NCBI GenBank assembly: GCA_044223735.1 | Contig: JBGALR010000003.1 | Coordinates: 183,038 to 247,037 of the forward strand | Direction of reading: 5' to 3' | Origin: Limisphaerales bacterium | GTDB taxonomy: Bacteria; Verrucomicrobiota; Verrucomicrobiia; Limisphaerales; UBA8199 | DNA: 64,000 bases | Part shown: positions 1 through 64,000 of the stretch, piece by piece | How the letters are laid out: each line of letters opens with the position of its first letter | Position numbering within the stretch: position 1 is the first letter of the stretch | Made by a program: the position numbers and the translations under genes | Notes under the pieces: generated by a model | The model's database searches: none | What the model saw: only the letters and a program-made list of their open reading frames with translations | Told to the model about the DNA's origin: nothing

Positions 1-600
1 GTGGATCCGTTGAACGAGTTTTCGGCAGGTGACCTGAACAAGGATTCGGATATGCGGAACAGCCTGCAAATCCTTTCCCGCGTCTGTAGGCAGGGCAATC
101 CGCAACGAGCCATCATCGCCCTGCACCATGCGCTAACCGGCCGCGGCGGGGCAGCCAAGGCGACGGGATATGACCGATCCAGCTTCGCGCGCAACAGCAA
201 AACGCTTCACGCCTGGGCGCGCGGGCAAATCAACATTGCTCCGGTAGATGCCGATAACAACGAGCGCCTTGTCGTGGCTTGCGGCAAATGTTCCAACGGT
301 AGGGAGTTTCCATCGTTCGGTATTCGGCTCAACTCCGAGACCAAGATTTACGAGTGCGACCCGTCTATCGATATCGATGCCTGGTCACAGGAAATGGCAG
401 GCAAACCCAACAAGCCGCTTATGGGGCCCGAACGTGTGGCCGAATTGTGCGCCGGGCCGATGACCAAGGCTGAGTTGGCTAAGGCAATCATTGACGATTG
501 CGGGTGCGTTAGACCGAGTGCCTATCGCTACATCGTCCGGGCAGAACAAGGCAGGAAGCTCTCCTTCAACAAGACCAATGGTCACTACCTTAAACGTTGA
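1..600 (+). CDS. C-terminal part of a RepA/AAA_25-like RecA-fold replication ATPase (5' end truncated by window)
   Basis: Open from base 1 to TGA at 598-600. 'DPLNEF...IIALHHALTGRGG...RSSFARNS' fits the 'DPL..//..hHH.sK..//RGSSA' layout of plasmid/phage RepA (AAA_25) proteins. The C-terminal 'MTKAELAKAII...SAYRYIVRAEQ' looks like a winged helix. Confidence 0.5.
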   Translation: MDPLNEFSAGDLNKDSDMRNSLQILSRVCRQGNPQRAIIALHHALTGRGGAAKATGYDRSSFARNSKTLHAWARGQINIAPVDADNNERLVVACGKCSNGREFPSFGIRLNSETKIYECDPSIDIDAWSQEMAGKPNKPLMGPERVAELCAGPMTKAELAKAIIDDCGCVRPSAYRYIVRAEQGRKLSFNKTNGHYLKR

Positions 601-602
601 TA

Positions 603-692
603 TGTCTCCACTGTGTCTCCGGAGAATTATCAGAGACAAGGGTGATACGTGTCTCCTGTCTCCGCAGCCCCGTAGGGGCGGAGACAGAGACA
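603..692. repeat. Iteron-like array: 4 direct TGTCTCC, 3 inverted (G)GAGACA copies, and a bulged hairpin
   Basis: TGTCTCC at 603-609, 614-620, 650-656 and 657-663. AGAGACA at 632-638, GGAGACA at 680-686, GAGACA at 687-692. TGTCTCCG(657-664)/CGGAGACA(679-686) plus CCCC-GTA-GGGG form a stem-loop. Confidence 0.55.
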
Positions 693-856
693 ACACCCCG
701 AGCATGAGCACCTATACGCACCCCGGAGGATATAGGTTTGGGTCCTTCCCAGGCCGTTTTCACGGGACAGGTTGCCGAACTGACGTTGCCCCGTATGCAC
801 ATAAATTTCACCGGTAGTAGTAGTGGTGGTGGCAGTTGACTGCTTCACGGTGGTAT

Positions 857-1339
857 ATGAACGAAAACACTACTTCTGACGAATGGGCAACAGCACACGC
901 GCTGGCCCGGGCTACAGGCTCAGCGGAGCGGCACATTGAAAAGTGGTGCCACATCGAAAGCGTTCCGACCAGCAAGCGCGGCAGTCGCACATTTTACGCG
1001 AAGAACCACGCCATTGCGGTTATCCGCGACCGGCAGCGGCCGCGCGACGAAAGCGAGCCGGACACGGGCTTGAAGGCATTGGCCGACAAAATCACGCTGT
1101 TGGAGCGCCGGGAAGACATGCTCAACGCGATCCTCAGCGTATTGAACAAGGAAAATGAAACGATGGTGGATGCCATCGTTGCGAACGCACCCCAAGACGT
1201 GCCTGTTGAAGTTCCGGAAAAATGCCCGGCATTTTCGGCGGAGCAAGCCGCCTGGCTGATCACAAACATCAACAAGCCGTGGACGAAGGGCTGGAAGATT
1301 GTGCCCAAAGCGGAGCGCGACCAGGTCGAAAAATCCTAA
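857..1339 (+). CDS. Putative DNA-binding protein (HTH-like N-terminus, coiled-coil middle)
   Basis: ATG at 857 lies inside the 836..1339 ORF. 'EWATAHALARATGSAERHIEKW' is HTH-like, and 'LADKITLLERREDMLNAILSVLNKENE' is heptad-like. Confidence 0.4.
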   Translation: MNENTTSDEWATAHALARATGSAERHIEKWCHIESVPTSKRGSRTFYAKNHAIAVIRDRQRPRDESEPDTGLKALADKITLLERREDMLNAILSVLNKENETMVDAIVANAPQDVPVEVPEKCPAFSAEQAAWLITNINKPWTKGWKIVPKAERDQVEKS

Positions 1340-1346
1340 AATTTTT

Positions 1347-1787
1347 ATGAAACTGTATTGCCGGTTCGACCTGAAAAATAACTTCAACGCAAAGCTCCTG
1401 GACGGGACCTATCCACCGACTTTGAGCGTCGGCGATTGCATCGTCGTCGGCAATCCGGAGACTCAGGAGTCAGAGCTATCACCGCAGGACAGAGACTTCG
1501 TGCACCGCTTGGGGCATTGGTTCGCCAAGGAAGGGAGCGAGGAAGCGCTGCAGGTCATGCACACTATCGAGTGGATGAAAAAGCGGGATGCGCGGGTTGA
1601 AGTCCTGCTGAAAAAGATCGGGTGCAAAAACGTTGCCGAGGCCCGCGGTCTCGAGCATCACCACGGCGGATTTTCCAGCGACCCGGGATCGGTTAACCCC
1701 GACCGCCGCGAACTCTTTGGGCTGTTGCTCGCGACGCCGCCGCCACCGCCGCAGAAAAGCGTGTTGAAAAAACTTTTCGGAAAATAA
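1347..1787 (+). CDS. Hypothetical protein, small-paralogue family member 1
   Basis: ATG at 1347, in frame with the 1299..1787 ORF. The N-terminus 'MKLYCRFDLKNNFNAKLLDGTYPPTLSVGDCIVVGNPETQ' aligns with the 3021..3290 product. Proline-rich tail. Confidence 0.45.
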   Translation: MKLYCRFDLKNNFNAKLLDGTYPPTLSVGDCIVVGNPETQESELSPQDRDFVHRLGHWFAKEGSEEALQVMHTIEWMKKRDARVEVLLKKIGCKNVAEARGLEHHHGGFSSDPGSVNPDRRELFGLLLATPPPPPQKSVLKKLFGK

Positions 1788-1793
1788 CGCACC

Positions 1794-2108
1794 ATGTTGA
1801 AGTTTGTTGTCACTCGGGACGTGGTAAATCCATGCCGGGCATTTTCTGCAATGGACGGTTCAAAGCCCGCGTCTCTGCTGCGGGGCGAGTTGATTAGCTT
1901 CAATGGAGTCACTGAGGAAGGCTTGGAACACCTGCCCGCTGAAGACATTGAAGTCATCAAACTCGCCCGCAGCTTCATCGCGCTGGCCACCAAGGAAAAT
2001 ATCGCGGCCGTCGAAGCCGACTTGAAAAAGGAGCGGGAATATTGGGCGGCCAGAATGGAAAAAACACCGTCCGGCGTCTCAGTATTCAAAGGCCTTCGCT
2101 CCTACTGA
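1794..2108 (+). CDS. Hypothetical protein, small-paralogue family member 2 (most divergent)
   Basis: Compact spacing between neighbours. 'VVNPCRAFSAMDGSKPASLLRGELISFNG' shares the NP..F...G..P..L..G pattern with the other two members. Confidence 0.4.
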   Translation: MLKFVVTRDVVNPCRAFSAMDGSKPASLLRGELISFNGVTEEGLEHLPAEDIEVIKLARSFIALATKENIAAVEADLKKEREYWAARMEKTPSGVSVFKGLRSY

Positions 2109-2115
2109 GGCTGCC

Positions 2116-3024
2116 ATGATCAACACCGAACTGCGCTGCGTGTCGCTGAACCTTTCGATTGAAGCCATGGACGCCCCCGAGGCCGTGCGGAAAACGATCA
2201 ACACAATGGCAACCATCATGGAAATCGGCGCGAACCGGGGCGCGGCCGCCGAACAATTTTGCCGGGTAATCAATGGGATGGAGAAGCTTCCAGCCATTGA
2301 CCTATTCGGCTCCACGTTTTCCCAGGATGACACGGTGTTCCAAAAAATCCCGCTTGGTTACGCCGAAGTTTGCGCGGCTGACGATTGGGCCCGGATCCGT
2401 ATCGGTGGCCTTATTACGTCGTGGAATTTCGACGTCGAGGACGTGATTCAGAAGATTGGCGCCGCGCCGAAAATCTACCTCTGGCTTGAAGATTGCATCG
2501 GCGGTTCTGCTGACATTGCCCAGCGCCTTTACAACGTGCTCGTCGAACGGGAGACCACCGTTGACGTTTCCGGCGCGTGCCTCAGTGCCGGAACGGTTCT
2601 GCTGCTTTCCGGAAAACATCGCCGCATTGCGAGAAACGCATACGTCGGCGTCCACTCCGGGAACATCACCGCTTTCGGGAACGCCGAATTTCTGCGCACT
2701 TCCGCCGCTTCACTGGATGAGTGGAACGCTGAGAAAATCAATCTCTTCAGCTCCCGCACCGGTCAGCCCGCGGCGACGGTCGAACAATGGTTTTCGGGCA
2801 AAACGTTTTATTTCAACTCCACGGACGCCGTGAAAATGGGCCTGGCGCATGAGATCGCCGTTGAATCGAGCGTCACCGTTCCCGCTGACGACAAGACCTG
2901 CCCGAATGAGATTTTCGCGCGCGACATGCTCACCCGGCTGCGGGCGATGTTTGCCGACGATCGGAAGTTTCGCGAAATCCTCGCCGCCACTTTGAAAGCC
3001 ACCACCGCGCCTCAAATCACATGA
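2116..3024 (+). CDS. ClpP/S14-S49-fold serine protease (phage head-maturation-protease-like)
   Basis: 'IYLWLEDCIGGSADIAQRLYNVL...VSGACLSAGTVLLLSGKHRRIARNAYVGVHSG' matches the ClpP layout: the G..S.G nucleophile strand, then R....hH. Confidence 0.6.
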   Translation: MINTELRCVSLNLSIEAMDAPEAVRKTINTMATIMEIGANRGAAAEQFCRVINGMEKLPAIDLFGSTFSQDDTVFQKIPLGYAEVCAADDWARIRIGGLITSWNFDVEDVIQKIGAAPKIYLWLEDCIGGSADIAQRLYNVLVERETTVDVSGACLSAGTVLLLSGKHRRIARNAYVGVHSGNITAFGNAEFLRTSAASLDEWNAEKINLFSSRTGQPAATVEQWFSGKTFYFNSTDAVKMGLAHEIAVESSVTVPADDKTCPNEIFARDMLTRLRAMFADDRKFREILAATLKATTAPQIT

Positions 3025-3290
3025 AATTCATTGCCGCGCTCGCGGTCATCAACCCGCTCAAAACATTCCGCGTCGGAACCGGATATCCTGCCACGCTCCA
3101 AATCGGGGACGTGGTCGAAATTGGCGACCCGACTTCCACCAACGAAAAGCAGCTCACGCGCGGCCAACGGCAAATCCTGAAGGAGATGTCCTACAACCTG
3201 CTGGAGCACACACCCCAGAACATCGAGGCCATGCGGATCAAGGCTGAAGAGGATGCCAGATTCCAAAAGATGGCCGGGTTCCATACGTGA
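3021..3290 (+). CDS. Hypothetical protein, small-paralogue family member 3
   Basis: ATGA overlap with the protease stop. 'MKFIAALAVINPLKTFRVGTGYPATLQIGDVVEIGDPTST' is paralogous to 1347..1787. Confidence 0.45.
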   Translation: MKFIAALAVINPLKTFRVGTGYPATLQIGDVVEIGDPTSTNEKQLTRGQRQILKEMSYNLLEHTPQNIEAMRIKAEEDARFQKMAGFHT

Positions 3291-3294
3291 GACC

Positions 3295-3927
3295 ATGAAA
3301 GCCAACCCTGAGGAATTGTTCGTCGCCGGGCTCATTCCCAAGCCTGTCCGCATTCTGCGCGTGCCCCTGTTGCCCTACAGCATCGGGCATGAATTGATCC
3401 TCGTTCGTGAACGCAACCCATTGCTCGCACCCCGCGAACACTTCAATCAGCTTCCGATTGCCGAACAGATCAAGGCCATCGTGCGCGCGGTGCAAGTGTG
3501 CTCCCGGACCTGGGAGCAAAACAAGCGGCCGGATCGGTGGGTGAAATTCTGGTGTTGGCTCATTCGCCGCAGTGATTTTCCGTTGGCGATAGCCGAATTT
3601 CGCAACTACCGCGACGAAGGCAGCACCTTCCCGCCGATATGGGAAGAGCCCGGCGACGGCGAGGACAAGGGCCGCAAGCTTGGCTCCCCGCACATGGCTC
3701 GCTTGCTCGACTATTCTCTGCAGGTATGCGGGCCCGCTGCGTTCGACGCTCCCTTGGGCGCGATGCAATGGCTTTACCTTTCGAGCTGCGAAGCCGAGGG
3801 ACTGATAAACATCGCCAACGAACACGAGCGCCAAATCAAAGAAGAGATTGAGCAGCACCAGGCCGATTATGACCGGGAGCAGGAAGAGAAACGGCGCAAC
3901 GCGGAAGGATCTGATTGCCAGCCCTGA
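3295..3927 (+). CDS. Hypothetical protein
   Basis: ATG at 3295, 5 nt after the preceding stop and in frame with the 3253..3927 ORF. No recognisable motif. Acidic C-terminal tail. Confidence 0.4.
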   Translation: MKANPEELFVAGLIPKPVRILRVPLLPYSIGHELILVRERNPLLAPREHFNQLPIAEQIKAIVRAVQVCSRTWEQNKRPDRWVKFWCWLIRRSDFPLAIAEFRNYRDEGSTFPPIWEEPGDGEDKGRKLGSPHMARLLDYSLQVCGPAAFDAPLGAMQWLYLSSCEAEGLINIANEHERQIKEEIEQHQADYDREQEEKRRNAEGSDCQP

Positions 3928-5540
3928 AAGCCATCATTAGCGCTGATTCACGACCGTTGCAAAACGAGTTTGCGACCGTCGAACGACTGGCCCGACAGAC
4001 CGGAGTCAGAATGCAGCAGGCCATGTCAAAGCAGCACGTCGGCAATAGCGGCGCGCTGCGGGAAACCATGGTGTTGCTCCGGGAAATGGGGCGCGGCAAC
4101 TGGTCTCGGGTGCCTGGGAGTGCGAGCATTCTCGTCGGCCAACTCAACATCCTCAAATTTCTTTTCCGGGATAACGCGGTCGAGGCCGCGAAGCTCGCGA
4201 CGAAGCTCGAAGCCAAGGCCATCGCTTCAAACACGGCGGCGGCCGCCGCGAAGAAGCTTGCAGAAGGGCAATACGTCACCCTTAGCACCATGCGAAACGT
4301 CACGGTCGGCGAACTCGCCGCTGCGCGCGCAGACCAGGTGCGCGCCGAATCCGCGATGACCGCCGCCGGCGCAGACCAGGCGAAAGCGGTTGCCGCCCGG
4401 CAAGCGGCCGTCGCCATGGAGCAGCAGGGAGCCGCCGCGCGCTTTGCCATCACTCCTTTGGGCTGGGTAGGGATTGCGCTGGTTGCAGTCGGCACCGCCG
4501 TTGCATTGCTCGTTGGCCGGATGCTGCAGCTCCAACGAGAGCAAAAAAACCTTTCCGACCTAGTGACGTTCACCGCGGCGAAGTTTTCAGAGCAGGCTTC
4601 GGCCATGAAAGAGGCGGAGGTTGCGTCCCAAAAGTTTGAAGATTGGCTCAAAAAGCTAGGCGAGGCGGAGGAAGGGTTCGCGGAAAAGACCGAGGGCGCA
4701 TTGAAAGCACTGCGCGAAAAATCCCGGCTGCAAAAAGAGCTGGCCCAAGCGCAAGGCAAACCCAAAAAGGACCTCGCGCAAATGGATATCGAAGAGGCCC
4801 GGCAGGAGCTCGACATCGTCAACAAGGCGCTTGCCCAAGCGAAGGAGAAAGCGGCTCAAGACCGCGTTGCCGCCCAGGAGGCAAATTCGTTCGCAAATGA
4901 CGGCGGACAGCGCAAGGCGGACGTAAAAGAGCTATCCGAGCGCAGCACGACCGCTGCTAAGATCGTCGATGCCATTGCCGAAAAGGTGAAAGGCGGTCAG
5001 GTCAGTGAGATCGATTATTCAGTCCCCGCCGGTCAGGTTGGCCGCTACAAGACCCGTGCAATGGATGCCACCGATACTGTGCCCGTCGAAGTGGACGGCA
5101 AAGAATACCGGATGTCATTGCAGCAGGCCAAAACCACGTTCAAGACCTTGAGCGATAAAGGAAACGACTTGGCAAGGGAACAAACCCAGCTTGACGACGC
5201 CCTCGAAGATAAGAAAAAACAGGCGGAAAAATCCACCGCCGACGAAGCGCGGCTAACCAAACAGCAGCGCGAAACCCAAGAGGCCCTAAAGCTCAAAGAA
5301 CAATACCTCCCACAGATCGCCGCAGCTGAAAAGAAAGAGGGCAAGATCGTCACCGGCCATTTGACCGAGTATCAGCGGCAAGGCGCATACACGGGACCGG
5401 CGGCATACATCGACACCGCCAAGAACAGCGAGCGCCACCTTGCCGCCATCCGGAAGCATTTGGAGAAAGGCAGCAAAGGCAGCGGCGGAGGGTTCAACGC
5501 AGGAAAGGTGAACTACGGTGGCGGCAGCTTTCGTAGTTGA
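3915..5540 (+). CDS. Coiled-coil A/K/E-rich protein with one internal TM segment (tape-measure- or scaffold-like; function unknown)
   Basis: 541-aa ORF with a TTG start at 3915 (alternative ATG at 4012). TM segment 'ITPLGWVGIALVAVGTAVALLVGRML', long heptad-like stretches and a glycine-rich C-terminus. Confidence 0.5.
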   Translation: MPALKAIISADSRPLQNEFATVERLARQTGVRMQQAMSKQHVGNSGALRETMVLLREMGRGNWSRVPGSASILVGQLNILKFLFRDNAVEAAKLATKLEAKAIASNTAAAAAKKLAEGQYVTLSTMRNVTVGELAAARADQVRAESAMTAAGADQAKAVAARQAAVAMEQQGAAARFAITPLGWVGIALVAVGTAVALLVGRMLQLQREQKNLSDLVTFTAAKFSEQASAMKEAEVASQKFEDWLKKLGEAEEGFAEKTEGALKALREKSRLQKELAQAQGKPKKDLAQMDIEEARQELDIVNKALAQAKEKAAQDRVAAQEANSFANDGGQRKADVKELSERSTTAAKIVDAIAEKVKGGQVSEIDYSVPAGQVGRYKTRAMDATDTVPVEVDGKEYRMSLQQAKTTFKTLSDKGNDLAREQTQLDDALEDKKKQAEKSTADEARLTKQQRETQEALKLKEQYLPQIAAAEKKEGKIVTGHLTEYQRQGAYTGPAAYIDTAKNSERHLAAIRKHLEKGSKGSGGGFNAGKVNYGGGSFRS

Positions 5541-5687
5541 GTTGCCGCGTTAGGTATGCCCGACCTTGTTCCACCATCGAACCTTAACGACCACCTGCCA
5601 CGAACTCGCCACGACCAGGAACGTTGTAGGTAGACATGATAAACCCCAGCCAGTGACGGCCGGGGCCTGATTCAGAGCGGGAACGGG

Positions 5688-6074
5688 TTACGCTTGGCGG
5701 AAGAACGTCCGCAGCGCGGCGTTGACGATCATTTCGACTCCCCAAGCCTTGTCATCGCCCGTGATTCTCGCCAACCGCGATGCCATGGCTTCCATCTGGC
5801 TAAACAGTTTCGGTTCGATGTTGGTTTCCAACTCGATGCTTTCACCGGGAATGTTGTCCTTGAGGTGATTGGCCAGCAGCTCGAGATCCCGCTGGGCGTG
5901 TGTTGCGTCCAGATGACGGCGGACGCAGTTGTTCATTAACTGGTTTGAACTTATCCCGGACTGCTTGCCCGCCTCCATCAGAATTTGGGCGGTGGCAAAG
6001 TCGAGATCAACTTTGAACTTGGGGAGCTTCACGGCGGGGGACTTTTTGGACTTGGTTTCAACTGCTTTTTTCAT
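5688..6074 (-). CDS. Putative tandem ribbon-helix-helix (Arc/CopG-like) DNA-binding regulator
   Basis: ATG at 6074 (MKKAVETKSKK...). There are two strand-helix-helix units: 'KFKVDLDFATAQILMEAGKQSGISSNQLMNNCVRRHL' and 'SIELETNIEPKLFSQMEAMASRLARITG..VEMIVNAALRTFF'. Confidence 0.4.
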   Translation of the reverse strand: MKKAVETKSKKSPAVKLPKFKVDLDFATAQILMEAGKQSGISSNQLMNNCVRRHLDATHAQRDLELLANHLKDNIPGESIELETNIEPKLFSQMEAMASRLARITGDDKAWGVEMIVNAALRTFFRQA

Positions 6075-6379
6075 TGGGTATGAACACAAAATGGCCGGAG
6101 CAGAAAGGGATTCAGCCTTATCACGCCCAAGAATCACCAAGGGCGCTATTCCACTCCGGCCAGATTGTCTGTCACTGAATCGGCGTAAGGTGGGTGATTA
6201 CTCCACCGGACAGTGCCGATGCCTTCTCTGAATCTGAAGGCTGACACGGTTTTACGCCTGGCAAAAGAAGTGTGCAAGCGAAAAAATACCGATGAGGCAT
6301 CCGTAAAAGTGGCAAAGCACTGGTAAAGTGCGTGTGTGTCTGGGAAGCCTAAAACCTCATTTCGCCCTTTGTTTCCGGA

Positions 6380-6455
6380 TGGTGGAGCCGACAGGGATCG
6401 AACCTGCGACCTTCTGAATGCCATTCAGACGCTCTACCAACTGAGCTACGACCCC
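6380..6455 (-). tRNA. tRNA-Ala (anticodon GGC)
   Basis: 76-nt cloverleaf read by hand. Acceptor GGGGTCG/CGGCTCC with the G3:U70 alanine identity pair, D-arm GCTC/GAGC, anticodon stem TCTGA/TCAGA, loop AUGGCAU, T-arm GCAGG-TTCGATC-CCTGT, encoded CCA. Confidence 0.93.
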
Positions 6456-6471
6456 AACCGGAGCGGCTGCA

Positions 6472-6499
6472 AATCTAAGACTTCGGATAAAATTGTCAA
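6472..6499 (-). promoter_or_regulatory. Sigma70-like promoter for tRNA-Ala
   Basis: On the minus strand: TTGACA (6499-6494), a 16-nt spacer, then TAGATT (6477-6472). The -10 element ends 16 nt upstream of the mature 5' end at 6455. Confidence 0.5.
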
Positions 6500-6760
6500 A
6501 ATCAATTTCAGCAAACAATTTCATCCCGGAGCCACACGCACCATTGAGCCTCTGGCAGACCGCGATGAATCGTTTTGGGGTGTTGCATCGATCATTGTTA
6601 CGACCCGTGGAGCATATGGTTGGGAAACCCGGGAGCGCACCGGCGATTTCTCCACCTGGCTGTCGGAAACCATCGCTGCAATTGCCTGGACTATGTCCGG
6701 GCTCGTGTGAGGGCTGATCCGTCGGAAAGTCTCGTCTCAGCCCGCGAAAGAATGTTGTAC

Positions 6761-6785
6761 GCACGCGGCGGGAGAAACCGCGTGC
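6761..6785 (-). terminator. Hairpin downstream of lysC (possible terminator)
   Basis: GCACGCGG-(9 nt)-CCGCGTGC, starting 16 nt after the lysC stop. No clear U-tract. Confidence 0.3.
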
Positions 6786-6801
6786 TGGCGAAACGGGTGC
6801 C

Positions 6802-8019
6802 CTAGCCGAGAAAGGCGGCGTGCACGGCTTTCATGGCTTGTTCGCCTTTGGCGAGGTCCACGACCACGGAGATTTTGATTTCGCTCGTGGAGATCATGTC
6901 GATGTTCACGCCTTCATTGGCGAGGGTTTCGAACATCTTGCCGGCCACGCCGCTGTGGCTTTTCATGCCGACGCCGACAATGGACAGCTTTCCGATTTTT
7001 TCGGTGGCGATCACTTCGCCGAACCCGATTTCCTTTTTCAGGCCGTCGAGCACTTTTTGGGCTTTGAGCAAATCCGGTTTGTCCACCGTGAACGAAAGGT
7101 CGGTCGCCCGCGTGCCGCTGCCGTGGCTCACGTTTTGCACGATCATGTCCACGTTCACGTTCGCGTCGCCGATGGCCTTGAAGATGCGCGCGGCCACGCC
7201 GGGTTTGTCAGGCACGGCCACCAGGGTTACTTTGGCCTGATTCTTGTCGAGCGAGACGCCGCGCACGACGACGCCTTCCATGTTCTTCGTTTCTTCTTTC
7301 ACAATGGTACCTGGGTTTTCGTTGAGGCTGGAACGGACTTCGAAAATAACGCCGAATTTTTTCGCGAACTCCACGGAGCGGGATTGCATGACCTTCGCGC
7401 CGAGGCTCGCGAGTTCGAGCATTTCATCATAGGAAATTTCCTCGAGCTTTTTCGCCGTGGGAACGATGCGGGGGTCGGCGGTGTAAACGCCGTCCACGTC
7501 CGTGTAAATCTGGCAGAGGTCCGCCTTTAACGCGGCGGCGAGCGCGATGGCGGTTAGATCGGAACCGCCGCGGCCCAGCGTGGTGATCTGGCCTTCCATG
7601 GTCTGGCCTTGAAAGCCGGCGACGATCACCACATTGCCCTGGTCGAGCAGTTCGTGAATTTTTTTCGGCGTGATGTTCTGAATCTTCGCCTTCGTGTGCA
7701 CGAGGTCGGTCACGATGCCTGCCTGCGCGCCCGTCAGGGAAACCGCCGGCACGTTGATGGAATGCAACGCCATGGCCGTCAGGGCGATGGTGGTCTGTTC
7801 GCCGGTGGCGAGCAAAACGTCCATTTCCCGCTCGTTCGGCAGCGGCATGATCTCCTTTGCGAGCTTGATCAGGTTGTCGGTCACGCCGCTCATCGCGGAC
7901 ACCACGACCACGATCTGGTCGCCATTGGCGCAATACTTTGCGACCCGGGACGCGACGTTTTTGATCCGCTCAGGATTGCCGACGGAGCTGCCACCGTATT
8001 TTTGTACGATCAGGGCCAT
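6802..8019 (-). CDS. lysC: Aspartate kinase
   Basis: 'MALIVQKYGGSSVGNPERIKNVA', 'VVVVSAMSGVTD', 'LGRGGSDLTA', and C-terminal ACT-like repeats. Confidence 0.95.
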   Translation of the reverse strand: MALIVQKYGGSSVGNPERIKNVASRVAKYCANGDQIVVVVSAMSGVTDNLIKLAKEIMPLPNEREMDVLLATGEQTTIALTAMALHSINVPAVSLTGAQAGIVTDLVHTKAKIQNITPKKIHELLDQGNVVIVAGFQGQTMEGQITTLGRGGSDLTAIALAAALKADLCQIYTDVDGVYTADPRIVPTAKKLEEISYDEMLELASLGAKVMQSRSVEFAKKFGVIFEVRSSLNENPGTIVKEETKNMEGVVVRGVSLDKNQAKVTLVAVPDKPGVAARIFKAIGDANVNVDMIVQNVSHGSGTRATDLSFTVDKPDLLKAQKVLDGLKKEIGFGEVIATEKIGKLSIVGVGMKSHSGVAGKMFETLANEGVNIDMISTSEIKISVVVDLAKGEQAMKAVHAAFLG

Positions 8020-8023
8020 ACGT

Positions 8024-9352
8024 TTACTCGAAATTTTCCACGCGCAGCATCACGGGCGATCCCTTGACGGCTGGCAGCTTGCTGATTTTCGCCAGGGCGC
8101 GCTTCACGGCGCCGTTCGGCGCGTCGTGCAGCATGAAAATCAACGGCACGCTCGCGCCTTCGTGGCCTTCGGGTTGAATCACGGAGGAAATGCCGATGTC
8201 GGCCGCGCCAAAAATCGCCGAGATTTTCGCCAGTACGCCGGGCTTGTCCACCACGCTAAGGCGGACGAAATAGCGGCTGATCACTTCGTCCATCGACGAA
8301 ACCGTGCCGTCATCATCATGCGGCACAAACGGCGGCACTCGATGCTTGGTGCCGAACTTTAAATCGAGCGCCGCGTCCGCGAGGTCGCTCAACACGGCGC
8401 TGGCCGTGGCGTCCTTGCCTGCGCCGCGTCCATAGAACAGCGTGTCGCCGACGACGTCGCCGCGCACGAAGACGGCGTTGAAAACGTGATTTACGCTCGC
8501 GAGCACATGCGAGTTGGGCACCAGCGTCGGATAGACGGACACCTGAATGCGCGCGCCCGCGTCTTTGCCTTTCTGTTTGGCGCCATCCAGCTTTTTAATG
8601 ATGCCCAGCAGCTTGATGGTGTAGCCCAGTTGCGCGGCGAATTGAATGTCCACCTTGGTGATGGGCCGAATGCCTTCGACGTGGACGTTTTCCGGTTTCA
8701 CCCAAAATCCGTGCGCCAGCGAGGCGAGGATGCCGATTTTATGTTGCGCGTCGTAGCCATCCACGTCGAGCGACGGCTCGGCTTCCGCGTAGCCCTGCGC
8801 CTGTGCGTCTTTCAGGACGTCCGCGAAATCCGCGCCCTCGAGCTTCATGCGCGTGAGGATGTAATTGCAGGTGCCGTTGACGATGCCGTAGAGATGCGTG
8901 ATGCGGTTGCCGACGAAACCTTCGCGCAACGCCTTGATGATCGGGATGCCGCCGCAGACGCTCGCTTCGTAGTAAAGATTTGTGCCGTGCCGTTGCGCGG
9001 CGGCGAACAACTCCTCGCCATGCGCGGAAATGAGCGCCTTGTTGGCTGTAACCACCGGCTTGCCGAGCTTGAGCGCGGTCAAAATGATCGTTTTGGCGAG
9101 ATTGGTGCCGCCGACGAGTTCCGCGACGATATCGACCTCGGGATCGTTGACGACGGTCTGCCAGTCAGTCGTCATGACCGAGCGCGAAATCGGATAAGGA
9201 CGAGGTTCGTCAAAGGCCTTAACCGCGACTTTGCGGACGGAGACTTTGACGCCAATTCGCGAAGCCATAAGGCCGCCGTTGCGCTGAAGTGCATGAAACA
9301 CTCCGCTGCCAACGGTGCCGCCGCCAATCATTCCCAAGGTTACCTGCTGCAT
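8024..9352 (-). CDS. hom: Homoserine dehydrogenase
   Basis: Start chosen at ATG 9352 ('MQQVTLGMIGGGTVGSGV', the NAD-binding GxGxxG). There is a C-terminal ACT-like domain. The upstream 193 codons of the 635-aa ORF look non-coding. Confidence 0.9.
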   Translation of the reverse strand: MQQVTLGMIGGGTVGSGVFHALQRNGGLMASRIGVKVSVRKVAVKAFDEPRPYPISRSVMTTDWQTVVNDPEVDIVAELVGGTNLAKTIILTALKLGKPVVTANKALISAHGEELFAAAQRHGTNLYYEASVCGGIPIIKALREGFVGNRITHLYGIVNGTCNYILTRMKLEGADFADVLKDAQAQGYAEAEPSLDVDGYDAQHKIGILASLAHGFWVKPENVHVEGIRPITKVDIQFAAQLGYTIKLLGIIKKLDGAKQKGKDAGARIQVSVYPTLVPNSHVLASVNHVFNAVFVRGDVVGDTLFYGRGAGKDATASAVLSDLADAALDLKFGTKHRVPPFVPHDDDGTVSSMDEVISRYFVRLSVVDKPGVLAKISAIFGAADIGISSVIQPEGHEGASVPLIFMLHDAPNGAVKRALAKISKLPAVKGSPVMLRVENFE

Positions 9353-9526
9353 AGTGGGCGCGAAGCTTGCCCGGAATGAGGGCAGGGGACAATCCAATTT
9401 TGACATCCAATTTTGCGGACGGGCGGTCTGGCGGGCTGTCCGCCAAATGACAGTGGAGCGCTCCGGGATTGAGACTGGTCCGGTACAATCTCCTTGAATT
9501 GAACGCCTCGCCTCCGCAAGTTCGGG

Positions 9527-11251
9527 TTGATCATGCAATTTCTGACCCGTTATCTCGACCGCCTGCCCAGGCAAAGTCAGGCCGTATTGAAAACGTGTCT
9601 TTACGGTGTCGTCGCGGGTGCTGCCACGGTGGTGTTTCAGCTCGGCATGAATTGGATTTACGAGTTGGGCCTGGTGCGACTCTCGCATAATCCGCTGCCG
9701 ATATTCCTCGCGGGCAGTTTCGCTGTGATCATGAGTTCGTCGCTCCTGGTCGGCTGGTTGTTGACGTCCTTTTGCCCGGAAGCGGCGGGCAGCGGCATCC
9801 CCCAACTCAAGCTGGCGTTCTGGAAGGATTTCGGCACGGTGCCGTTTCGTGTGGCCTGGGTAAAGTTTATCGCCGGCATGGTCAGCATCGGCGGCGGCTC
9901 GAGCATGGGCCGCGAAGGGCCAAGCGTTCAACTGGCCGGCGCCTTGGCGTCAAATGTGGCTGGCTGGACCGGCGAGCCAAAACAAAAACGGCGCGCCGGC
10001 ATGGCGGCGGGGGCGGCGGCAGGCCTCGCGGCGGCGTTCAACACTCCTCTCGCAGCGGCTACATTCGTCCTCGAAGAAATCATCGGCGACCTGAACAGCC
10101 GATTTTTAGGCAGCATCCTGCTGGCGTCTGTACTCGGGGCGCTTATCGTTCACGGAGCGATTGGGGCCCAGCCCTCCTTTACACTGCCCACCTCTGATAG
10201 CGCTTCCTGGATCGGCTACTTGCTGACACCCGTGGTCGCCGCGCTGGCCAGCGTCGTTGGTGTGTTTTTTCAGCGAGCGTCGCTTGGACTGCGACAGCAC
10301 TTAAAGAACAGCCGGACCGTTCCACGCTGGATGCTGCCCGCCGTGGGCGGCCTGATTACGTGGGTGTTGGGCGTGCTGGTTTTTTGGCGAACGCAAAAAC
10401 TCGGCGTTTTTAGCCTTGGTTACACCGATTTATCCAGCGCACTGGCGGGCGACATTGGCTGGCAACTCGCCGGCATTCTTCTCTTAACAAAATTTGTGGC
10501 CACCTTTTGCTGCTACGGCTTCGGTGGCTGCGGCGGTATTTTTTCCCCCGCGCTGTTTTTTGGCGGCATGACCGGCATCCTGATTTCCGGGTTGGTCAGC
10601 ACCCAGTGGCCGATGACGCAAGCGGATCACGTTACCCTCGCAGTGGTGGGCATGAGCGCCTGCCTCGGGGCCGTGGTTTGGGCGCCGGTGACGGGGATCT
10701 TGATCGTGTTTGAAATGACCCACCAGTTTTCGCTCGTTCCCGCACTGATGATCGCCGCGCTCGTTAGCCAGGCCGTCAGTCGCAAGATGAATCGCGAGAA
10801 TTTCTACGAAGCGCTGCTGACCCAGGATGGGCACCGCATCGAGCACGTCCGGCCGCCGCGCGACTTGCAAAGCTGGCAGCAAATGCCGGTGTCGGCCATC
10901 GCCAATTTTCAACCGGTGGTATTGCCAAACCTTGACGCCGCCACCATCACGCAAACACTGGCCGCTCATCCGTACGAACGATTTCCGGTGGTCGCTGACG
11001 ACAAAATCGACGGCGTGCTCACGCGCAAGGAAGTCCTGGCCGCACAGGCGGAAAAACGCGCGCCTCGAAAGGAGTCCGCCCCCAGCTGTCTCCCGCACCA
11101 AACCATCGCCGAATTGCAGCGTCTGCTGATCGAATCGCCCCTGCAACTGGTAGTGGTCGTGGATCAGCCGGGAGGCAAAGTGCTGGCGGTGGTGACGCTT
11201 CACGACTTGCTGCGGGCGCAAGTCGCAAACGCCGAACAAAGTGGAGGTTAA
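9527..11251 (+). CDS. ClC-family chloride channel / H+-Cl- antiporter with two C-terminal CBS domains
   Basis: 'GSGIPQ', 'GREGPSVQ' and 'GGIFSPALFFG' selectivity-filter motifs. The CBS-like pair lies after residue ~440. Confidence 0.9.
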   Translation: MIMQFLTRYLDRLPRQSQAVLKTCLYGVVAGAATVVFQLGMNWIYELGLVRLSHNPLPIFLAGSFAVIMSSSLLVGWLLTSFCPEAAGSGIPQLKLAFWKDFGTVPFRVAWVKFIAGMVSIGGGSSMGREGPSVQLAGALASNVAGWTGEPKQKRRAGMAAGAAAGLAAAFNTPLAAATFVLEEIIGDLNSRFLGSILLASVLGALIVHGAIGAQPSFTLPTSDSASWIGYLLTPVVAALASVVGVFFQRASLGLRQHLKNSRTVPRWMLPAVGGLITWVLGVLVFWRTQKLGVFSLGYTDLSSALAGDIGWQLAGILLLTKFVATFCCYGFGGCGGIFSPALFFGGMTGILISGLVSTQWPMTQADHVTLAVVGMSACLGAVVWAPVTGILIVFEMTHQFSLVPALMIAALVSQAVSRKMNRENFYEALLTQDGHRIEHVRPPRDLQSWQQMPVSAIANFQPVVLPNLDAATITQTLAAHPYERFPVVADDKIDGVLTRKEVLAAQAEKRAPRKESAPSCLPHQTIAELQRLLIESPLQLVVVVDQPGGKVLAVVTLHDLLRAQVANAEQSGG

Positions 11252-11349
11252 GTTGGCGCGAAAAAAACAATTCACGCATAGTATCTTATGATTCTGTTAT
11301 TGAAACTCGGTGTGGCGGTGGCCTTCGGGCTGGTGATGCTGGCCTTACT

Positions 11350-11742
11350 GTGAACCGGCTGCTCTACTTGCGGGACAACTTATTTTTTTCGGCCTGCTCG
11401 CTGTATGCGATCAACCGTTGGGCGCTCAAGCCGCGCATTCACGGCGGATTTTTGCACAATCATTTCAATGACCTGCTGTTGATCCCATGCGCGTTGCCCG
11501 TTTTGCTGCTGATGCAGCGCGCCATGGGATTGCGCAGGGACGATCGGCTGCCGACCTTTGGCGAAATCGCCCTCTATCTTTGCGTATGGTCCATTCTGTT
11601 TGAGTGGATGGGGCCGCATCTTTTCCGTCGAGCGGTGGGTGATCCGTGGGATGTGGCCGCCTACGTCGTGGGCGGAATTTTGGCCGGTTTGTGGTGGCAA
11701 CGAAATCGCCTCGGCCGGTTCGGGATATCTCGTGAGCTTTGA
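11350..11742 (+). CDS. Hypothetical small membrane protein
   Basis: GTG start. Three to four hydrophobic segments. Overlaps the next gene by 11 nt. Confidence 0.45.
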   Translation: MNRLLYLRDNLFFSACSLYAINRWALKPRIHGGFLHNHFNDLLLIPCALPVLLLMQRAMGLRRDDRLPTFGEIALYLCVWSILFEWMGPHLFRRAVGDPWDVAAYVVGGILAGLWWQRNRLGRFGISREL

Positions 11743-12367
11743 CAAACTCGCGCCGCACTATCGGTGGATGGAGTTTGTGCTGGCGGGCGAAAAACTCCAG
11801 CGGGCGCGAACGGCGTTCCTGCCTCAAGTCACCGACGCGCAACGGATTTTGATTTTGGGAGAGGGGAACGGGCGTTTTCTCACCGCGTGCCGGCACGCGC
11901 TGCCGAATGCCCGCATCACTTGCGTGGATGCCAGCGCTCGCATGCTCGCTATCGCCCGAAGTCGATTGATGGGGACTGGACAGAGCCTGAACAAAGTTGA
12001 GTTTGTGACGGCCAATGCTTTAATGTGGCCGGCCCCGGCAAATTCATTCGACCTGATCGTGACGCACTTTTTTCTCGATTGCTTTGCGCCGCAGGAACTC
12101 GATCACGTCGTGACAAATCTGGCGCGCGCCGCCCGCCCGAAAGCCGCGTGGCTGCTTGCGGACTTCCAAACACCGGCGGGTGGCGTCGCCCGGTATCGCG
12201 CGGTGGCGATTCACCGACTGATGTATTTTTTCTTTCGCGCTGTTACCGGACTGTCAGCGCGCAAACTAACCAACCCCGACGCTCTGTTTCAAAGGCATGG
12301 CTTTGCTTTGCGAGATCGAAGCGTCAGCGACTGGGGTCTTTTGCGAGCGGATTGGTGGCAGCGCTGA
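11732..12367 (+). CDS. Class I SAM-dependent methyltransferase
   Basis: In-frame GTG at 11732 ('VSFDKLAPHYRWMEF'). Motif I is 'ILILGEGNGRF'. 'FDLIVTHFFLDCF' is also present. Confidence 0.75.
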   Translation: MSFDKLAPHYRWMEFVLAGEKLQRARTAFLPQVTDAQRILILGEGNGRFLTACRHALPNARITCVDASARMLAIARSRLMGTGQSLNKVEFVTANALMWPAPANSFDLIVTHFFLDCFAPQELDHVVTNLARAARPKAAWLLADFQTPAGGVARYRAVAIHRLMYFFFRAVTGLSARKLTNPDALFQRHGFALRDRSVSDWGLLRADWWQR

Positions 12368-12455
12368 GCTTGGGAGAAAGCGATGGACACCCCCGGGGGA
12401 CTTCGGCAGATTTTCGGGCGGTAATGACAGCCCTTTTTCTGATTGAGGCACCAGG

Positions 12456-13433
12456 ATGAAGTCCGCCTTGCTACGCTTCTACCGGGCCGCTCAATGCCTG
12501 AAGATTTCCAAATGCCCTGCGACGCTGGCACGGCTCTCGCGCTTCCCCAAACTGGACCTTTCCATTTTCGCGGCCGACACCAGCCCTTCACGCATCCTGA
12601 TCAAGGGCACGCAAGTGGACGCAACGGCGCCGGGCCGGGAATTCCTGCTGCAAGGTTCCGAGCAGGTCGCGCGCTTGTTGCGTGAGGCCAAGGCGGCGTT
12701 CTCCCCATTGCCTGACGGTGTGTTGCTCGAGGTCGGCGGGGTGAAATTGAAAATCCAGACGTGGGAGGAGTTGTTTATTGCCACGGAGGTGTTCTGCGAA
12801 GGTGTCTATAATGTGAGCATCGGAGGCCCTTTTGTCCTCATCGATATCGGAATGAATGTGGGCACGACCTCGCTGTTTTTTGCGCGCCAAGCCGGGTGTC
12901 GAGCAGTGTGCGCGTATGAGCTGTTTCCAAAAACGGCCGCGCGAGCCCGGGCTAACTTTGCGCTTAATCCAGACATCGCCGGTAAAATTGAAACGACGGT
13001 GAAAGGGCTGGCCGCCAAAACGTCCTCCGACGAGTTGGATTACAACGAAGAATTCAAAGGCAGCATCGGCCGCGAAGGCCTGCCCGACTACTCGCATTCG
13101 TGCAAGGTTCAATATGAAAAAGTGCGGGTTGAGTTTATCTGCTCCGCTGAGGTGTTCGCCGCCATTGGAAAGAAACACGCCGGCATGAAACTGGTGTGCA
13201 AAGTGGATTGCGAGGGCGCGGAATACGAAATCCTCGAAACACTGGATGGTGCGGGACTAGTGCCTCAAGTCGACTGCTTTATGATCGAGTGGCATAAAAG
13301 AGGCCCTCGCCCCATCGAAACACTGCTGCAAAAGAACGGTTTTGCGCATTTGTCCGTGGATCCGACCGCCCCTCATCATGGCATGATCTACGCCTGGCGA
13401 ACCGCCGACCCAGCATTCAGGCCACTGGGATGA
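12456..13433 (+). CDS. FkbM-family methyltransferase
   Basis: 'VLIDIGMNVGTTSLFFARQAGCRAVCAYELFPKTAARARANF' and '...KVDCEGAEYEIL' are typical FkbM motifs. Confidence 0.75.
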   Translation: MKSALLRFYRAAQCLKISKCPATLARLSRFPKLDLSIFAADTSPSRILIKGTQVDATAPGREFLLQGSEQVARLLREAKAAFSPLPDGVLLEVGGVKLKIQTWEELFIATEVFCEGVYNVSIGGPFVLIDIGMNVGTTSLFFARQAGCRAVCAYELFPKTAARARANFALNPDIAGKIETTVKGLAAKTSSDELDYNEEFKGSIGREGLPDYSHSCKVQYEKVRVEFICSAEVFAAIGKKHAGMKLVCKVDCEGAEYEILETLDGAGLVPQVDCFMIEWHKRGPRPIETLLQKNGFAHLSVDPTAPHHGMIYAWRTADPAFRPLG

Positions 13434-14950
13434 GCCGGGTCCGGAATTACTTTCACGCGATTTGGTCGGGCTACCTGCTGACGATCGTCATCTCGCTGCT
13501 CAACCTGCTCACGATCCCCATCGCGGTGGCGGTGCTGGGAAAATCCGGGTACGGCCTGTGGTGCGCTGTGATGCAACTGGCGGCTTTCACCAGCATTTTC
13601 GATCTCGGCCTGGGCCCTTCCATGGCCCGTTTTTTTACCGACTACAAGGACAGCCATGATCACCGCGCGTATGGCGACTTCGTAAAGTCCTTGTTTCTCG
13701 TGGGCGTACTGCAAGGTGTGCTCTTCGCGATCGTCGCGCTCTGTGCCATGCCGTTTTTGCCCGGCCTGATGGGCATCGATTCGGAACAGGCGCAACAATA
13801 CAGAACCCTGCTGCTCTTGCAGTTCGCCACCAGCGCGCTGAGTTTTCCGTTGCGGCCATTGAACCAGCTTTTGTTCGCCAACCAGCAAATCGCCCGGCAA
13901 AACGGTTGTTACATCGTGGCGACCCTCATCAACGCCGCCGTGTTGATTTCAGGCCTGGCTTTGGGCTGGGGAATTTATTCCTACATCGCCGCCGGATGGA
14001 CCGCCTTCGTCGTGAATCAAAGCGGGCTGCTGTATTACGTGGTCAAGCTGAAGCTGATGCCGCCATTGCGCGAGGCCAGAATCTCGCTCAAAATTCTCAA
14101 ACCGATGGCCGTTTTTTCCGGTAGCGTGTTCATGACTTCGCTGGGCACTCAACTTATCAACCTCGCGCCAGGTTTGCTGATCACCCGTAAACTGGGTGTG
14201 CCCGCCCTCGCGGAATGGACGGTCGGAACGCGCCTGGTATTGCTTGCCGCGCAATTGATCGGTCGTATTCCAAACGCCTCGGAACCGGTATTTTGGGAAA
14301 TGTTCGCGCGGCAGGAATTTTCGCGCGTGCGGCAGCGTCTGTTGGAGCTGGTCCTGCTCGCCGGTTCCGCGGTGGCCCTGCTCGGCGGGTGTCTCGCGGC
14401 CACGAACACTCCATTTGTTGCCTTCTGGATGGCGTCCCGCGTGCAATGGATGACGGGCACCGACGTCATTCTCGTCGCCTGGGTATTGGTGTCCATCACC
14501 GCCGTGGTCTTTAACATGGTTCCCGGCATGACGAAGCATCTCGGTTCCATGACGTTCGTCTACCTGACCGAAGGCGGCCTCATGGTTGCCCTTGCCTTCC
14601 TGCCCTTCGTGCGATTGGGTGCGTTTTGGCAGGTCGCGCTCGTGTTGCTCGTCTTCGAGTGCCTGTTTCGATTTCCTTATGGCTTGTGGCGAACGTGGCG
14701 TGATTTGCAAATTCCGATCCGAGTCCTCGCCGCCGCGCTGGCCCGCACCTTCGGGGTTGCGACGCTGCTGTTGTGCGTCGCGGGGGTTCTAAGGAAAGTG
14801 ACCGCTCCTCTGTCTCCGATCGCTCAGGTCGTTATCAACGGGCTGGTGTATGTAGCGATCGCCTTGCCGGCAATATATTATATCAGCCTTCCCGGCGAAC
14901 CCCGCCACCGGATTTATCAAGCGGTGCTGCGACGATTGGGACGAGCCTGA
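13430..14950 (+). CDS. Polysaccharide flippase (Wzx/PST, MOP superfamily)
   Basis: 506 aa with about 12-14 hydrophobic segments. ATGA overlap with the preceding gene. Glycan-cluster context. Confidence 0.7.
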   Translation: MSRVRNYFHAIWSGYLLTIVISLLNLLTIPIAVAVLGKSGYGLWCAVMQLAAFTSIFDLGLGPSMARFFTDYKDSHDHRAYGDFVKSLFLVGVLQGVLFAIVALCAMPFLPGLMGIDSEQAQQYRTLLLLQFATSALSFPLRPLNQLLFANQQIARQNGCYIVATLINAAVLISGLALGWGIYSYIAAGWTAFVVNQSGLLYYVVKLKLMPPLREARISLKILKPMAVFSGSVFMTSLGTQLINLAPGLLITRKLGVPALAEWTVGTRLVLLAAQLIGRIPNASEPVFWEMFARQEFSRVRQRLLELVLLAGSAVALLGGCLAATNTPFVAFWMASRVQWMTGTDVILVAWVLVSITAVVFNMVPGMTKHLGSMTFVYLTEGGLMVALAFLPFVRLGAFWQVALVLLVFECLFRFPYGLWRTWRDLQIPIRVLAAALARTFGVATLLLCVAGVLRKVTAPLSPIAQVVINGLVYVAIALPAIYYISLPGEPRHRIYQAVLRRLGRA

Positions 14951-14957
14951 GCCGCTC

Positions 14958-16004
14958 TCAGCGCGCATTCAAACATTCCGCGTATAGCTCCTGATATCGC
15001 TTCGCAACCACCGTCCAGGAAAGCTGGTTCACAGCCCGCTGCCGTCCCGCCAGGCCAATCTCCCGGCGGCGTGTCGTGTCGCCTAAAAGGTGTTCCAAGG
15101 CGGCGAGGGATTCGTCGACGGCGCCCGGCTTGCAATACACAGCGCTATCGCCGGCATATTCACGGACCGCCGGCAGGTCACTGACCAACACGGGAACTCC
15201 ACAAGCCATCCCTTCCAGCAAGGCATTGTTTGCGCTCGCGTCCATGAGCGGCAAAAAGACAACGGACGCCTGCCGGTATAATTCCCGCAATTGTAAATCC
15301 GTCAATCCATGCAAGAAACGAACCCGGGAGCCCAGCGCCGCCTCGACGCGAGTCCGCACTGCGCCCACGGTCGCCGGCAACGCCGTCACAGCGAACTCCG
15401 CCTCCGGATTTTTCTTGCCGAGGCGAATCGCCACTTCAGCCCAAAGGTCATAATCCCGCAACCAATTCCCCACCGTCAGCACCAACGGTCTTTGCGGGGC
15501 GCCGGTCGGCGGCTGAAAAAAGTCGACGTCGATTCCGTGCGGGATAATCCGCAACCGCTTCGGATCGCAAAATGGACGGTAATCGTTGAGGGAGTTCGAC
15601 GCCAGCAACACCACGCGTTCAGCCTCGCGGAGCGCGCGGAAGAAGTCGGCGAACGCGGGATTGTTCGCGATTTGGCGGAGACTTTCCCCCGGCTGATGAC
15701 ACGTTAGCACCAGCGAATGTTTTCCCTTCCACAAATCGCCCTGAAACAGCGAGTTTTCCGGATAAATATAGTGCACGCATTGCGGCTCCACGCTGGCGAA
15801 GACCGGGCGCAACTGCCGTTCCCGCCAGCGCAGCCAGCGGCGTTCCAATCGTTCATGCCACGTTTGATTGAGCCGTTTCCCCAGCGGAAAGGAGGCATCG
15901 ATCACGCGGCAACCTTCGGCGTAGCGCAGCAGCCGGTGAAACGAGGAATATCGCCCGTGATGGCGAAAGGAAAAACTGTAAAGCGTGACACGCGGCTTAC
16001 TCAT
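14958..16004 (-). CDS. Glycosyltransferase family 4 (GT-B)
   Basis: The C-terminal 'FLPLMDASANNALLEGMACGVPVLVSD' is the EX7E-type GT4 motif region. Confidence 0.8.
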   Translation of the reverse strand: MSKPRVTLYSFSFRHHGRYSSFHRLLRYAEGCRVIDASFPLGKRLNQTWHERLERRWLRWRERQLRPVFASVEPQCVHYIYPENSLFQGDLWKGKHSLVLTCHQPGESLRQIANNPAFADFFRALREAERVVLLASNSLNDYRPFCDPKRLRIIPHGIDVDFFQPPTGAPQRPLVLTVGNWLRDYDLWAEVAIRLGKKNPEAEFAVTALPATVGAVRTRVEAALGSRVRFLHGLTDLQLRELYRQASVVFLPLMDASANNALLEGMACGVPVLVSDLPAVREYAGDSAVYCKPGAVDESLAALEHLLGDTTRRREIGLAGRQRAVNQLSWTVVAKRYQELYAECLNAR

Positions 16005-16156
16005 GATGCGGACAGTCGTATTTCATGTGTCGCCGCCGAGGCTAGGGATTTATTGCCAGGCGTGCAACCGCCTCCTCGCCGGTGAATTTCGCCGAAGTTT
16101 GCCTTGTGCGCCAGACCCCGCCCTTCCTACCATAATTAAACCAGTCATCACCGCGC

Positions 16157-17296
16157 ATGAAAGTCGCACTCCTCACCACGGACAATCGCGAGGATACGCG
16201 GACATATGATGCGCCCGCCCCGTTTTTCGGCACCGCACCCGAAGCCTTGCTGAAAGGATTTGCCGCCCTGCCGGACGTGGAGGTCCACATCATTTCCTGT
16301 GCCCAGGCGCCTATGAAATCGCCGGAAAAACTTGCGCCCAACATTTTTTTTCACAGCGTTTATGTGCCCAGGAACGGCTGGATGCGCACCGCCTACCACG
16401 GCTGCATTCGCGCGGTGCGGCGCAAGCTGCGGCAAATCCACCCCGATATCGTGCACGGCCAGGGCACGGAGCGCGACTGCGCGTTGACGGCCGCATTTTC
16501 CGGTTTTCCCAACCTCCTCACGATTCATGGCAACATGCGGCGCATTGCCCGTGTGAGCCGCGCCAAGCCCTTTTCGTTTCTCTGGCTCGCGGCCTGGCTG
16601 GAGCGTTTCACCGTTCCGCGGGCCCGCGGCGTGATTTGCATCACGCAACACACCCGGCACGCCGTGGCCGGCCTGGCCCGCCGCACCTGGCTGGTTCCAA
16701 ATGCGGTCGATCCCTCGTTCTTCGAGGTCAACGCGAATTCCCCGCCGGGTCAGCCGCCAAAAATCCTGTGCGTCGGCGATGTTTATCCGCTTAAGAATCA
16801 AAACGCGTTCATTCGCGCGTTGGATCCCATCGCGGCAAAACAGAAATTCGACCTCCGCTTTCTCGGCCGGGTCGATGAATCCTCCGCTTATGGGAAGGAA
16901 TTTTTCGAACTGCTCAAAACCCGCGCCTGGTGCCAGTACGGCGGTTTCACGGATCGCGAAGGTTTGAAAATGCAACTACGAGAGGCCGCGTTGCTGGCAC
17001 TGCCCTCGCTCGAGGAAAATTGCCCCATGGTAATCCTGGAAGCCATGGCCGCCGGGGTCGCCGTGGCCGCCGCGCGGGTGGGCGGCGTCCCCGATTTGAT
17101 CCAAGGGGCCACGACCGGTTTTCTGTTTGAGCCCATGGACGAACTAAGCATTCGCTCGGCAGTGGCGAAAGCGCTCGCGGACATTTCCGCGACCCGCGGA
17201 CTGGCGCAGGAGGCGAAGCGACAGGCGATAGAACGGTTTCATCCCGACGTCATCGCCCGACGGCATCTTGAGATATATCAGGAGGTTCTCAAGTGA
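16157..17296 (+). CDS. Glycosyltransferase family 4 (GT-B)
   Basis: 'LALPSLEENCPMVILEAMAAGVAVAAARVGGVPDLI'. Confidence 0.85.
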   Translation: MKVALLTTDNREDTRTYDAPAPFFGTAPEALLKGFAALPDVEVHIISCAQAPMKSPEKLAPNIFFHSVYVPRNGWMRTAYHGCIRAVRRKLRQIHPDIVHGQGTERDCALTAAFSGFPNLLTIHGNMRRIARVSRAKPFSFLWLAAWLERFTVPRARGVICITQHTRHAVAGLARRTWLVPNAVDPSFFEVNANSPPGQPPKILCVGDVYPLKNQNAFIRALDPIAAKQKFDLRFLGRVDESSAYGKEFFELLKTRAWCQYGGFTDREGLKMQLREAALLALPSLEENCPMVILEAMAAGVAVAAARVGGVPDLIQGATTGFLFEPMDELSIRSAVAKALADISATRGLAQEAKRQAIERFHPDVIARRHLEIYQEVLK

Positions 17297-17416
17297 ACCT
17301 TTGATTGGGCCTTCAAAAAAGAGGTTGCCGCTCGTCCCCTGGAAAACCATGATACCGCCGTAAATGGCTCCCCGATTCGTCTCCGGTAACACTGCGCGCG
17401 AACGGCGGGCGCACGC

Positions 17417-18445
17417 ATGAATCCGCCACCATTGGTCAGCGTCCTGGTTCCGAGTTATAACGCCGCCCGATATCTCCCGGACCTGTGCGAGACTTTAAAG
17501 GCGCAAACGTACCCGCATTTCGAAGTTCTTATTGCGGACGATGGCTCCACCGACAAGACCACGGCGATTCTTGAACCCTTTCTCCAGGACCAGCGATTCC
17601 GCTGCCTCGGGTGGAAAAAGAATCGCGGCCTCAACCAGGGCCTCGCGATTCTTTGCGATACGGCAGCCGGGAAATACTGGTGTTCCCCGGGCGCGGACGA
17701 CCTGCTCCATCCCGATTTTCTGGAGAAGCGGGTGAAACTCCTCGAGGCAAATCCGCAGGCATTTGGGCTTCACGGTCCGGCGGAATTGATCGACGAAAAC
17801 GGCGGCCCCACCAAACGCGGCCCCATTCCCCTCGCGCTTCCCGCCGAATTAGGGCCGCCGCGCTGCGTTGAGGTGCTGATGCAGCACAATGTAATCATCC
17901 AACCCTCGGCGGTTTTCCGCACCAGCGTCACCCGCCAGGTCCTGCCTTTTTATTCCTGGAATTGGGAATACGCTCCCGATTGGTTTCTTTGGATTTTGCT
18001 GGCCGCCACCGGCCGGGATTTGCTGTTCGACACCGAAGTGTTGATGAAGTATCGCGTGCACGGCAGTTCGCTCAGCGGGGTTCCGGAAAAAGACCACCTC
18101 CGCCGCGCCGAACGACGCCTCGCCCCGCTGGTGGCGCTGAAAACCGCCGCCGGCTATTCCCAGTGGGCCGCGCAAAGCTGGAGTCGGTGGGGGAAGATTC
18201 TTTACCGGCGCTGGTTGCGTCAGGCGCTGGCGTTGCGCTCGCGCGGCGGATTGCGGGACGTTTGGGTCCAGCTTGCCGCGCACTCCTACTACGGGGCGGC
18301 GGGTAAACCGGTGTCGTTTCCCCTCGAAGTTCTCAAGCACGGGCCCGGCATCGTCTGTTCCGATCGCGCCCACCAAAGCGCGTTGAAGCGACAAAAGTTT
18401 CCCGTCTCCGGCCTGGCCGAAGTGGACGATCCCATTTTCCGGTGA
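17417..18445 (+). CDS. Glycosyltransferase family 2
   Basis: 'VSVLVPSYNAARYLPDLCETLKAQTYPHFEVLIADDGSTDKT' and 'SPGADDLL' (the DxD region). Confidence 0.85.
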   Translation: MNPPPLVSVLVPSYNAARYLPDLCETLKAQTYPHFEVLIADDGSTDKTTAILEPFLQDQRFRCLGWKKNRGLNQGLAILCDTAAGKYWCSPGADDLLHPDFLEKRVKLLEANPQAFGLHGPAELIDENGGPTKRGPIPLALPAELGPPRCVEVLMQHNVIIQPSAVFRTSVTRQVLPFYSWNWEYAPDWFLWILLAATGRDLLFDTEVLMKYRVHGSSLSGVPEKDHLRRAERRLAPLVALKTAAGYSQWAAQSWSRWGKILYRRWLRQALALRSRGGLRDVWVQLAAHSYYGAAGKPVSFPLEVLKHGPGIVCSDRAHQSALKRQKFPVSGLAEVDDPIFR

Positions 18446-18652
18446 CGTCCTGTCACTGGCATTATCCCTCCGCAAATCATTCCGGTGACCTGAGGCCGCT
18501 CGAATATTGCCGTTGCAAAATTGACAATCAACAAGCCGCTCCAATAAGCTTCGCCTGCCGTGCTAAACCGCATTCTGACCGTCGATGAACGGAAATGGTC
18601 CTGCGCCCGCTGCCCACTCCAGCCGAAGCGGGCACTGAACCATCCGTAAGCA

Positions 18653-20074
18653 GTGAAGAAAGCCAAGATCATCCTCATCGGCGCGGGGCCGACCGGCCTG
18701 GGCGCGGCGCGGCGGCTCGAAGAATTGAAGCAGCACGACTGGCTGCTGCTCGAAGCCGGCGAAACCGCGGGCGGGCTGGCCTCGTCCTTTGTCGACGGAC
18801 AAGGGTTCACATGGGACATCGGCGGACACGTCCAGTTTTCCCACTACGATTATTTTGACCGCGCGATGAAGGAGTTTCTCGGCGCGGACGGCTGGCTTTA
18901 TCACGAACGGGAATCCTGGGTATGGATGCGCGACCGCTTCATACCGTACCCGTTTCAGAACAACCTCCATCGCCTGCCAACCGCGGATTTGGATCGCTGC
19001 CTCGCCGGCCTCGTGGATATCACGCGGCAACAGCCGGGACGCCCCGCGAATTTCCGCGAGTGGATTTTGGGCACCTTCGGCAGCGGCATCGCCGACGTAT
19101 TTCTCCTGCCGTATAATTTCAAGGTCTGGGCCTATCCGCCGGAGCGGATGAGCAACGAGTGGGTGGGCGAACGCGTGGCGGTGACGGATCTCAAGCGCGT
19201 CCTGCACAATCTCGTCCATCGCAAGGATGACGTGAATTGGGGACCCAACAACAAATTTCAATTTCCCCTGCACGGCGGCACCGGCGCCATCTGGCGGGCG
19301 GCGGCCCAACGGCTGCCCCAGGAAAAACTTCGCTTCAATACCGTCGTCCGCGGGATCGATGTTAAAAAACGCACCCTCACCACCACGTCCGGCGAGGTCA
19401 TCGGTTACGACACGTTGATTCCCACGCTGCCGTTGCGCGAACTCATCCGCCTCTCGGGCGCGAAGCAATTTGAAGCGGCGGCCGAACGCGGCCTGTTGTA
19501 TTCCACGTCGCACATCTTTGGCATCGGCCTGCGTGGCGCGCCACCGGAACACCTGCGCACCAAATGCTGGATGTATTTTCCCGAGGACGACTGTCCGTTT
19601 TATCGCGTGACGGTCTTCAGCAATTACTCGCCGAACAACGTGCCGGACATCAAGCAGTACTGGTCGTTGATGGCGGAAGTCTCCGAGTCGCCTTGCAAGC
19701 CGGTCAATCAGGCAGGCCTGATGGAAGAAGTGATCCAGGGCATGCTCGCCACGAAACTCGTCGCGCAACGTTCGGACATCATTTCCACCTGGCAATATCG
19801 CGCGGGTTACGGATACCCCACGCCGGGGTTGGAACGCAACGCGGCGCTCGCGCAAATCCTGCCATATTTCGAGGGTCAGGGCGTTTATCCTCGCGGACGC
19901 TTCGGTCTCTGGAAATACGAGGTCAGTAATCAGGACCATTCCTTCATGCAAGGCGTGGAGATCGTCGAGCATCTGCTGAATGGCAACGCCGAAGTGACCG
20001 CGCAGAATGCCAACCTTGCCAACAGCAAACGGCACCCCTGGCCGTTTGAGGCATGGCAAAAGCCCGCAAGTTGA
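18653..20074 (+). CDS. glf: UDP-galactopyranose mutase, long (eukaryote-type) form
   Basis: GTG start. Motifs: 'IILIGAGPTGLGAARRL', 'ETAGGLAS', 'DIGGHVQFSHYDYFD', 'IPYPFQNN', 'LPYNFKVWAYP', 'NWGPNNKFQFPLHGGTGAIW', 'KCWMYFPEDDCPFYRVTVFSNYSP', 'GYPTPGLERN', 'RGRFGLWKYEVSNQDHSFMQGVE'. Confidence 0.8.
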   Translation: MKKAKIILIGAGPTGLGAARRLEELKQHDWLLLEAGETAGGLASSFVDGQGFTWDIGGHVQFSHYDYFDRAMKEFLGADGWLYHERESWVWMRDRFIPYPFQNNLHRLPTADLDRCLAGLVDITRQQPGRPANFREWILGTFGSGIADVFLLPYNFKVWAYPPERMSNEWVGERVAVTDLKRVLHNLVHRKDDVNWGPNNKFQFPLHGGTGAIWRAAAQRLPQEKLRFNTVVRGIDVKKRTLTTTSGEVIGYDTLIPTLPLRELIRLSGAKQFEAAAERGLLYSTSHIFGIGLRGAPPEHLRTKCWMYFPEDDCPFYRVTVFSNYSPNNVPDIKQYWSLMAEVSESPCKPVNQAGLMEEVIQGMLATKLVAQRSDIISTWQYRAGYGYPTPGLERNAALAQILPYFEGQGVYPRGRFGLWKYEVSNQDHSFMQGVEIVEHLLNGNAEVTAQNANLANSKRHPWPFEAWQKPAS

Positions 20075-20077
20075 GCG

Positions 20078-21025
20078 GTGATTCCGACCATGCCCTCACC
20101 TGAACAGAAGCCGAAAGTGGCGGCGGTCGTGGTCACCCGAAACCGCCTGGAGTTGCTCAAGCTGGCGGTTGCGGCCTTGCGCGTCCAGACGCGGCCGGCG
20201 GACGAAATCATCATCATCGACAATGCCAGCGACGACGGCACCGGCGCGTGGCTTGCGCAACAAAAGGATTTGGTGGTTGTGCCGCAGCCGAACCTCGGCG
20301 GCGCGGGTGGATTTAGCGAAGGCATCAAACGCGCGTATCAACGCGGCCACGACTGGCTCTGGTGCATGGACGACGATACGATTCCGAGTCCAACCGCACT
20401 CGAACGACTGCTCGCTTCACCCCTCGCAAACCGGGAAACCACAGGTTTTCTTTGCAGTGTCGCCCGTTGGAAAGATGGGAGCGTTCATCTGATGAACGCG
20501 CCGGACCTTGATCGCAAATACACCACGATGATGGAATTGCTGCCGCAAGGCGCGCTTAAGGTCCGCACCGGCTCGTTCGTCTCCATCATGCTGCATCGCC
20601 GCGCCGTGGCGGCCAGGGGACTGCCGTTGCGGGAGATGTTTTTGTGGTTCGATGACGCGGAATATTCCGCCCGCATCAGCAGTTCGTTCGATTGCTACCA
20701 GATTCTCGACAGCGTCGTGGAACATCGCACCGAGATCAATTCCGGTGTGGACTTCGACAACATGGGCAAGCTCGCCATCGGCAAGCTGCGCTACGGACTC
20801 CGCAATTTTATCTTCCTGCGCAAATGGCAGGCGCCCTCCGCCACCGTCGGTTTGGCGCGGGCCGTAAAATCCGCCGTAAAGATGCAACTGCGGGCCCGGC
20901 GCCAGTTCTCTCTTCCGGATCAGTTTCAGGTCGCCAAGGCCATTTGGAGCGGCGTTTTCTTCAACGCCCGCATCGAGTATCCGGATGGCGCTGGCGGGAA
21001 CCAAACCGCTTCAGTTTCCCGCTGA
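20078..21025 (+). CDS. Glycosyltransferase family 2 (candidate galactofuranosyltransferase)
   Basis: 'AAVVVTRNRLELLKLAVAALRVQTRPADEIIIIDNASDDGT' and 'WLWCMDDDTIP'. Starts 4 nt after the mutase stop. Confidence 0.75.
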   Translation: MIPTMPSPEQKPKVAAVVVTRNRLELLKLAVAALRVQTRPADEIIIIDNASDDGTGAWLAQQKDLVVVPQPNLGGAGGFSEGIKRAYQRGHDWLWCMDDDTIPSPTALERLLASPLANRETTGFLCSVARWKDGSVHLMNAPDLDRKYTTMMELLPQGALKVRTGSFVSIMLHRRAVAARGLPLREMFLWFDDAEYSARISSSFDCYQILDSVVEHRTEINSGVDFDNMGKLAIGKLRYGLRNFIFLRKWQAPSATVGLARAVKSAVKMQLRARRQFSLPDQFQVAKAIWSGVFFNARIEYPDGAGGNQTASVSR

Positions 21026-21289
21026 CACTTTTCCCCGGGTTTGTTTTGTAATCTCCCGAAATTAAGATGCTTTCGGCGTACCCAATTCTCCCCCAAGGGT
21101 TGGAGACATTGAAAATGCTCGGGCGGTTATGAGTCATGCTTGGTTGAATGCGGATGCGATGACCTGTGCCCAAACGACGTCGGCGCGCTTGGCCCCCTCG
21201 CTTCCGCGAAGCGGAGGAGAGGAACAATTTGGTCACACCCAAGTCATAAACGCCCCACGCGGTCGAGGGCAACTGTCTTTCAATTTTAA

Positions 21290-21339
21290 AAGCCCCTCTC
21301 TCCGTGCTCTCTCCCCGCGACGTCGCGGGGAGAGAGGGT
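21290..21339. repeat. 50-bp palindromic element, copy A
   Basis: AAGCCCCTCTCTCCGTGCTCTCTCCCCGCGACGTCGCGGGGAGAGAGGGT contains the perfect 26-bp palindrome CTCTCCCCGCGACGTCGCGGGGAGAG. Near-identical copies lie at 24013-24062 and 24684-24733. Confidence 0.85.
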
Positions 21340-21461
21340 TCTGCCGCCATGACATCCTCGGCGATTCCATGCTGCGCGGTGTGTGGCGTGTTTAGGCAGG
21401 GTGCCCTCAATATCAGACTTTAAGAACCATTTCAGAATACACCGCTGGAAACTGTGCCAGA

Positions 21462-21496
21462 AATTGCCTTGAACCAAGGGCAATTCTTGTTAGTAT
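21462..21496 (+). promoter_or_regulatory. Candidate promoter with overlapping dyad operator upstream of the secreted-protein gene
   Basis: Dyad AATTGCCTTG-AAC-CAAGGGCAATT at 21462-21485. TTGAAC at 21469-74, a 16-nt spacer, then TAGTAT at 21491-96. Confidence 0.3.
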
Positions 21497-21578
21497 GCAC
21501 TCCGATTCAGAACGGCTGTAGTGGGTCATGATAAAAAATTTCTTGTCTGAAGGAGATAAGTCGGTTCGGCACTCCAGA

Positions 21579-23072
21579 ATGCAACGGCTGATTGTGATAA
21601 TCAGTCTGGCGCTAATTTTTTTCACCAACCGCGCCGGGGCATTTTCGCTGCTCGGCCCCTGCGATGATTGGATGGATGTGCAAAAAGGATTCAATCTGCC
21701 GGGCGACATCGGCGGCCCCATGAATATCGGCGAAGGCTATCGCTGGAATATACCGGTTGTCACCTATGGCTTCGACCATTCATTCCTCAATTACTTCGGC
21801 TCCAATGGCGTGGCCGCCGTGGAATCCGCCATTGCGTTACTGAATGCCTTGCCTCCCGCGTCTTCGATTAATTTGTCAGATTATTCGCCATCCGCATTGC
21901 GTACTCACGCCAGTGCGCAAGCGAGCCATCTCCTGGACCTGAAATCGATGAGCCTGTTCTTGCTGTTGGAACAAATGGGACTGACGGATCCGGTGCGTTA
22001 CGCTTTCTGTCTCCGGGACTTTGCCCAACAGCCAAATTCCACAAATTATATATTCAATGTCATCGAACGGAATTTCGATCCGGTAAATGCCCAATCTTCG
22101 CATTTCATTAATGGGAATTTTTTTACTTATTTCCTCAGGCAATCTTCTTGGACTCCGATGTCCAATGCCATATTTTGCCAACCCCAACCCCTCTCGGTCG
22201 ATCCCAACGCCCTTGACCGTTACCCTGTGGCTACTACGTATTGGATGGATAACGGAAAATATTTTATGAATTTGACGCCGGACGACGTCGGCGGTTTGAG
22301 ATATCTGCTCAGTGGGAACCAGGTACGATTCGAACATCTCCTGCCGGACGTTCACGCGCGAGGAACCAATCAACTGAACCTCATCTCGGGCGCCTACCGA
22401 CCCGGGATTGAAAAGGTTAGGTTCGTGCGGCACCCTTTCGGCTCCCTCACCGGCCAATTCGGAACTTTTACCAATCAATGGACCGATATTTTTTACGATT
22501 GGGACGGCGTATATTACCAGAACGTCGAACGGATCACGGCACGTCCGGACATTATTTTCAGTGCTGATGATTTGCTTCTCAGTTCGGTCACCAGAACGGG
22601 CACGACTAATTGGAAAAACAACGCTGCGGAAAATGACAATCCCGGCGGCGTTGGACCCGGTGTTATTCGTCCGCCCATGACACTTACCTTCATTACCGGG
22701 GCTCCACTACTGCGGAACGTTTACAGTCCGCTGTTTATCAACGACGGAATGTCTGAACTGGCCGGTACTGTGTCTTTTATTTGGGGCAGCTTCGACAATT
22801 CCACCAATGCCCCCATTACCTATCCCCAGGCACAAATCCCCTTCTCCAATAGTCAGGTGCGATTCCGACTTTCCGTCGGCGGAAGCACTAACACCCTGGC
22901 ATGGTCGCTGTCCGGCGCCGCCAATGGCCGCTTCCAATTCCAGACTTCGACGAACATGATCGATTGGGCCACCCTCGCACAAATGACGAACTCCGGTGCG
23001 CTCTTTAACTACCAATATCAAGGCTCAGAGAGCGAACCGAAGCGATTCTTCCGCACGGTGCGATTGCCTTGA
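21579..23072 (+). CDS. Secreted hypothetical protein
   Basis: Start chosen at ATG 21579 ('MQRLIVIISLALIFFTNRAGAFS', a signal peptide). No catalytic motif recognised. Flanked by repeats and a tRNA. Confidence 0.6.
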   Translation: MQRLIVIISLALIFFTNRAGAFSLLGPCDDWMDVQKGFNLPGDIGGPMNIGEGYRWNIPVVTYGFDHSFLNYFGSNGVAAVESAIALLNALPPASSINLSDYSPSALRTHASAQASHLLDLKSMSLFLLLEQMGLTDPVRYAFCLRDFAQQPNSTNYIFNVIERNFDPVNAQSSHFINGNFFTYFLRQSSWTPMSNAIFCQPQPLSVDPNALDRYPVATTYWMDNGKYFMNLTPDDVGGLRYLLSGNQVRFEHLLPDVHARGTNQLNLISGAYRPGIEKVRFVRHPFGSLTGQFGTFTNQWTDIFYDWDGVYYQNVERITARPDIIFSADDLLLSSVTRTGTTNWKNNAAENDNPGGVGPGVIRPPMTLTFITGAPLLRNVYSPLFINDGMSELAGTVSFIWGSFDNSTNAPITYPQAQIPFSNSQVRFRLSVGGSTNTLAWSLSGAANGRFQFQTSTNMIDWATLAQMTNSGALFNYQYQGSESEPKRFFRTVRLP

Positions 23073-23285
23073 GGCGGGATGCGGACATTAATTTCCGCGC
23101 TCCTATTCGTTGCCAGGCGGATCGAACGGTTAATGCCGTCGAATCACTTTCCTGAATTCCTGCCTTCCTCAGAGGACCATTACCCACACTCGGCCGACCC
23201 GCGATGCCGACCCCGGGCGTTAAATCCCCCCAGGTCGTTTGCGCTTGCTCGGGCGGTGGTTTCGCGCATAGTACGCGTGGTTTAA

Positions 23286-23361
23286 GGGCGCTTGGCGCAG
23301 CGGTTAGCGCGTCTCGTTTACACCGAGTAGGTCGGGGGTTCGAATCCCTCAGCGCCCACCA
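23286..23361 (+). tRNA. tRNA-Val (anticodon TAC)
   Basis: 76 nt. Acceptor GGGCGCT/AGCGCCC, D-arm GCGC/GCGC, anticodon loop UUUACAC, variable loop AGGTC, T-arm GGGGG-TTCGAAT-CCCTC, encoded CCA. One U:U mismatch sits at the top of the anticodon stem. Confidence 0.9.
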
Positions 23362-23750
23362 TTTTCCACCGGCTTTTTCCAGATCGGCGCGACGCGTTTC
23401 ATTTCGTCGATGAGCCAGCGGCAGGCGTCGAACGCTTCCGCGCGGTGCGGCGACACGATTTCCACCCAGAGGGATGCCTCGTTCACGTTCACCCGTCCCA
23501 CGCGGTGGACGAGCCGGACGGATTCGACGGGCCAGCGTTTTTCGAGCTGGTCGAACAGCAGGCCGAATTGGTGCTCGGCCATTTTCTGGAACACTTCGTA
23601 GTCCAGCGCGGCAATGGCGGCGTCGCCTTCGGTGCCGCGGACGAGTCCCAGGAAATGGACGACCGCGCCCATGCCGTGCGACGCGGAGCGGGCCGCGATG
23701 AGCGCCGCTTCGTCAATCGGCTCGCGGGTAATGACGAGGTGTCGTTGCAT
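23349..23750 (-). CDS. moaE: Molybdopterin synthase catalytic subunit MoaE
   Basis: 'GAVVHFLGLVRG...ALDYEVFQKMAE...VRLVHRVGRVNVNEASLWVEIVSPHRAEAFDACRWLIDEMKRVAPIWKK'. Confidence 0.85.
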   Translation of the reverse strand: MQRHLVITREPIDEAALIAARSASHGMGAVVHFLGLVRGTEGDAAIAALDYEVFQKMAEHQFGLLFDQLEKRWPVESVRLVHRVGRVNVNEASLWVEIVSPHRAEAFDACRWLIDEMKRVAPIWKKPVENGGR

Positions 23751-23809
23751 GGAAATCGGTGGGTATGGTGATGGAGGTGCGCGGAGGCGTCAATTGTTCA
23801 GAGGAGATC

Positions 23810-24118
23810 GGAAATGGGCGCGCATTCTGACGGAGAACCTCGACGAGGTTCCGTCCTCCAGCCCAGGATTGCGAGCTCGCGAGCTATCCTGGGTGGCGAT
23901 TCTAAAATCTTCATCAACCCGGAACGGGTTGTGCCCGAAGCTGCCGACGTAGGGAATACAACCAAGGTTGATCTTCGTTCGCATTCGATGCCAAGGTTAT
24001 TTCGATGGGTGGAAGCCCCTCTCTCCGTGCTCTCTCCCCGCGGCGTCGCGGGGAGAGAGGGTTTGGCGCGCAGGCGTGGGTGAGATGATTTGCCGTCGAG
24101 AGCGGATTGTGAATTTTT
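23810..24118. repeat. Composite structured repeat, full copy (185-bp left arm + 50-bp palindromic core + ~55-bp right arm)
   Basis: Left-arm hairpins at 23829-23855, 23862-23893 and 23916-23930. Core at 24013-24062. The right arm ends in GCCGTCGAGAGC. Confidence 0.8.
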
Positions 24119-24140
24119 TCGTTAATTTGTTCGGGAAATT

Positions 24141-24326
24141 GGAAATGGGCGCGCATTCTGACGGAGAACCTCAACGAGGTTCCAGCATACAGCCCAGGAT
24201 TGCGAGCTCGCGAGCTATCCTGGGTGGCGATTCCAAAATTTTCATCAACCCGGGACGGGTTGTGCCCGAAGCTGCCGACGTAGGGAATACAACCAAGGTT
24301 GAACTTCGTTTGTGCTCGATGCCAAA
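24141..24326. repeat. Composite structured repeat, copy 2 (left arm only), 331 bp downstream of copy 1
   Basis: Aligns base-for-base with 23810-23995 with a few substitutions (roughly 9 in 10 identical by eye). Confidence 0.8.
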
Positions 24327-24586
24327 TATGTAGAAAACTCTCGTTCAGGGTGGATTTCCCAACTGGTGCGCCTCAAACGATAATTCTTTGAGGTGTTTTT
24401 GAAATGAGGATGAATAAAGCTCGCCCTCACCCCGGCCCTCGTCCCCCAGGCGAGGGTGACGCTGTCGGTTGCGCTTGTTTTTTTGAAAACGCACCGCGTA
24501 TTCCTGCAAAAGGTTAGTTCCTCGCATAGAAATCGATTTTGAAGTTTGAGCGGATGTGCTGCTGTGGGCAAAAGGCCTTGTGGTCC

Positions 24587-24788
24587 GGCGGAGAATCTCG
24601 ACGAGATTCCGTCCTTCAGGGGACGGGTTGTGGCCGAAGCTGTGTTCGTTCGCATTCAAGGCCAAAGTTGTTTCCATGGGTAGAAGCCCCTCTCTCCGTG
24701 CTCTCTCCCCGCGGCGTCGCGGGGCGAGAGGGTGCGCGCGCTGGCGTGAGTGGGGTGATTCGCCGTCGAGAGCCAATTTTAAATTTTG
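24587..24788. repeat. Composite structured repeat, copy 3 (left arm with two internal deletions + core + right arm)
   Basis: GGCGGAGAATCTCGACGAGATTCCGTCC...GGGACGGGTTGTGGCCGAAGCTG...GTTCGCATTCAAGGCCAAAG, then the core at 24684-24733, then GATTCGCCGTCGAGAGC. Confidence 0.7.
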
Positions 24789-24843
24789 GCTGGGGACAAT
24801 TTTGATGGATGAACTGGAGGTGCCGGGTTTTTGGACTGGATTC

Positions 24844-24920
24844 GGGCGGTCACGGAGACCGCCGAGGGATCACTTTTTTCTTGCGGCGCCCTCGGAGAGG
24901 CCGCCCTACCATCCTTCCAC
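24844..24920. repeat. Second repeat family, copy 1
   Basis: GGGCGGTCACGGAGACCGCCGAGGGATCACTTTTTTCTTGCGG...GAGAGGCCGCCCTACCATCCTTCCAC. Contains the hairpin GGCGGTC-ACGGA-GACCGCC. Confidence 0.75.
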
Positions 24921-25108
24921 TTGCTGGCTTTCCGTCAAAATTCTCGGCTCGATATACCTGGCGCGGTTATCAAACTTGATCCATGGTCCGGGGAAGAGGA
25001 ACCGGGAAGCCCGCCCTCTTCTTTGACGGTGCTCTTTCACCCTGCCTGCGAACCTTCCGAGCTGCGCGCTCTGAATGCGCTGGCGGGATCTTCCGATAAA
25101 GAATATTT

Positions 25109-25191
25109 GGGCGGTCACGGAGACCGCCGAGGTATCAATTTTTTCTTGCGGTCCCGCATGCGGGAGAGAGGCCGCCCTACCATCATTCCAC
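25109..25191. repeat. Second repeat family, copy 2
   Basis: GGGCGGTCACGGAGACCGCCGAGGTATCAATTTTTTCTTGCGG...GAGAGGCCGCCCTACCATCATTCCAC. Same orientation as copy 1, 265 bp downstream. Confidence 0.75.
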
Positions 25192-25252
25192 CTCCGAAAC
25201 TAAAAATTCTTCTCTGTGCCTCCGTGTCTCTGTGGTGAAAAATTCCGCTCTC

Positions 25253-25498
25253 TCATCCCCCCTGCACGGGCGGGAAAAGGGACACCTCCTCGCCTTCCTT
25301 CAGCACATAATCGGCGGTCTGGTAATCGACATCCACGGCCATGAGCATCGAGCGTCGCAGGGCGGCTAATTTGGGAAACTTAAGCATCACTTTTTCGACG
25401 AGGTCGCCGAGGGTGGCGCCGGCGGGGATGGTTTCCTGGTATCGGGCGCAGCCGGTCTGGTCTTTGAACCAGGAATAGAAGGTCACGGTCACGCGCAT
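25253..25498 (-). CDS. moaD: MoaD/ThiS-family sulfur-carrier protein
   Basis: 81 aa ending in '...VSLFPPVQGG', the C-terminal Gly-Gly. The length fits a beta-grasp protein. Confidence 0.8.
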   Translation of the reverse strand: MRVTVTFYSWFKDQTGCARYQETIPAGATLGDLVEKVMLKFPKLAALRRSMLMAVDVDYQTADYVLKEGEEVSLFPPVQGG

Positions 25499-25518
25499 GG
25501 CGGAGCAGAGCGGATGGC

Positions 25519-26196
25519 TCAGGCTTGGCCGCGCGTCGGCTTTTTGGCGGCCTTGGAGCTCTTGGAACCGGCGGCTTTCTTGGGCGCGATGACTTGCTGG
25601 CAGGCTTGTTTGTAAACGTGCGGGTGGAGCACGCCGACGAAGGGGAGGTTGCGATAGCGTTCGGCGAAATCGAGGCCGTAGCCGACGACGAAGAAATCCG
25701 GGATCTCGAAACCGACGTAGTCGGCGATGACGTCGTCGGTGCGACGGGCGGCTTTGTTGAGCAGGACGCAGGTCTTGATGCGGCGCGGTTTGAGGGCGCG
25801 AAGTTTGTCGAGGACGCGATAAAGGGTTTTGCCGGTGTCGAGGATGTCGTCCACGAGGAGGACGTCGCGGCCGCGGACGTCGAGGCGGAGTTCCTTGGTG
25901 AAGACGAGGTCGCCGGATTCGGTGCCGGCGCCGTAGCTGGAGACGCCGATGAAATCCAGGCGCAGGGGCAGGGAGAGGTTGCGGATGAGGTCGGCGAGGA
26001 ACATCACGGTGCCGTTCAGCAGGGAGACGACGACCATCTCGTGGCCGGTGAAGTCGCGGACGATATCGCGCGACATGACGCGGATGCGGTTGGCGATCTG
26101 GGTCTCGGTGATGAGGATGCGCTCCACCTCGCTGCGCCAGCGCGGGGGCACGCTTGCCCGGGTGCGAAGTGCGAGGCCTGGCGGGTGGGGTTTCAT
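25519..26196 (-). CDS. hpt: Hypoxanthine(-guanine) phosphoribosyltransferase with lysine-rich C-terminal tail
   Basis: 'VVVSLLNGTVMFLADL' and 'DVLLVDDILDTGKTL' (the PRPP loop). The tail reads 'APKKAAGSKSSKAAKKPTRGQA'. Confidence 0.9.
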   Translation of the reverse strand: MKPHPPGLALRTRASVPPRWRSEVERILITETQIANRIRVMSRDIVRDFTGHEMVVVSLLNGTVMFLADLIRNLSLPLRLDFIGVSSYGAGTESGDLVFTKELRLDVRGRDVLLVDDILDTGKTLYRVLDKLRALKPRRIKTCVLLNKAARRTDDVIADYVGFEIPDFFVVGYGLDFAERYRNLPFVGVLHPHVYKQACQQVIAPKKAAGSKSSKAAKKPTRGQA

Positions 26197-26270
26197 GTGC
26201 GGGAAATTCTAAAGGGTAATTGGCGGTTGCCGAGAATTTTCTTCGCGCGGGGTGAAAGCAGGGCGGCGGG

Positions 26271-26651
26271 TTAAATATGTTTGGAGTCGGACTCGTCCTT
26301 GACGGCGTAACCGCTTTCCTGGCGCTTGAAATTGACCTCGTTTTTGCGGACGTAGGCGTTGAAGACGTCGTCGGCGCTCATGCCGAGGACCTGGGCCATG
26401 CTGATGAGAAAGTGAAAAAGGTCCACGACTTCGACACGGGCGTTTTGCTCGTCGAACTTCTGGTATTTGGCCCACCATTTCCAGGGGACGCTGTCGGTGA
26501 GCTCGGCGAGTTCCTGGGACATGGCGCGGCTGTAGTTAAGGAGCCACTTGGTTTTTTCAGCTTCGTCCATGCCTTCCATGTGGACGCCAATGCGTTCGTT
26601 GAGGGCGGTCTGCATGCGAAAGAGTTCGCGAAGCTGGTCTGGTTTTTCCAT
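26271..26651 (-). CDS. Dimeric-dUTPase-like all-alpha NTP pyrophosphohydrolase
   Basis: 'NYSRAMSQELAELTDSVPWKWWAKYQ...VEVVDLFHFLISMAQVLGMSADDVFNAYVRKNEVNFKRQESGY' resembles the dimeric dUTPase/MazG-like family. Confidence 0.6.
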   Translation of the reverse strand: MEKPDQLRELFRMQTALNERIGVHMEGMDEAEKTKWLLNYSRAMSQELAELTDSVPWKWWAKYQKFDEQNARVEVVDLFHFLISMAQVLGMSADDVFNAYVRKNEVNFKRQESGYAVKDESDSKHI

Positions 26652-27273
26652 GGGCGGGAGATTACCGAAGGCGGCGGTTGGGTGACAGGGAAAATTTTCA
26701 CCGGACAGCGCCGGTCAGGCGTTGAGGCGCGGAGGGGCGGAGGATTTTGACATGAGCGCGTGGCGAGTTGGGGAAATTTTGGGGCGTCTGGGGTTGCGGG
26801 AGCATTGGACAGCAAATGTCCAACCCCCTCGGTTAAGATGTGACGCGGATAGTGTGGTTCTTTGACATATTGAGGATTGGGTTGGGAGGATGGGCGATTC
26901 GCACCGATTCGCCGCCGGGTGGGTGGTGGGTGTGGCGGATGCGCGAATGGGCGTGAAGATGAGGTGCAAGGCGCCAGAAATCGCCAAAGCAGATAAGTGT
27001 AGGTGGAAAAAAGTTTCCTGCGGGGTCGGACGGGAGGCGCGGTGAAAGTGAGAATTAAGGGTGGTTCGCGCTATGGGCGGAGACGGCTGAGAATTGATCT
27101 GTGTTGGGTTAAGTTGCGCTCAAGTTGTGCTGACTCACGGCGATTCATGGAACGGTACGCCTTGGGGAAGGAATTGAAAATTTGCGAAAAGTGGTGCGGC
27201 AATCAGCGTGCGGGTGCATGAGGATCGGATTTTGGCCTTTGAAGTTGCGCAACCAGTGCTTATAAAGAGGTTT

Positions 27274-27888
27274 ATGCCTACGTTGCCAATGATGTTAGCC
27301 AAAGGCGGGCCAGTGCTGTGGTTGATCCTGCTGGTCAGCGCGGTGGCCGTGGCGGTTTTCATCGAGCGCTTTCTGCATTGCCATCGCGCGCAGATCAACT
27401 CGACGGAGTTTTTGAACGGCGTCCGCACGGTCCTGAAAAAGGATAATGTTGTCGAGGCGCTGTCAATTTGCGATGCGACGCCCGGACCGGTGGCGCGGTT
27501 GGTGAAGACGGCGATTTTGAATCGCGATCACGGACGAGAGCGGGTGCGTGAGGCGCTCGAAGAAGCGGGGCTCGCCGAAGTGCCGAGGCTTGAGGAGAAA
27601 TTGAATCTGCTGGCGACGATCGCTCAGCTCGCGCCGTTGCTCGGTTTGCTGGGAACGGTTTACGGTTTCATGCAGACTTTTTATTTGATGAATAAAGAGG
27701 GTGTGAACGCGCATTTCATCGATCTTTCGACGGGCGTTTGGAAGTCGCTCATTTGCGCGGCGGCGGGTCTTGCAGTGGCGATTCCGGCGCATGCGGGATA
27801 CAATTATCTCGTGAGCCGCGTGAATTCGATCGTGCTCGACATGGAACGCGCCGCGACGGAAATCGTGAACATTGTGACCGGAGCGTGA
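27274..27888 (+). CDS. exbB: MotA/TolQ/ExbB-family proton channel
   Basis: ATG at 27274 preceded by AAAGAGG. 'LATIAQLAPLLGLLGTVYGF', with three TM segments. Confidence 0.85.
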   Translation: MPTLPMMLAKGGPVLWLILLVSAVAVAVFIERFLHCHRAQINSTEFLNGVRTVLKKDNVVEALSICDATPGPVARLVKTAILNRDHGRERVREALEEAGLAEVPRLEEKLNLLATIAQLAPLLGLLGTVYGFMQTFYLMNKEGVNAHFIDLSTGVWKSLICAAAGLAVAIPAHAGYNYLVSRVNSIVLDMERAATEIVNIVTGA

Positions 27889-27907
27889 AGGTCGCGCGGA
27901 CATCGCC

Positions 27908-28333
27908 ATGAAGTTTCCCCGCAATGCACGAATTTTTCGCGGACAACTGGACGCGGCGCCGTTTCTCACGGTGCTGTTTCTACTGGTGATTTTCATCATG
28001 CTGGGCTCGCTGACGTATACGCCGGGAGTGCGGATCCAATTGCCGGTGGCGAACGATTTGCCGGGCATCGACAAGCCGTCAGTCTCCGTGGCGATCGACG
28101 CGAACGGCCGTCTCTACTATCAGAATCAGTGGGTGGAAGAATCCGAGCTGCTCGAAAAATTGCAAATGGCGGTGAAGGCGTCGGCGGAGCCGTTGACGCT
28201 AATCGTGCAAGGCGACAAGGCGGTGACGGAGGAAATGTTGATGCGACTGTCGATGCTGGCGCATCAGGCGGGCATCACGGACGCCTTGCTCGCGACGCGT
28301 TCGCGGCCCTTCGGTGAGACGAAGGCACCATGA
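27908..28333 (+). CDS. exbD: ExbD/TolR-family biopolymer transport protein
   Basis: An N-terminal single TM ('AAPFLTVLFLLVIFIML') followed by a periplasmic domain. Confidence 0.85.
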   Translation: MKFPRNARIFRGQLDAAPFLTVLFLLVIFIMLGSLTYTPGVRIQLPVANDLPGIDKPSVSVAIDANGRLYYQNQWVEESELLEKLQMAVKASAEPLTLIVQGDKAVTEEMLMRLSMLAHQAGITDALLATRSRPFGETKAP

Positions 28334-29124
28334 CCGTCGCGGCGATGGAATCGCAGTCGTGGCCGCGCGGGAAATGGTGGGGAATCGTCGCGCTGATCTT
28401 TGCCGCGCAACTGGGCTTGATCTTTTGGCTGGGCGATCGCGATGCAATCAAGGTTCGCCCGGCGGCATCGGCGCCGGTCATCCGGCTGGCGGGCAAGGGG
28501 CACGCCGATCTGCTGTTTCTCGACGATCCGACCTTGTTTGCGCTGCCGAATCGTCGTGGTTTTTCCGGGCTTTCGTGGCTGACGGTACCGAAACTGCCGA
28601 CGTATTTTTTCACGTGGTCGGAGTCGCCGCAATGGTTGAGCGCATCACCGCCGCATTTTCGGGCGATGGCCGGCCAGTCAGTTGAGACGAATGCGACTGC
28701 TCTGCCGCTGACGTTCAGCCGTCCAGAGCCCGCAGTCATGACTGTGAAATCATTACCCACATCGGGCGCCATGGACCATTCGACATTGCGGCTCGAAGGC
28801 GGATTGGCAAGCTTCAAATTAAAATCGCCCATCGCGCTCGCATCGCAGCCTGCCGCGGACTTGCTCGCGAGCACTGAAGTTCAGGTCGTGGTCGATTCGG
28901 CCGGCAGGTTGATGTCGCTGCCGGTGCTGCTCGCCAAAAGCGGAAGTGTGGTGGCCGACAAGGAAGCATTGCGCCTCGCGGCGACGGCGTCGTTCGAGCC
29001 GCTTGTGATTGAGGGGCCAAAGCCAGGGGCGGGCAGGTCGTCGGATAAATTGACGTGGGGTCGGATGATTTTTGAATGGCGGACCGTTCCGCTGCCCGCC
29101 ACCAACGCTGCCAGCGCACCGTGA
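28330..29124 (+). CDS. TonB-like energy-transducer candidate
   Basis: ATGA overlap with exbD. N-terminal anchor 'WWGIVALIFAAQLGLIFWL'. The C-terminal 'VQVVVDSAGRLMSLPVLLAKSGSVVADKEALRLAATASFEPL' resembles a TonB C-terminal domain. Confidence 0.5.
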   Translation: MTVAAMESQSWPRGKWWGIVALIFAAQLGLIFWLGDRDAIKVRPAASAPVIRLAGKGHADLLFLDDPTLFALPNRRGFSGLSWLTVPKLPTYFFTWSESPQWLSASPPHFRAMAGQSVETNATALPLTFSRPEPAVMTVKSLPTSGAMDHSTLRLEGGLASFKLKSPIALASQPAADLLASTEVQVVVDSAGRLMSLPVLLAKSGSVVADKEALRLAATASFEPLVIEGPKPGAGRSSDKLTWGRMIFEWRTVPLPATNAASAP

Positions 29125-29140
29125 TCAATCTTGAGACGCC

Positions 29141-29365
29141 ATGGCCATCTGGAATTTGATTTTGACTTACGTGGTCGTGCTGCTCGCGGGGCTTTGCGGT
29201 TTGGGCATTTACTCCGAGTTGCGACGCCGCCGGTTTGAGCCGACCCCGAGTGAGGATCGCATTTATCGCTGCGGTCGCTGCGGCTATGTTTACACCGACG
29301 ACCCGGATGTGGACCGGTCACGATGCTCGCAATGCGGCCAGATGAACGCCGCCATCGAGTTTTAG
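29141..29365 (+). CDS. Small membrane-anchored zinc-ribbon protein
   Basis: TM segment 'WNLILTYVVVLLAGLCGLGIY' followed by 'CGRCGYVY...CSQCGQ' (CxxC...CxxC). Confidence 0.5.
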   Translation: MAIWNLILTYVVVLLAGLCGLGIYSELRRRRFEPTPSEDRIYRCGRCGYVYTDDPDVDRSRCSQCGQMNAAIEF

Positions 29366-29378
29366 GACTCGGCGCGTT

Positions 29379-30944
29379 TCAATTTCCGGTCTTCAATTCG
29401 ACGACATCATGTGGTGTCGCTTCGCGTTGTCCGGCCGGGCTCACGCGGATGAAGCGAGCTTTCTCGCGCAGCTTCGCTAGGTTGGCCGCGCCGAGATAAC
29501 CCATGCCGGATTGAATGCCGCCGATCAATTGCGCGAGCACGCGATCCACGGAACCGGAGACTTCCTTCAAAGCTTCGACGCCTTCGGGCGCGACTTTGCG
29601 CGTGGGATCGGTCGTGTGACCGTAGCGCGCGGCGGAGCCTTCCTTCATTGCCGCGAGGCTGCCCATGCCGCGATATTGTTTGTAAATCTTGCCGCCGATT
29701 TCCATCACGTCTCCGGGCGCCTCCGGACAACCGGCAAAGATACCGCCGCAAATCACTGCATTGGCAAGCGTGAGCGCCTTGACGATGTCACCCGACTTGG
29801 TGATCCCGCCGTCGGCGAGTATGGCGACGCGTTTCTTTTGCGCCGCGCGCGAAGCGATGTAGAGGGCGGTTAATTGTGGAATGCCCACGCCCGCGACGAT
29901 ACGCGTCGTGCAGATGGAGCCCGGGCCCTGACCGATCTTGATCGCGTCGGCGCCGCAGTCGGCGAGGTAGTCAACGGCAGCGCCACTCGTTACGTTGCCA
30001 GCAATGATCGGCAGTTTGGGAAAAGCGTCGCGCAACATGCGAACGGTATCTCCGACCCCGCGACTGTGGCCGTGCGCGGTGGAAACGGCGACTGTATCCA
30101 CGCCGCGTTCCACGAGGCCGCCGACATGGGTGAGAATACGCTCGCGATCGAGTTCGCCGAACGCATTGCGCGTGGCCGACACAGCCGCGCCACAAACGAG
30201 GCGAAACTGGCCGTCTCGCGCGGGCTTGAACTGGGCGTTCCTTTCCTGCGTGATGCGCTCGATATCGCTCATCGTAAAGAGCCCGTGCAGTCGGTCCTGC
30301 TCATCCACCACGAGCAGCTTGTGGATGCCCGGATTGTCGGTGAAAAATCGATCAGCCTTGGCGATGGGATCGCGGCCGAGTTCCTTTTTGTGGATGGTTT
30401 GGACTTGCGGGCGCGGGGTCAATGCGTCGATCACCTTGCGCTTCGCATAGCGCGGTTTTACGACATGTCCCGGAAGCAAGCCGAGCAACTTGCCCTGCGC
30501 GTCAACGACCGGAAATGTGCTGAAAGCAAACCGTCGCTTGGCAATCAAGTCCAGCACATCGCCGATCAGCTGCTCCGGGGCGATCTTGATGGGATCCTGA
30601 TTGAGTCCGTGGACGTTGTTCTTTACCCGGCTCACTTCGGAAAGCTGTTCGCGCTCGGGCATGTTATAATGAATCAACCCGAGCCCACCGTTGAGCGCCA
30701 TAGCAATCGCCATCCGGGATTCAGTGACTGTATCCATGTCAGACGAAATCACCGGGATGCTGAGTTGCAAGCCCTCGGCAATGGAGGTTTCCAACTGGGT
30801 ATCGCGCGGAAGCACCTCGGAATACATCGTCGCCAGCGTAACGTCGTCAAACGTCAGCCCGATATTGCTGTACGCCTGAAAAAAGGTGTCCGCCGGCTTG
30901 TAAAACCGGGAATCAAGAGAATCCGACTCTTTGCTCGCTGCCAT
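29379..30944 (-). CDS. guaB: IMP dehydrogenase
   Basis: '[15 protein letters not shown]', a CBS pair, '[21 protein letters not shown]', '[13 protein letters not shown]'. Confidence 0.93.
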
Positions 30945-31081
30945 GACAGAAAATGTCTGAGCGAGCGCGACATTGGCAAGCCGAAACGCAGTTGGCTCCG
31001 GGGGGAAGCGGCAAAAGGGTTGGCCAAGTCCTGGAATGCGGAGACTTGATTACATGGACGGGCGGTGGTTTGCTGCGGCAA

Positions 31082-32275
31082 ATGCGTGGCCGATACGTTT
31101 TGATGATACTGGGGTGGCTGGGACTTTCGGCCATGTCGCTATTTGCCGCCACCTCGGAGAGTCTTTCGCGCAAACCTCCGGGCGTCGTGATCGATCACAC
31201 TCCGGCGGCGACGCGAACCTATATCGGTTCGCCAAGTCTTGCGATTTTGACCAACGGCAACTATATCGCGTCGCACGATTTTTTTGGCCCCGGGTGTTCC
31301 AATAATCACTCGGTGATTTTTCGATCAGCGGATCGTGGTACGAACTGGCGAAAAATCTCCGAGCTGGATGGCCAATGGTGGTCGACACTGTTCGTTCATC
31401 AAAACGCCCTTTACATCGTGGGCACGACCACCGAATACGGCAATGCAGTGATCCGACGTTCGCTCGACGGCGGCGTGACGTGGACGACGCCCAGGGATTC
31501 TGCCAGCGGGTTGCTGCGTTCAAACGGACAGTATCATTGCGCTCCGATGCCAGTTATCGAACACGCGGGCCGGCTTTGGCGGGGCATGGAGCGCCGCGAT
31601 CCGCCGAGTGCGTGGGGAAAGAATTTTTGTGCCGGGATGATGTCGGTGTCGACCAATGCGGACTTGTTGGATGCCCGGGCGTGGACGTTCAGTAATTTTC
31701 TGCACGGCGACCAGGGCTGGGTGAGCGGCACGTTCGGCGGCTGGCTGGAAGGGAACGCTGTGATCGCGCCCGACGGACGCATGCTCGATGTGCTCCGGGT
31801 CGATACTACAGGCTATCCCGAACAGGCCGCGCTGGTGGAAATCAGCGCTGACGGTCGCGTTGCGTCGTTTGATGCGAAAACCGGCTTTTTGGATTTTCCC
31901 GGTGGCGCGAAAAAATTCACGATTCGTCGTGATCCAAAAAGGGACGTTTATTGGTCGCTGGCGACGATTGTGCCGGAGAGATTTCAATCGAAGGCAAAAC
32001 CCAGCACTGTGCGCAATACCTTGGCGCTCATCTCGTCACCGGACTTGCGAACGTGGTCCGTGCGCTGCATGTTATTGCAAAACGACGACGTGGCGAATCA
32101 TGGCTTCCAATATGTGGATTGGCTTTTCGATGGCGACGATATAATCGCCGCGTGTCGGACGGCGTTCGATGACGAAGCGGGCGGGGCACATCGGGCGCAC
32201 GACGCGAACTATCTTACGTTTCATCGCATTTCCACCTTTCGCACCCGAACCATGGCGGATCCCATCCTCCGCTGA
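31082..32275 (+). CDS. BNR/Asp-box exo-alpha-sialidase-like glycoside hydrolase (secreted)
   Basis: ATG at 31082 ('MRGRYVLMILGWLGLSAMSLFA', a signal peptide). Asp boxes 'SADRGTNW' and 'SLDGGVTW'. Confidence 0.65.
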   Translation: MRGRYVLMILGWLGLSAMSLFAATSESLSRKPPGVVIDHTPAATRTYIGSPSLAILTNGNYIASHDFFGPGCSNNHSVIFRSADRGTNWRKISELDGQWWSTLFVHQNALYIVGTTTEYGNAVIRRSLDGGVTWTTPRDSASGLLRSNGQYHCAPMPVIEHAGRLWRGMERRDPPSAWGKNFCAGMMSVSTNADLLDARAWTFSNFLHGDQGWVSGTFGGWLEGNAVIAPDGRMLDVLRVDTTGYPEQAALVEISADGRVASFDAKTGFLDFPGGAKKFTIRRDPKRDVYWSLATIVPERFQSKAKPSTVRNTLALISSPDLRTWSVRCMLLQNDDVANHGFQYVDWLFDGDDIIAACRTAFDDEAGGAHRAHDANYLTFHRISTFRTRTMADPILR

Positions 32276-32298
32276 TTCGGAAACGGTGTGGACCGTTG

Positions 32299-34602
32299 TC
32301 AATCGTCGGTGCCGATTTGCTCGTTGATTTGAGCAATGGCGCCGCGGGCGCGGGCCGCGTTATCGTCACTGAGGGGGCGGAGCAGGGCGGTACGGTAAGC
32401 TTCGCGCGCCTCCGGAAGCCGAGACAATTGCTGGCAGGCTGAGCCGAGGATGAGGTAAAGATTTCCGTTTGTTTCCGGCCATTTATCCAGCCCTTTGCGC
32501 GCATATTCTGCAGCGGCCCCCGGGTCTTTATCATGCAGCGCCAACATCGCGTTAAGACTGCAACCAAATGCACCGCCTGGATCGAGCTTTTCCACGGCGG
32601 CCAGTTCTTCACGGGCCTCCCCGGTATGACGCGTTCGGAGCAAGGTTACGCCGAGATTGTAGTGAGCGACGACGGAGTCGGGATTTAACTTGGTTGCGAT
32701 CCGCAGCAAGCCGACGTCCTTTGTTTGATGGCAATATTCGGCGGTGGCTTTCAAATCGTCCATCACCTCAAATCGCTTGTGGGGAATGCCAAACCAATTG
32801 TAGCTCGGGTCCACCAGCAACAGCTTATTCCCATCAAAAATGGCGGCGCAGGAGTGGGAAACGATCTCGCCGTCATAGGCGACCGTGACGTCCACGAAGA
32901 ACGCGTGAAGTCCCACCGCACGCGCCAGAGCAACGTAAAGTCGCGCATATTCCTGACAGCGAAAATAGGCGGTTCCCGGGCTGTTCCAAACGTCGAACGT
33001 CTCGGCGGCAGTGCGGGTGGCGCCTTCCCCGGCATCCAGGTGATGGCCCAGCGCATCAAATAGTATGCGGGCTTTTTGCGCATTGTTTTTCGCGCCAGCC
33101 GTCAATTCCTGTGCGCGACGAATCATCTGTGGTGTCGCTGCCAGGGGGTTGGTCACCGTGTTTAGTTCCGCCGCGGTCAGCTTTTCGCGGATGGCGTTCA
33201 ACAATTCCTGTTCGTTATACTCTTTTGGCGCGGTTCCCTGGAGCGTGGTGGTCTTCAACGAACCTTTAAGCAGGCGCAATTCTTTTTCGTAGGCGTCAAC
33301 TCGTTTTGGATTGAGGCCGACCTTTTGGGCGGCGGCGAGAAGTTTCTCGTAATGCGCCATGGCGGCAGGCGGTTCGTTGAGGCGTGAATAACTCCAGGCC
33401 AGCGAATCCTCGGTATTGATGTCGCCCTCGGCGACGAGTTGTTCGGCGGCCGTCAACTCGCGCACGCCGTCCTTGCGATTACCTTGCATCAGCCAGGCGC
33501 GGGCCAGATTGGCGTGCAGGGATGCTTGAAATGGACTGAGTTGCAGCGCACGGTTGAAATTCTCCGCCGCGTCGGGGAAGCGTTTTTCCAGCAAAGCCAA
33601 TTCGCCAAGCCGTGAATAGACTTCGGCGCTGTCGGGGTCGAGCCGCTGAGCGGTTTTCAATGGCATCAGCGCCTCGTCCGAACGATCGGTGAGCAACGCG
33701 AGATTTCCCAGACCCGAGTAGGCGCGCGCAAGTTCCGGATTCAATTCGGTCGCCTTGCGCAGCGCCGTCCTGACCGCGTCAAATTTCCCTTGCGTGCCCA
33801 GACTCGCCGCGAGCACAACATAGCCTTCGGCGCAACCCGGGTCGGCTTCCAGGACGCGGCGCGCGTAGTCCTCCCATACCTTCGCGGGGCGTCTGTCCTT
33901 GTAGGCGGCGCGTGCGCGGGCGTGCCATTCAAGGGCCGCGTTCGACGTGGTCCAACGCTGCCGCACGCGCTCAAGTTCGGCGCTCGTCGCGGTCACGCCG
34001 ACTTCCTTGAGCAGAAGCCCGGTCAAGTCATCGCGAAGCTGAAACCAATTGGTGGAACTGGCGTGCAGATTGGTGAATACTTCGCCCGTGGCGACGTTAA
34101 TGATTCGCAGGTTGAGTTGCCACTGCGCGTCGGCACGCTGGAAACTCCCGCAAACGACCCTTTGCGCTTCGATCATTTCGCCGAGTCGCTGTGCCTGGGT
34201 GGCGCTGAAAAACTCACCAGCCTTTAGCTGTAATTTGCGAAAGCCATACTCAAGCGTCGGGTCGGGCAGGCTGCGCAGGCCTTTGATCTCGCGAAGGCTG
34301 TTGCGAAACACAGTGTCGGCAGTGTAACCCCAATGATTGAGGGCTGGGTCGCCGGTCAAATTTTCGAAGCGAAAGAGCGCGAGGGCTATTCGATTGGAGG
34401 AAACGCCTGCTGATTTCACAGCGGACGCATCAACGGCTCCTTCGCAAATATGGGGAGAGCAGGGCGTCCCCAACACGCACAGGAGTAGAAAAATGAACGA
34501 GCGCGGCAGAATTAACCACCGCGCTGATTTGTGATTCGTATTGCGACGCCGCGCGGCAAATTTGATTGCGATGCCGGCTGCTTTCATCACGTCGCTGAAC
34601 AA
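32299..34602 (-). CDS. TPR-repeat protein with C-terminal-half transglutaminase-like Cys-His-Asp core
   Basis: Multiple TPR units ('AEGYVVLAASLGTQGKFDAVRTALRKATELNP' and others). 'CQEYARLYVALARAVGLHAFF...SHSCAAIF...LLVDPS'. Confidence 0.65.
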   Translation of the reverse strand: MFSDVMKAAGIAIKFAARRRNTNHKSARWLILPRSFIFLLLCVLGTPCSPHICEGAVDASAVKSAGVSSNRIALALFRFENLTGDPALNHWGYTADTVFRNSLREIKGLRSLPDPTLEYGFRKLQLKAGEFFSATQAQRLGEMIEAQRVVCGSFQRADAQWQLNLRIINVATGEVFTNLHASSTNWFQLRDDLTGLLLKEVGVTATSAELERVRQRWTTSNAALEWHARARAAYKDRRPAKVWEDYARRVLEADPGCAEGYVVLAASLGTQGKFDAVRTALRKATELNPELARAYSGLGNLALLTDRSDEALMPLKTAQRLDPDSAEVYSRLGELALLEKRFPDAAENFNRALQLSPFQASLHANLARAWLMQGNRKDGVRELTAAEQLVAEGDINTEDSLAWSYSRLNEPPAAMAHYEKLLAAAQKVGLNPKRVDAYEKELRLLKGSLKTTTLQGTAPKEYNEQELLNAIREKLTAAELNTVTNPLAATPQMIRRAQELTAGAKNNAQKARILFDALGHHLDAGEGATRTAAETFDVWNSPGTAYFRCQEYARLYVALARAVGLHAFFVDVTVAYDGEIVSHSCAAIFDGNKLLLVDPSYNWFGIPHKRFEVMDDLKATAEYCHQTKDVGLLRIATKLNPDSVVAHYNLGVTLLRTRHTGEAREELAAVEKLDPGGAFGCSLNAMLALHDKDPGAAAEYARKGLDKWPETNGNLYLILGSACQQLSRLPEAREAYRTALLRPLSDDNAARARGAIAQINEQIGTDD

Positions 34603-34614
34603 ACGAGGGGCACC

Positions 34615-35961
34615 TCAGGTGCCCAATTGCGCAAACGCCGCGTCGAACACTTCGAGCATGAAATCCGCATCCGCCTGCGTAATGATCATCGGTGGTGCAA
34701 AGCGGATGGTGTTGCCGAACAGGCTTCCTTTGCCAAGCAACAATCCCATTTCCCGGGCGCGTTCGAGAATTTCCGCGCACTCCGCCTTTGCGGGTTCCTT
34801 GGTGGTCCGATCCTTGACCAATTCGATGCCCAACATCAATCCCTTGCCGCGTACATCGCCAATGATGGGATACTTCGCCTTCAATTTTTCGAGGCCGGCG
34901 AGGACGTAATCGCCCATCTTTTTGGAATTTTCCTGGAGCTTTTCCTTTTCGATTACTTCGAGCACGGCTTTACCCATCGCGCAAACAACCGGGTTGCCTC
35001 CAAAGGTATTAAAGTGAATGCGCTTGGAGACGACGGCTGCGATTTGCGGCGTTGTGACGACCGCCGCCAGCGGACAACCGTTGCCAATACCCTTCGCCAT
35101 GGTGACGATATCGGGAATGACGCCTTGCGTCTCGAATCCCCAAAAATGCGTGCCCGTGCGGCCGAAGCCGGCTTGAACCTCGTCGGCAATACAGACGCCA
35201 CCGGCGGCCCGCACATGCTCATAAACATGCTTCAGGTATCCGTCGGGAAACACCACGACGCCGCCCACACCCTGGATGGATTCGGCAATGAAGCCGGCAA
35301 TCTGCCCCGGGCTGGTGTAATCGATCACCTGTTTGATGTCTGCCGCGTATTTTTTTCCGGCGTCCGGATCGTTGCGGCCGTAGGTTCCCCGATAAACGTC
35401 TGGAATGATGGCGTGGTGAAAGCCGAAGCTGTGCGGCACATTGAACTTCCATGTGCTGTGTGCGGTCATACCCATACCCGAGGCGTTGCCGCCGTGGTAG
35501 GCGTTGCGGAGCGCGACCATGTCATAATTACCCGTGTAGGCCCGGGCCATCATCAGCGCGAGGTCGTTCGCTTCCGATCCGGAATTGACGAAGTAGCAGA
35601 CCTTCAAGTCGCCTGGCATTTTCGACGCGAGCTTCTCGGCGAATTGCGCGATATTCGGATGCAGGTAAATCGTGGTGGAGTGCTGCAGAATTTCATTCTG
35701 ACGATTGGCAGCCTCGACGACGTGCGGGTGACAGTGTCCGACGCTGATGGTAACAATGCCGCCAAGGCCGTCGAGATAGCGCTTGCCGGTTTCGTCCCAA
35801 ATATACTGTCCTTTGCCTTCCACCAGCATGATCGGCTTCTTGTAGTAAAGGAAGATACCCGGATTGAGGTATTGTTTCCGCAACGCCAGCACCTGTTCGG
35901 CGGACGGCCCGCTGTAGGCTTTGGGCTGGTGGTTAGTGGGAGGGAGGGCTGGTGTTTTCAT
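34615..35961 (-). CDS. Class-III PLP aminotransferase (AGXT2 / beta-alanine-pyruvate transaminase-like)
   Basis: ATG at 35961. '[12 protein letters not shown]', '[19 protein letters not shown]', '[15 protein letters not shown]' (the PLP lysine). Confidence 0.85.
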
Positions 35962-36569
35962 TGGGTGGATAGGTGTTGGTATAACTTTTTGGTAATCTTT
36001 TTGGAGGTGGTCAGCAACCACGAAGATCGCTCGGCGAATTCCAGTGACGTTACGTTGGGCACGCCATTGATGGTGAGTTCGATTCTGCGCCCGTAAGAAT
36101 AAAATCCTCGCATTCCCGAATTGTGCGGGCGAATCATCGAAACCTGGCTGCGGGGGACCCGCAATTTGATGGAGTCACCTTCATAGCACAGATCGGCAGC
36201 GGAAAAACTCAGGATGCCGACGTCATCCGCGTCTTCCAACACGGCACGCAGGCCAGAGCGGAGTCGAGGTGTCAGCGTAAGCTGCACGATGAAGCTATTC
36301 GGATCGCCGGCGGACCGGGGATTTATCTTCCGCACCAGTTGAGTCACGTAGGGATTGCCGAGACCGAAGGGGACGAAAATCGCCGAAGCCAGCAATGCCG
36401 CGAGAGGAATCAACAGCGTCAGGATGCCGAACTGAATCACGCTAACGGCGAGTATCGCGACAAGAATAGGCGCTGCGCGAAAGATGCCGAAGGCCGTCAC
36501 AATGAGTACGGCAGCCATCGTAAACCGGCGAGGCGCAGTGATCTCAATCTGTGCGGCGTTCGAAGTCAT
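35958..36569 (-). CDS. Hypothetical membrane protein (2-3 TM N-terminus + soluble C-terminal domain)
   Basis: Its stop overlaps the aminotransferase start (ATGA at 35958-35961). Hydrophobic stretch 'MAAVLIVTAFGIFRAAPILVAILAVSVIQFGILTLLIPLAALLASAIFV'. Confidence 0.5.
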   Translation of the reverse strand: MTSNAAQIEITAPRRFTMAAVLIVTAFGIFRAAPILVAILAVSVIQFGILTLLIPLAALLASAIFVPFGLGNPYVTQLVRKINPRSAGDPNSFIVQLTLTPRLRSGLRAVLEDADDVGILSFSAADLCYEGDSIKLRVPRSQVSMIRPHNSGMRGFYSYGRRIELTINGVPNVTSLEFAERSSWLLTTSKKITKKLYQHLSTQ

Positions 36570-36688
36570 TCCATTCGACTACCCGGCCATTAACGCAGCA
36601 AAAGTCGGCGCAAATCAAGCTTTTCGCTGGAATGAATCCCGGGCGTTATGACTCTGGGGCTTTGTCGTGCGTCAACTATTGGAGGCAG

Positions 36689-37156
36689 TCACCCCTGTGC
36701 TTTCGGGTCGGACGATGCTTTCAGATCGTCGACGAGCTTCCGCACGAGTTCATCAATGTCGCCCAGGGTCTGCTCTGGCGATGCCTGATCGAGGTCATGC
36801 ACGTGCCAGTAGGTGACGCGATGCTCCCACTCAGGAAAATTCGCCCGCATCAACGCACGATGCTCCGCCTCCTTCAATGCGATTACGAGGGTGGCGGACG
36901 TTAAATCCTCCAGTGTAACCTGGCGTGGAAACGGCAGGGGATCGGTATGTGGGATCGCGCGCTGTTTGAACGCTTCCAGCGTCAGGGGAGAAAGCGGGCC
37001 CACATTTTTGGTGCGGGTCACATCGATTTTTAAACCACCTGATTCAGCGCGCCACTGCGGCGCCCGGTCAGCGACGAGTTGATTGAAAAGTCCTTCCGCA
37101 TACCGGCTGCGATAATAATTGCCGCTGCATAAAAATAATACTGTTCTGACATTCAT
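36689..37156 (-). CDS. Low-molecular-weight protein-tyrosine phosphatase / ArsC-like
   Basis: ATG at 37156. 'VLFLCSGNYYRSR' is the CX5R(S) P-loop. Confidence 0.8.
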   Translation of the reverse strand: MNVRTVLFLCSGNYYRSRYAEGLFNQLVADRAPQWRAESGGLKIDVTRTKNVGPLSPLTLEAFKQRAIPHTDPLPFPRQVTLEDLTSATLVIALKEAEHRALMRANFPEWEHRVTYWHVHDLDQASPEQTLGDIDELVRKLVDDLKASSDPKAQG

Positions 37157-37245
37157 CGTGAGCGCTAAAAATATAGGCAATTACGGCCGGGTTGACGATT
37201 GAAGAATTTGGCGGGGATTGAAATTTCAAAAGTTTGAGGATCGCA

Positions 37246-37863
37246 CTAATTCAGGCGATCAACATGCAGGTCGTTCTTGGTGACCTTGCCATCGGTCACG
37301 TTTACCCATACCTCGCCGATTTCCTTGTCCCGTATGGAATCGCCGATCTTGTTCGCCCATAGTTTAACCTTCCAAACGATCTCACCCCGCCCGCCGATTC
37401 CGAGCACGCCCTCGCCCACGCGATCCAGCTTGAGCTGGCTGGCGGTCAGTTTGATGTTTTTGAGCACCGATTCTTTTAACGCCGTTTGCAGTGCCTGATT
37501 TGAATCAACTTTCAACTTCCCCCGATCCAAAGGCTGGTCGGCGCCAGAAATGGGTTCCAACAAACGCAGTGGTCTGGAAACATCCACCATTTTTCCACCG
37601 GAGAATTTTACCTCGGCCGCTTTGAGCGCCGCCGTGGGATCGTAAAAAACCACATACCAGACTTTCGGCGTGAGGCCACCGACAGATTTTTCGGAACGAA
37701 GTTGCACCACTTTATCCTTCGCCTGCTCGCCGACATAGCGATTGCCTTCGGTGATTAACTCGAAAGCGGTCGGTTCAGCGGCGAAGGCGATGGACAGAAC
37801 ATTTCCGGCAACAGCGCTCAGCAGGAGCAAAGCACGCGCGATTGACTTATTCTGATTGGTCAT
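37246..37863 (-). CDS. Secreted protein with PepSY-like repeats
   Basis: ATG at 37863. Signal peptide 'ARALLLLSAVAGNVLSIAFA'. Two units ending '...VWYVVFYD' and '...VWVNVTDGKV'. Confidence 0.4.
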   Translation of the reverse strand: MTNQNKSIARALLLLSAVAGNVLSIAFAAEPTAFELITEGNRYVGEQAKDKVVQLRSEKSVGGLTPKVWYVVFYDPTAALKAAEVKFSGGKMVDVSRPLRLLEPISGADQPLDRGKLKVDSNQALQTALKESVLKNIKLTASQLKLDRVGEGVLGIGGRGEIVWKVKLWANKIGDSIRDKEIGEVWVNVTDGKVTKNDLHVDRLN

Positions 37864-37950
37864 AACGCAATATAGCGCATGTGCCGATGCTCGCAATTCG
37901 CAGATTGGCGGCTTGTGGGGAATCAGCGCGGGACGCATACTTTAACGGCA

Positions 37951-39162
37951 ATGATGTTTTATGATGTGGTGATCGTGGGCGGCGGCCCGGCCGGTTCGAC
38001 TCTGGGAGCGTTGCTCGGTAGGGCCGGTTTTTCGGTGGCGATCATTGAGCGTGAAACTTTTCCCCGGTATCATATCGGCGAGTCTTTGTTGCCGGAAGTG
38101 CTGGATGTATTGGAGGAGTCAGGCGCATTGCCGCTCGTGGAGAAGGCCGGGTTTCTCCGGAAGGAAGGCGGGGTTTTCCGGTGGGGCACAAATCCAGAGC
38201 CTTGGACCTTTCATTTCGACGAAGCAAAGGAGCGCTATCGATTTACATACGCCTATCAGGTCATTCGTTCCGAGTTCGATACCATTTTGCTGGATCATGC
38301 TCGCGCTTCGGGAGTGACGGTTTTTGAAAATCACGTGGCGCGTGATTTTTCTGAATGCCCCAATGGTGATGGCGAACCGTCGGGCGGAAAAGTGATGGCG
38401 ACGGCTCAGAATGGTGAATCCATCGAACTCACGGCGCGGATCGTTGCGGATTGTTCCGGCCAGGCGGGCTGGCTGGCGAACAAATTCAAGCTCCGGAAGT
38501 ATGATCCGTTTCTGAGAAATGTGGCCGTCTTTGCCTACTATCGCGACGCGTCGCGCCTGGTCGGGCGTGATGAGAACGCGATATTCTGCGAGGCGATGGA
38601 GTTGGGCTGGTTTTGGAATATCCCGCTCCACGATGGCACGAACAGCGTGGGGCTGATTACAAAAGCTGAACTGGCTCCGGCCAGTGACGACCGTGCCGCG
38701 TTCTACGAGGCGGCAATTCAGAAAAGTGTTTACACGAAAAAAATGCTCTCGTCTGCCCGCAGGGTGACGGACGTGCGTTGCATCGCCGATTATTCTTTTC
38801 GGCCCACGCGATTAACCGGCCCCGGTTATGTGTTGGTGGGTGACGCGGGCAATTTCATCGATCCCATCTGGTCCACGGGCATCATGCTCGCCACGACCGG
38901 CGCGCGCCTGGCGGCGCGGGCGATCAAGGAGTCATTTGAAAGCGGCTCCAGCGAGCCCCTGGCTCGATACGAAAAAGCCGCTCAAACAGTGGTGAGCCGT
39001 TATCGACATTTCATTTATTATTTCTACAAAACCAATGCCACGCCCGATAATTATTTCTGGGAAGCGTATTCGGTGGTGGGCACGGCGGCGGACCCGCGCG
39101 ACGCCTTCATCCGCCTGATCTCGGGCCGGCTGGGGTTGCAGGCCGAGACGGCGACGGCGTAA
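37951..39162 (+). CDS. Flavin-dependent halogenase (tryptophan-halogenase family)
   Basis: ATG at 37951. 'YDVVIVGGGPAGS' (GxGxxG), 'GWFWNIPL' (WxWxIP), 'FIDPIWSTGI', and a candidate catalytic Lys in 'GFLRKEGGVFRWG'. Confidence 0.7.
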   Translation: MMFYDVVIVGGGPAGSTLGALLGRAGFSVAIIERETFPRYHIGESLLPEVLDVLEESGALPLVEKAGFLRKEGGVFRWGTNPEPWTFHFDEAKERYRFTYAYQVIRSEFDTILLDHARASGVTVFENHVARDFSECPNGDGEPSGGKVMATAQNGESIELTARIVADCSGQAGWLANKFKLRKYDPFLRNVAVFAYYRDASRLVGRDENAIFCEAMELGWFWNIPLHDGTNSVGLITKAELAPASDDRAAFYEAAIQKSVYTKKMLSSARRVTDVRCIADYSFRPTRLTGPGYVLVGDAGNFIDPIWSTGIMLATTGARLAARAIKESFESGSSEPLARYEKAAQTVVSRYRHFIYYFYKTNATPDNYFWEAYSVVGTAADPRDAFIRLISGRLGLQAETATA

Positions 39163-39164
39163 GC

Positions 39165-39443
39165 TTAATTCGATTTCACCGCGTTCGCGCTGGTGAGGGC
39201 AGCCGCAATGCTGTCCACAGACAGGAAAACCTTTCGCGCGATTTCCGGGTCGGTGATTTTGAAGCCGAAAGTTTTGTCGAGGGCAACCACGAGTTGGAGG
39301 GCGTCGACCGAATCCAGCCCCAGGCCATCGGGACCAAACAGTGGCTTGTCGTCCTCAATTTCATCGGCAGTTACCTGAAGCATCAGGTTTTCGACGATCA
39401 GGCTTTTAAGCTGTTTCTTGAGCGCTGCGTTATTTTCCATCAA
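39165..39443 (-). CDS. Acyl carrier protein
   Basis: 92 aa. 'LGLDSVDALQLVVAL' is the phosphopantetheine Ser motif. Confidence 0.9.
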   Translation of the reverse strand: MMENNAALKKQLKSLIVENLMLQVTADEIEDDKPLFGPDGLGLDSVDALQLVVALDKTFGFKITDPEIARKVFLSVDSIAAALTSANAVKSN

Positions 39444-40171
39444 AAAATTCCACCATCTATTTTGAGGACCGAGCCTGTGATATATGCTGCGTCGTCACAA
39501 GCCAAAAACCGGATCGCCGCCGCCACTTCGCCGGGCTTGCCGAGGCGGCGCATGGGAATCCGTGCTTCCGCGGCTTTGCGTTCGTCCGCTGACCAGCGGG
39601 CCAGCGAAGCGGTGTCAATGTAGCCCGGGCAAATGGCGTTGACGGTAATGCCAATGCGCGCGACTTCCTTTGCCAGCGATTGAGTCATCGCCACCACTCC
39701 TGCTTTGGCCGCCGCGTAATTTGTCTGGCCGGCGGGCGCGAGCAGGGCGCTGAGTGAAGCAACATTGATGATGCGCCCATGACGCTGACTGATCATGGCC
39801 GGCAAGACCACCTGGCAACCATGGAAAACGCTGTTGAGATTCGTGGCGAGCGTTTCGTCCCAGACTGCGGGCGGCATGGCGCCGAGCAACATATCCTTGT
39901 GCGCGCCGGCGCTGTTGACGAGCACATCGATGCGCGTATCGGCGGCGATAATTGCGTTCACGGCCTCGGTCCATGCTGCGGGAGAAGTCACATCCAGCGT
40001 GATGCAACGGCATCGTTCTGAAAACTCCTGTGCCAACACTTCGGCCTGGTCGCGTCGCTGATTTAAACCGAGCCAGAGGTAATTCTCCGAACTTTCCGTG
40101 AGAAAAGCACGTGCGGCGGCGAGCCCAATGCCACCGTTTCCGCCGGTGATTAGGATAACGCGCTTGCTCAT
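39440..40171 (-). CDS. 3-oxoacyl-ACP reductase (SDR, FabG-like)
   Basis: 'ILITGGNGGIGLAAARAF', 'NSAG', 'NYAAAKAG' (YxxxK). Confidence 0.9.
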   Translation of the reverse strand: MSKRVILITGGNGGIGLAAARAFLTESSENYLWLGLNQRRDQAEVLAQEFSERCRCITLDVTSPAAWTEAVNAIIAADTRIDVLVNSAGAHKDMLLGAMPPAVWDETLATNLNSVFHGCQVVLPAMISQRHGRIINVASLSALLAPAGQTNYAAAKAGVVAMTQSLAKEVARIGITVNAICPGYIDTASLARWSADERKAAEARIPMRRLGKPGEVAAAIRFLACDDAAYITGSVLKIDGGIF

Positions 40172-41205
40172 GGCAGCTGGTTGGGAGCCTTGATGAAACG
40201 CGCGCCGATGGCTTGCTGATTGGTGCCCATCACGCTGAGGTTAGCTGCTGAAGACTGACCTGCCAAGATGGCATCCACAGCGGCGGCACATTGCCAGGCG
40301 GCGGCGGCGACCATCCCTTCACCGAGGACTCGCCGGACGCTCAATCTCGGCCCGCTCCAGTCAGGCCACGCGGATTGCTCGGCTTTGTCGGTTGTGAAAT
40401 TTCCGGCGCTACTGTCGCAAAGCAAATCGGTCACTGCGACCGATGGCAGTTCCCGGCGCACATTTTTCGCGGCGTCGCTGCGACTGACGCGGCTCGAATA
40501 AGTATGCGCGTTGGTGATCGCCTGCACCTCCACGCCACAGGATAATTCTGAATCCCGCACCAACGCCACCGCGCCCGCCCCGGCGCTCAGAACGGCCGAG
40601 CGTTCCAAATGCCACAGCGCATCGGCCAGCACCCAGTTGATTTCTTCGGCGCCGATGACAAGGGCAACATCTATTCGATTGTCCAACAACCACTCGGCGC
40701 CCATGGCAAGGCCTTGAAGAAAATTCGCTGAGTCGCCGATCAACGTGTTAAGCAGGGGTGTCTCCGGCAGGAGAGCCGCCACGCTGCTGCCCAGTGCGGC
40801 GAAAACGGTTTCCGGAAAGAGCAAGGGGCTGGCGGTCGCCGGGTCCTTCAAGACCTCTTCAAAAAAGCGGCACGAATAATGAACGCAACCGCCGTCCAGA
40901 CACATCACCACACCAATGCGGGGCGCAGGCTGTCCGCGCTCTTTGAGCGGCGCCATCGCTTCAAGCGCGGCTGCGGCGGCATAGTGTGTGATGGGGCTGG
41001 TTCGCCGCAACCGTGGATGCGCAAGAAATGCCGGGCGCGTGGCCGGCTCGGGCACTGGGCGACATTCGAGTGGTGCGGCACGACCGGGTCGATCCAGGGC
41101 GCGGGCGGGCAGAAGGTCTCCCGTTCGCAGCGCTTCGCGCAAGGCGGTCATTCCCCAGCCCGCTGGCGATACCGCCCCCACTCCTCCCACAAAAATACGG
41201 CTCAT
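40168..41205 (-). CDS. Ketosynthase-like chain-length-factor subunit (active-site Cys replaced)
   Basis: ATG at 41205, with an ATGA overlap with the KS stop. 'NTLIGDSANFLQGLAMGAEWL' aligns with the KS 'IISNACASGSDAIGHAWEWI', putting Ser in place of Cys. No HGTGT motif. Confidence 0.7.
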   Translation of the reverse strand: MSRIFVGGVGAVSPAGWGMTALREALRTGDLLPARALDRPGRAAPLECRPVPEPATRPAFLAHPRLRRTSPITHYAAAAALEAMAPLKERGQPAPRIGVVMCLDGGCVHYSCRFFEEVLKDPATASPLLFPETVFAALGSSVAALLPETPLLNTLIGDSANFLQGLAMGAEWLLDNRIDVALVIGAEEINWVLADALWHLERSAVLSAGAGAVALVRDSELSCGVEVQAITNAHTYSSRVSRSDAAKNVRRELPSVAVTDLLCDSSAGNFTTDKAEQSAWPDWSGPRLSVRRVLGEGMVAAAAWQCAAAVDAILAGQSSAANLSVMGTNQQAIGARFIKAPNQLP

Positions 41206-42440
41206 GTCCACCTCCGAAAAATGAGGGTGGCATTCACGCCGCCGAATCCAAACGAGTTGGAGAGAACCTGATTTACCCGCGCCGATTGCGGTTCGGTCAC
41301 GAGCGGAAAAGCGCAAGCGGTGTCCGGCTTTGCCAGCCCGATTTCCGGGGGCAGCCATTGCTCGCGCAACGCCATCAGGCAAACGGCCGCTTCAACGGCG
41401 CCGGCGGCACCGAGCAAATGGCCGATCGATGATTTGGAAGAACTGACCGGCAGCGTGGTCACGCGGTCACCCGCCCAGCGACCGATGGCGATGGCTTCCG
41501 CCGCGTCGTTGAGCGGCGTGCCGGTGCCATGCGCGTTGACATAGTCGATGTCGGCCGGTGTTGCGCGCGCCGCTTCGCAAGCGAGGGTCATGGAAGCCAG
41601 CGCGGCATTACCCTGGGGATGCGGTTGCGTCAGGTGATGGCGGTCCACCGACTGGCCATAGCCAACTACCTCGCCCAAAATCTCCGCGCCACGCCGTTGG
41701 GCGTGCTCGAGCGATTCGAGCGTGAATGCGGCAGCGCCTTCGCCTAACAACATTCCATCGCGCGAGGCGTCGAAAGGCCGGCAAGTGGTGGGAGAAAGCA
41801 ATTGCAACGAATCGAAGCCCGCGAACACGAGTTCTGTGTGGGCGTCGTATCCACCGGTCAACACCCGATCGGCCGACCCGCGCCGAATCCATTCCCAGGC
41901 GTGTCCAATGGCATCACTGCCTGAGGCGCAGGCGTTGGAGATGATTCGGATCGAGCCACCTGCGCCAAGCGCGTCCGCCACCATGCGCGCCTGTGTGTTC
42001 GCTTGATAGATCATCGCGCGTTTCGCCTGTTTACGATGGCGGTTGGGAGCGGTCAGCGCCTGACGAAAATAGCTCTCGCCTTCGGTCATGCCGCCAGCGG
42101 TAGTGCCGACAATAGTCGGAATGTCTTCACCTGCTGCCCAGCCGGATTGGTTCCAAGCTTCGTAAGCGGCCAGCAAAAACATTTTTCCCGCTCGATCCAG
42201 TCGTGCGGTGTGCCGTTCCCTCAATTTGGTTTTGGGAAGTGCAGGGGGCAGCGATACTTGCGCCGCAAGCTTCACGCGCTGACGACTGACATCAAATAAA
42301 GTGACCGGCGTGAAATTGCTTCGTCCCGCGCGAAACCCCTCCGCGCTTTGCTTCCATCCCGCGCCAAGACTGGTAATAACGCCTGCACCCGTCACGACGA
42401 CGCGTCGTGGCAGGGCAGAACGGGCGATGGGGAACAACAT
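41202..42440 (-). CDS. Beta-ketoacyl-ACP synthase (FabF-like KS)
   Basis: 'ISNACASGSDAIG' (Cys), 'NAHGTGTPLND' (His), 'SSIGHLLGAAG' (His), 'SNSFGFGGVNATLIF'. Confidence 0.92.
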   Translation of the reverse strand: MLFPIARSALPRRVVVTGAGVITSLGAGWKQSAEGFRAGRSNFTPVTLFDVSRQRVKLAAQVSLPPALPKTKLRERHTARLDRAGKMFLLAAYEAWNQSGWAAGEDIPTIVGTTAGGMTEGESYFRQALTAPNRHRKQAKRAMIYQANTQARMVADALGAGGSIRIISNACASGSDAIGHAWEWIRRGSADRVLTGGYDAHTELVFAGFDSLQLLSPTTCRPFDASRDGMLLGEGAAAFTLESLEHAQRRGAEILGEVVGYGQSVDRHHLTQPHPQGNAALASMTLACEAARATPADIDYVNAHGTGTPLNDAAEAIAIGRWAGDRVTTLPVSSSKSSIGHLLGAAGAVEAAVCLMALREQWLPPEIGLAKPDTACAFPLVTEPQSARVNQVLSNSFGFGGVNATLIFRRWT

Positions 42441-42529
42441 GGTCTGGACAAAGTTGCGGCCGAACTATCGCGAAAAGAGTTCAGGCCAAAAAAGCGGCCA
42501 GCAAGTATGAACGCGAATACCCATGGCCA

Positions 42530-43555
42530 CTATCCGGTCATGGCCAGAGGAACTGGAGGAGTCACCATGTCAGTTTGTTGATAGTAATCCGCCAGGCTTT
42601 GGAGGGAGGGCACCAAGTCTGCCTCGGAAAGCGCATTGAGAACGCGTTCCTCGTTCATGATGAAGCGATCGCGTTTGTAGATCAGATAGTCCTGCTGCAA
42701 CGGTTGCGGCGTGAGATTCATCGTGACCAGGTTGGCTCCTGCACGAAGCCCGTTGACGTAGCCGTTGGCGGGTTGCGCCAGGTTCAGCGCGCTGACGGCG
42801 GGAATCACCCAGCCGGGCTTCATCAGGCGGAGGGCGGCCATGCAATTCAAAGTTTTTTCGGCTGACCCCGAAATCTCCCCGCCCAGCGGGGTTGGTTCGC
42901 CCGGGATGAAAGGACTCACGCTCACGCCTTGAAGCGGCAACTCGGCGGCGAGCCGGCAATTCTCCTGCAACTGTTCATCAGTTTGTTCCGGCAGGCCGGC
43001 AATGAAACCGGAACTGACATTCCAGCCGGTATCGGCCAGATGACGAATATGCTGCAAGCGTTCGTCAAGATTTCCCGGCGCTTCGTAACGATCGTACGCG
43101 GTGGGATCGGCGGTTTCGAATTTTAAAATGTAAACCGAGGCGCCGGCTGCCTTCAGTTCCGCGTACAGCTCGCGGTCATGCGTGCCCAGACAAACGCTGA
43201 GCCCGAGCGGGGTTTCGCGCCGTAAAGTGCGGAGCAGGGGGATGACAATTTCGCGAACGGCCAAAGGATCTTCGCCGGTCTGGATGTTGACATCAGTCAC
43301 CGAGGCGGGACGATGGTGGATGAGCAATTCGGCGATGTCTTCGCGCAGAGCCCGCGAGCGTTGAAGCTCGCGATTATCGCGGCGCATGCCGCAGTAATGG
43401 CAGTTTTCCCGGCAAAAATTGGAAACCTCAACGACTGCCCGCACGAAAACTCGATTACCAAATATTTCGCGCGCGGTTGCTGCGGCGCGCTCGTGCAAAA
43501 GCTCTTTTTCGGTGCCCCACGCTGAAAGTTGCGCGGTGGTTGGAATGTTCCACAT
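42530..43555 (-). CDS. Radical SAM enzyme, HydE/PylB/BioB-like subfamily
   Basis: 'VVEVSNFCRENCHYCGMRRDN' (CxxxCxxC in the HydE/PylB-type context). Length fits a TIM barrel. 'GFIAGLPEQT'. Confidence 0.8.
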   Translation of the reverse strand: MWNIPTTAQLSAWGTEKELLHERAAATAREIFGNRVFVRAVVEVSNFCRENCHYCGMRRDNRELQRSRALREDIAELLIHHRPASVTDVNIQTGEDPLAVREIVIPLLRTLRRETPLGLSVCLGTHDRELYAELKAAGASVYILKFETADPTAYDRYEAPGNLDERLQHIRHLADTGWNVSSGFIAGLPEQTDEQLQENCRLAAELPLQGVSVSPFIPGEPTPLGGEISGSAEKTLNCMAALRLMKPGWVIPAVSALNLAQPANGYVNGLRAGANLVTMNLTPQPLQQDYLIYKRDRFIMNEERVLNALSEADLVPSLQSLADYYQQTDMVTPPVPLAMTG

Positions 43556-43606
43556 CTACATTTAAGATAGAAAAGGAATGGTGTATTGGCAAACGCAATT
43601 CCCCGG

Positions 43607-44401
43607 ATGCAAATCCCAAACCGAAGTGGATTTGTTTCGTCTTTGTCTAAAATTCGGTATCTTTTTCGCGTGGACTGGAATCATTCAGTTGTGGCTGTCA
43701 TTCCGTGCTTTAACGAAGCGCGAGGCATCCGAGCTTTGGTCGAACAGGTACGTAAACATGTCGCAACCGTAATCGTCGTCGACGACGGTTCAAACGATTC
43801 CACGTCGAAAGAGGCCGTCGCCGGCGGTGCGAAAGTGCTACGCCACGGACAGAATCTTGGCAAAGGCATGGCGCTGAAAACTGGCCTTTCGGCGGCTGAT
43901 GACGCCGGGTTTCGCCACGCAATGCTGCTCGACGGCGATGGGCAGCATGCGGCGCAAAGTATCCCGGCCATGTTCGCGTGCCTGGAATCAACGGGCGCGA
44001 TCTTGGTAGTGGGCAATCGCATGCAAAACGCGGCGCGAATGTCATGGTTGCGGCGGCGCGTGAATTCGTGGATGAGCCGGGAAATCTCCCGCCTCGCCAG
44101 GAGAACGATGCCTGACACGCAATGTGGTTTTCGTCTCGTCAATCTCGAGGTGTGGCGGAGTTTGAATTTGCGCACGGCTCGCTTTGAGGTGGAGTCCGAA
44201 ATGATTGTTCGCTTCGCGGAACGTGGTCATCGCATCGAATTCGTGCCCATCCAAACGGTGCCTGGGGTCCGGCCAAGTTACATAAGCCCGGTGAGTGATA
44301 CGTGGCGATGGTTTCGTTGGCGGTGGGCGGTGCGTTCGCTTGCATCGGAGCGGGATGTGCATTCTCCACCGAAACAAAATCCGTCGGCGGTCCGGCGATG
44401 A
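43607..44401 (+). CDS. Glycosyltransferase family 2 (polyprenyl-phosphate glycosyltransferase-like)
   Basis: 'VAVIPCFNEARGI', 'VIVVDDGSNDST', 'LLDGDGQH'. ATG at 43607; the ORF also opens at TTG 43586. Confidence 0.8.
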   Translation: MQIPNRSGFVSSLSKIRYLFRVDWNHSVVAVIPCFNEARGIRALVEQVRKHVATVIVVDDGSNDSTSKEAVAGGAKVLRHGQNLGKGMALKTGLSAADDAGFRHAMLLDGDGQHAAQSIPAMFACLESTGAILVVGNRMQNAARMSWLRRRVNSWMSREISRLARRTMPDTQCGFRLVNLEVWRSLNLRTARFEVESEMIVRFAERGHRIEFVPIQTVPGVRPSYISPVSDTWRWFRWRWAVRSLASERDVHSPPKQNPSAVRR

Positions 44402-44784
44402 GCACGCCACCCGAAAACCTGCCTTCGAGCCGGAAAAGCTGGCTGGCCATTATCGCCAAAAAAGCGATATCGTTGGTGGTGGCTGGTATCATCCTGGGTT
44501 GGGCGTATCAATGGGTGTCAGCGCGGTTTTATCGGGACGATCAAACGGCGGGCTTTTGGTATGGCACGCTGCACGGGGCTTGCATGCCTGCGGCATTGCC
44601 GAGTTTGTTGATGGGAAAAGACGTTCCGATTTTTGCGCCGCGCAATTCCGGACGTGGTTACAAACTTGGCTATATCGCAGGCATCAATTTGTGCGGCCTG
44701 GTATTTTTTGGCCTCGCGTTTCGATCGGCACGTAGTGAGCGCGCGGCAGAATCTAAAACCACCAATGGCGATACACCTCAATGA
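44398..44784 (+). CDS. Hypothetical small membrane protein
   Basis: ATGA overlap with the GT2 stop. Hydrophobic segments 'ISLVVAGIILGWAY' and 'IAGINLCGLVFFGLAF'. Confidence 0.45.
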   Translation: MSTPPENLPSSRKSWLAIIAKKAISLVVAGIILGWAYQWVSARFYRDDQTAGFWYGTLHGACMPAALPSLLMGKDVPIFAPRNSGRGYKLGYIAGINLCGLVFFGLAFRSARSERAAESKTTNGDTPQ

Positions 44785-45484
44785 TATCCACCGGCCCGCC
44801 TGCCCAGTAATGATTCGGAGGAAAATGAAAAGTCCGGCTGGTGCGGTTGTAGGTCAATTCGCCCGGTCGCTCCGGAATATTTGGATCGTATACTTGAAAC
44901 CGAATTTCCCGATGATCCTCCCTGCGCTGATAAAGGGTGATGCCGTGGTTAATCGTGAGTTCCGGAAATTTCACGACGTGCAAGATGGGATCGGTGCGTT
45001 CCGGCGCCGCGAGGGTGAGGCGCTGCGCGATGCGCGCCTGATGCGCGCGCGAAATGGGAAACACCATCCGCCAATGGCTGCGCAAGACATACGATTGCCA
45101 GGCCCCCCCACAATTGGCCTTGAGCAATCCAGCCTGCGATTCACTAAAGGCCCGCAAGTTCGGATAGCCAGGGATGATAATTCGCTTCGCGGATGTGCTC
45201 GGGTGGCGAGGATTGCGGGCGACCACACGACGGATGAGACTTTGATACTCGCTGGCAGTGGCAGTCGGCAATTGCGGCGCGAAACGCGCGTGATAGAAAA
45301 ACTGTCGCGCCGACCGGACCATGACGAAGCAGCGATGCGCATATTCGGGCGGTGGCTCAGTGCGAAAGGTGTGCATGCTGTCCGTGGCTTCGTCGCGCCG
45401 ATATTGCCAGACCAGTTCGTTGGCGAACGCGAACGTATCGCTCGCAAATTGAAAGCGAACGAATGGTTCGGTGGGCGGCGTCAT
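44753..45484 (-). CDS. Orphan protein with transglutaminase/papain-like Cys-His-Asp pattern
   Basis: ATG at 45484. 'YAHRCFVMVRSARQFF' (Cys), 'LTINHGITLY' (His) and 'FQVYDPN' (Asp) occur in the order and spacing expected of a transglutaminase-like core. Confidence 0.4.
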   Translation of the reverse strand: MTPPTEPFVRFQFASDTFAFANELVWQYRRDEATDSMHTFRTEPPPEYAHRCFVMVRSARQFFYHARFAPQLPTATASEYQSLIRRVVARNPRHPSTSAKRIIIPGYPNLRAFSESQAGLLKANCGGAWQSYVLRSHWRMVFPISRAHQARIAQRLTLAAPERTDPILHVVKFPELTINHGITLYQRREDHREIRFQVYDPNIPERPGELTYNRTSRTFHFPPNHYWAGGPVDIIEVYRHWWF

Positions 45485-45523
45485 GCTTGCGGCAAAATCT
45501 AACGATCCATTGCGAAGGTGCAA

Positions 45524-46795
45524 ATGCTTTACGAAATGTGGCTGGAGGTTGCGCGGGAACGCGGTCGCGAAATCGCCCTATGGGAATGTGGTTCGGGGCG
45601 ACGCTGGCGCTTCAGCGAATTGCGGGACCGAGCCGAATGCGAAGCCGTTGAGCCTGGATCATGGGTTTTTCCTCAGGGGCATTCTTCCGACTTTCTGCTG
45701 GCGACCTTGCGCGCGTGGCGGGCGGGCGCCGTCGTTTGTCCTTTGGAACGGGAACAGTCGCGGCCCGTGTTTCCGCACCCCCCTCAGGCCTGCTGTCATT
45801 TGAAGACGACCTCCGCGACTTCGGGACGCGCGCGCGCTATTGCGTTCACGGCGGAGCAATTGACGGCTGACGTGCGGAATATCGTCGCGACAATGGGCTT
45901 GCGCGCGGAATGGCCCAATCTCGGAGCGATATCGCTCGCGCATTCCTACGGTTTTTCCAATCTGGTATTGCCATTATTTTTGCACGGCATTCCTTTGATC
46001 CTTGCGCAATCGCCCTTGCCGGAAATGGTGAAGGCAGCGGCAGCAGGTCACGAAAATATGACCCTGGCGGGCGTGCCGGCGCTGTGGCGCGGATGGAGTG
46101 AGGCCGGGGCGATTCCCGATTCAGTTCGGCTGGCGATTTCGGCAGGTGCTCCATTGAGACTCGAATTGGAACAATCCATATATGACCAACGTGGATTGAA
46201 AATTCACAATTTCTACGGTTCCTCGGAATGTGGCGGGATTGCTTTCGATCCCTCGCCCATTCCCCGCAACGATGAAGCTTGCGTGGGACAAGCGATGCGC
46301 GATGTGAATTTAAGCGTGGCGGAAAGCGGCTGTCTGGAAGTGCGCGGCGACGCAGTTGGCGAATGCTACTGGCCGGAGTCAGAGCCCGCACTGGGAGACG
46401 GTAGATTTTGCACCAGCGATCTGGCGGAGATCAAAAATGGCGAGGTGAGTTTGCGCGGGCGCGTGGGAGATCAAATCAATGTCGCCGGGCGCAAAGTTGC
46501 GCCGGAAACGATCGAAGCAACATTGAGATTGCACGCCGGGGTGAAGGATTGTTTGGTATTTGGCATTCCCGAAGCCACCGGGGAAAGAAGTGAATGCATC
46601 GTGGCCTCTGTGGTTACGATGCGGCCGATTGATGAAAAGCAGTTGAAGCTGTTCCTGCAGGAACATTTGCCGGCGTGGCAGGTGCCGCGGGAGTGGTGGT
46701 TGGTTCCTTCGCTCTCCGCCAATGCTCGAGGAAAAATTTCGCGGACCGATTGGGCGCGTCGCTATTTGGAAATTCGCAGGCAGCGGAGCGCGTGA
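45524..46795 (+). CDS. AMP-dependent synthetase/ligase (short ANL adenylating enzyme; candidate starter-unit:ACP ligase)
   Basis: ATG at 45524 after GAAGG (alternative GTG at 45518). 'TTSATSGRARAI', 'YGSSECGGIA', 'TSDLAEIKNGEVSLRGRVGDQINVAGRKV'. Confidence 0.8.
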   Translation: MLYEMWLEVARERGREIALWECGSGRRWRFSELRDRAECEAVEPGSWVFPQGHSSDFLLATLRAWRAGAVVCPLEREQSRPVFPHPPQACCHLKTTSATSGRARAIAFTAEQLTADVRNIVATMGLRAEWPNLGAISLAHSYGFSNLVLPLFLHGIPLILAQSPLPEMVKAAAAGHENMTLAGVPALWRGWSEAGAIPDSVRLAISAGAPLRLELEQSIYDQRGLKIHNFYGSSECGGIAFDPSPIPRNDEACVGQAMRDVNLSVAESGCLEVRGDAVGECYWPESEPALGDGRFCTSDLAEIKNGEVSLRGRVGDQINVAGRKVAPETIEATLRLHAGVKDCLVFGIPEATGERSECIVASVVTMRPIDEKQLKLFLQEHLPAWQVPREWWLVPSLSANARGKISRTDWARRYLEIRRQRSA

Positions 46796-46816
46796 ATTTT
46801 GCGGTGCCCGCGCCGT

Positions 46817-47251
46817 TCACGGCACATCGCCGCTGAGGGCCAGGCTCGCTTCCAAAATCAAGCGTTCACCAATCATGCTCTTCGCTTCGGCTTGAATCAG
46901 TCCGCCTAACCGCCCGGTGATTGAAGCCTGGGTGATAATGCGCTCGTTGGGCCTGGCCGCACCCAAGATTTTCACATGGCGCAAGGCGGTAAGCCTCAGA
47001 TTTTTTAGCGGCGGAATTTGTGGATCCGATTGCGCCACCACGCCCGCAACTTGCGCTGCCGCTTCGACTAGCAAAACGCCCGGAAATATCGGCTTGCCCG
47101 GGAAGTGGCCGTCCAAAAACGGTTCGTCGCCGCGCACGCGATATTCGCCGGCGCCCTCCTTGCCCGGTACCAGGCTGACCATCCGATCCACAAAACGAAA
47201 CTCGGGGCCATGCGGCAATTGACTCAGTGCTTGTTCCAGGTAATCGCTCAT
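46817..47251 (-). CDS. FabA/FabZ-like 3-hydroxyacyl-ACP dehydratase
   Basis: 'LPHGPEFRFVDRMV' and 'LDGHFPGKPIFPGVLLVEAAAQVAG'. Confidence 0.88.
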   Translation of the reverse strand: MSDYLEQALSQLPHGPEFRFVDRMVSLVPGKEGAGEYRVRGDEPFLDGHFPGKPIFPGVLLVEAAAQVAGVVAQSDPQIPPLKNLRLTALRHVKILGAARPNERIITQASITGRLGGLIQAEAKSMIGERLILEASLALSGDVP

Positions 47252-47256
47252 ACCTC

Positions 47257-47934
47257 TCAGTTCTTCATCGGTTCGGCGACTTTGTAATCGGTGGGGATGT
47301 TCGCCTCGAAAGTGCCCGCCGGCAGTGGGGCGTTGGTGACTGAATTGGAAAAGTCGTTTCGCATGGATGAGCCGTCACTGAATTTCAATTCGGTTGACGC
47401 AGGCGTAAAATCGGCCGCGCGGAAGCCCACCACAATCGCGGTCATGAATTTTTGCGCGAAGGTGCTCTTGGGTTGGAGCGATAGTTGCACCACGCCGTTG
47501 GTTTCGATCACGGTGCCGATTTTAAATTGGGATTCAAGCTGGCTCCGGCTGCGGGGAAAACTCGCTTCGAGCAATGCCAATGCATCGCGCCACGGCCCCG
47601 GCTGGCTGACATTCAAAGGATATTTCTCCGCTCGCTTCAATCGTGGATAGAGCAGAACCAGTTGATCTGGCTGTCGAATGGCAATCGTTTGTGGCGGTCT
47701 GCCCAGCTCCCACCGAAAATGATCGGGTATCGCCACGAAAACGCGACCAGTCGAAACCAGTGGTTGCGAAAAACTTTTGATGACTCGAGTCTGCACGGCG
47801 TCCGCCGACCACGTGTGCATATTCGTTTGCGCGGCGAACCATGCGCTTAGAAGCGGGCTCTCAGCCAGGAGATTTTTTTGTCCGGCGAGTAAGAGTGCCA
47901 CCGCGATGGCGAACTGGAGATACGTGCTTTTCAT
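47257..47934 (-). CDS. LolA-like lipoprotein/lipid carrier
   Basis: Signal peptide 'FAIAVALLLAGQKNLLA'. 'GRVFVAIPDHFRWELGRPPQTIAIRQPDQLVLLYPRLKRAE' is LolA-like. ATGA overlap with the upstream gene. Confidence 0.65.
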   Translation of the reverse strand: MKSTYLQFAIAVALLLAGQKNLLAESPLLSAWFAAQTNMHTWSADAVQTRVIKSFSQPLVSTGRVFVAIPDHFRWELGRPPQTIAIRQPDQLVLLYPRLKRAEKYPLNVSQPGPWRDALALLEASFPRSRSQLESQFKIGTVIETNGVVQLSLQPKSTFAQKFMTAIVVGFRAADFTPASTELKFSDGSSMRNDFSNSVTNAPLPAGTFEANIPTDYKVAEPMKN

Positions 47935-50900
47935 GGATTATGTTTCGGCTGATTGCCCTCGTCGGGCCATACCGGGACAAAGTGAAACCATTGATCCAGA
48001 TGTTGCCGTATCTCCGGCTCAAAGGCGGTCATAATTTTTTGCGTGAGTTCGCGACGCGCATCGCGATTTCCCAGCGCCCGCCGGTCATATTCGATTTCCG
48101 TCATCAAATTGGCCGTATATTGGTTTTGCCCGCGCGTGATTGAAGCGCAAAATATCCCACAGCCCGAGGCTCTCGCCAATTCCGCCGCGGCAATGGCAGC
48201 CGGAAACGGCCGGCCAAACAGCTCCACGGTGACCGCCGTCGCCGGCACGGGGCGATCAATGAGGAGCGCGATGACGGCGCCTTCCTGGAGTCGCTGGATG
48301 ACTTCGACAAAAGCAAATGCATCCTGGCCGATCGTCAGGGTTTCGATGCCCCAACGCGCGCGTGAGGCGCTGCGAAGCTCTGTGAAACCCGCCCCGGGCT
48401 CAGCCTGCGTTATCGCGAGCAGGGAGATGCCGCGGCTCTTCATCAACTGGCCTCCGATCTCCCAGTTGCCAAGGTGCGGCGTCACGAGCAACGCGCCTCG
48501 TCCGCTATGATGGCAGGCCTGCAACCGTTGAAAGTTTTCCTCATGCATTACTTCGACTGGCGCTGGAATGCCGTTTTCGTAGTTCCACAGGTCGAGCAGC
48601 TTCAGCGCGAACTGACGGTATAGACGTCCCGCCATTTTAATGGCGGCGGTACGATTGTTATTTAACGCGGGCAGGAGATTTTGAATTACGATTTCGCGAC
48701 GGTCGCGGTTTAAGAGTTGATAAATTTCTGCCAGCGCCAGGGAAATGCCTCGAAGCATGAACGGCGGCATGACGCGAGTGACCGCCAACGCCAGCCGCCA
48801 GATGCCGGGACGATAAAGAGATGAGGTCGCAACTTGGGAGGGAGCGTCGTCTCGGGCGTGGAGTGCGAGCCACCATGAGGGCAGGAGAAAAATGGAAATA
48901 ATTACATTCGCGGCGATGCCGATGGCGCAGACTTTTCCCAGGCTCGCCATGCCCAAATTGCCGGAGAATGCGAGCGAGCCGAAACCGGTGATCGCCGTGC
49001 CCCCGCAAAGCAGCAGCGCTCGCCCAATGGAGCGCCGCACCGCTCGGGCATCGCCGCGCAGGCGGCGAAGGCCAAGCTGAATGAAAATCCCGTAGTCCAC
49101 GCCCGTGCCCAGAATCAAGGGCACGCCCATGAGGTTCAGCAAATTCCATGACCACCCGGCAATTCCCATGACCGCCATCAGGCAAACGCCACTGAGTAAC
49201 AACGCACCAAAACTGAGGGCCACTTCCTTGACGCTGCGAAAAGCCAGCCACAATGAAAGCAGCACGAGCGCGAGCATCGCGATAACCATCACGCCCAATC
49301 GCGGCTTCACCCGTTCCAACGTTGCTGCGCCCAGCAGCGGCCAGCCCGAAACGGAAATTCCCGCGAGCTCAAACTTTTCCGACAGGGCCGAAAGTGCTGC
49401 AGTCGACGTTCGGTTGGTCGCGGGATAGACAAGGCCAAGGGCGAACCATTCGTTGGAGGAGTGTGCGGCGAATCGTTGCAGAAGCCACTGGCTCATTTGA
49501 TTCGTCGGCCAGATTGTCTCGACACTTGCGCCATATCGGGTCCAGTCGCGAAGCAATTCGCCAGTGAGGTCCATCGCGTTGGTGTTGAAGCCCTGTTGCG
49601 CCGCCGCTTTATTGAGCCGCGGTCCTTGTCGGCCGAGGGATAGGGCCGTCGCACGATTCTGTTGCTGCCACTCTGGTTGCGGCCAGAGCGTTGAAGGCAA
49701 AGTGAAGTTGGCGATCCAGCCGTTGGAGCGTCCGGCCGCGAGCATCGCCTCGGCTTCTGCGAGTTTGCGGTGCACGGCCAGTTCTGTGGCGCCACTGGCG
49801 ATCACCCATAACGGATCCTGAGGTATGCCTACTGATGCGGTGATTTCGTTCAGCGCAGTTTCTGCTTCCGTATGTTGAATCCGCAATGCATCGCCGGTGT
49901 TGTCCAGGCCCGGTTGCCTGACGATTAATACGGCGGCGGCAATCAGGATGATTGCGGTCGTTAGCCCAAGAGCGGGGCGAACGTTGGTGGTCGGCGATTG
50001 GGTGGCCGGTTCCGTCGCCTCCGTGATCGGCGGAAAAAGAAATGTCCACCATTTTGGCCGTGCATCAGAAGTCCTGGCGATAAGTCGTTCAGGAAATAGC
50101 GGCGGCAAAAAAGCAACGACCATGACAATCGCTGCGAGTGCGACGCCAATCGCGACGAGAGAACCCAGCTGCGCGAGCCCGGGCAGTCCGCCAAAATTTA
50201 AAACCGAAAATGCCGCGATCGTCGTAATGGCCGCCCACAAAATACTCGGGGCAATCGCACGGCGAATTTCCGGCACGGAAAGCTGAGGGTGCGCGAGCGC
50301 TTCTTGATAGTGAACGACCGCGTAGTCCACCGCGAGGCCGAGCAGCACGGCCGCGAAGCCGAGACTGATGACATTGATCGTGCCCAATATCAAACTTCCC
50401 AGCCCCATCGTGGCCACCAGGATTAAAGCCAGCAAAGCCAGCAGCCACATCATCGGACGCCAGCGACGATGCGTGAGCCAGAAGAGCATGGCGATGATGG
50501 CCGCCGTGCCGATCACCGAGCCAGTCATGTCGCGCCGCATGCTTGTGGCGATTTCCGCGACGAAGGCGGGCCGACCGGTGGCATGCACCACGACGCCCTG
50601 CCAGTCCGGCTTATGGGCGCGGAAATGTTCCACGGCGCTCTTGATCGCCGACAGCCAATCCGCGCAGTCGCGCCACGTTTTCAAGTCATGGCCAGCCTGT
50701 ATAAAAATTACGCGAAACGTTCCGTCGGCAGAAGCGAACATGCGGTCGCCTTGCTCCGGCGACATGCCACTCAGTGCCGCCGTCGCCGGCACGTTCAAGA
50801 AGTCGTAGGGATCAAACGCGCGCCGCGCGATTTCCATTGGGGAGAGCGAAGTAGCGAGCGTCTCCTTCGCTTCCGCGAGGGTGGCGTCGATGTGTTCCGG

Positions 50901-51281
50901 CGCCAGGCGATTGGTGAGGGAAGCGAAAACGTCAGGCGGCTGGTTGAACCATAAGTAGGCGACCATTTCCGCGGCCTGCTCGGGATGTTCCATCCAGGGT
51001 GCCTGCCAGGAAACGCTGGCAACCAGGTTCGTTTCGCTTCGGAGGTATGCCGCCAATTCTCCGGCGAGCCGTTCCGAGCTATCGCGTTTGGGGAAGCGTA
51101 GCGTCAGGATGAGTTCGCGCGCGTTGGAAAAATGTTCCTGATAAAGCTTCAGGCCGCGCACACCGGGTTCGTCGGCGGGCAGAAGATTCAACACATCCAC
51201 ATCCAGTCGCAATCGCACGAGGCCGATCACCGCCGGTATCGCGAGCAAGATCCACCACCATTGCTTCAGCGCGCGCATCAC
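47931..51281 (-). CDS. Fusion: MMPL/RND-type exporter (N-terminal ~800 aa) + LpxL/LPLAT-family acyltransferase (C-terminal ~300 aa)
   Basis: Two RND half-repeats with 'GLAVDYAVVHY' and 'GTGVDYGIFIQ'. The C-terminal 'LLVTPHLGNWEIGG' (H-x4-E, encoded at 48459-48476) is typical of lipid A-type acyltransferases. GTG at 51281 or ATG at 51278. Confidence 0.8.
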   Translation of the reverse strand: MMRALKQWWWILLAIPAVIGLVRLRLDVDVLNLLPADEPGVRGLKLYQEHFSNARELILTLRFPKRDSSERLAGELAAYLRSETNLVASVSWQAPWMEHPEQAAEMVAYLWFNQPPDVFASLTNRLAPEHIDATLAEAKETLATSLSPMEIARRAFDPYDFLNVPATAALSGMSPEQGDRMFASADGTFRVIFIQAGHDLKTWRDCADWLSAIKSAVEHFRAHKPDWQGVVVHATGRPAFVAEIATSMRRDMTGSVIGTAAIIAMLFWLTHRRWRPMMWLLALLALILVATMGLGSLILGTINVISLGFAAVLLGLAVDYAVVHYQEALAHPQLSVPEIRRAIAPSILWAAITTIAAFSVLNFGGLPGLAQLGSLVAIGVALAAIVMVVAFLPPLFPERLIARTSDARPKWWTFLFPPITEATEPATQSPTTNVRPALGLTTAIILIAAAVLIVRQPGLDNTGDALRIQHTEAETALNEITASVGIPQDPLWVIASGATELAVHRKLAEAEAMLAAGRSNGWIANFTLPSTLWPQPEWQQQNRATALSLGRQGPRLNKAAAQQGFNTNAMDLTGELLRDWTRYGASVETIWPTNQMSQWLLQRFAAHSSNEWFALGLVYPATNRTSTAALSALSEKFELAGISVSGWPLLGAATLERVKPRLGVMVIAMLALVLLSLWLAFRSVKEVALSFGALLLSGVCLMAVMGIAGWSWNLLNLMGVPLILGTGVDYGIFIQLGLRRLRGDARAVRRSIGRALLLCGGTAITGFGSLAFSGNLGMASLGKVCAIGIAANVIISIFLLPSWWLALHARDDAPSQVATSSLYRPGIWRLALAVTRVMPPFMLRGISLALAEIYQLLNRDRREIVIQNLLPALNNNRTAAIKMAGRLYRQFALKLLDLWNYENGIPAPVEVMHEENFQRLQACHHSGRGALLVTPHLGNWEIGGQLMKSRGISLLAITQAEPGAGFTELRSASRARWGIETLTIGQDAFAFVEVIQRLQEGAVIALLIDRPVPATAVTVELFGRPFPAAIAAAELARASGCGIFCASITRGQNQYTANLMTEIEYDRRALGNRDARRELTQKIMTAFEPEIRQHLDQWFHFVPVWPDEGNQPKHNP

Positions 51282-51802
51282 GGAGTCAGAAATCCTTCGA
51301 TAAACTCACCCGATTTCAGGTTCTCCAAACGCCAGCCGCCGTCATCCTGGCGGGTGAATTTAAAATTCTTCGGCAGCGACTGGCCGGCAAGAGCGGCTCT
51401 CAAGTAAAGCCAGGCGAACCGATTCGGCGCTTCCCCTTTGCCACTAAACACATAATGGCGCGCCGGAAATTCAATGAGCCAGTTCGTCGAGGTCGCTTGT
51501 CCTGCGGTGATGGGCAGCGGAGTTTTTGAAAAGTCGAAAACGAAACTGCCGTCAGGCCGCGTCGCGACCAACAAATCGCCGCTCAACTCGGGCCGTTTGT
51601 GGCTTGGCCGCCATACCGCCTGACCTTGCTGAATCTGCCAATCTGCGCCGGAGGGTCGCCGTCGTTCAATTTTTGTCGTGTTGCATCCGTTCCCCAACAG
51701 TAGCGCGCCCGCCAGCAGCGACCTCAGAAGGCCTTGCCGGAAAAAATTGCGGGCTAAAACAAATGGCGACACGCGGCCACTATACAGAACTCCGCGAGAC
51801 AT
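51278..51802 (-). CDS. Lipoprotein of unknown function (occupies the DUF3261-like position of aryl-polyene clusters)
   Basis: Lipobox 'LLLGNGC'. The stop overlaps the exporter start. Confidence 0.5.
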   Translation of the reverse strand: MSRGVLYSGRVSPFVLARNFFRQGLLRSLLAGALLLGNGCNTTKIERRRPSGADWQIQQGQAVWRPSHKRPELSGDLLVATRPDGSFVFDFSKTPLPITAGQATSTNWLIEFPARHYVFSGKGEAPNRFAWLYLRAALAGQSLPKNFKFTRQDDGGWRLENLKSGEFIEGFLTP

Positions 51803-51841
51803 GCCTTGCCCAATTTTTCGTTGATTCCAACGTAAAAACGA

Positions 51842-52555
51842 CTAACACCAACGAATCCCATTCGGCAGGGATTGGGCCGCAAATTCCAGATGCACCACGC
51901 GGCGGTGGTGGGGATTCAATGCGGGCGATGAGGCATGCAACAGCAGGGGACGCATCAGCAGCACTCCGCCTCGTGGGACGAGGCAGGGAATATCACTTTT
52001 TCTTTCCCGCCATTGGGAAATCTCCGTCGCGCCAAGCCGGCCGGAATTGTGCGAGCCGGGAATCACGCGCAGCGGACCGTTGCTCTCGCCGCAATCATCG
52101 AGATGCAAGCGCACCGTCAACATCTGCTCCAGAACGGAAACCGGCGGTTGAACATGCACAACGCCGTCTTTCATCGACCACGCTTCAAAGCCAGGCGTTT
52201 CGATTTTCTCGCAAACGGCGATGGTTAGATCCTGGTGCCACGCGACTTTCCAATTGGCCCCCGGCACTTTGTCGAATAACAAACTGCGGCCCACGAAAGC
52301 GTTCGCACCGAGAATCGGTTCCACCAAAGCTCTAATCGCCGGACTGTCGGCAAGTTCGCGCGCGGCGGGAATTGTCTGAACCAGGTGACGTATCGCGTGG
52401 GAGCCGAGGTCTCTTCGTTGCGCCGCGGCTTCCTCAATGGCGATAGAGAGTTGATCAACCGCTTGTTGAGGAACCGCGCCGGGCACGATGGCAAAGCCAG
52501 TTTCGCGCAACTGCTCTGACAACTTTGCGTCGAGCGCCTGCCTTTTCGTCTGCAT
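51842..52555 (-). CDS. Phytanoyl-CoA dioxygenase (PhyH)-family Fe(II)/2-oxoglutarate oxygenase
   Basis: 'WHQDLT' (HxD), 'LRVIPGSH', 'LLHASSP'. Lies 39 nt upstream of the lipoprotein gene on the same strand. Confidence 0.8.
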   Translation of the reverse strand: MQTKRQALDAKLSEQLRETGFAIVPGAVPQQAVDQLSIAIEEAAAQRRDLGSHAIRHLVQTIPAARELADSPAIRALVEPILGANAFVGRSLLFDKVPGANWKVAWHQDLTIAVCEKIETPGFEAWSMKDGVVHVQPPVSVLEQMLTVRLHLDDCGESNGPLRVIPGSHNSGRLGATEISQWRERKSDIPCLVPRGGVLLMRPLLLHASSPALNPHHRRVVHLEFAAQSLPNGIRWC

Positions 52556-52585
52556 GACGCTTCAGCATCACTTCCATGACATCGA

Positions 52586-52614
52586 GAGGCAATGCGATTC
52601 TATCGCATTGCCTC
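52586..52614 (-). terminator. Perfect 12-bp-stem hairpin between the VOC gene and the PhyH gene
   Basis: GAGGCAATGCGA-TTCTA-TCGCATTGCCTC, starting 23 nt after the VOC stop. No U-tract. Confidence 0.4.
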
Positions 52615-52637
52615 CTTTGGTGAAATAGCTGCGGAAA

Positions 52638-53084
52638 TTACTTCGCGATTTCCGGAACTACATTAATCATCCAACCGATGCCGAAGCGGTCAGTCAGCAT
52701 TCCAAAGCGCGGCGACCAGAAGGTTTTGGTCAGCGGCATTTTTACCTGGCCACCCTCCGCCAGCGCATTAAAATACCGCTCCGCTTCCGCTTCCGTTGCG
52801 ACGGCGAGGGACAGGGAAAAGCCTTCAAATGCCGGTTTCTGGGTGTCGCAACCGTCGGAGGCCATGACGGTGGTCTGGCCGATGCGAAAGCTGGTGTGCA
52901 TGATTTTGTTTTCGTATCCGGGCGGCACCATGCCCGGCGGCGGGGTGTCGGGACTGTCCTTGAAACGCATGGTCATCAAAACCTCGGCGCCGAGGGCAGT
53001 GCGATAAAACTCGACGGCTTCCTCGCAATTGCCGTTAAAAAAGAGATACGATTGGATGATTCGTTTGTCGTTGGAGGTGCTCAT
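52638..53084 (-). CDS. VOC-superfamily PhnB/YjdN-like protein
   Basis: 'IQSYLFFNGNCEEAVEFYRTALGAEV...MHTSFRIGQTTVMASD...FGIGWMI'. Confidence 0.8.
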   Translation of the reverse strand: MSTSNDKRIIQSYLFFNGNCEEAVEFYRTALGAEVLMTMRFKDSPDTPPPGMVPPGYENKIMHTSFRIGQTTVMASDGCDTQKPAFEGFSLSLAVATEAEAERYFNALAEGGQVKMPLTKTFWSPRFGMLTDRFGIGWMINVVPEIAK

Positions 53085-53210
53085 GGATTTTATGAATTGT
53101 TTTGCATCGTTCGCACATAAGACGAACAGGGAAACCGGAACAGGACAATATTTTTAAAAATTTATCCTGCATCCCGGTTGAATGATTCCGGGCGTTGCCC
53201 GCCGACGCCA

Positions 53211-53444
53211 TCAAATTCCATCATTCCCGATCGAATCACTTGGGCAACCATGCAGGGCCTCCTCAGCGCGCGCAATGTCTTCCGGGTTGTCCGGCTGTCG
53301 GTAGACGACCGACATGCCCAGATCGTCATCGCGATGGAAGAAGTCCGGGACCGCGTTTCGACAGATGTCGCAGTCCACGCAACTCGCGTCCACGTAAAAG
53401 CGTCCGGGTGTATTTTGAATCAAGCGATCAGATATCTTTGCCAT
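53211..53444 (-). CDS. Small single-cluster ferredoxin
   Basis: 'FYVDASCVDCDICRNAVP...HGCP' is a CxxCxxC...CP pattern. Confidence 0.75.
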   Translation of the reverse strand: MAKISDRLIQNTPGRFYVDASCVDCDICRNAVPDFFHRDDDLGMSVVYRQPDNPEDIARAEEALHGCPSDSIGNDGI

Positions 53445-53501
53445 ATATTTGTTATTCTTTTCGATCCCAGATTAGGCCTGATTGGTGTGTGACAAAAATT
53501 C

Positions 53502-53520
53502 ATTAATGGAATATATTAAT
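53502..53520. promoter_or_regulatory. AT-rich dyad ATTAAT-N7-ATTAAT in the ferredoxin/LysR divergent region (candidate LysR-type box)
   Basis: ATTAAT at 53502-07, GGAATAT, then ATTAAT at 53515-20, 8 nt upstream of the lysR-family ATG. Confidence 0.25.
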
Positions 53521-53527
53521 TCAATAA

Positions 53528-54442
53528 ATGAATGACTTCCTGGCCAAGGCGCCGTTTGATCTTTATGAACTGGCGCTGTTTCAGCTCGTGGTGCGGCATC
53601 GAAGTTTTACGCGGGCAGCCGCCGAGGCGGGTTTGACGCAAAGCGCGATCACCCGGCAAGTGCAGGGTGTGGAGGAAAGTCTGGGTGTGCAGTTGCTGGA
53701 GCGTACCACCCGGACGGTAAGGCTGACGCCCGCCGGCGACTTCTTGAATCGCGAGGCGTCCCGGCTGCTGGGCGAAGTGGATGATTCCCTCCGGCATCTG
53801 ACCCAGGAATTTGCCGGGGCACGGAAGGAAATTCGTGTGGGCGTTTCGCGAACGATCGGGCTGGCGTATTTGCCGGGATTCTTTCACGCCAACGTGCGGC
53901 GAGCACCGACGGTGGGTTATCGCGTCACGTCCCAATCGAGCGGCGAAATTCTGACGCGCCTCGAAGTCGGCGAATTGGACGTGGGTGTGGTCTGCCCTCC
54001 CGCGAGACTCCCAAAGACTGTGCGCGTGACTCATCGCTTCGCTGACACCTTTGCGGTGATAGCGGCGACGGAGTTTGCGGCTGATGTTTCAGCGCCGGTC
54101 AGGACAAAGGCGCGAACGGAATGGATTCAAAGGCAAAACTGGTTGTTGATCGAAGAGCAGACTCAAACCGGACAGCGGCTCGCTTCGTGGATGCGTCAGC
54201 AGGATTGGTCCATCAAACCGATCATGCAGTTGGATAATTTCGATCTGATTATCAACCTGGTTTCACTCGGGATGGGAATCAGCATGGTTCCGGCCCGCGC
54301 GCTCGCATTGTACAATCAGCGACAAAAGATTATCCGCGTGCCGACGGCTGCCCGCTTCACGAGGGAACTTGTGGTGGTGGTGCGCAAGAATCGCAAGCCG
54401 CCGCCGCACATCGAGCAGTTTATTGCCAACGTGCTATTTTGA
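53528..54442 (+). CDS. LysR-family transcriptional regulator
   Basis: N-terminal HTH 'LALFQLVVRHRSFTRAAAEAGLTQSAITRQVQGVEESLGVQLLER' followed by a substrate-binding domain. Confidence 0.9.
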   Translation: MNDFLAKAPFDLYELALFQLVVRHRSFTRAAAEAGLTQSAITRQVQGVEESLGVQLLERTTRTVRLTPAGDFLNREASRLLGEVDDSLRHLTQEFAGARKEIRVGVSRTIGLAYLPGFFHANVRRAPTVGYRVTSQSSGEILTRLEVGELDVGVVCPPARLPKTVRVTHRFADTFAVIAATEFAADVSAPVRTKARTEWIQRQNWLLIEEQTQTGQRLASWMRQQDWSIKPIMQLDNFDLIINLVSLGMGISMVPARALALYNQRQKIIRVPTAARFTRELVVVVRKNRKPPPHIEQFIANVLF

Positions 54443-54463
54443 GAGGCGCTCGGTTGCCGGTTC

Positions 54464-56077
54464 TCACTTCGCCTGCTTCTGGCTGTATTCCAGGGCGGCG
54501 GCGATGAAGCCTTTGAAGAGCGGATGGGGGACGTGGGGCTTGCTACGAAACTCGGGATGAAACTGGCTCCCGATGTAGAAAGGATGATCGGGTAATTCGA
54601 TGATTTCAACCAGCTTTCCGTCGGGCGTGCGGCCGCTGAAAACAAAGCCGGCTTTCTGAAATTTTTCGGAGTAGGCGTTGTTAAATTCGTAACGGTGACG
54701 ATGGCGTTCCTTAATGACGAAGGCACCGTAAAGTTGTGCGGTTTTCGTGCCGACGGTCAACTGGCAGGGCTGGGCGCCGAGGCGCATGGTGCCGCCTTTT
54801 TTGGTGACGCGCGTTTGCTCGTCGAGCATGGCGATGACGGGGTCGGGCGTCTCCAGGTCGAACTCCGTGGAGTGGGCCTTGGGCAGCTTCAGGACGTTGC
54901 GCGCAAATTCGATGGTGGCGATTTGCATTCCCAGACAAAGCCCGAGGTAGGGCATTTGATGCTCGCGGGCGTATTGAGCCGCGAGAATCTTCCCCTCGAT
55001 GCCGCGTTCACCAAATCCGCCAGGGACCAGGACACCGCTCAAGCCTTTCAAATACCGCTCGGGTCCGTCGCGCTCGATTGCCTCGGCGTCGAGCTTTTCG
55101 ATGCCGACACCGCAGTCGTTGGCAACGCCGCCATGGCTGATCGCTTCGTACACTGATTTGTAGGCATCCTGCAATTCGATGTATTTACCCACCACGCCGA
55201 TCTTCAAATGATGCTGCGGCGCGGTCATCTTGCGGATGATCTCCTTCCAATACGCCATGTTCGTCGGCGGCGCGTCGAGGCGGAGCAACTGCAAGACGAG
55301 GTCGTCCATCTTTTCTCGCTGCAACATCAGCGGCACCTCGTAAATGGTCTTTTCCACGTCCTGCTCCTCAATCACGGCGTCGAAGGGGACATTGCAAAAA
55401 AGCGAGATCTTCTGGCGCACTTCCTTGCCGAGCGGCCATTCACAGCGGCAGACGATGATGTGCGGTGCGATGCCGATTTCGCGCAGTTTGGCGATTGATT
55501 GCTGCGTCGGCTTGGTCTTGAGTTCGCCGGCGGCCTTGATAAACGGCACATAAGTGACGTGAACGAAAATCGCGTTGTTGTAGCCGACTTCGAGCGCAAA
55601 TTCCCGGATGGCCTCCAGAAACGGCAGTCCCTCGATATCGCCGGTCGTGCCGCCGATTTCGGTGATTAAAACATCCGCCTTGCTCTGTTCGCCCAGATAG
55701 CGGATGCGGTTTTTAATTTCATCAGTCACGTGCGGAATCACCTGCACGGTTTTGCCGAGATATTTTCCTTCGCGCTCGTTGTTAAGGACCTTTTGGTACA
55801 CCTGGCCGCTGGTCAGATTGTTGAGCCGCGTCAACTCGGTATGCGTGAAACGTTCGTAATGACCCAAATCAAGGTCGGTTTCCGCGCCGTCATCCAGCAC
55901 ATACACTTCACCGTGCTGGTAGGGATTCATCGTCCCAGGATCGACGTTGAGGTAGGGGTCAAACTTTTGCAGCGACACCTTCACACCGCGGTTTTCCAGC
56001 AGGGTGCCAAGTGACGCAGCCGTCAAGCCTTTACCCAGGGAGCTGACCACGCCGCCGGTGACAAAAATATATTTCAT
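54464..56077 (-). CDS. pyrG: CTP synthase
   Basis: '[17 protein letters not shown]'; glutamine amidotransferase region 'GLCLGMQ'. Confidence 0.95.
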
Positions 56078-56095
56078 TAAATCGCTGCCTGTTCT

Positions 56096-56842
56096 TCAGA
56101 CCGTTCGCACACCCAACAATTTTTCTACCCGCTTCACATCCACGGGCACATCCACCCCCACGCTGTCGTATTCCACCGTCACGACTTTGATCGCCATCCC
56201 GTTTTCCAGAGCCCGCAATTGCTCCAATTTCTCCGCGTTTTCCAAAGGCGACGCCGGGAATTTAACCAGCCGCAACAATGACTCGCGGCGGTAACCGTAA
56301 ATGCCGAGATGCTTCAAAAAAGGAAACGCCGCCAACTGTTCGATCGCGGAACGACTGGCGGCCTCGCGCAGATACGGGATCGCGCGACGGGAAAAATATA
56401 ACGCCCGGCCAGCGACGTTGACAACGACTTTTACAACATTTGGGTTTTCATATTCCCCGGGATCCTGAATCGGCGTCGCCGCCGTGGACATTTCGGCGTC
56501 CGACAACGCCGCCGCGACGGTATCGATGACCGCCGGATCGATGAGCGGTTCGTCGCCTTGAATATTTACGATGGCGTCGCACGGGTTGCGGCCGGCCACT
56601 TCGGCGATGCGGTCCGAGCCGCTGGGATGATTGGATTCGGTCATCTCCACCCGGCAAAAATTCTGCGCCACCTCCCAGATGCGGGTGTCGTCGGTGGCGA
56701 CGATCACTTCCGAAAGCGATTTCGCCTGCTGGCAGCGCTCCACCACATGCTGAATAAGCGGTTTGCCGGCAATCAACGCCAGCGGTTTGCCCGGAAATCG
56801 CGTGGAAGCGTAACGGGCGGGAATAATGCCAAGCACTTTCAT
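56096..56842 (-). CDS. kdsB: 3-deoxy-manno-octulosonate cytidylyltransferase
   Basis: ATG at 56842. 'MKVLGIIPARYASTRFPGKPL' and 'VNIQGDEPLI'. Confidence 0.9.
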   Translation of the reverse strand: MKVLGIIPARYASTRFPGKPLALIAGKPLIQHVVERCQQAKSLSEVIVATDDTRIWEVAQNFCRVEMTESNHPSGSDRIAEVAGRNPCDAIVNIQGDEPLIDPAVIDTVAAALSDAEMSTAATPIQDPGEYENPNVVKVVVNVAGRALYFSRRAIPYLREAASRSAIEQLAAFPFLKHLGIYGYRRESLLRLVKFPASPLENAEKLEQLRALENGMAIKVVTVEYDSVGVDVPVDVKRVEKLLGVRTV

Positions 56843-56941
56843 GGAATTTGATTTAATCAGAGGCGGCCGAAAATGCACGGCGGAAATGCCCTTGCCTCCA
56901 AAAAGCGCGTAGAAATGGTCGCGGGCCGGACGGAGTGGTAA

Positions 56942-58477
56942 CTATTTATCGGCGAGATGCCGGGACTGGCGTTTCGGCAATCGCGGGGTTTTCCCGCGCA
57001 CTTCTTCGGCGGAATCGCTCGCGGGCAGGAAATCTTTCAAAAAGGCGGGTTTGTCGTGGCGGCCACCATTGCGGTAGTCGGCCCAGAGCGCTGCCGCAAC
57101 TTGCCGCACGTCCAGCTTCGCCTCTTCGGTGAGAAACCGGAATACCAGTTCCATCAAGCGAATCAGCGCGATGCCGTCGGTGCGGCCCACGCGCTGGTGC
57201 AGCCATTCACTCCAGCGCATGAACGCGACGAAGGCTGACGGCTGATTCATCCAGAGAAGCGGGGTGGTGGCGACGAAATTGCCGCTGTTGCCCACGAGAT
57301 CCCAATAGCGCGCGAATCGCCGCAGCTTTTGCATCGTGGCGAAATCGATCAGTTTGTTCTGCAAAATTTCGTAGGGCGGTTGCGGATTGTAGATCATCTG
57401 CCATTCGGCATCGTGGCGAATGATGGGCGTGCCGCGCAGGCGTTTCAGTATACCCACCTGAATTTCCTGCGGCCCGAGCGCAAGGAGCCGGTCGAAGCCA
57501 GCGCCGAAACTTTCGAGCGACTCGCCGGGCAGGCCGACAATGAGGTCGGCGTGAATATGCACGCCGGTGTCGCGCCGCAGGAAGTGAAAATTTTCCGCCA
57601 GACGCTGCAAGTTCTGGCGGCGATGAATCAGCGCGGCGGTTTGCTCGTTAAAGGTCTGAACACCAACTTCGAATTGGAGGGTTCCGGCTGGAAACCGCGC
57701 AATTACTTCGCGCAAACCTTCCGGCAACCGGTCCGGCACCATTTCGAAATGGAAGAAATGGCCGGGACGATAGTGTTCGAGGAAGAATTCGAGAATGGCG
57801 CGGCTGACGGGGAGGTTCAGATTGAAAGTACGGTCAACGAACTTGAATTGTTTTACCCCGCGATCAATCAATCTTTTCAACTGCTCCATCAAGGCGGGCA
57901 GGGCAGCCTGACGCACCGGAATATCGAGTGACGACAGGCAAAACTCGCACGAAAACGGGCAGCCGCGGGAGGCTTCGATGTAAATGATGCGATGTGCCAC
58001 GTCCTGCTCGTCGTAGAGATCATAGGGCAGGACGAGCTGCGAAAAGTCGGGAAGACCGGCGGGAATGATTTTATCCCTGGGTGGAGTGCCGGAAAGTATC
58101 CGCCGGCAAACCTCGGCGAATTTCAGGTCCGCTTCGCCCGTGATGACGTAATCGGCCAGTTGGACAATGAGCTGGTGCCCGACCTCGTAGCTCACTTCCG
58201 GACCGCCGAGCACGATGGTGATGTCCGGTCGCAATCGTTTGATCGCGGCCACCACTTCGTTCGTGGGCGAAACGTTCCAGATATAAATGCCGAGCCCGAT
58301 GATCTTTGGGTTTCGCGCGAGCAAAACTTCCGCGATGTCCACCGGGCGTTGATTGATATCGAACTCGAGGATGGCAGCCGCGGGACGTAGCGAGCCGAGA
58401 TTGGCGAGCAGATAACGCAAGCCAAACGCGGCATGGATGTATTTCGCGTTGAGCGTGCTAAGGACGATATCGGCCAT
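56942..58477 (-). CDS. B12-binding-domain radical SAM protein (DUF4080-type C-terminus)
   Basis: An N-terminal B12-like domain, then 'EASRGCPFSCEFCLSS' (CxxxCxxC), in a 511-aa protein. Confidence 0.8.
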   Translation of the reverse strand: MADIVLSTLNAKYIHAAFGLRYLLANLGSLRPAAAILEFDINQRPVDIAEVLLARNPKIIGLGIYIWNVSPTNEVVAAIKRLRPDITIVLGGPEVSYEVGHQLIVQLADYVITGEADLKFAEVCRRILSGTPPRDKIIPAGLPDFSQLVLPYDLYDEQDVAHRIIYIEASRGCPFSCEFCLSSLDIPVRQAALPALMEQLKRLIDRGVKQFKFVDRTFNLNLPVSRAILEFFLEHYRPGHFFHFEMVPDRLPEGLREVIARFPAGTLQFEVGVQTFNEQTAALIHRRQNLQRLAENFHFLRRDTGVHIHADLIVGLPGESLESFGAGFDRLLALGPQEIQVGILKRLRGTPIIRHDAEWQMIYNPQPPYEILQNKLIDFATMQKLRRFARYWDLVGNSGNFVATTPLLWMNQPSAFVAFMRWSEWLHQRVGRTDGIALIRLMELVFRFLTEEAKLDVRQVAAALWADYRNGGRHDKPAFLKDFLPASDSAEEVRGKTPRLPKRQSRHLADK

Positions 58478-58565
58478 CGTGACAGCAAGTTACCAGCGTG
58501 GCGGTGGGGAGCAAGTCTGCGTGGCGTGCCGTGCGCGGAGGGACTATAGTGTTTTTGTGAACTTC

Positions 58566-59279
58566 ATGGCACGTATGGATGACTGGTGGTCATCGCTGAA
58601 AGGCCGCGAAGCATCAACGTCGGAACTACCCGCTCCCGCGGGCGACGATTTCATGTCGGCGCGTGAGACGATGGTGGTTGATCAGTTGATGCGGCGTTCT
58701 CGCGGCATCACGGACTCCCGCGTCCTCCTGGCCATGAAAAAAGTTCCCCGCCACGAGTTTGTGCCTGAAGTTTTTCGGAAACATGCGTATGAGGACCGGC
58801 CTTTGCCGATCGGTTACGACCAGACGATTTCACAGCCTTATGTCGTCGCCTTCATGACGGAGCAGCTGAATCTTAAACCAACCGATCGTGTGCTCGAAAT
58901 CGGCACCGGCTCCGGTTACCAGACAGCCTTGCTGGCGGAACTGGCGGGCGAGGTGTTCAGCATCGAAATCGTGAGAGACCTGGCGGAACCAACGGCCGCG
59001 CTTTTAAGAAAACTGGGCTACGCGAAAATTCATTTGCGGGTTGCGGACGGATCGGAAGGCTGGCCAGAAGCGGCGCCATTTGACGCCATCATCGGAACGT
59101 GTGCGCCTGAGGCGGTGCCGCAGCCGCTGATGGAGCAATTGAAGGATGGAGGGCGGATGGTGATCCCCGTGGGTGGGGCGGGAAAACAGGAGCTGATTGT
59201 GCTGGCAAAACAGGGCGGAGTGATGGAGCAGAGAGCAGTTCTGCAGGTGCATTTCGTGCCCATGACGAGGTTGGAATGA
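58566..59279 (+). CDS. pcm: Protein-L-isoaspartate O-methyltransferase
   Basis: ATG at 58566. 'TISQPYVVAFM', 'VLEIGTGSGYQTALLA', 'APFDAIIGTCA'. Confidence 0.88.
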   Translation: MARMDDWWSSLKGREASTSELPAPAGDDFMSARETMVVDQLMRRSRGITDSRVLLAMKKVPRHEFVPEVFRKHAYEDRPLPIGYDQTISQPYVVAFMTEQLNLKPTDRVLEIGTGSGYQTALLAELAGEVFSIEIVRDLAEPTAALLRKLGYAKIHLRVADGSEGWPEAAPFDAIIGTCAPEAVPQPLMEQLKDGGRMVIPVGGAGKQELIVLAKQGGVMEQRAVLQVHFVPMTRLE

Positions 59280-59346
59280 CCCTCGCTGGCAGCAAATTGC
59301 GACAAGTTTGAAAATAGGCGGTTTTGGGAAAGGGAGGGCATGACTC

Positions 59347-60042
59347 TTGCGTTCATTAAAATTGCGAACGCATATGTATTCCGATTTTTGTGACTCATCC
59401 TCCCCGACCACCGAGTTTGAAGTTTTGTTGGACGGCCAACCGGTAGACCTGCCTCCGCAACGCCGCTCGCCCGGGGCCATTCGTTCCTATTTGGAAACGC
59501 TGGCGATGGAACAACAGCGAATTCTTTGGTTGTTCAGCATCGACGGCGAAGCAGAGAGTTCCGCCAATCTCTTGTCGGCCCCCGGACAATTTCTGCGAAT
59601 CATCGGAGAAACCATCGCGCTGGATCAGATGCCGCTGCAACTGGTCGAGAATGCCATTCAACAAACGGTGAAGGTGCAGGCGCAAGTGCGGTCGGCGGTC
59701 ACGCAGGTGATGATCAATGCCCGGGGACCAGCTTGCGAGCTGTGGTGGAGTTTGACCAGAGGGTTGAAGCAGCCCTTGCTCACGCTGAGTTTGCTGCCGG
59801 AAAACAACGGCGGTTCCGGTGGCTCCGTCGCGTCGCTTATGCAGTTGCGCCGCTGGCAGTTGGAACAACTCGGCGGGATTATCCGGGAAGTCGACCGCTG
59901 CAGTCAGTCGGAGGATACGACACTCTTGTCGGACGCGCTCGAAAGCCGCGTGCTGCCCTGGTTGGAAAATTTGCGGGAATCCCTTGATTTGCTTCGGCTT
60001 ACCCTGGTTGCAGCGCGGGATTTGGCTCGTCACGCGCGATAA
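59347..60042 (+). CDS. Hypothetical protein
   Basis: 231-aa ORF (alternative ATG at 59374). No recognisable motif. The composition looks coding. Confidence 0.4.
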   Translation: MRSLKLRTHMYSDFCDSSSPTTEFEVLLDGQPVDLPPQRRSPGAIRSYLETLAMEQQRILWLFSIDGEAESSANLLSAPGQFLRIIGETIALDQMPLQLVENAIQQTVKVQAQVRSAVTQVMINARGPACELWWSLTRGLKQPLLTLSLLPENNGGSGGSVASLMQLRRWQLEQLGGIIREVDRCSQSEDTTLLSDALESRVLPWLENLRESLDLLRLTLVAARDLARHAR

Positions 60043-60220
60043 TTCCCGCCCTTTGCCAGTCCAGCCGGACCCTGCGTGGGTCGTGTGTACGTCCTTGAGA
60101 CGATGGTGCTCAAGAAATTGACACCCCTGCTGCGTCACGACTCGCCTTTCCGGCTTGTATCGCGCTGTTGGCGAATGCGATGATGCCTGGCCATGCTGGC
60201 AATTCGCGCCAGGGTGGCGT

Positions 60221-60649
60221 ATGAAAAACCTTCTCATCAGCCTCTCCTGGATACTTGCCACGTTGGGATTGTACGCGGCGTTGGTTGTCCTCGAATTTCT
60301 CTGGAACGTTCCCGCCTGGGAGCCAAACGCTGGCGTTTACTCGTGGCTGCTGATCGGTGGAGTGGCCGTGTTGCTGGCTGCATTCTGGTGTCTGGGCCGG
60401 GCGTCGGTCAATCTTGCGACCCGACTCGTTTCACTCGTTGCTTGCCTGTGCCTTGTGGGGCTGGCGATTTACATCATGCCAGCGGAACCGCTTAAGACCG
60501 GCTTGTTCGCGCGCCTTACCGCCAGTCCGCTGTGGTATCGCGGGGGCCGTTCGCTCGCCATGGCGCTCCCTGCGGTCTTTTGGGTAATGGGCTGGGTGCG
60601 ATCGCGTGCGCGTGCATCGCTGCAAACGACGGTGGAAGCCGCTGATTGA
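60221..60649 (+). CDS. Hypothetical membrane protein (4 TM)
   Basis: ATG at 60221 ('MKNLLISLSWILATLGLYAALVVLEF'). Four hydrophobic segments. Confidence 0.5.
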   Translation: MKNLLISLSWILATLGLYAALVVLEFLWNVPAWEPNAGVYSWLLIGGVAVLLAAFWCLGRASVNLATRLVSLVACLCLVGLAIYIMPAEPLKTGLFARLTASPLWYRGGRSLAMALPAVFWVMGWVRSRARASLQTTVEAAD

Positions 60650-60766
60650 TTACCCTTGATTTCCCTGCGCTGGGGCGGCATCCGGATTTTTGCGGATAAT
60701 ATAGTTGTCAAGAAATGCTGGCATTTCCCAAGCTGACCGATAGGATTGATTGAATTTGTGACGCCA

Positions 60767-61159
60767 ATGACTGCATCGGGATTTCCACCAAGACGAATTC
60801 TCGTCGTCGATGACGAGCCGCTCGTCTGTGACGCGGTCAAGATGATGTTGAATTTCGACGGGCACGTGGTGGAAACGGCAACCAATGGCAAAGAGGCCCT
60901 GGCGATATTTGACACGGCAAAATTCGACCTGGTCATCACCGATTTCGAAATGCCCGCCATGAAAGGTGATGAATTGGCTGCCGCGATCAAGACTCGTTCC
61001 CCGTCCCAGCCAGTAGTGATGATTACCGCTTATGCCGAGATGTTGCACGCGGCGGGAACGCCGCTGATGGGGGTCGATTTTCTCATCAGCAAACCGTTTC
61101 TGCTCGAAAATCTCCGCGAAGCCATCGCCAAGACCACGCATAAGGCGGCGACTGCCTGA
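60767..61159 (+). CDS. Stand-alone response-regulator receiver (CheY-like)
   Basis: 'RILVVDDEPLV', 'DLVITDFEMPAMKG', 'VVMITAY', 'FLISKPF'. Confidence 0.85.
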   Translation: MTASGFPPRRILVVDDEPLVCDAVKMMLNFDGHVVETATNGKEALAIFDTAKFDLVITDFEMPAMKGDELAAAIKTRSPSQPVVMITAYAEMLHAAGTPLMGVDFLISKPFLLENLREAIAKTTHKAATA

Positions 61160-61194
61160 GGTCGCGCAAGCTTGGTCAAAAATGGACGGTCTGC

Positions 61195-62757
61195 TTACCA
61201 GTGGATCGCCTTGTAGTCCTTCAAGAACTTTCCCCAGATATGCTCGCCGGTGTTGAAACCGGCGATGATCGGATCCACGATTCGCGCGGCGCCATCCACG
61301 ATATCGAGCGGCGGATGAAAGCGATGCTCGCGCACCTTCCGCGCGGCGATTTCCAACGGGTCTTCGTCGGTCACCCATCCGGTATCCACGCTGTTCATGT
61401 GAATGCCGTCGGCCTGGTAATCCGCCGCTGACGTGCGCGTCATCATGTTGAGCGCGGCCTTGGCCATATTAGTGTGGGGATGCCGAGTCGTTTTGAACTT
61501 TCGGTAAAACTGACCTTCCACGGCGGAGACGTTCACAATGTGTTTGTCTCGCTCTGGCGTGCGCAGCATCAACGGCTTCAAACGCGCGTTGAGAATGAAA
61601 GGCGCGACTGCGTTTACCAGATGAACTTCGAGCAATTCGACTGCGGGCACTTCTGCAAGGGTGAGACGCCAGGAATTGCGATCGCGCAGATCCACTTGTT
61701 GCAGGTCCTGGTCGAGGCGGCCCTTGGGAAATAGATGATTGCGCGCGGCCAATTCCTCCGGCAGCAGCGGCACTTGCGAAAGCTCCGCTGCGTGCGCAAT
61801 GCCGGCGACCTCCGCGAAGCCCTTCGCCAGATTTCCTTCGCCCGCCGGCAACATATCGTAGCCGCGCAAACCCTCGTAGGGCCCCAACAATCGCTGGCAA
61901 CCATCGGGAAGGGAAGAGAGCGTTTCGCGTTCGCGAGCCATCATGTGTTCATAGAACTCGGGTGGCCGCCGAACGGTCTGGCAGGCGTTGTTGACGATGA
62001 AGTCCAGTCGTGAACGCGTGGTTTGCAGGTGATGACAAAACGCCTCGACACTCGGCGTATGGCGCAGATCGAGCCCGAAGATTTCGAGGCGATGGCCCCA
62101 CTCCTTAAAATCGGGCTCCTGCGCGTAACGCTGCGCCGAGTCACGGGGAAACCGGGTCGTGACAATAACTTCCGCGCCACAGCGCAGCAGCTTGATGCCG
62201 GTTTGGTAACCGATCTTGACCCGCCCCCCCGTGAGCAACGCAACGCGGCCGGTGAGGTCGGCCAGTTCGGTGCGTTTCGTAAAATTCAGTTCCGCGCAGG
62301 CGGGACAGAGTTGATCGTAAAAATGATGAATAACTGAAAAATCGCGTTTGCAGATGTAGCAATTCTGCGCCTCCCGGACTTCTCCAATGACCGGTTCCTC
62401 TTTGAGATTCCCCGGTTCGATTTCCGGCGGAGGCGCGGCATTGGGCGTCGTGAATACGGGCTTGCTACGCAATTTACGAATGCCGGTTTCATTGAGAACG
62501 GCCTGATCTTTCTGGAGTTTTTTGGCGCGCTGTTTTCGCTGGGACGCGCGGAGCAACTGCCGCCGTTCCGTCGGATCTGAACAGTATACACGGCCCGCTG
62601 CGTGCAACAGGCGAGCGCGTTCTTCAGGCGCCAACTCGGCCAGTAAGGTACGGTCGGCAGCAATCGCTTCCAGCAGCGCCGCGGCGGCCTTCAGGCGTTC
62701 GGCCATTTCATCGTTGGCGCTTCCGCCGGGCGAAACAGTTTTGGGCTCAGTGGACAT
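61195..62757 (-). CDS. SDR-family oxidoreductase with long N-terminal extension containing a CxxC...CxxC zinc ribbon
   Basis: ATG at 62757. '[22 protein letters not shown]', then '[16 protein letters not shown]', 'IVNNAC', and '[11 protein letters not shown]' where YxxxK is expected. Confidence 0.7.
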
Positions 62758-63041
62758 CGTTATTTGATAATCCCCCGATGATAACGAGTTTCGGAGCGAT
62801 GGCGAATCCGGAATTTGGGTGGCGACGGGGGAGATTGCCGGCCTGGAGTGGCGCAAACGAGGTGGTGCATCTACAAGTGAAGCGCCGCGCCTGGGCACGA
62901 ATGCCTCACCTGACTCGCCTACGTGCTATGCCAGACCGGCAAATAATGAAAGTCTCTTGTTGCCTCGCACCTGCTCAGGAAAGAAATTTTCTCTCTGCGT
63001 TGTGCGGTCTCGATAATTTGACTGTTCCGAACGCGGCGGAT

Positions 63042-63542
63042 TCAAAAAGAAAGCCTCTCCGCCGGGTCAGGCAGGGTCGTGCCGCAAGTCCAGTCCGTCG
63101 GCAGCGTCGTACCCGCCTGATCTGGCAGCGTGAGAAAAAGAGTCTTGAAACCGGGATCGATCAGCCGACGCTGACGCTCGCTCTTGGATTCACGCACGAG
63201 ATTTCTGATTGTCTTCAACAGCAACGGCAGGTGCAGCGGCTTTTCCATCAGCGCATCGACGCCCAACTGCGTGGCGCGATTTTCCTGATGCGAGCGGGCG
63301 GTGATTAAAATGATCGGCACGCCGGGGACGGTGTCGCACAGCGAATCCAAGCCGGGCCATTCCTGCTCGTCCGCTAATTCGAGATCGAATAACGCCAGAT
63401 CGGGCGAGAGGGTCAACAGTTTTTCAGCGGCCTCGGAACCGCTTCTGGCGGACAGGACGGTGTATTGCTCCAGCTCCAACACGCGCGCCAGATTTTCTCG
63501 CACGGACGCGTCGGCATCAGCGAGCAGGATTGTCTTTTTCAT
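63042..63542 (-). CDS. Response-regulator receiver protein with short C-terminal extension
   Basis: 'KKTILLADADASVRENL', 'DLALFDLEL', 'PIILITAR', 'ALMEKPL'. Confidence 0.8.
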   Translation of the reverse strand: MKKTILLADADASVRENLARVLELEQYTVLSARSGSEAAEKLLTLSPDLALFDLELADEQEWPGLDSLCDTVPGVPIILITARSHQENRATQLGVDALMEKPLHLPLLLKTIRNLVRESKSERQRRLIDPGFKTLFLTLPDQAGTTLPTDWTCGTTLPDPAERLSF

Positions 63543-63744
63543 AACGGACAGTTAACAATGGGCTGGCTTGTATGTAGCGGGGACCATGCCAAGATTACGG
63601 CGGGTGGGTGGTCGTAACGGGCTTATCATTGGGCGGCGAACGGAAGCCTTGAAAGCAAAGGGCCAGATGCGTGTCCTTGTTCTGCATCGCTATTGGGAGC
63701 GACCGTGTTTAATTATCATGTGTGAGTGGGCCGCTGCTAAACGG

Positions 63745-63797
63745 ATTTGCCATGGGGCAAAGTGAATTTGCACGGGGCAATAGTTGGCAAATAATAT
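63745..63797 (+). promoter_or_regulatory. Tandem ATTTGC-N2/3-GGGGCAA sites overlapping a sigma70-like promoter
   Basis: ATTTGCCATGGGGCAA at 63745-60 and ATTTGCACGGGGCAA at 63766-80. TTGCAC at 63768-73, an 18-nt spacer, then TAATAT at 63792-97. The downstream ATG is at 63838. Confidence 0.3.
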
Positions 63798-63837
63798 TCT
63801 TGAGCCTTCTGGTGACGGTCTGGTCTATATTGCGACG

Positions 63838-64000
63838 ATGAATTTTACGGTCAAATTGCGGCTCGCCGCGCTGAGCCTTGGACTCGCGCTGATGGGTGCA
63901 TTGATCGTGGCGGTTACGCTGAGTTCACAACAAAAGGCGGAGGAAACGCGCAACCACCTCGGTCAAGTTGACATGGAGAGCATGCGAATTTCCGACCGTT
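63838..64000 (+). CDS. 5' end of a membrane-anchored protein (possibly a sensor kinase), truncated by the window
   Basis: 'MNFTVKLRLAALSLGLALMGALIVAVTLSSQQKAEETRNHL...' remains open to the window end. It sits divergent from a response regulator. Confidence 0.4.
   Translation, partial: MNFTVKLRLAALSLGLALMGALIVAVTLSSQQKAEETRNHLGQVDMESMRISDR

Follow-up and report, generated by a model that had tools for sequence, protein, structure and literature searches.

A lineage-specific insertion of palindromic repeats between moaD and moaE in a Limisphaerales bacterium

The moa locus and its relatives

The genes for the subunits of molybdopterin synthase are normally found side by side. In the stretch of 64,000 nucleotides that we analysed (the window), moaD and moaE lie on the same strand, with moaD as the upstream partner, and they are 1502 bp apart. 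This is the arrangement that a preliminary description of this DNA had reported, and Pfam searches confirmed both open reading frames. Upstream of moaD, on the same strand, are genes for an hpt-like phosphoribosyltransferase and a dUTPase (dUTPase_2). The main features of the locus are:

23286-23361, plus strand: tRNA-Val, convergent with moaE and overlapping the last 13 nt of moaE
23349-23750, minus strand: moaE, 133 aa, intact and full-length (Pfam PF02391 at positions 1-113/114, E 2e-32)
23751-23788, minus strand: retained ancestral moaD-moaE spacer of about 37 nt, directly upstream of moaE (boundary approximate)
23789-25252, no strand: lineage-specific non-coding insertion of about 1.46 kb, delimited by colinearity with a relative on both sides
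25253-25498, minus strand: moaD (ThiS/MoaD family), 81 aa, intact (Pfam PF02597, E 4e-12)

We compared this spacing with that of loci encoding MoaE homologues that are 76-82% identical. These homologues come from Verrucomicrobiota metagenome-assembled genomes (MAGs) and metagenomes, and their source names include Akkermansiaceae, Pedosphaera, and Verrucomicrobiae. In all six distinct relatives, moaD is directly upstream of moaE, with gaps of 17-70 bp. (Loci L001-L004 were counted as one organism; it and L006/L007, L008, L009, L011, and L012 have gaps of 35, 38, 70, 35, 31, and 17 bp, respectively.) The gene order exbB-dUTPase-hpt-moaD-moaE-tRNA-Val is common to the relatives wherever the contig is long enough, and no spacer-like sequence was found in any relative locus. 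Because six relatives share the gene order and have such short gaps, the long spacer is a lineage-specific insertion. By comparison with these relatives, the moaD-moaE spacing is abnormal for the lineage, as had been proposed, and none of the relatives has a gene at this site.

The closest comparison is with L001 (GCA_037025285.1), which is colinear with the window across IMPDH, exbD, exbB, dUTPase, hpt, moaD, moaE, and tRNA-Val. At the moaD/moaE junction, 1504 bp of the window remain unaligned, versus 37 bp of L001. The only other large break is a divergent region between exbB and dUTPase, which is 528 bp in the window versus 32 bp in L001. When aligned by eye, the 37 nt just upstream of moaE in the window look like the 35-nt spacer of L001 (CTCCGCGC(A/T)CC...ACCGA). 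This likeness next to moaE places the insertion at approximately 23789-25252, so that it begins right after the stop codon of moaD, which it abuts.

Repeats and hairpins in the inserted block

Repeats account for about 64% of the spacer, and the block includes about 530 bp of sequence that is not repeated. The largest repeat is a composite unit of about 331 bp, which consists of an A part with three hairpins (H1, H2, and H3) and a B part with a 51-nt palindromic core (the B core). One full copy and two damaged copies are present. A smaller unit, C, occurs twice:

23791-24121, plus strand: composite copy 1, complete, with H1 at 23829-23855, H2 at 23862-23893, H3 at 23915-23931, and the B core at 24013-24063
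24122-24325, plus strand: composite copy 2, A part only and without a B core, with H1 at 24160-24186, H2 at 24193-24224, and H3 at 24246-24262
24326-24583, no strand: unique segment of 258 bp between composite copies 2 and 3, with no self-match in the window
24584-24787, plus strand: composite copy 3, with H1 kept at 24587-24613, without H2 and without the left arm of H3, and with the B core at 24684-24734
24840-24920, plus strand: C unit copy 1, 81 nt, with the hairpin GGCGGTC-acgga-GACCGCC at 24845-24863
25105-25191, plus strand: C unit copy 2, 87 nt, with the hairpin at 25110-25128

The three kinds of repeat listed in the preliminary description, namely a composite unit in three versions, a palindromic core of about 50 bp, and a unit of about 80 bp in two copies, are thus all present; the composite copies begin at 23791, 24122, and 24584. 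Copies 1 and 2 are arranged head-to-tail, and their A-units (23803-23994 and 24134-24325) are 92% identical over 192 nt at a spacing of 331. In copy 3, an A part with internal deletions (24584-24642) is joined to a full second B-unit, which is 87% identical to the first over 144 nt (23974-24117 versus 24645-24787). Both B-units hold the core, which is 51-53 nt long and contains a 30-nt palindrome with a 13-bp stem and a 4-nt loop. Judging from the asymmetric left flank, the two cores in the spacer have the same orientation, and they are 641 nt apart. The C units are 85% identical, with a 6-nt indel in the middle.

Dinucleotide shuffling of the window, done 100 times, produced none of these repeat patterns. 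With fewer than two intact copies in the array, Tandem Repeats Finder gave no report. A search for inverted repeats found the B-core palindromes only, with no terminal inverted repeats (TIRs) or target site duplications (TSDs) around the 331-bp unit.

As the repeat copies have diverged by 8-15%, the block is not very recent. The divergence also bears on whether the block might be an assembly artefact, such as a repeat-induced misjoin or a chimeric fill in a draft or MAG contig. Repeats can mislead assemblers, but these copies are too different to collapse or misjoin, both junctions coincide exactly with the gap that ancestrally separated the two genes and is flanked by synteny on either side, and the block lies within a 285-kb contig. 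An artefact is extremely unlikely.

The hairpins in composite copy 1 are H1 (GACG-GA-GAACCTC-gac-GAGGTTC-CGTC, 23829-23855), H2 (CCCAGGAT...ATCCTGGG, 23862-23893), and H3 (CAACCCG-gaa-CGGGTTG, 23915-23931). The stems of H1, H3, and the C hairpin are 7 bp. We counted perfect stems of at least 7 bp with loops of 3-12 nt and found 10 in the spacer, as compared to 1.0 ± 1.0 in 200 shuffles. This amounts to 6.7 stems per kb, or about 7-fold the window-wide density of 0.91 per kb. The earlier characterization of the spacer as hairpin-dense is correct. Since the stems are repeat copies, the 10 stems represent just five types of hairpin, and a handful of recurring palindromes accounts for the high density.

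The B core is also found once outside of the spacer:

21290-21340, plus strand: B core in intergenic DNA, with a GT2 glycosyltransferase gene on one side and a 514-aa ORF on the other

This copy is 98% and 94% identical to the two B cores of the spacer over 51-53 nt, and its flanks are unrelated to theirs. It is the only module of the spacer that we found elsewhere in the window: the window contains three B cores, all extragenic, and no A or C modules beyond the spacer. The proposal that the block is built from small repeated hairpin modules is supported, and at least one of these modules, the B core, does occur outside the spacer. Beyond the window, the B-core pattern had one match among 185,579 species-representative GTDB genomes, in an Actinomycetota MAG, which is probably a chance match, and it had no matches in JGI metagenomes or in viral contigs. 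A degenerate pattern for H1 had one match in metagenomes, on a GC-rich contig, where it falls within a radical-SAM coding sequence and reads as AENLDEVP; we judged this to be chance as well. The C hairpin was not found in viral contigs. An origin from a plasmid or phage was rejected after blastn of the spacer against plasmid and phage collections gave no match.

The distribution of the modules and the arrangement of the copies also bear on how the block formed. One account is purely local: a short spacer could have grown by replication slippage and segmental duplication without any mobile element, and the B core at 21.3 kb would then be a gene-conversion or ectopic copy. Composite copies 1 and 2 do lie directly head-to-tail with a period of 331, A and C are confined to the spacer within the 64-kb window, and we found no TIR or TSD, and no transposase among the 25 genes of the window that were scanned, all of which favor this account. 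But the roughly 530 bp of unique sequence in the block has no source in an ancestral spacer of 35 nt, and the B core recurs 2.7 kb away with 94-98% identity and unrelated flanks. The distant B core is more similar to the cores in the spacer than the local B-units are to each other (87%), which suggests that the 51-nt module propagates independently. We consider growth from the ancestral spacer alone to be rather unlikely.

Tests for coding and RNA function

The preliminary description had called the spacer free of ORFs. This does not hold literally, as ORFs of up to 156 aa exist there; what does hold is that they carry no coding signal. Their codon log-odds scores are at most 0.006, whereas 25 long genes of the window average 0.29. 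(Two ORFs are excepted from this limit; for the most part they shadow moaE and moaD on the opposite strand.) In none of the six frames do the repeat copies differ by an excess of synonymous changes, and the two C copies fall in different frames of one ORF. Six-frame translations of the spacer had no match in Pfam at E ≤ 5. The 89-aa ORF that spans A and B was searched exhaustively with phmmer against 1.84 billion representative proteins, and the one match, to a 3637-aa protein, is marginal (E 6e-6, 26% identity). Word-indexed searches of 5.8 billion proteins, in which spurious translations of the repeats served to seek further copies, found nothing, either among the best 8000 candidates for a concatenated six-frame query or at E ≤ 10 for a six-frame query of the B core. 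A hidden protein gene or a pseudogene was rejected on these grounds, that is, no codon bias, no synonymous excess, no Pfam match, and no homologues. The spacer contains no missed protein gene, and annotators should be warned not to call its ORFs of 135-156 aa as genes.

The same results weigh on the idea that a gene or an insertion sequence once lay between moaD and moaE and has decayed. The block is about the size of a small gene or insertion sequence, and it has ORFs of 135-156 aa. Against this, no frame matches Pfam at E ≤ 5, there are neither protein relatives nor a codon signal, none of the relatives has a gene at this site, about 64% of the block is internal repeats, and the sequence is not similar to plasmid or phage records. 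This origin seems very improbable to us.

A diversity-generating retroelement was also considered. The mismatches between the A parts of composite copies 1 and 2 (A1 and A2) are of mixed type (four C>T, three G>A, and others), and this candidate was rejected because there is no adenine bias. No reverse transcriptase was found among the neighboring genes that we scanned.

To look for RNA function, we searched positions 20500-26500 against Rfam 15 with cmscan. At E ≤ 1 there was no match inside the spacer; the only matches were to the tRNA-Val, along with weak matches that overlap or adjoin it. Known RNA families such as the Moco riboswitch, group II introns, and HEARO-type RNAs were rejected at this threshold.

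The spacer is more structured than most of the control stretches. Using sliding 120-nt scores, the mean folding z of the spacer is -0.8 on the plus strand and -1.2 on the minus strand, while four of six intergenic controls and two coding stretches are at about +0.4 to -0.5. The remaining two intergenic stretches are structured on the plus strand as well: 21026-21527, which holds the B core (z = -1.7), and 26652-27207 (z = -1.1). Composite copy 1 as a whole (23791-24121) scores -2.0 on the plus strand and -2.35 on the minus strand, and single modules of the spacer score from -2.7 to -4.4. The unique segment between composite copies 2 and 3 includes a putative terminator, and a consensus scan found a promoter-like site on the same strand:

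24356-24384, plus strand: promoter-like site
24369-24395, plus strand: terminator-like hairpin followed by TTTTT (z = -4.4), with a perfect 7-bp stem at 24371-24393, facing away from the direction of moa transcription

The pattern of substitutions hints at constraint on the hairpins. The 15 mismatches between A1 and A2 avoid the inner stem of H1, H2, and the stem of H3, and two of them are the central loop bases of H1 and H3; the outer stem of H1 does carry mismatches. A rough post hoc hypergeometric estimate for this avoidance of stems is P ~ 0.01. In copy 3, H1 has one compensatory double change (C-G to T-A) that keeps the pairing. With just three copies, this covariation is not significant, as 171 of 500 shuffles equal it. 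These hints fit either selection on the hairpins or hairpin-templated correction in palindromic DNA, and they do not separate a function of the DNA from a function of the RNA.

If the block were a functional RNA locus, it might regulate moaE as a long structured 5' leader or as an intercistronic element, or it might produce one or more small RNAs, for example a plus-strand transcript that ends at the hairpin at 24369-24395 and is antisense to the moa transcript. The enrichment of structure on both strands, the conserved stems and variable loops of A1 and A2 together with the one compensatory change, the plus-strand hairpin with its run of T (z = -4.4), and the promoter-like site at 24356-24384 are all consistent with this. 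But no Rfam family matches at E ≤ 1, and that includes the Moco riboswitch; none of the six relatives has the element, and in them moaE works with a gap of 17-70 bp; the middle of the C unit does not conserve its structure between the two copies; the hairpins are near-perfect palindromes with loops of 3-5 nt, as is typical of repeats at the DNA level; and the covariation is not significant. We regard a functional RNA as unlikely. The earlier suggestion of a cis-regulatory or non-coding RNA locus found no positive support in either the Rfam search (E ≤ 1) or the single compensatory change, which is not significant.

Kinship with known repeats, origin of the block, and expression of moaE

We compared the block to the known classes of small palindromic repeats. 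The GTAG- and CGTC-tagged super-families of REPs are defined by an unpaired GTAG or CGTC tetranucleotide at the end of a stem-loop (PMC3733652), and REPs are known to occur inside operons and to affect the stability or termination of mRNA (reviewed in PMC3733652). The B core fits the description of a REP as a short imperfect extragenic palindrome of about 20-40 bp: its palindrome is 30 nt, and there are three copies. Like REPs and their mosaics (bacterial interspersed mosaic elements, BIMEs) in Enterobacteria and Pseudomonas, the hairpins of the spacer are short GC-rich extragenic palindromes that are clustered with other motifs into a mosaic, they lie between genes of one transcription direction, and they are specific to a lineage. 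In contrast to the tagged REPs, the B core has no unpaired GTAG or CGTC at its ends. (The flanks read ...CCGTG|stem...stem|GGT on one strand and ...AACC|stem...stem|CACGG on the other; CGTC occurs in the B core only inside the loop, and the terminal CGTC of H1 is paired with the 5' GACG.) Furthermore, unlike in BIMEs, the units are in direct rather than alternating orientation, and the 331-bp composite is much larger than a BIME module. REPs are dispersed across a genome in many copies; within the 64 kb of the window, the copy number of the B core looks low, at three, of which one is outside the spacer.

In a REPIN, a short spacer separates two REPs that are inverted relative to each other, and REPINs are mobilised by RAYT transposases (PMC3116915, PMC3337134). 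The modules of the spacer resemble REPINs in that they are palindromic, non-autonomous, and maintained within one lineage, and they would form hairpins in single-stranded DNA. They differ in that the B cores have the same orientation and are 641 nt apart instead of forming an inverted doublet. A REPIN system also includes a single-copy RAYT, a Y1 transposase that is flanked by REPs. No RAYT or Y1 transposase, and indeed no transposase of any kind, was found among the 25 genes of the window that were scanned with Pfam.

A third comparison is with MITE-like elements. The BOX elements of pneumococci and the Correia elements of Neisseria insert between genes or within operons and form stable hairpins, and elements of the MITE, BOX, or Correia type can carry promoters or terminators that rewire neighboring genes. 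The block shares with them units of 100-350 bp that are built from sub-modules in variable number. It differs from MITEs in that the 331-bp unit lacks TIRs and TSDs and, within the 64-kb window, the whole unit occurs only in the local array. The block has no sequence similarity to any public record that was searched. In short, the block behaves like REP/BIME, REPIN, or MITE-like elements and is assigned to no named family.

What separates moaD from moaE is thus a lineage-specific insertion of about 1.46 kb, non-coding and rich in palindromic repeats. We think it probable that it is a cluster of repeats similar in kind to REPs/BIMEs or MITEs that was enlarged by local duplication. The insertion lies immediately after the stop codon of moaD, in a string of genes (hpt-moaD-moaE) that was ancestrally compact. 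We infer that the first to arrive were small modules with stem-loops, of the REP/BIME or MITE kind, the B core being a dispersed element of this sort; that head-to-tail duplication of the 331-bp composite and of the C unit of about 85 nt then enlarged the block locally; and that deletions and a divergence of the copies by 8-15% followed. The modules would be mobile in this scenario. Against mobility, A and C were not found outside the spacer, either in the window or, for the patterns searched, in the public collections; the B core has three copies in 64 kb; and there was no TIR or TSD, and no transposase among the 25 genes scanned. The idea of a landing pad for repeated independent insertions gained no support, as local duplication of units of about 331 and 85 bp explains most of the repetition.

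Such a block is a known kind of genome feature and would not surprise a specialist. If an insertion of locally duplicated repeats is the right explanation, then this locus is a clean natural case in which palindromic repeats have split a tightly linked pair of genes and killed neither of them. It would also point to an uncharacterised and untagged family of repeats in Verrucomicrobiota. To our knowledge, such elements have barely been catalogued in this phylum. Within the literature that we surveyed, the only such repeats mentioned from Verrucomicrobiota are the GTAG repeats of Opitutus terrae (PMC3733652). Barring transcript evidence of a regulatory role, nothing fundamental would change for Moco biosynthesis or for the biology of repeats.

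A bolder proposal is that the H1-H2-H3-B composite and the C unit belong to an undescribed, untagged family of structured repeats in this lineage of Verrucomicrobiota that acts as an intercistronic control module for moaE. Such a family could be a new non-autonomous mobile element, or it could consist of RNA or DNA hairpins under selection. MoaE would then be expressed independently of MoaD, for instance from a promoter borne by the element with the hairpins as barriers, and the stems would be kept by selection. We are doubtful of this proposal.

Under the explanation of inserted and duplicated repeats, the likely effect of the block would be passive, in that it would uncouple moaE from moaD. 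As moaE is intact and full-length while the repeat copies have diverged, it is presumably still expressed, either by read-through from moaD or from a promoter inside the repeats. A consensus scan predicted a single promoter site for the moa strand, some 335 nt ahead of moaE:

24085-24113, minus strand: sigma-70-like promoter match, TTCACA-17-AATCAT (9/12; weak; the only match on the moaE strand)

We take so weak a match to be no evidence of function. The consensus scan of the spacer found no terminator-like site on the moa (minus) strand, and because no intrinsic terminator was found there, read-through into moaE may be possible. However, RNA that is long, untranslated, and C-rich favors Rho-dependent termination. 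The GC skew of the plus strand is positive over about 23.5-24.85 kb, so RNA from the moa strand is C-rich and G-poor there. Since an untranslated stretch of 1.5 kb, C-rich in part, would invite Rho to terminate transcription, a promoter within the repeats seems a more likely source of moaE expression than simple read-through.

The exbB/dUTPase intergenic region

The divergent intergenic region between exbB and dUTPase is 556 bp long in the window (26652-27207), as compared to 178 bp in L001 (a relative's locus, from GCA_037025285.1) and 141 bp in L012 (another relative's locus). The unaligned part is:

26698-27225, unaligned part of the exbB/dUTPase intergenic region

This region is a second intergenic expansion that is specific to the lineage, besides the repeat-rich block between moaD and moaE. 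Its sequence is not related to that of the block. The + strand is strongly G-rich, with GC skew reaching +0.41.

The tRNA-Val gene and the region beyond it

The tRNA-Val(TAC) gene (23286-23361, +) is convergent with moaE, and the final 13 nt of moaE (23349-23361, stop codon included) fall within the tRNA gene. In L001, 33 bp separate the two genes. The tRNA also marks the point where colinearity between the window and L001 stops. On the matching side, L001 lacks the following ORF, which in the window lies within the stretch at 21400-23072:

21528-23072, + strand, 514-aa ORF with no match in Pfam

The G+C content of the stretch is 0.45-0.55, versus about 0.58-0.64 in its surroundings, and it may be acquired DNA. 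Its left edge is the site of an extra copy (21290-21340) of the B core, the 51-nt palindromic module of the moaD-moaE block.

Other palindromes

The genes at 51842-52555 (PhyH-like) and 52638-53084, both on the minus strand, have between them a hairpin that is not related to the B core:

52586-52614, perfect hairpin with a 13-bp stem, GAGGCAATGCGAT-tct-ATCGCATTGCCTC

This hairpin could be a further palindromic element, or else a terminator. In the public collections searched, a degenerate pattern for H1 (the first hairpin of the block's composite repeat) had a single match, at 358-381 of L010, a GC-rich metagenome contig. This match lies within radical-SAM-like coding sequence (translating as AENLDEVP) and shows that coding DNA can by chance give rise to short GC-rich palindromes of the H1 type.

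Other gene clusters

Upstream of the moaD-moaE region, several glycosyltransferase genes (GT4, GT2, GT2; 16157-21025) are probably a polysaccharide locus. The gene run at 37879-51281 points to a biosynthetic cluster of the lipid or polyketide-like type: it comprises genes for a tryptophan-halogenase-like flavoprotein, a beta-ketoacyl synthase, an AMP-binding enzyme and a FabA-like dehydratase, and a 1116-aa ORF.

Follow-up and report, generated by a model that had tools for sequence, protein, structure and literature searches.

The window analysed here is a 64-kb stretch of DNA from a Limisphaerales bacterium, in which a radical SAM gene is found directly upstream of the genes of a lipid/polyketide-type cluster (Table 1). 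Its product matched the Pfam Radical_SAM domain with 72 bits (E 8.5e-20), and the CxxxCxxC motif reported by the initial annotation is present in the translation, where C48/C52/C55 lie within VEVSNFCRENCHYCGMRRDN. The ketosynthase (KS) gene follows downstream on the same strand, starting at 42440, with the 89-nt spacer that had been described, and a promoter/terminator scan of this spacer found no terminator-like site. On the other side the glycosyltransferase (GT2) gene is divergent, at 51 bp when counted from its first ATG (43607), in agreement with the approximately 50 bp given before, and at 30 bp when counted from the TTG at 43586. The sigma-70-like match upstream of the radical SAM start agrees with the consensus at 9 of 12 positions but, with one site found against 0.6 expected from shuffles, it is not significant by itself. 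The absence of hydrogenase, pyrrolysine and biotin genes from the vicinity also held: Pfam scans of about 50 further ORFs of the window found no HydA, HydF, HydG, Pyl or Bio gene, and no hyd, bio or pyl genes appeared in the annotated related loci examined.

Table 1 Features of the radical SAM gene and of the surrounding cluster (positions within the window)
Feature	Position	Strand	Basis or remark
Halogenase-like enzyme, FAD-dependent, with GWFWNIP	37951..39162	+	Pfam Trp_halogenase 142 bits
Acyl carrier protein (ACP)	39165..39443	-	PP-binding domain; ACP models
FabG-like SDR ketoreductase (KR)	39440..40171	-	Pfam and NCBIfam models
Degenerate KS partner, CLF-like, 346 aa	40168..41208	-	Weak FabF N-terminal similarity; no active-site Cys motif
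FabF-like ketosynthase (KS)	41202..42440	-	Pfam ketoacyl-synt N and C domains
HydE-like radical SAM ORF, predicted non-hydrogenase S-S-V-S-T-R class	42530..43555	-	ATG start, 341 aa
Cluster-binding peptide VEVSNFCRENCHYCGMRRDN	43373..43432	-	Residues 42-61 of the radical SAM protein; C48/C52/C55 = CxxxCxxC
Weak sigma-70-like -35/-10 match, just upstream of the radical SAM start	43564..43592	-	Consensus match only
GT2 glycosyltransferase, ApeJ-like, polyprenyl-phosphate-sugar-synthase-like	43586..44401	+	Divergent from the radical SAM gene
Small membrane protein, 128 aa	44398..44784	+	Gene call; no Pfam match
DUF8321/DUF8322 protein	44753..45484	-	Precomputed Pfam annotation; no match in local Pfam copy
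Short AMP-binding acyl-ACP/CoA ligase, ApeH role	45518..46795	+	Domain and model matches
FabZ/ApeI-like dehydratase (DH)	46817..47251	-	Pfam FabA; ApeI-like; PDB FabZ
LolA-like protein, ApeL role	47257..47934	-	Annotation
MMPL/RND transporter fused to lipid A-type acyltransferase, ApeM and ApeD roles	47931..51281	-	Pfam/annotation
174-aa protein	51278..51802	-	No Pfam match; conserved in 8/81 related loci

Comparison with aryl-polyene and ladderane clusters

Of the roles of the aryl-polyene (ape) cluster, those of a KS and an inactive partner (ApeO/ApeC), a KR, a DH, an ACP and an ApeH-type ligase are represented, but with only one DH and one KS. In related loci, too, the KS is paired with the CLF-like protein. 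The attachment and export set, compared with Table 1 of PMC8253772, is also represented by the GT2 (ApeJ), an acyltransferase (ApeD), the LolA-like protein (ApeL) and the RND/MMPL transporter (ApeM). Relative to the ape clusters of E. coli and Xenorhabdus, ApeC, D, E/F, H, I, J, L, M, O and Q have counterparts here, those of ApeG and ApeN are uncertain (the 174-aa protein sits where ApeN does, upstream of the transporter), and ApeP, ApeR, ApeK and ApeB have no counterpart; a halogenase-like gene and the DUF8321/8322 gene are found instead. The halogenase-like enzyme scored 246 bits against the CmlS model, below the cut-off of that model. The KS is more similar to FabF than to ApeO, with 287 bits against FabF and 165 bits against ApeO (6qsp) in the PDB comparison, and its score with the fabF model (361 bits) is under the cut-off of 493.75. 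No aryl-starter gene (TAL, UbiC or XanB2-like) was seen among the cluster ORFs, and the same was the case for sugar-nucleotide biosynthesis genes in the cluster. In E. coli, ApeH takes 4-HBA from UbiC (PMC8253772). In gene content this Limisphaerales/Pedosphaerales cluster resembles the Ape system, and an outer-membrane lipid is predicted as the product. An aryl polyene, as in the initial annotation, is at most a putative product: the export and attachment genes are Ape-like, the KS less so. The statement that a radical SAM step has no counterpart in the described aryl-polyene pathway proved correct, since the E. coli cluster ApeA-R is without a radical SAM gene (PMC8253772). A search of the literature found no published account of an Ape-like cluster with a HydE-like radical SAM gene arranged in this way.

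The anammox ladderane cluster I (kuste3603-3608) likewise combines an ACP, FabZ, FabF, an inactive FabF partner and radical SAM gene(s) in a PVC host, and "ladderane"-type antiSMASH clusters are reported to be common in Verrucomicrobia (PMC7298704). However, cluster I is characterised by amxACP, amxFabZ, FabF2/FabFmut, a B12-radical-SAM gene and a phytoene-desaturase-like gene, and the cluster described here is not a member; neither a phytoene-desaturase-like nor a B12-radical-SAM gene was found in it, and a pair of the latter occurs only in related loci. The radical SAM enzyme of the anammox cluster is described as B12-dependent (PMC13459092), whereas the one studied here is HydE-like. A special kinship of the KS and DH with the putative anammox ladderane proteins was considered and rejected, ordinary FabF and FabZ matching at least as well.

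The radical SAM protein and its paralogues

The best NCBIfam models for the radical SAM protein were, in this order, HydE, PylB, BioB, HydG and ThiH. The curated cut-offs were far from being reached in the three leading ones: 194.5 bits against 254.6 for the HydE equivalog TIGR03956, 123.9 against 348.2 for PylB (TIGR03910) and 72.9 against 225 for BioB (TIGR00433), with no pyl or bio genes in the window. With TIGR03956, representatives of the family scored 162-172 bits and proteins scoring as true HydE 350-380 bits. Among solved structures the best matches were HydE of T. maritima (E 5e-47; 3iiz, 5fep, 7o1o; about 30-35% identity) and the methylornithine synthase PylB (E 2e-23; 3t7v), which is second-best both as model and as structure. 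The AlphaFold (AF2) model, with a pLDDT of 92.7, superposed on HydE (5few/3cix) with a TM of 0.85 in Foldseek, followed by PylB, BioB, HydG, ThiH and MqnE/NosL. The model ranking, the solved structures and this superposition all agree with the earlier assignment to the HydE/PylB/BioB/ThiH branch, and the protein is predicted to have the full (beta-alpha)8 barrel of the HydE/BioB type.

As in HydE, the CxxxCxxC motif comes after strand 1 of the barrel and the QxGEDP SAM motif, E43, K145, E147 and R166 are conserved. C48, C52 and C55 are invariant across the Verrucomicrobiota family, HydE and the outgroups, and 94 columns are invariant among 19 family members at 51-78% identity. From these conserved residues the gene is expected to encode a functional radical SAM enzyme. 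The active-site residues taken from the literature for the comparison with HydE and PylB were only Met224/Met291 and E58/K309, and Met224 and Met291 of T. maritima HydE, the thioether residues discussed in PMC10114646, correspond to Gly210 and Thr278. The differences from HydE are concentrated on barrel strands, affecting the lining at D88, N90, S120, S212, S214, V254 and S255 as well as S181, G210 and T278. Most of the changed residues are small or polar, as would suit a new substrate that is itself small and polar. Neither C-terminal cysteines nor an auxiliary-cluster cysteine motif were found in the protein, and only C122 is conserved outside CxxxCxxC, making an auxiliary cluster unlikely. 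Beyond the last barrel strand there is a basic motif, K294-R295-x-R297...R304, that is invariant. By its sequence and gene context, the protein is a non-hydrogenase paralogue of HydE and no bona fide HydE, PylB or BioB.

Among 244 HydE-like sequences two discrete signature classes were distinguished, G-G-T-T-M-K/R, that of HydE (about 151 of the 244), and S-S-V-S-T-R, corresponding to S212, S214, V254, S255, T278 and R297 of our protein; membership also requires a HydE-like barrel and the absence of hyd genes from the vicinity. The latter class was defined in this analysis and is uncurated; it comprises the query and its family as well as P0133, P0273, P0293, P0352 and P0382. All the fusions with AMP-binding or methyltransferase domains carry S-S-V-S-T-R, those with AMP-binding domains coming from an Omnitrophota MAG and from Roseibium sp. 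AS2 (the Roseibium fusion is WP_342891539.1). Operons with an AMP-binding enzyme, a carrier protein and a B12-radical-SAM enzyme were found in Roseibium, Clostridium beijerinckii and an archaeal-type contig, and an operon consisting of B12-radical-SAM, shikimate dehydrogenase, HydE-like and shikimate kinase genes was found on 24 contigs. UbiE-like methyltransferases are both fused to members of the class and neighbours of them. The neighbourhoods are otherwise heterogeneous, and some paralogues lie amid glycosylation genes (AglB/STT3 in locus L084, several glycosyltransferases in L089). The S-S-V-S-T-R proteins form a discrete and widespread class of paralogues with an active-site signature of their own. 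Identity between the fused AMP-binding domains and the ligases of the cluster is only about 26%, so that the evidence from fusions refers to the wider class and not to the family of the query, and these domains lend no support to a family-specific link with the cluster ligase. Furthermore, the changes at D88, N90, S120, N199 and G210 are specific to the family and absent from the rest of the class, indicating that the substrate may also differ.

Distribution in Verrucomicrobiota

The radical SAM protein belongs to a tight family of Verrucomicrobiota (Pedosphaera/Limisphaerales) found in at least 357 species genomes. The hosts in which the cluster contains the HydE-like gene are soil and freshwater Verrucomicrobia. 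In the 39 fully flanked loci anchored on the radical SAM gene (at least 6 kb on both sides) the most constant neighbour was the small membrane protein (31/39), the GT2 was present in 26 and the gene stood alone in an unrelated context in five. The family is not one of bona fide homologues detached from KS/CLF genes, since a KS was found within 10 kb in 30 of the 39. In some others of the 39 loci, the GT2 and the small membrane protein are all that remains beside the radical SAM gene. The idea that loci without KS contain a separate paralogue was rejected; in a neighbour-joining tree of the family, a crude distance-based one in which some ORFs are over-extended, they were interspersed with the KS-linked ones, indicating fragmentation of the cluster.

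The reciprocal search, anchored on the CLF, gave a different picture. Of 26 sister clusters only 6 contained the radical SAM gene, which indicates an accessory gene in a variable slot, and the ligase is kept in the other 20 where the flank suffices. The slot can contain the radical SAM gene, one or two B12-radical-SAM genes, or nothing. B12-radical-SAM genes share the position directly upstream of the KS in 13 of 80 genome loci and are found in five of the six CLF-anchored loci that have the radical SAM gene. The description of the gene as heading a KS-CLF-KR-ACP operon fits this locus but is not universally valid.

Possible role of the enzyme

BioB, HydE, PylB, ThiH and NosL, all radical SAM enzymes with a full barrel, act on free small molecules. 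PylB rearranges the carbon skeleton of an amino acid, and an ATP-dependent enzyme then ligates the product; in nosiheptide synthesis the radical SAM tryptophan lyase NosL makes an aryl acid that is passed on to an AMP-ligase and a carrier protein (NosL/NosI/NosJ). The role that we favour, with a probability of about 40%, follows the logic of both pathways: the enzyme would make or remodel a small, possibly aromatic, acid to be loaded onto the ACP by the ApeH-like ligase. The likeness is one of logic. The genes pylC, pylD, pylS and pylT are absent from the window, NosL belongs to the ThiH/HydG sub-branch and is a distant match only (TM about 0.63-0.68, 17-18% identity), and the window is without thiopeptide genes. 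The C48/C52/C55 cluster would cleave SAM reductively to give a 5'-deoxyadenosyl radical, which would attack a free substrate, small and polar, that the remodelled barrel encloses. This substrate might derive from an amino acid or from shikimate/chorismate and be an acid, possibly an aromatic one, or the precursor of such an acid, and the product would be a carboxylic acid that the ligase adenylates and loads onto the ACP as the starter for extension by KS/CLF. In clusters without the radical SAM gene the starter would be unmodified or come from a different source; as it is missing from 20 of the 26 CLF-anchored clusters, the gene cannot be the only starter source.

Several observations accompany this proposal. 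The 89-nt distance to the KS with no terminator found, and the frequency of a KS within 10 kb (30/39), were counted in favour of the starter role. Hints of an aromatic substrate are the operon with shikimate genes, the UbiE-like methyltransferases, the halogenase-like gene and the lack of an aryl-starter gene among the cluster ORFs. Counted against it were the genomes in which the gene has kept the GT2 and the small membrane protein as neighbours without the KS, the heterogeneous neighbourhoods of the S-S-V-S-T-R class and the residue changes found only in the family. The initial annotation had proposed that the enzyme acts on either the starter unit or the growing acyl/polyene chain. The first part gained indirect support from the paralogues fused to, or neighbouring, adenylating enzymes and carrier proteins, but sequence cannot separate starter synthesis from chain tailoring.

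Tailoring of the ACP-bound chain, growing or finished, acyl or polyene, is a somewhat unlikely alternative, in which the enzyme would catalyse a radical cyclisation, C-C bond formation, a skeletal rearrangement or the addition of 5'-deoxyadenosyl to a C=C bond. Tailoring enzymes are typically patchy among clusters that are otherwise alike, as this gene is, and the slot upstream of the KS is shared with B12-radical-SAM genes. The basic motif after the last strand could dock an acidic ACP. There are also analogies in Jaw5, in the proposed ladderane radical SAM enzymes and in adenosylation of the HpnH/MqnE type; radical SAM precedents in lipid pathways are reviewed in PMC13459092, and the chemistry of HydE itself is radical addition and not H-abstraction (PMC10114646). 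However, the predicted barrel is closed, as in the enzymes of free small molecules, its family-specific residues are polar and not lipophilic, and the domains found fused to paralogues are adenylating or methyltransferase ones, not a KS, DH or ACP.

The persistence of the GT2 and the small membrane protein points in another direction, a modification of the head group or anchor, with both proteins acting together with the enzyme on the sugar or polyprenyl-phosphate-sugar of a glycolipid. These neighbours are about as frequent as the KS (31 and 26 against 30 of 39), both stay in several loci without a KS within 10 kb (L037, L041, L043 and L078 among them), and there are the paralogues amid glycosylation genes (L084 and L089). 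We regard this as quite improbable. The GT2 belongs to the core of the KS cluster also in the absence of the radical SAM gene, so its adjacency may simply mark the position of the variable slot; besides, the cluster lacks visible sugar-nucleotide biosynthesis genes and the radical SAM gene is transcribed towards the KS and not with the GT2. An ordinary housekeeping HydE, BioB or PylB adjoining KS genes by chance is hardly credible, despite HydE leading both the models and the structural matches and the name "biotin synthase" given to homologues by JGI pipelines. The curated cut-offs, the replaced methionines, the conservation of C122 alone beyond CxxxCxxC, the lack of hyd, bio and pyl genes in the window and examined related loci, and the synteny with the lipid cluster kept across many species all speak against it, and a bona fide enzyme of these three types is ruled out by cut-offs, active-site residues and gene context.

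Non-hydrogenase HydE-like proteins routinely receive the name "biotin synthase" or even "HydE" in annotations. Associations with adenylating enzymes, carrier proteins, methyltransferases and B12-radical-SAM enzymes recur in the S-S-V-S-T-R class. Its members could be an unrecognised class of radical SAM enzymes making unusual, possibly aromatic, acids for adenylation and carrier loading. In Limisphaerales they might provide an oxygen-independent starter route, independent of UbiC and TAL, for an aryl-polyene-like outer-membrane lipid or, alternatively, produce a new class of lipids by adenosylating or cyclising the chain. This wider picture is speculative and, as a whole, unlikely. Soil and peat are rich in Verrucomicrobia, whose near-identical lipid clusters with and without the radical SAM gene amount to a natural experiment. 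Once identified, the reaction would show what a new class of radical SAM enzymes does and help in defining a major envelope lipid.

The HydE-like gene and its cluster

The ORF, its radical SAM motif (VEVSNFCRENCHYCGMRRDN, residues 42-61, including C48/C52/C55), its position before the ketosynthase (KS) gene and the divergent GT2 gene were all confirmed as described in the initial annotation. Radical_SAM is the sole Pfam match of the protein (72 bits), and Pfam scans of ~50 other ORFs of the window revealed no genes for hydrogenase, HydF/HydG, pyrrolysine or biotin functions, upholding the claim that none are nearby. The 89 nt between its stop codon and the KS start, on the same strand, hold no terminator-like hairpin, and a single promoter-like match, weak and not significant alone, was found just 5' of its start. 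The gene is probably co-transcribed with those for KS, its degenerate partner (CLF), ketoreductase (KR) and ACP. On the upstream side lie GT2 (30 bp to its TTG start, 51 bp to its first ATG) and genes for a 128-aa membrane protein, a DUF8321/8322 protein and an AMP-binding ligase, and further on for a FabZ/ApeI-like dehydratase, a LolA-like protein, an MMPL transporter::lipid A-type acyltransferase fusion and a 174-aa protein. The halogenase-like flavoprotein has a GWFWNIP (WxWxIP-type) motif and, in the segment PRYHIGESL, a His at what we take to be the place of the catalytic Lys of flavin halogenases.

Features of the window, with position (nt) and strand
Feature	Position	Strand	Remarks
HydE-like radical SAM gene	42530-43555	-	ATG start, 341 aa
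KS	41202-42440	-	downstream of HydE-like gene
CLF	40168-41208	-	downstream of HydE-like gene
FabG-like KR	39440-40171	-	downstream of HydE-like gene
ACP	39165-39443	-	downstream of HydE-like gene
Halogenase-like flavoprotein	37951-39162	+	convergent
Second radical SAM gene	56942-58477	-	B12-binding + Radical_SAM + DUF4080, 511 aa; adjoins kdsB, pyrG
Same-strand ORF run	1-6455		mostly without family matches; AT skew strongly positive
ClpP-like (prohead-protease-like) protein	2116-3024		within ORF run
tRNA-Ala	6380-6455	-	near end of ORF run
Stretch after tRNA-Val	23800-25500		~1.6 kb without convincing ORF

Set against the ape genes of E. coli (PMC8253772), the cluster has counterparts of ApeC, D, E/F, H, I, J, L, M, O and Q, but one KS and one DH, and no match to ApeP, ApeR, ApeK or ApeB; its KS resembles FabF (287 bits) more than ApeO (165 bits). 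Neither an enoyl reductase nor a recognisable aryl-starter enzyme was found in the cluster. ApeA-R include no radical SAM gene (PMC8253772), in agreement with the proposal in the initial annotation that the HydE-like step lacks a counterpart in the described aryl-polyene pathway. Clusters of the 'ladderane' type, common in Verrucomicrobia according to antiSMASH-based surveys (PMC7298704), may be the same loci. The anammox ladderane cluster shares the KS/inactive-KS/ACP/FabZ/radical SAM logic, although its radical SAM enzyme is described as B12-dependent (PMC13459092), unlike the HydE-like one here.

Elsewhere in the window, the second radical SAM gene is unrelated, its product being only ~23% identical to those of the B12-binding radical SAM (B12-rSAM) genes of related lipid clusters. 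The initial ORF run may be what is left of a prophage or integrated element. The stretch after tRNA-Val gave no Rfam matches; the region at 24-28 kb has a high GC skew, and next come, on the (-) strand, HPRT and a dimeric-dUTPase-like gene.

Family, active site and wider class

The protein scored below the curated cut-offs of the NCBIfam models for HydE (194.5 bits against 254.6), PylB (123.9 against 348.2) and BioB (72.9 against 225). The best solved structures by sequence E-value ranked likewise (T. maritima HydE 5e-47, PylB 2e-23, BioB 1.6e-06). A confident AlphaFold model (pLDDT 92.7, pTM 0.90), built on a 41-sequence alignment, predicts a full (beta-alpha)8 barrel that superposes best on HydE (TM 0.85), then on PylB, BioB, HydG, ThiH and MqnE/NosL. 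The assignment to the HydE/PylB/BioB/ThiH branch was therefore right, yet the protein falls in none of the curated families. By sequence comparison its relatives are a distinct Verrucomicrobiota family: the best 120 cluster representatives are 63-78% identical, with named ones all Pedosphaera, Limisphaerales or Verrucomicrobiota MAGs, and just two full-length representatives in a 50%-identity library exceeded 50% identity, the next being at most 40%. Family members score 162-195 bits with the HydE model, the nearest outgroups 245-273 and true-HydE-scoring proteins 350-380; a scan for the family-specific pattern found 357 relatives in GTDB species genomes.

In the HMMER alignment the catalytic scaffold of T. 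maritima (Tm) HydE is kept (C63/67/70, E58, E161, R180, Tm numbering, and the QSGEDP motif), and its C-terminal auxiliary-cluster cysteines are absent. Tm Met224 and Met291, thioether residues discussed for iron-fragment handling (PMC10114646), are replaced by Gly210 and Thr278, and Tm Arg155 by Val141. Family-specific changes, from 17 members against 16 proteins named HydE by NCBI (D88, N90, S120, S181, N199, G210, S212, S214, V254, S255 and T278), are mostly to polar or small residues and almost all on barrel strands, so that the SAM-cleaving machinery is retained and the substrate cavity rebuilt. This HydE-fold radical SAM enzyme is conserved and presumably active, and its polar cavity is remodelled.

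Positions 212/214/254/255/278/297 split 244 HydE-like sequences into two discrete patterns, G-G-T-T-M-K/R (~151, including true-HydE-scoring proteins and a HypC::rSAM::BATS fusion) and S-S-V-S-T-R (~83, including the Verrucomicrobiota family). The latter proteins occur without hyd genes in several unlike settings: with an AMP-binding enzyme, two 2-oxoacid-dehydrogenase-type acyltransferases and a B12-rSAM on an archaeal-type contig; with an rSAM, an AMP-binding enzyme, ACP, SPASM-rSAM, two B12-rSAM genes and an ABC exporter in Clostridium beijerinckii; with a UbiE-like methyltransferase and HemN-like rSAM in cyanobacteria and Methylococcales; and in a B12-rSAM/shikimate dehydrogenase/HydE-like/shikimate kinase operon (locus L172, 5006-8518) seen on 24 contigs, each time with the same neighbours. 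Four fusions to methyltransferases and two to AMP-binding domains (P0195, from an Omnitrophota MAG, and P0186, from Roseibium sp. AS2, WP_342891539.1, locus L171, 10001-12316) all carry S-S-V-S-T-R. In Roseibium, likewise without hyd genes, a carrier-protein::2OG-oxygenase fusion is the next gene, a B12-rSAM gene lies upstream, and a hydrolase and a hydroxylase are also present. Public records label some class members 'HydE' or 'biotin synthase'; the name '[FeFe] hydrogenase maturase HydE' given by NCBI to P0297 and P0371, one from the cyanobacterium Pleurocapsa, is probably an over-annotation.

Conservation of the neighbourhood

Among 81 loci anchored on the HydE-like gene, 39 with 6 kb or more on each side were used for neighbour counts. 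A small membrane protein was found in 31, KS in 30 and GT2 in 26; any cluster gene was present in 34, and in five the gene stood alone in an unrelated context. The KS-less loci were interspersed among KS-linked ones in a rough neighbour-joining tree, which suggests cluster fragmentation and disfavours a second paralogue. In 13 of 80 loci the HydE-like gene is separated from KS by one or two B12-rSAM genes; the variant with two is seen in L002/L006 (10001-16349), L004, L011, L015, L053, L057, L073, L075 and L081. L002 also has a KS of 779 aa with a faint PP-binding match and a second MMPL protein fused to a methyltransferase. A ~243-aa class-I SAM methyltransferase just upstream on the same strand in ~15 loci (L005, L027, L030, L035, L051 and L052 among them) echoes the methyltransferase fusions elsewhere in the class.

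The reverse comparison, anchored on CLF in metagenome contigs, kept 80 loci, the best matches from a small number of sample types and for the most part on JGI-labelled contigs, and its proportions are therefore rough. In the 26 with at least 6 kb upstream, KS was preceded by both HydE-like and B12-rSAM genes in five, by the HydE-like gene alone, as in the window, in one, by B12-rSAM only in eight and by neither in 12. The KS/CLF cluster thus occurs more widely than the HydE-like gene, an accessory gene whose place is a variable slot lying between KS and GT2/small membrane protein. Its position at the head of a probable KS-CLF-KR-ACP operon holds in the window but is not universal, the gene being present in only 6/26 CLF loci.

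Possible role

Tentatively (probability about 0.4), the enzyme would act on a free small polar substrate, making or remodelling an acid that the ApeH-like ligase loads on the ACP. Four lines point to this acid-making role: the closed full barrel predicted; fusions and other links, across the class, with adenylating enzymes and carrier proteins; the hints of aromatic substrates (shikimate genes, UbiE-like methyltransferase, halogenase-like protein); and a cluster without a starter-supplying gene. What speaks most against an essential starter role is that most sister clusters lack the gene. This absence fits a role in tailoring the chain on the ACP, in concert with the B12-rSAM enzymes, which we consider possible though rather unlikely; it likewise fits a starter-variant role. 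Chemistry on the head group, alongside GT2 and the small membrane protein, appears more doubtful still, and a housekeeping HydE or BioB highly improbable.

The overall reading in the initial annotation is thus partly supported, in the HydE/PylB/BioB branch and the synteny with KS, while the gene proved optional within the cluster family. The protein is a member of a HydE-paralogue class, encoded within an Ape-like lipid cluster.
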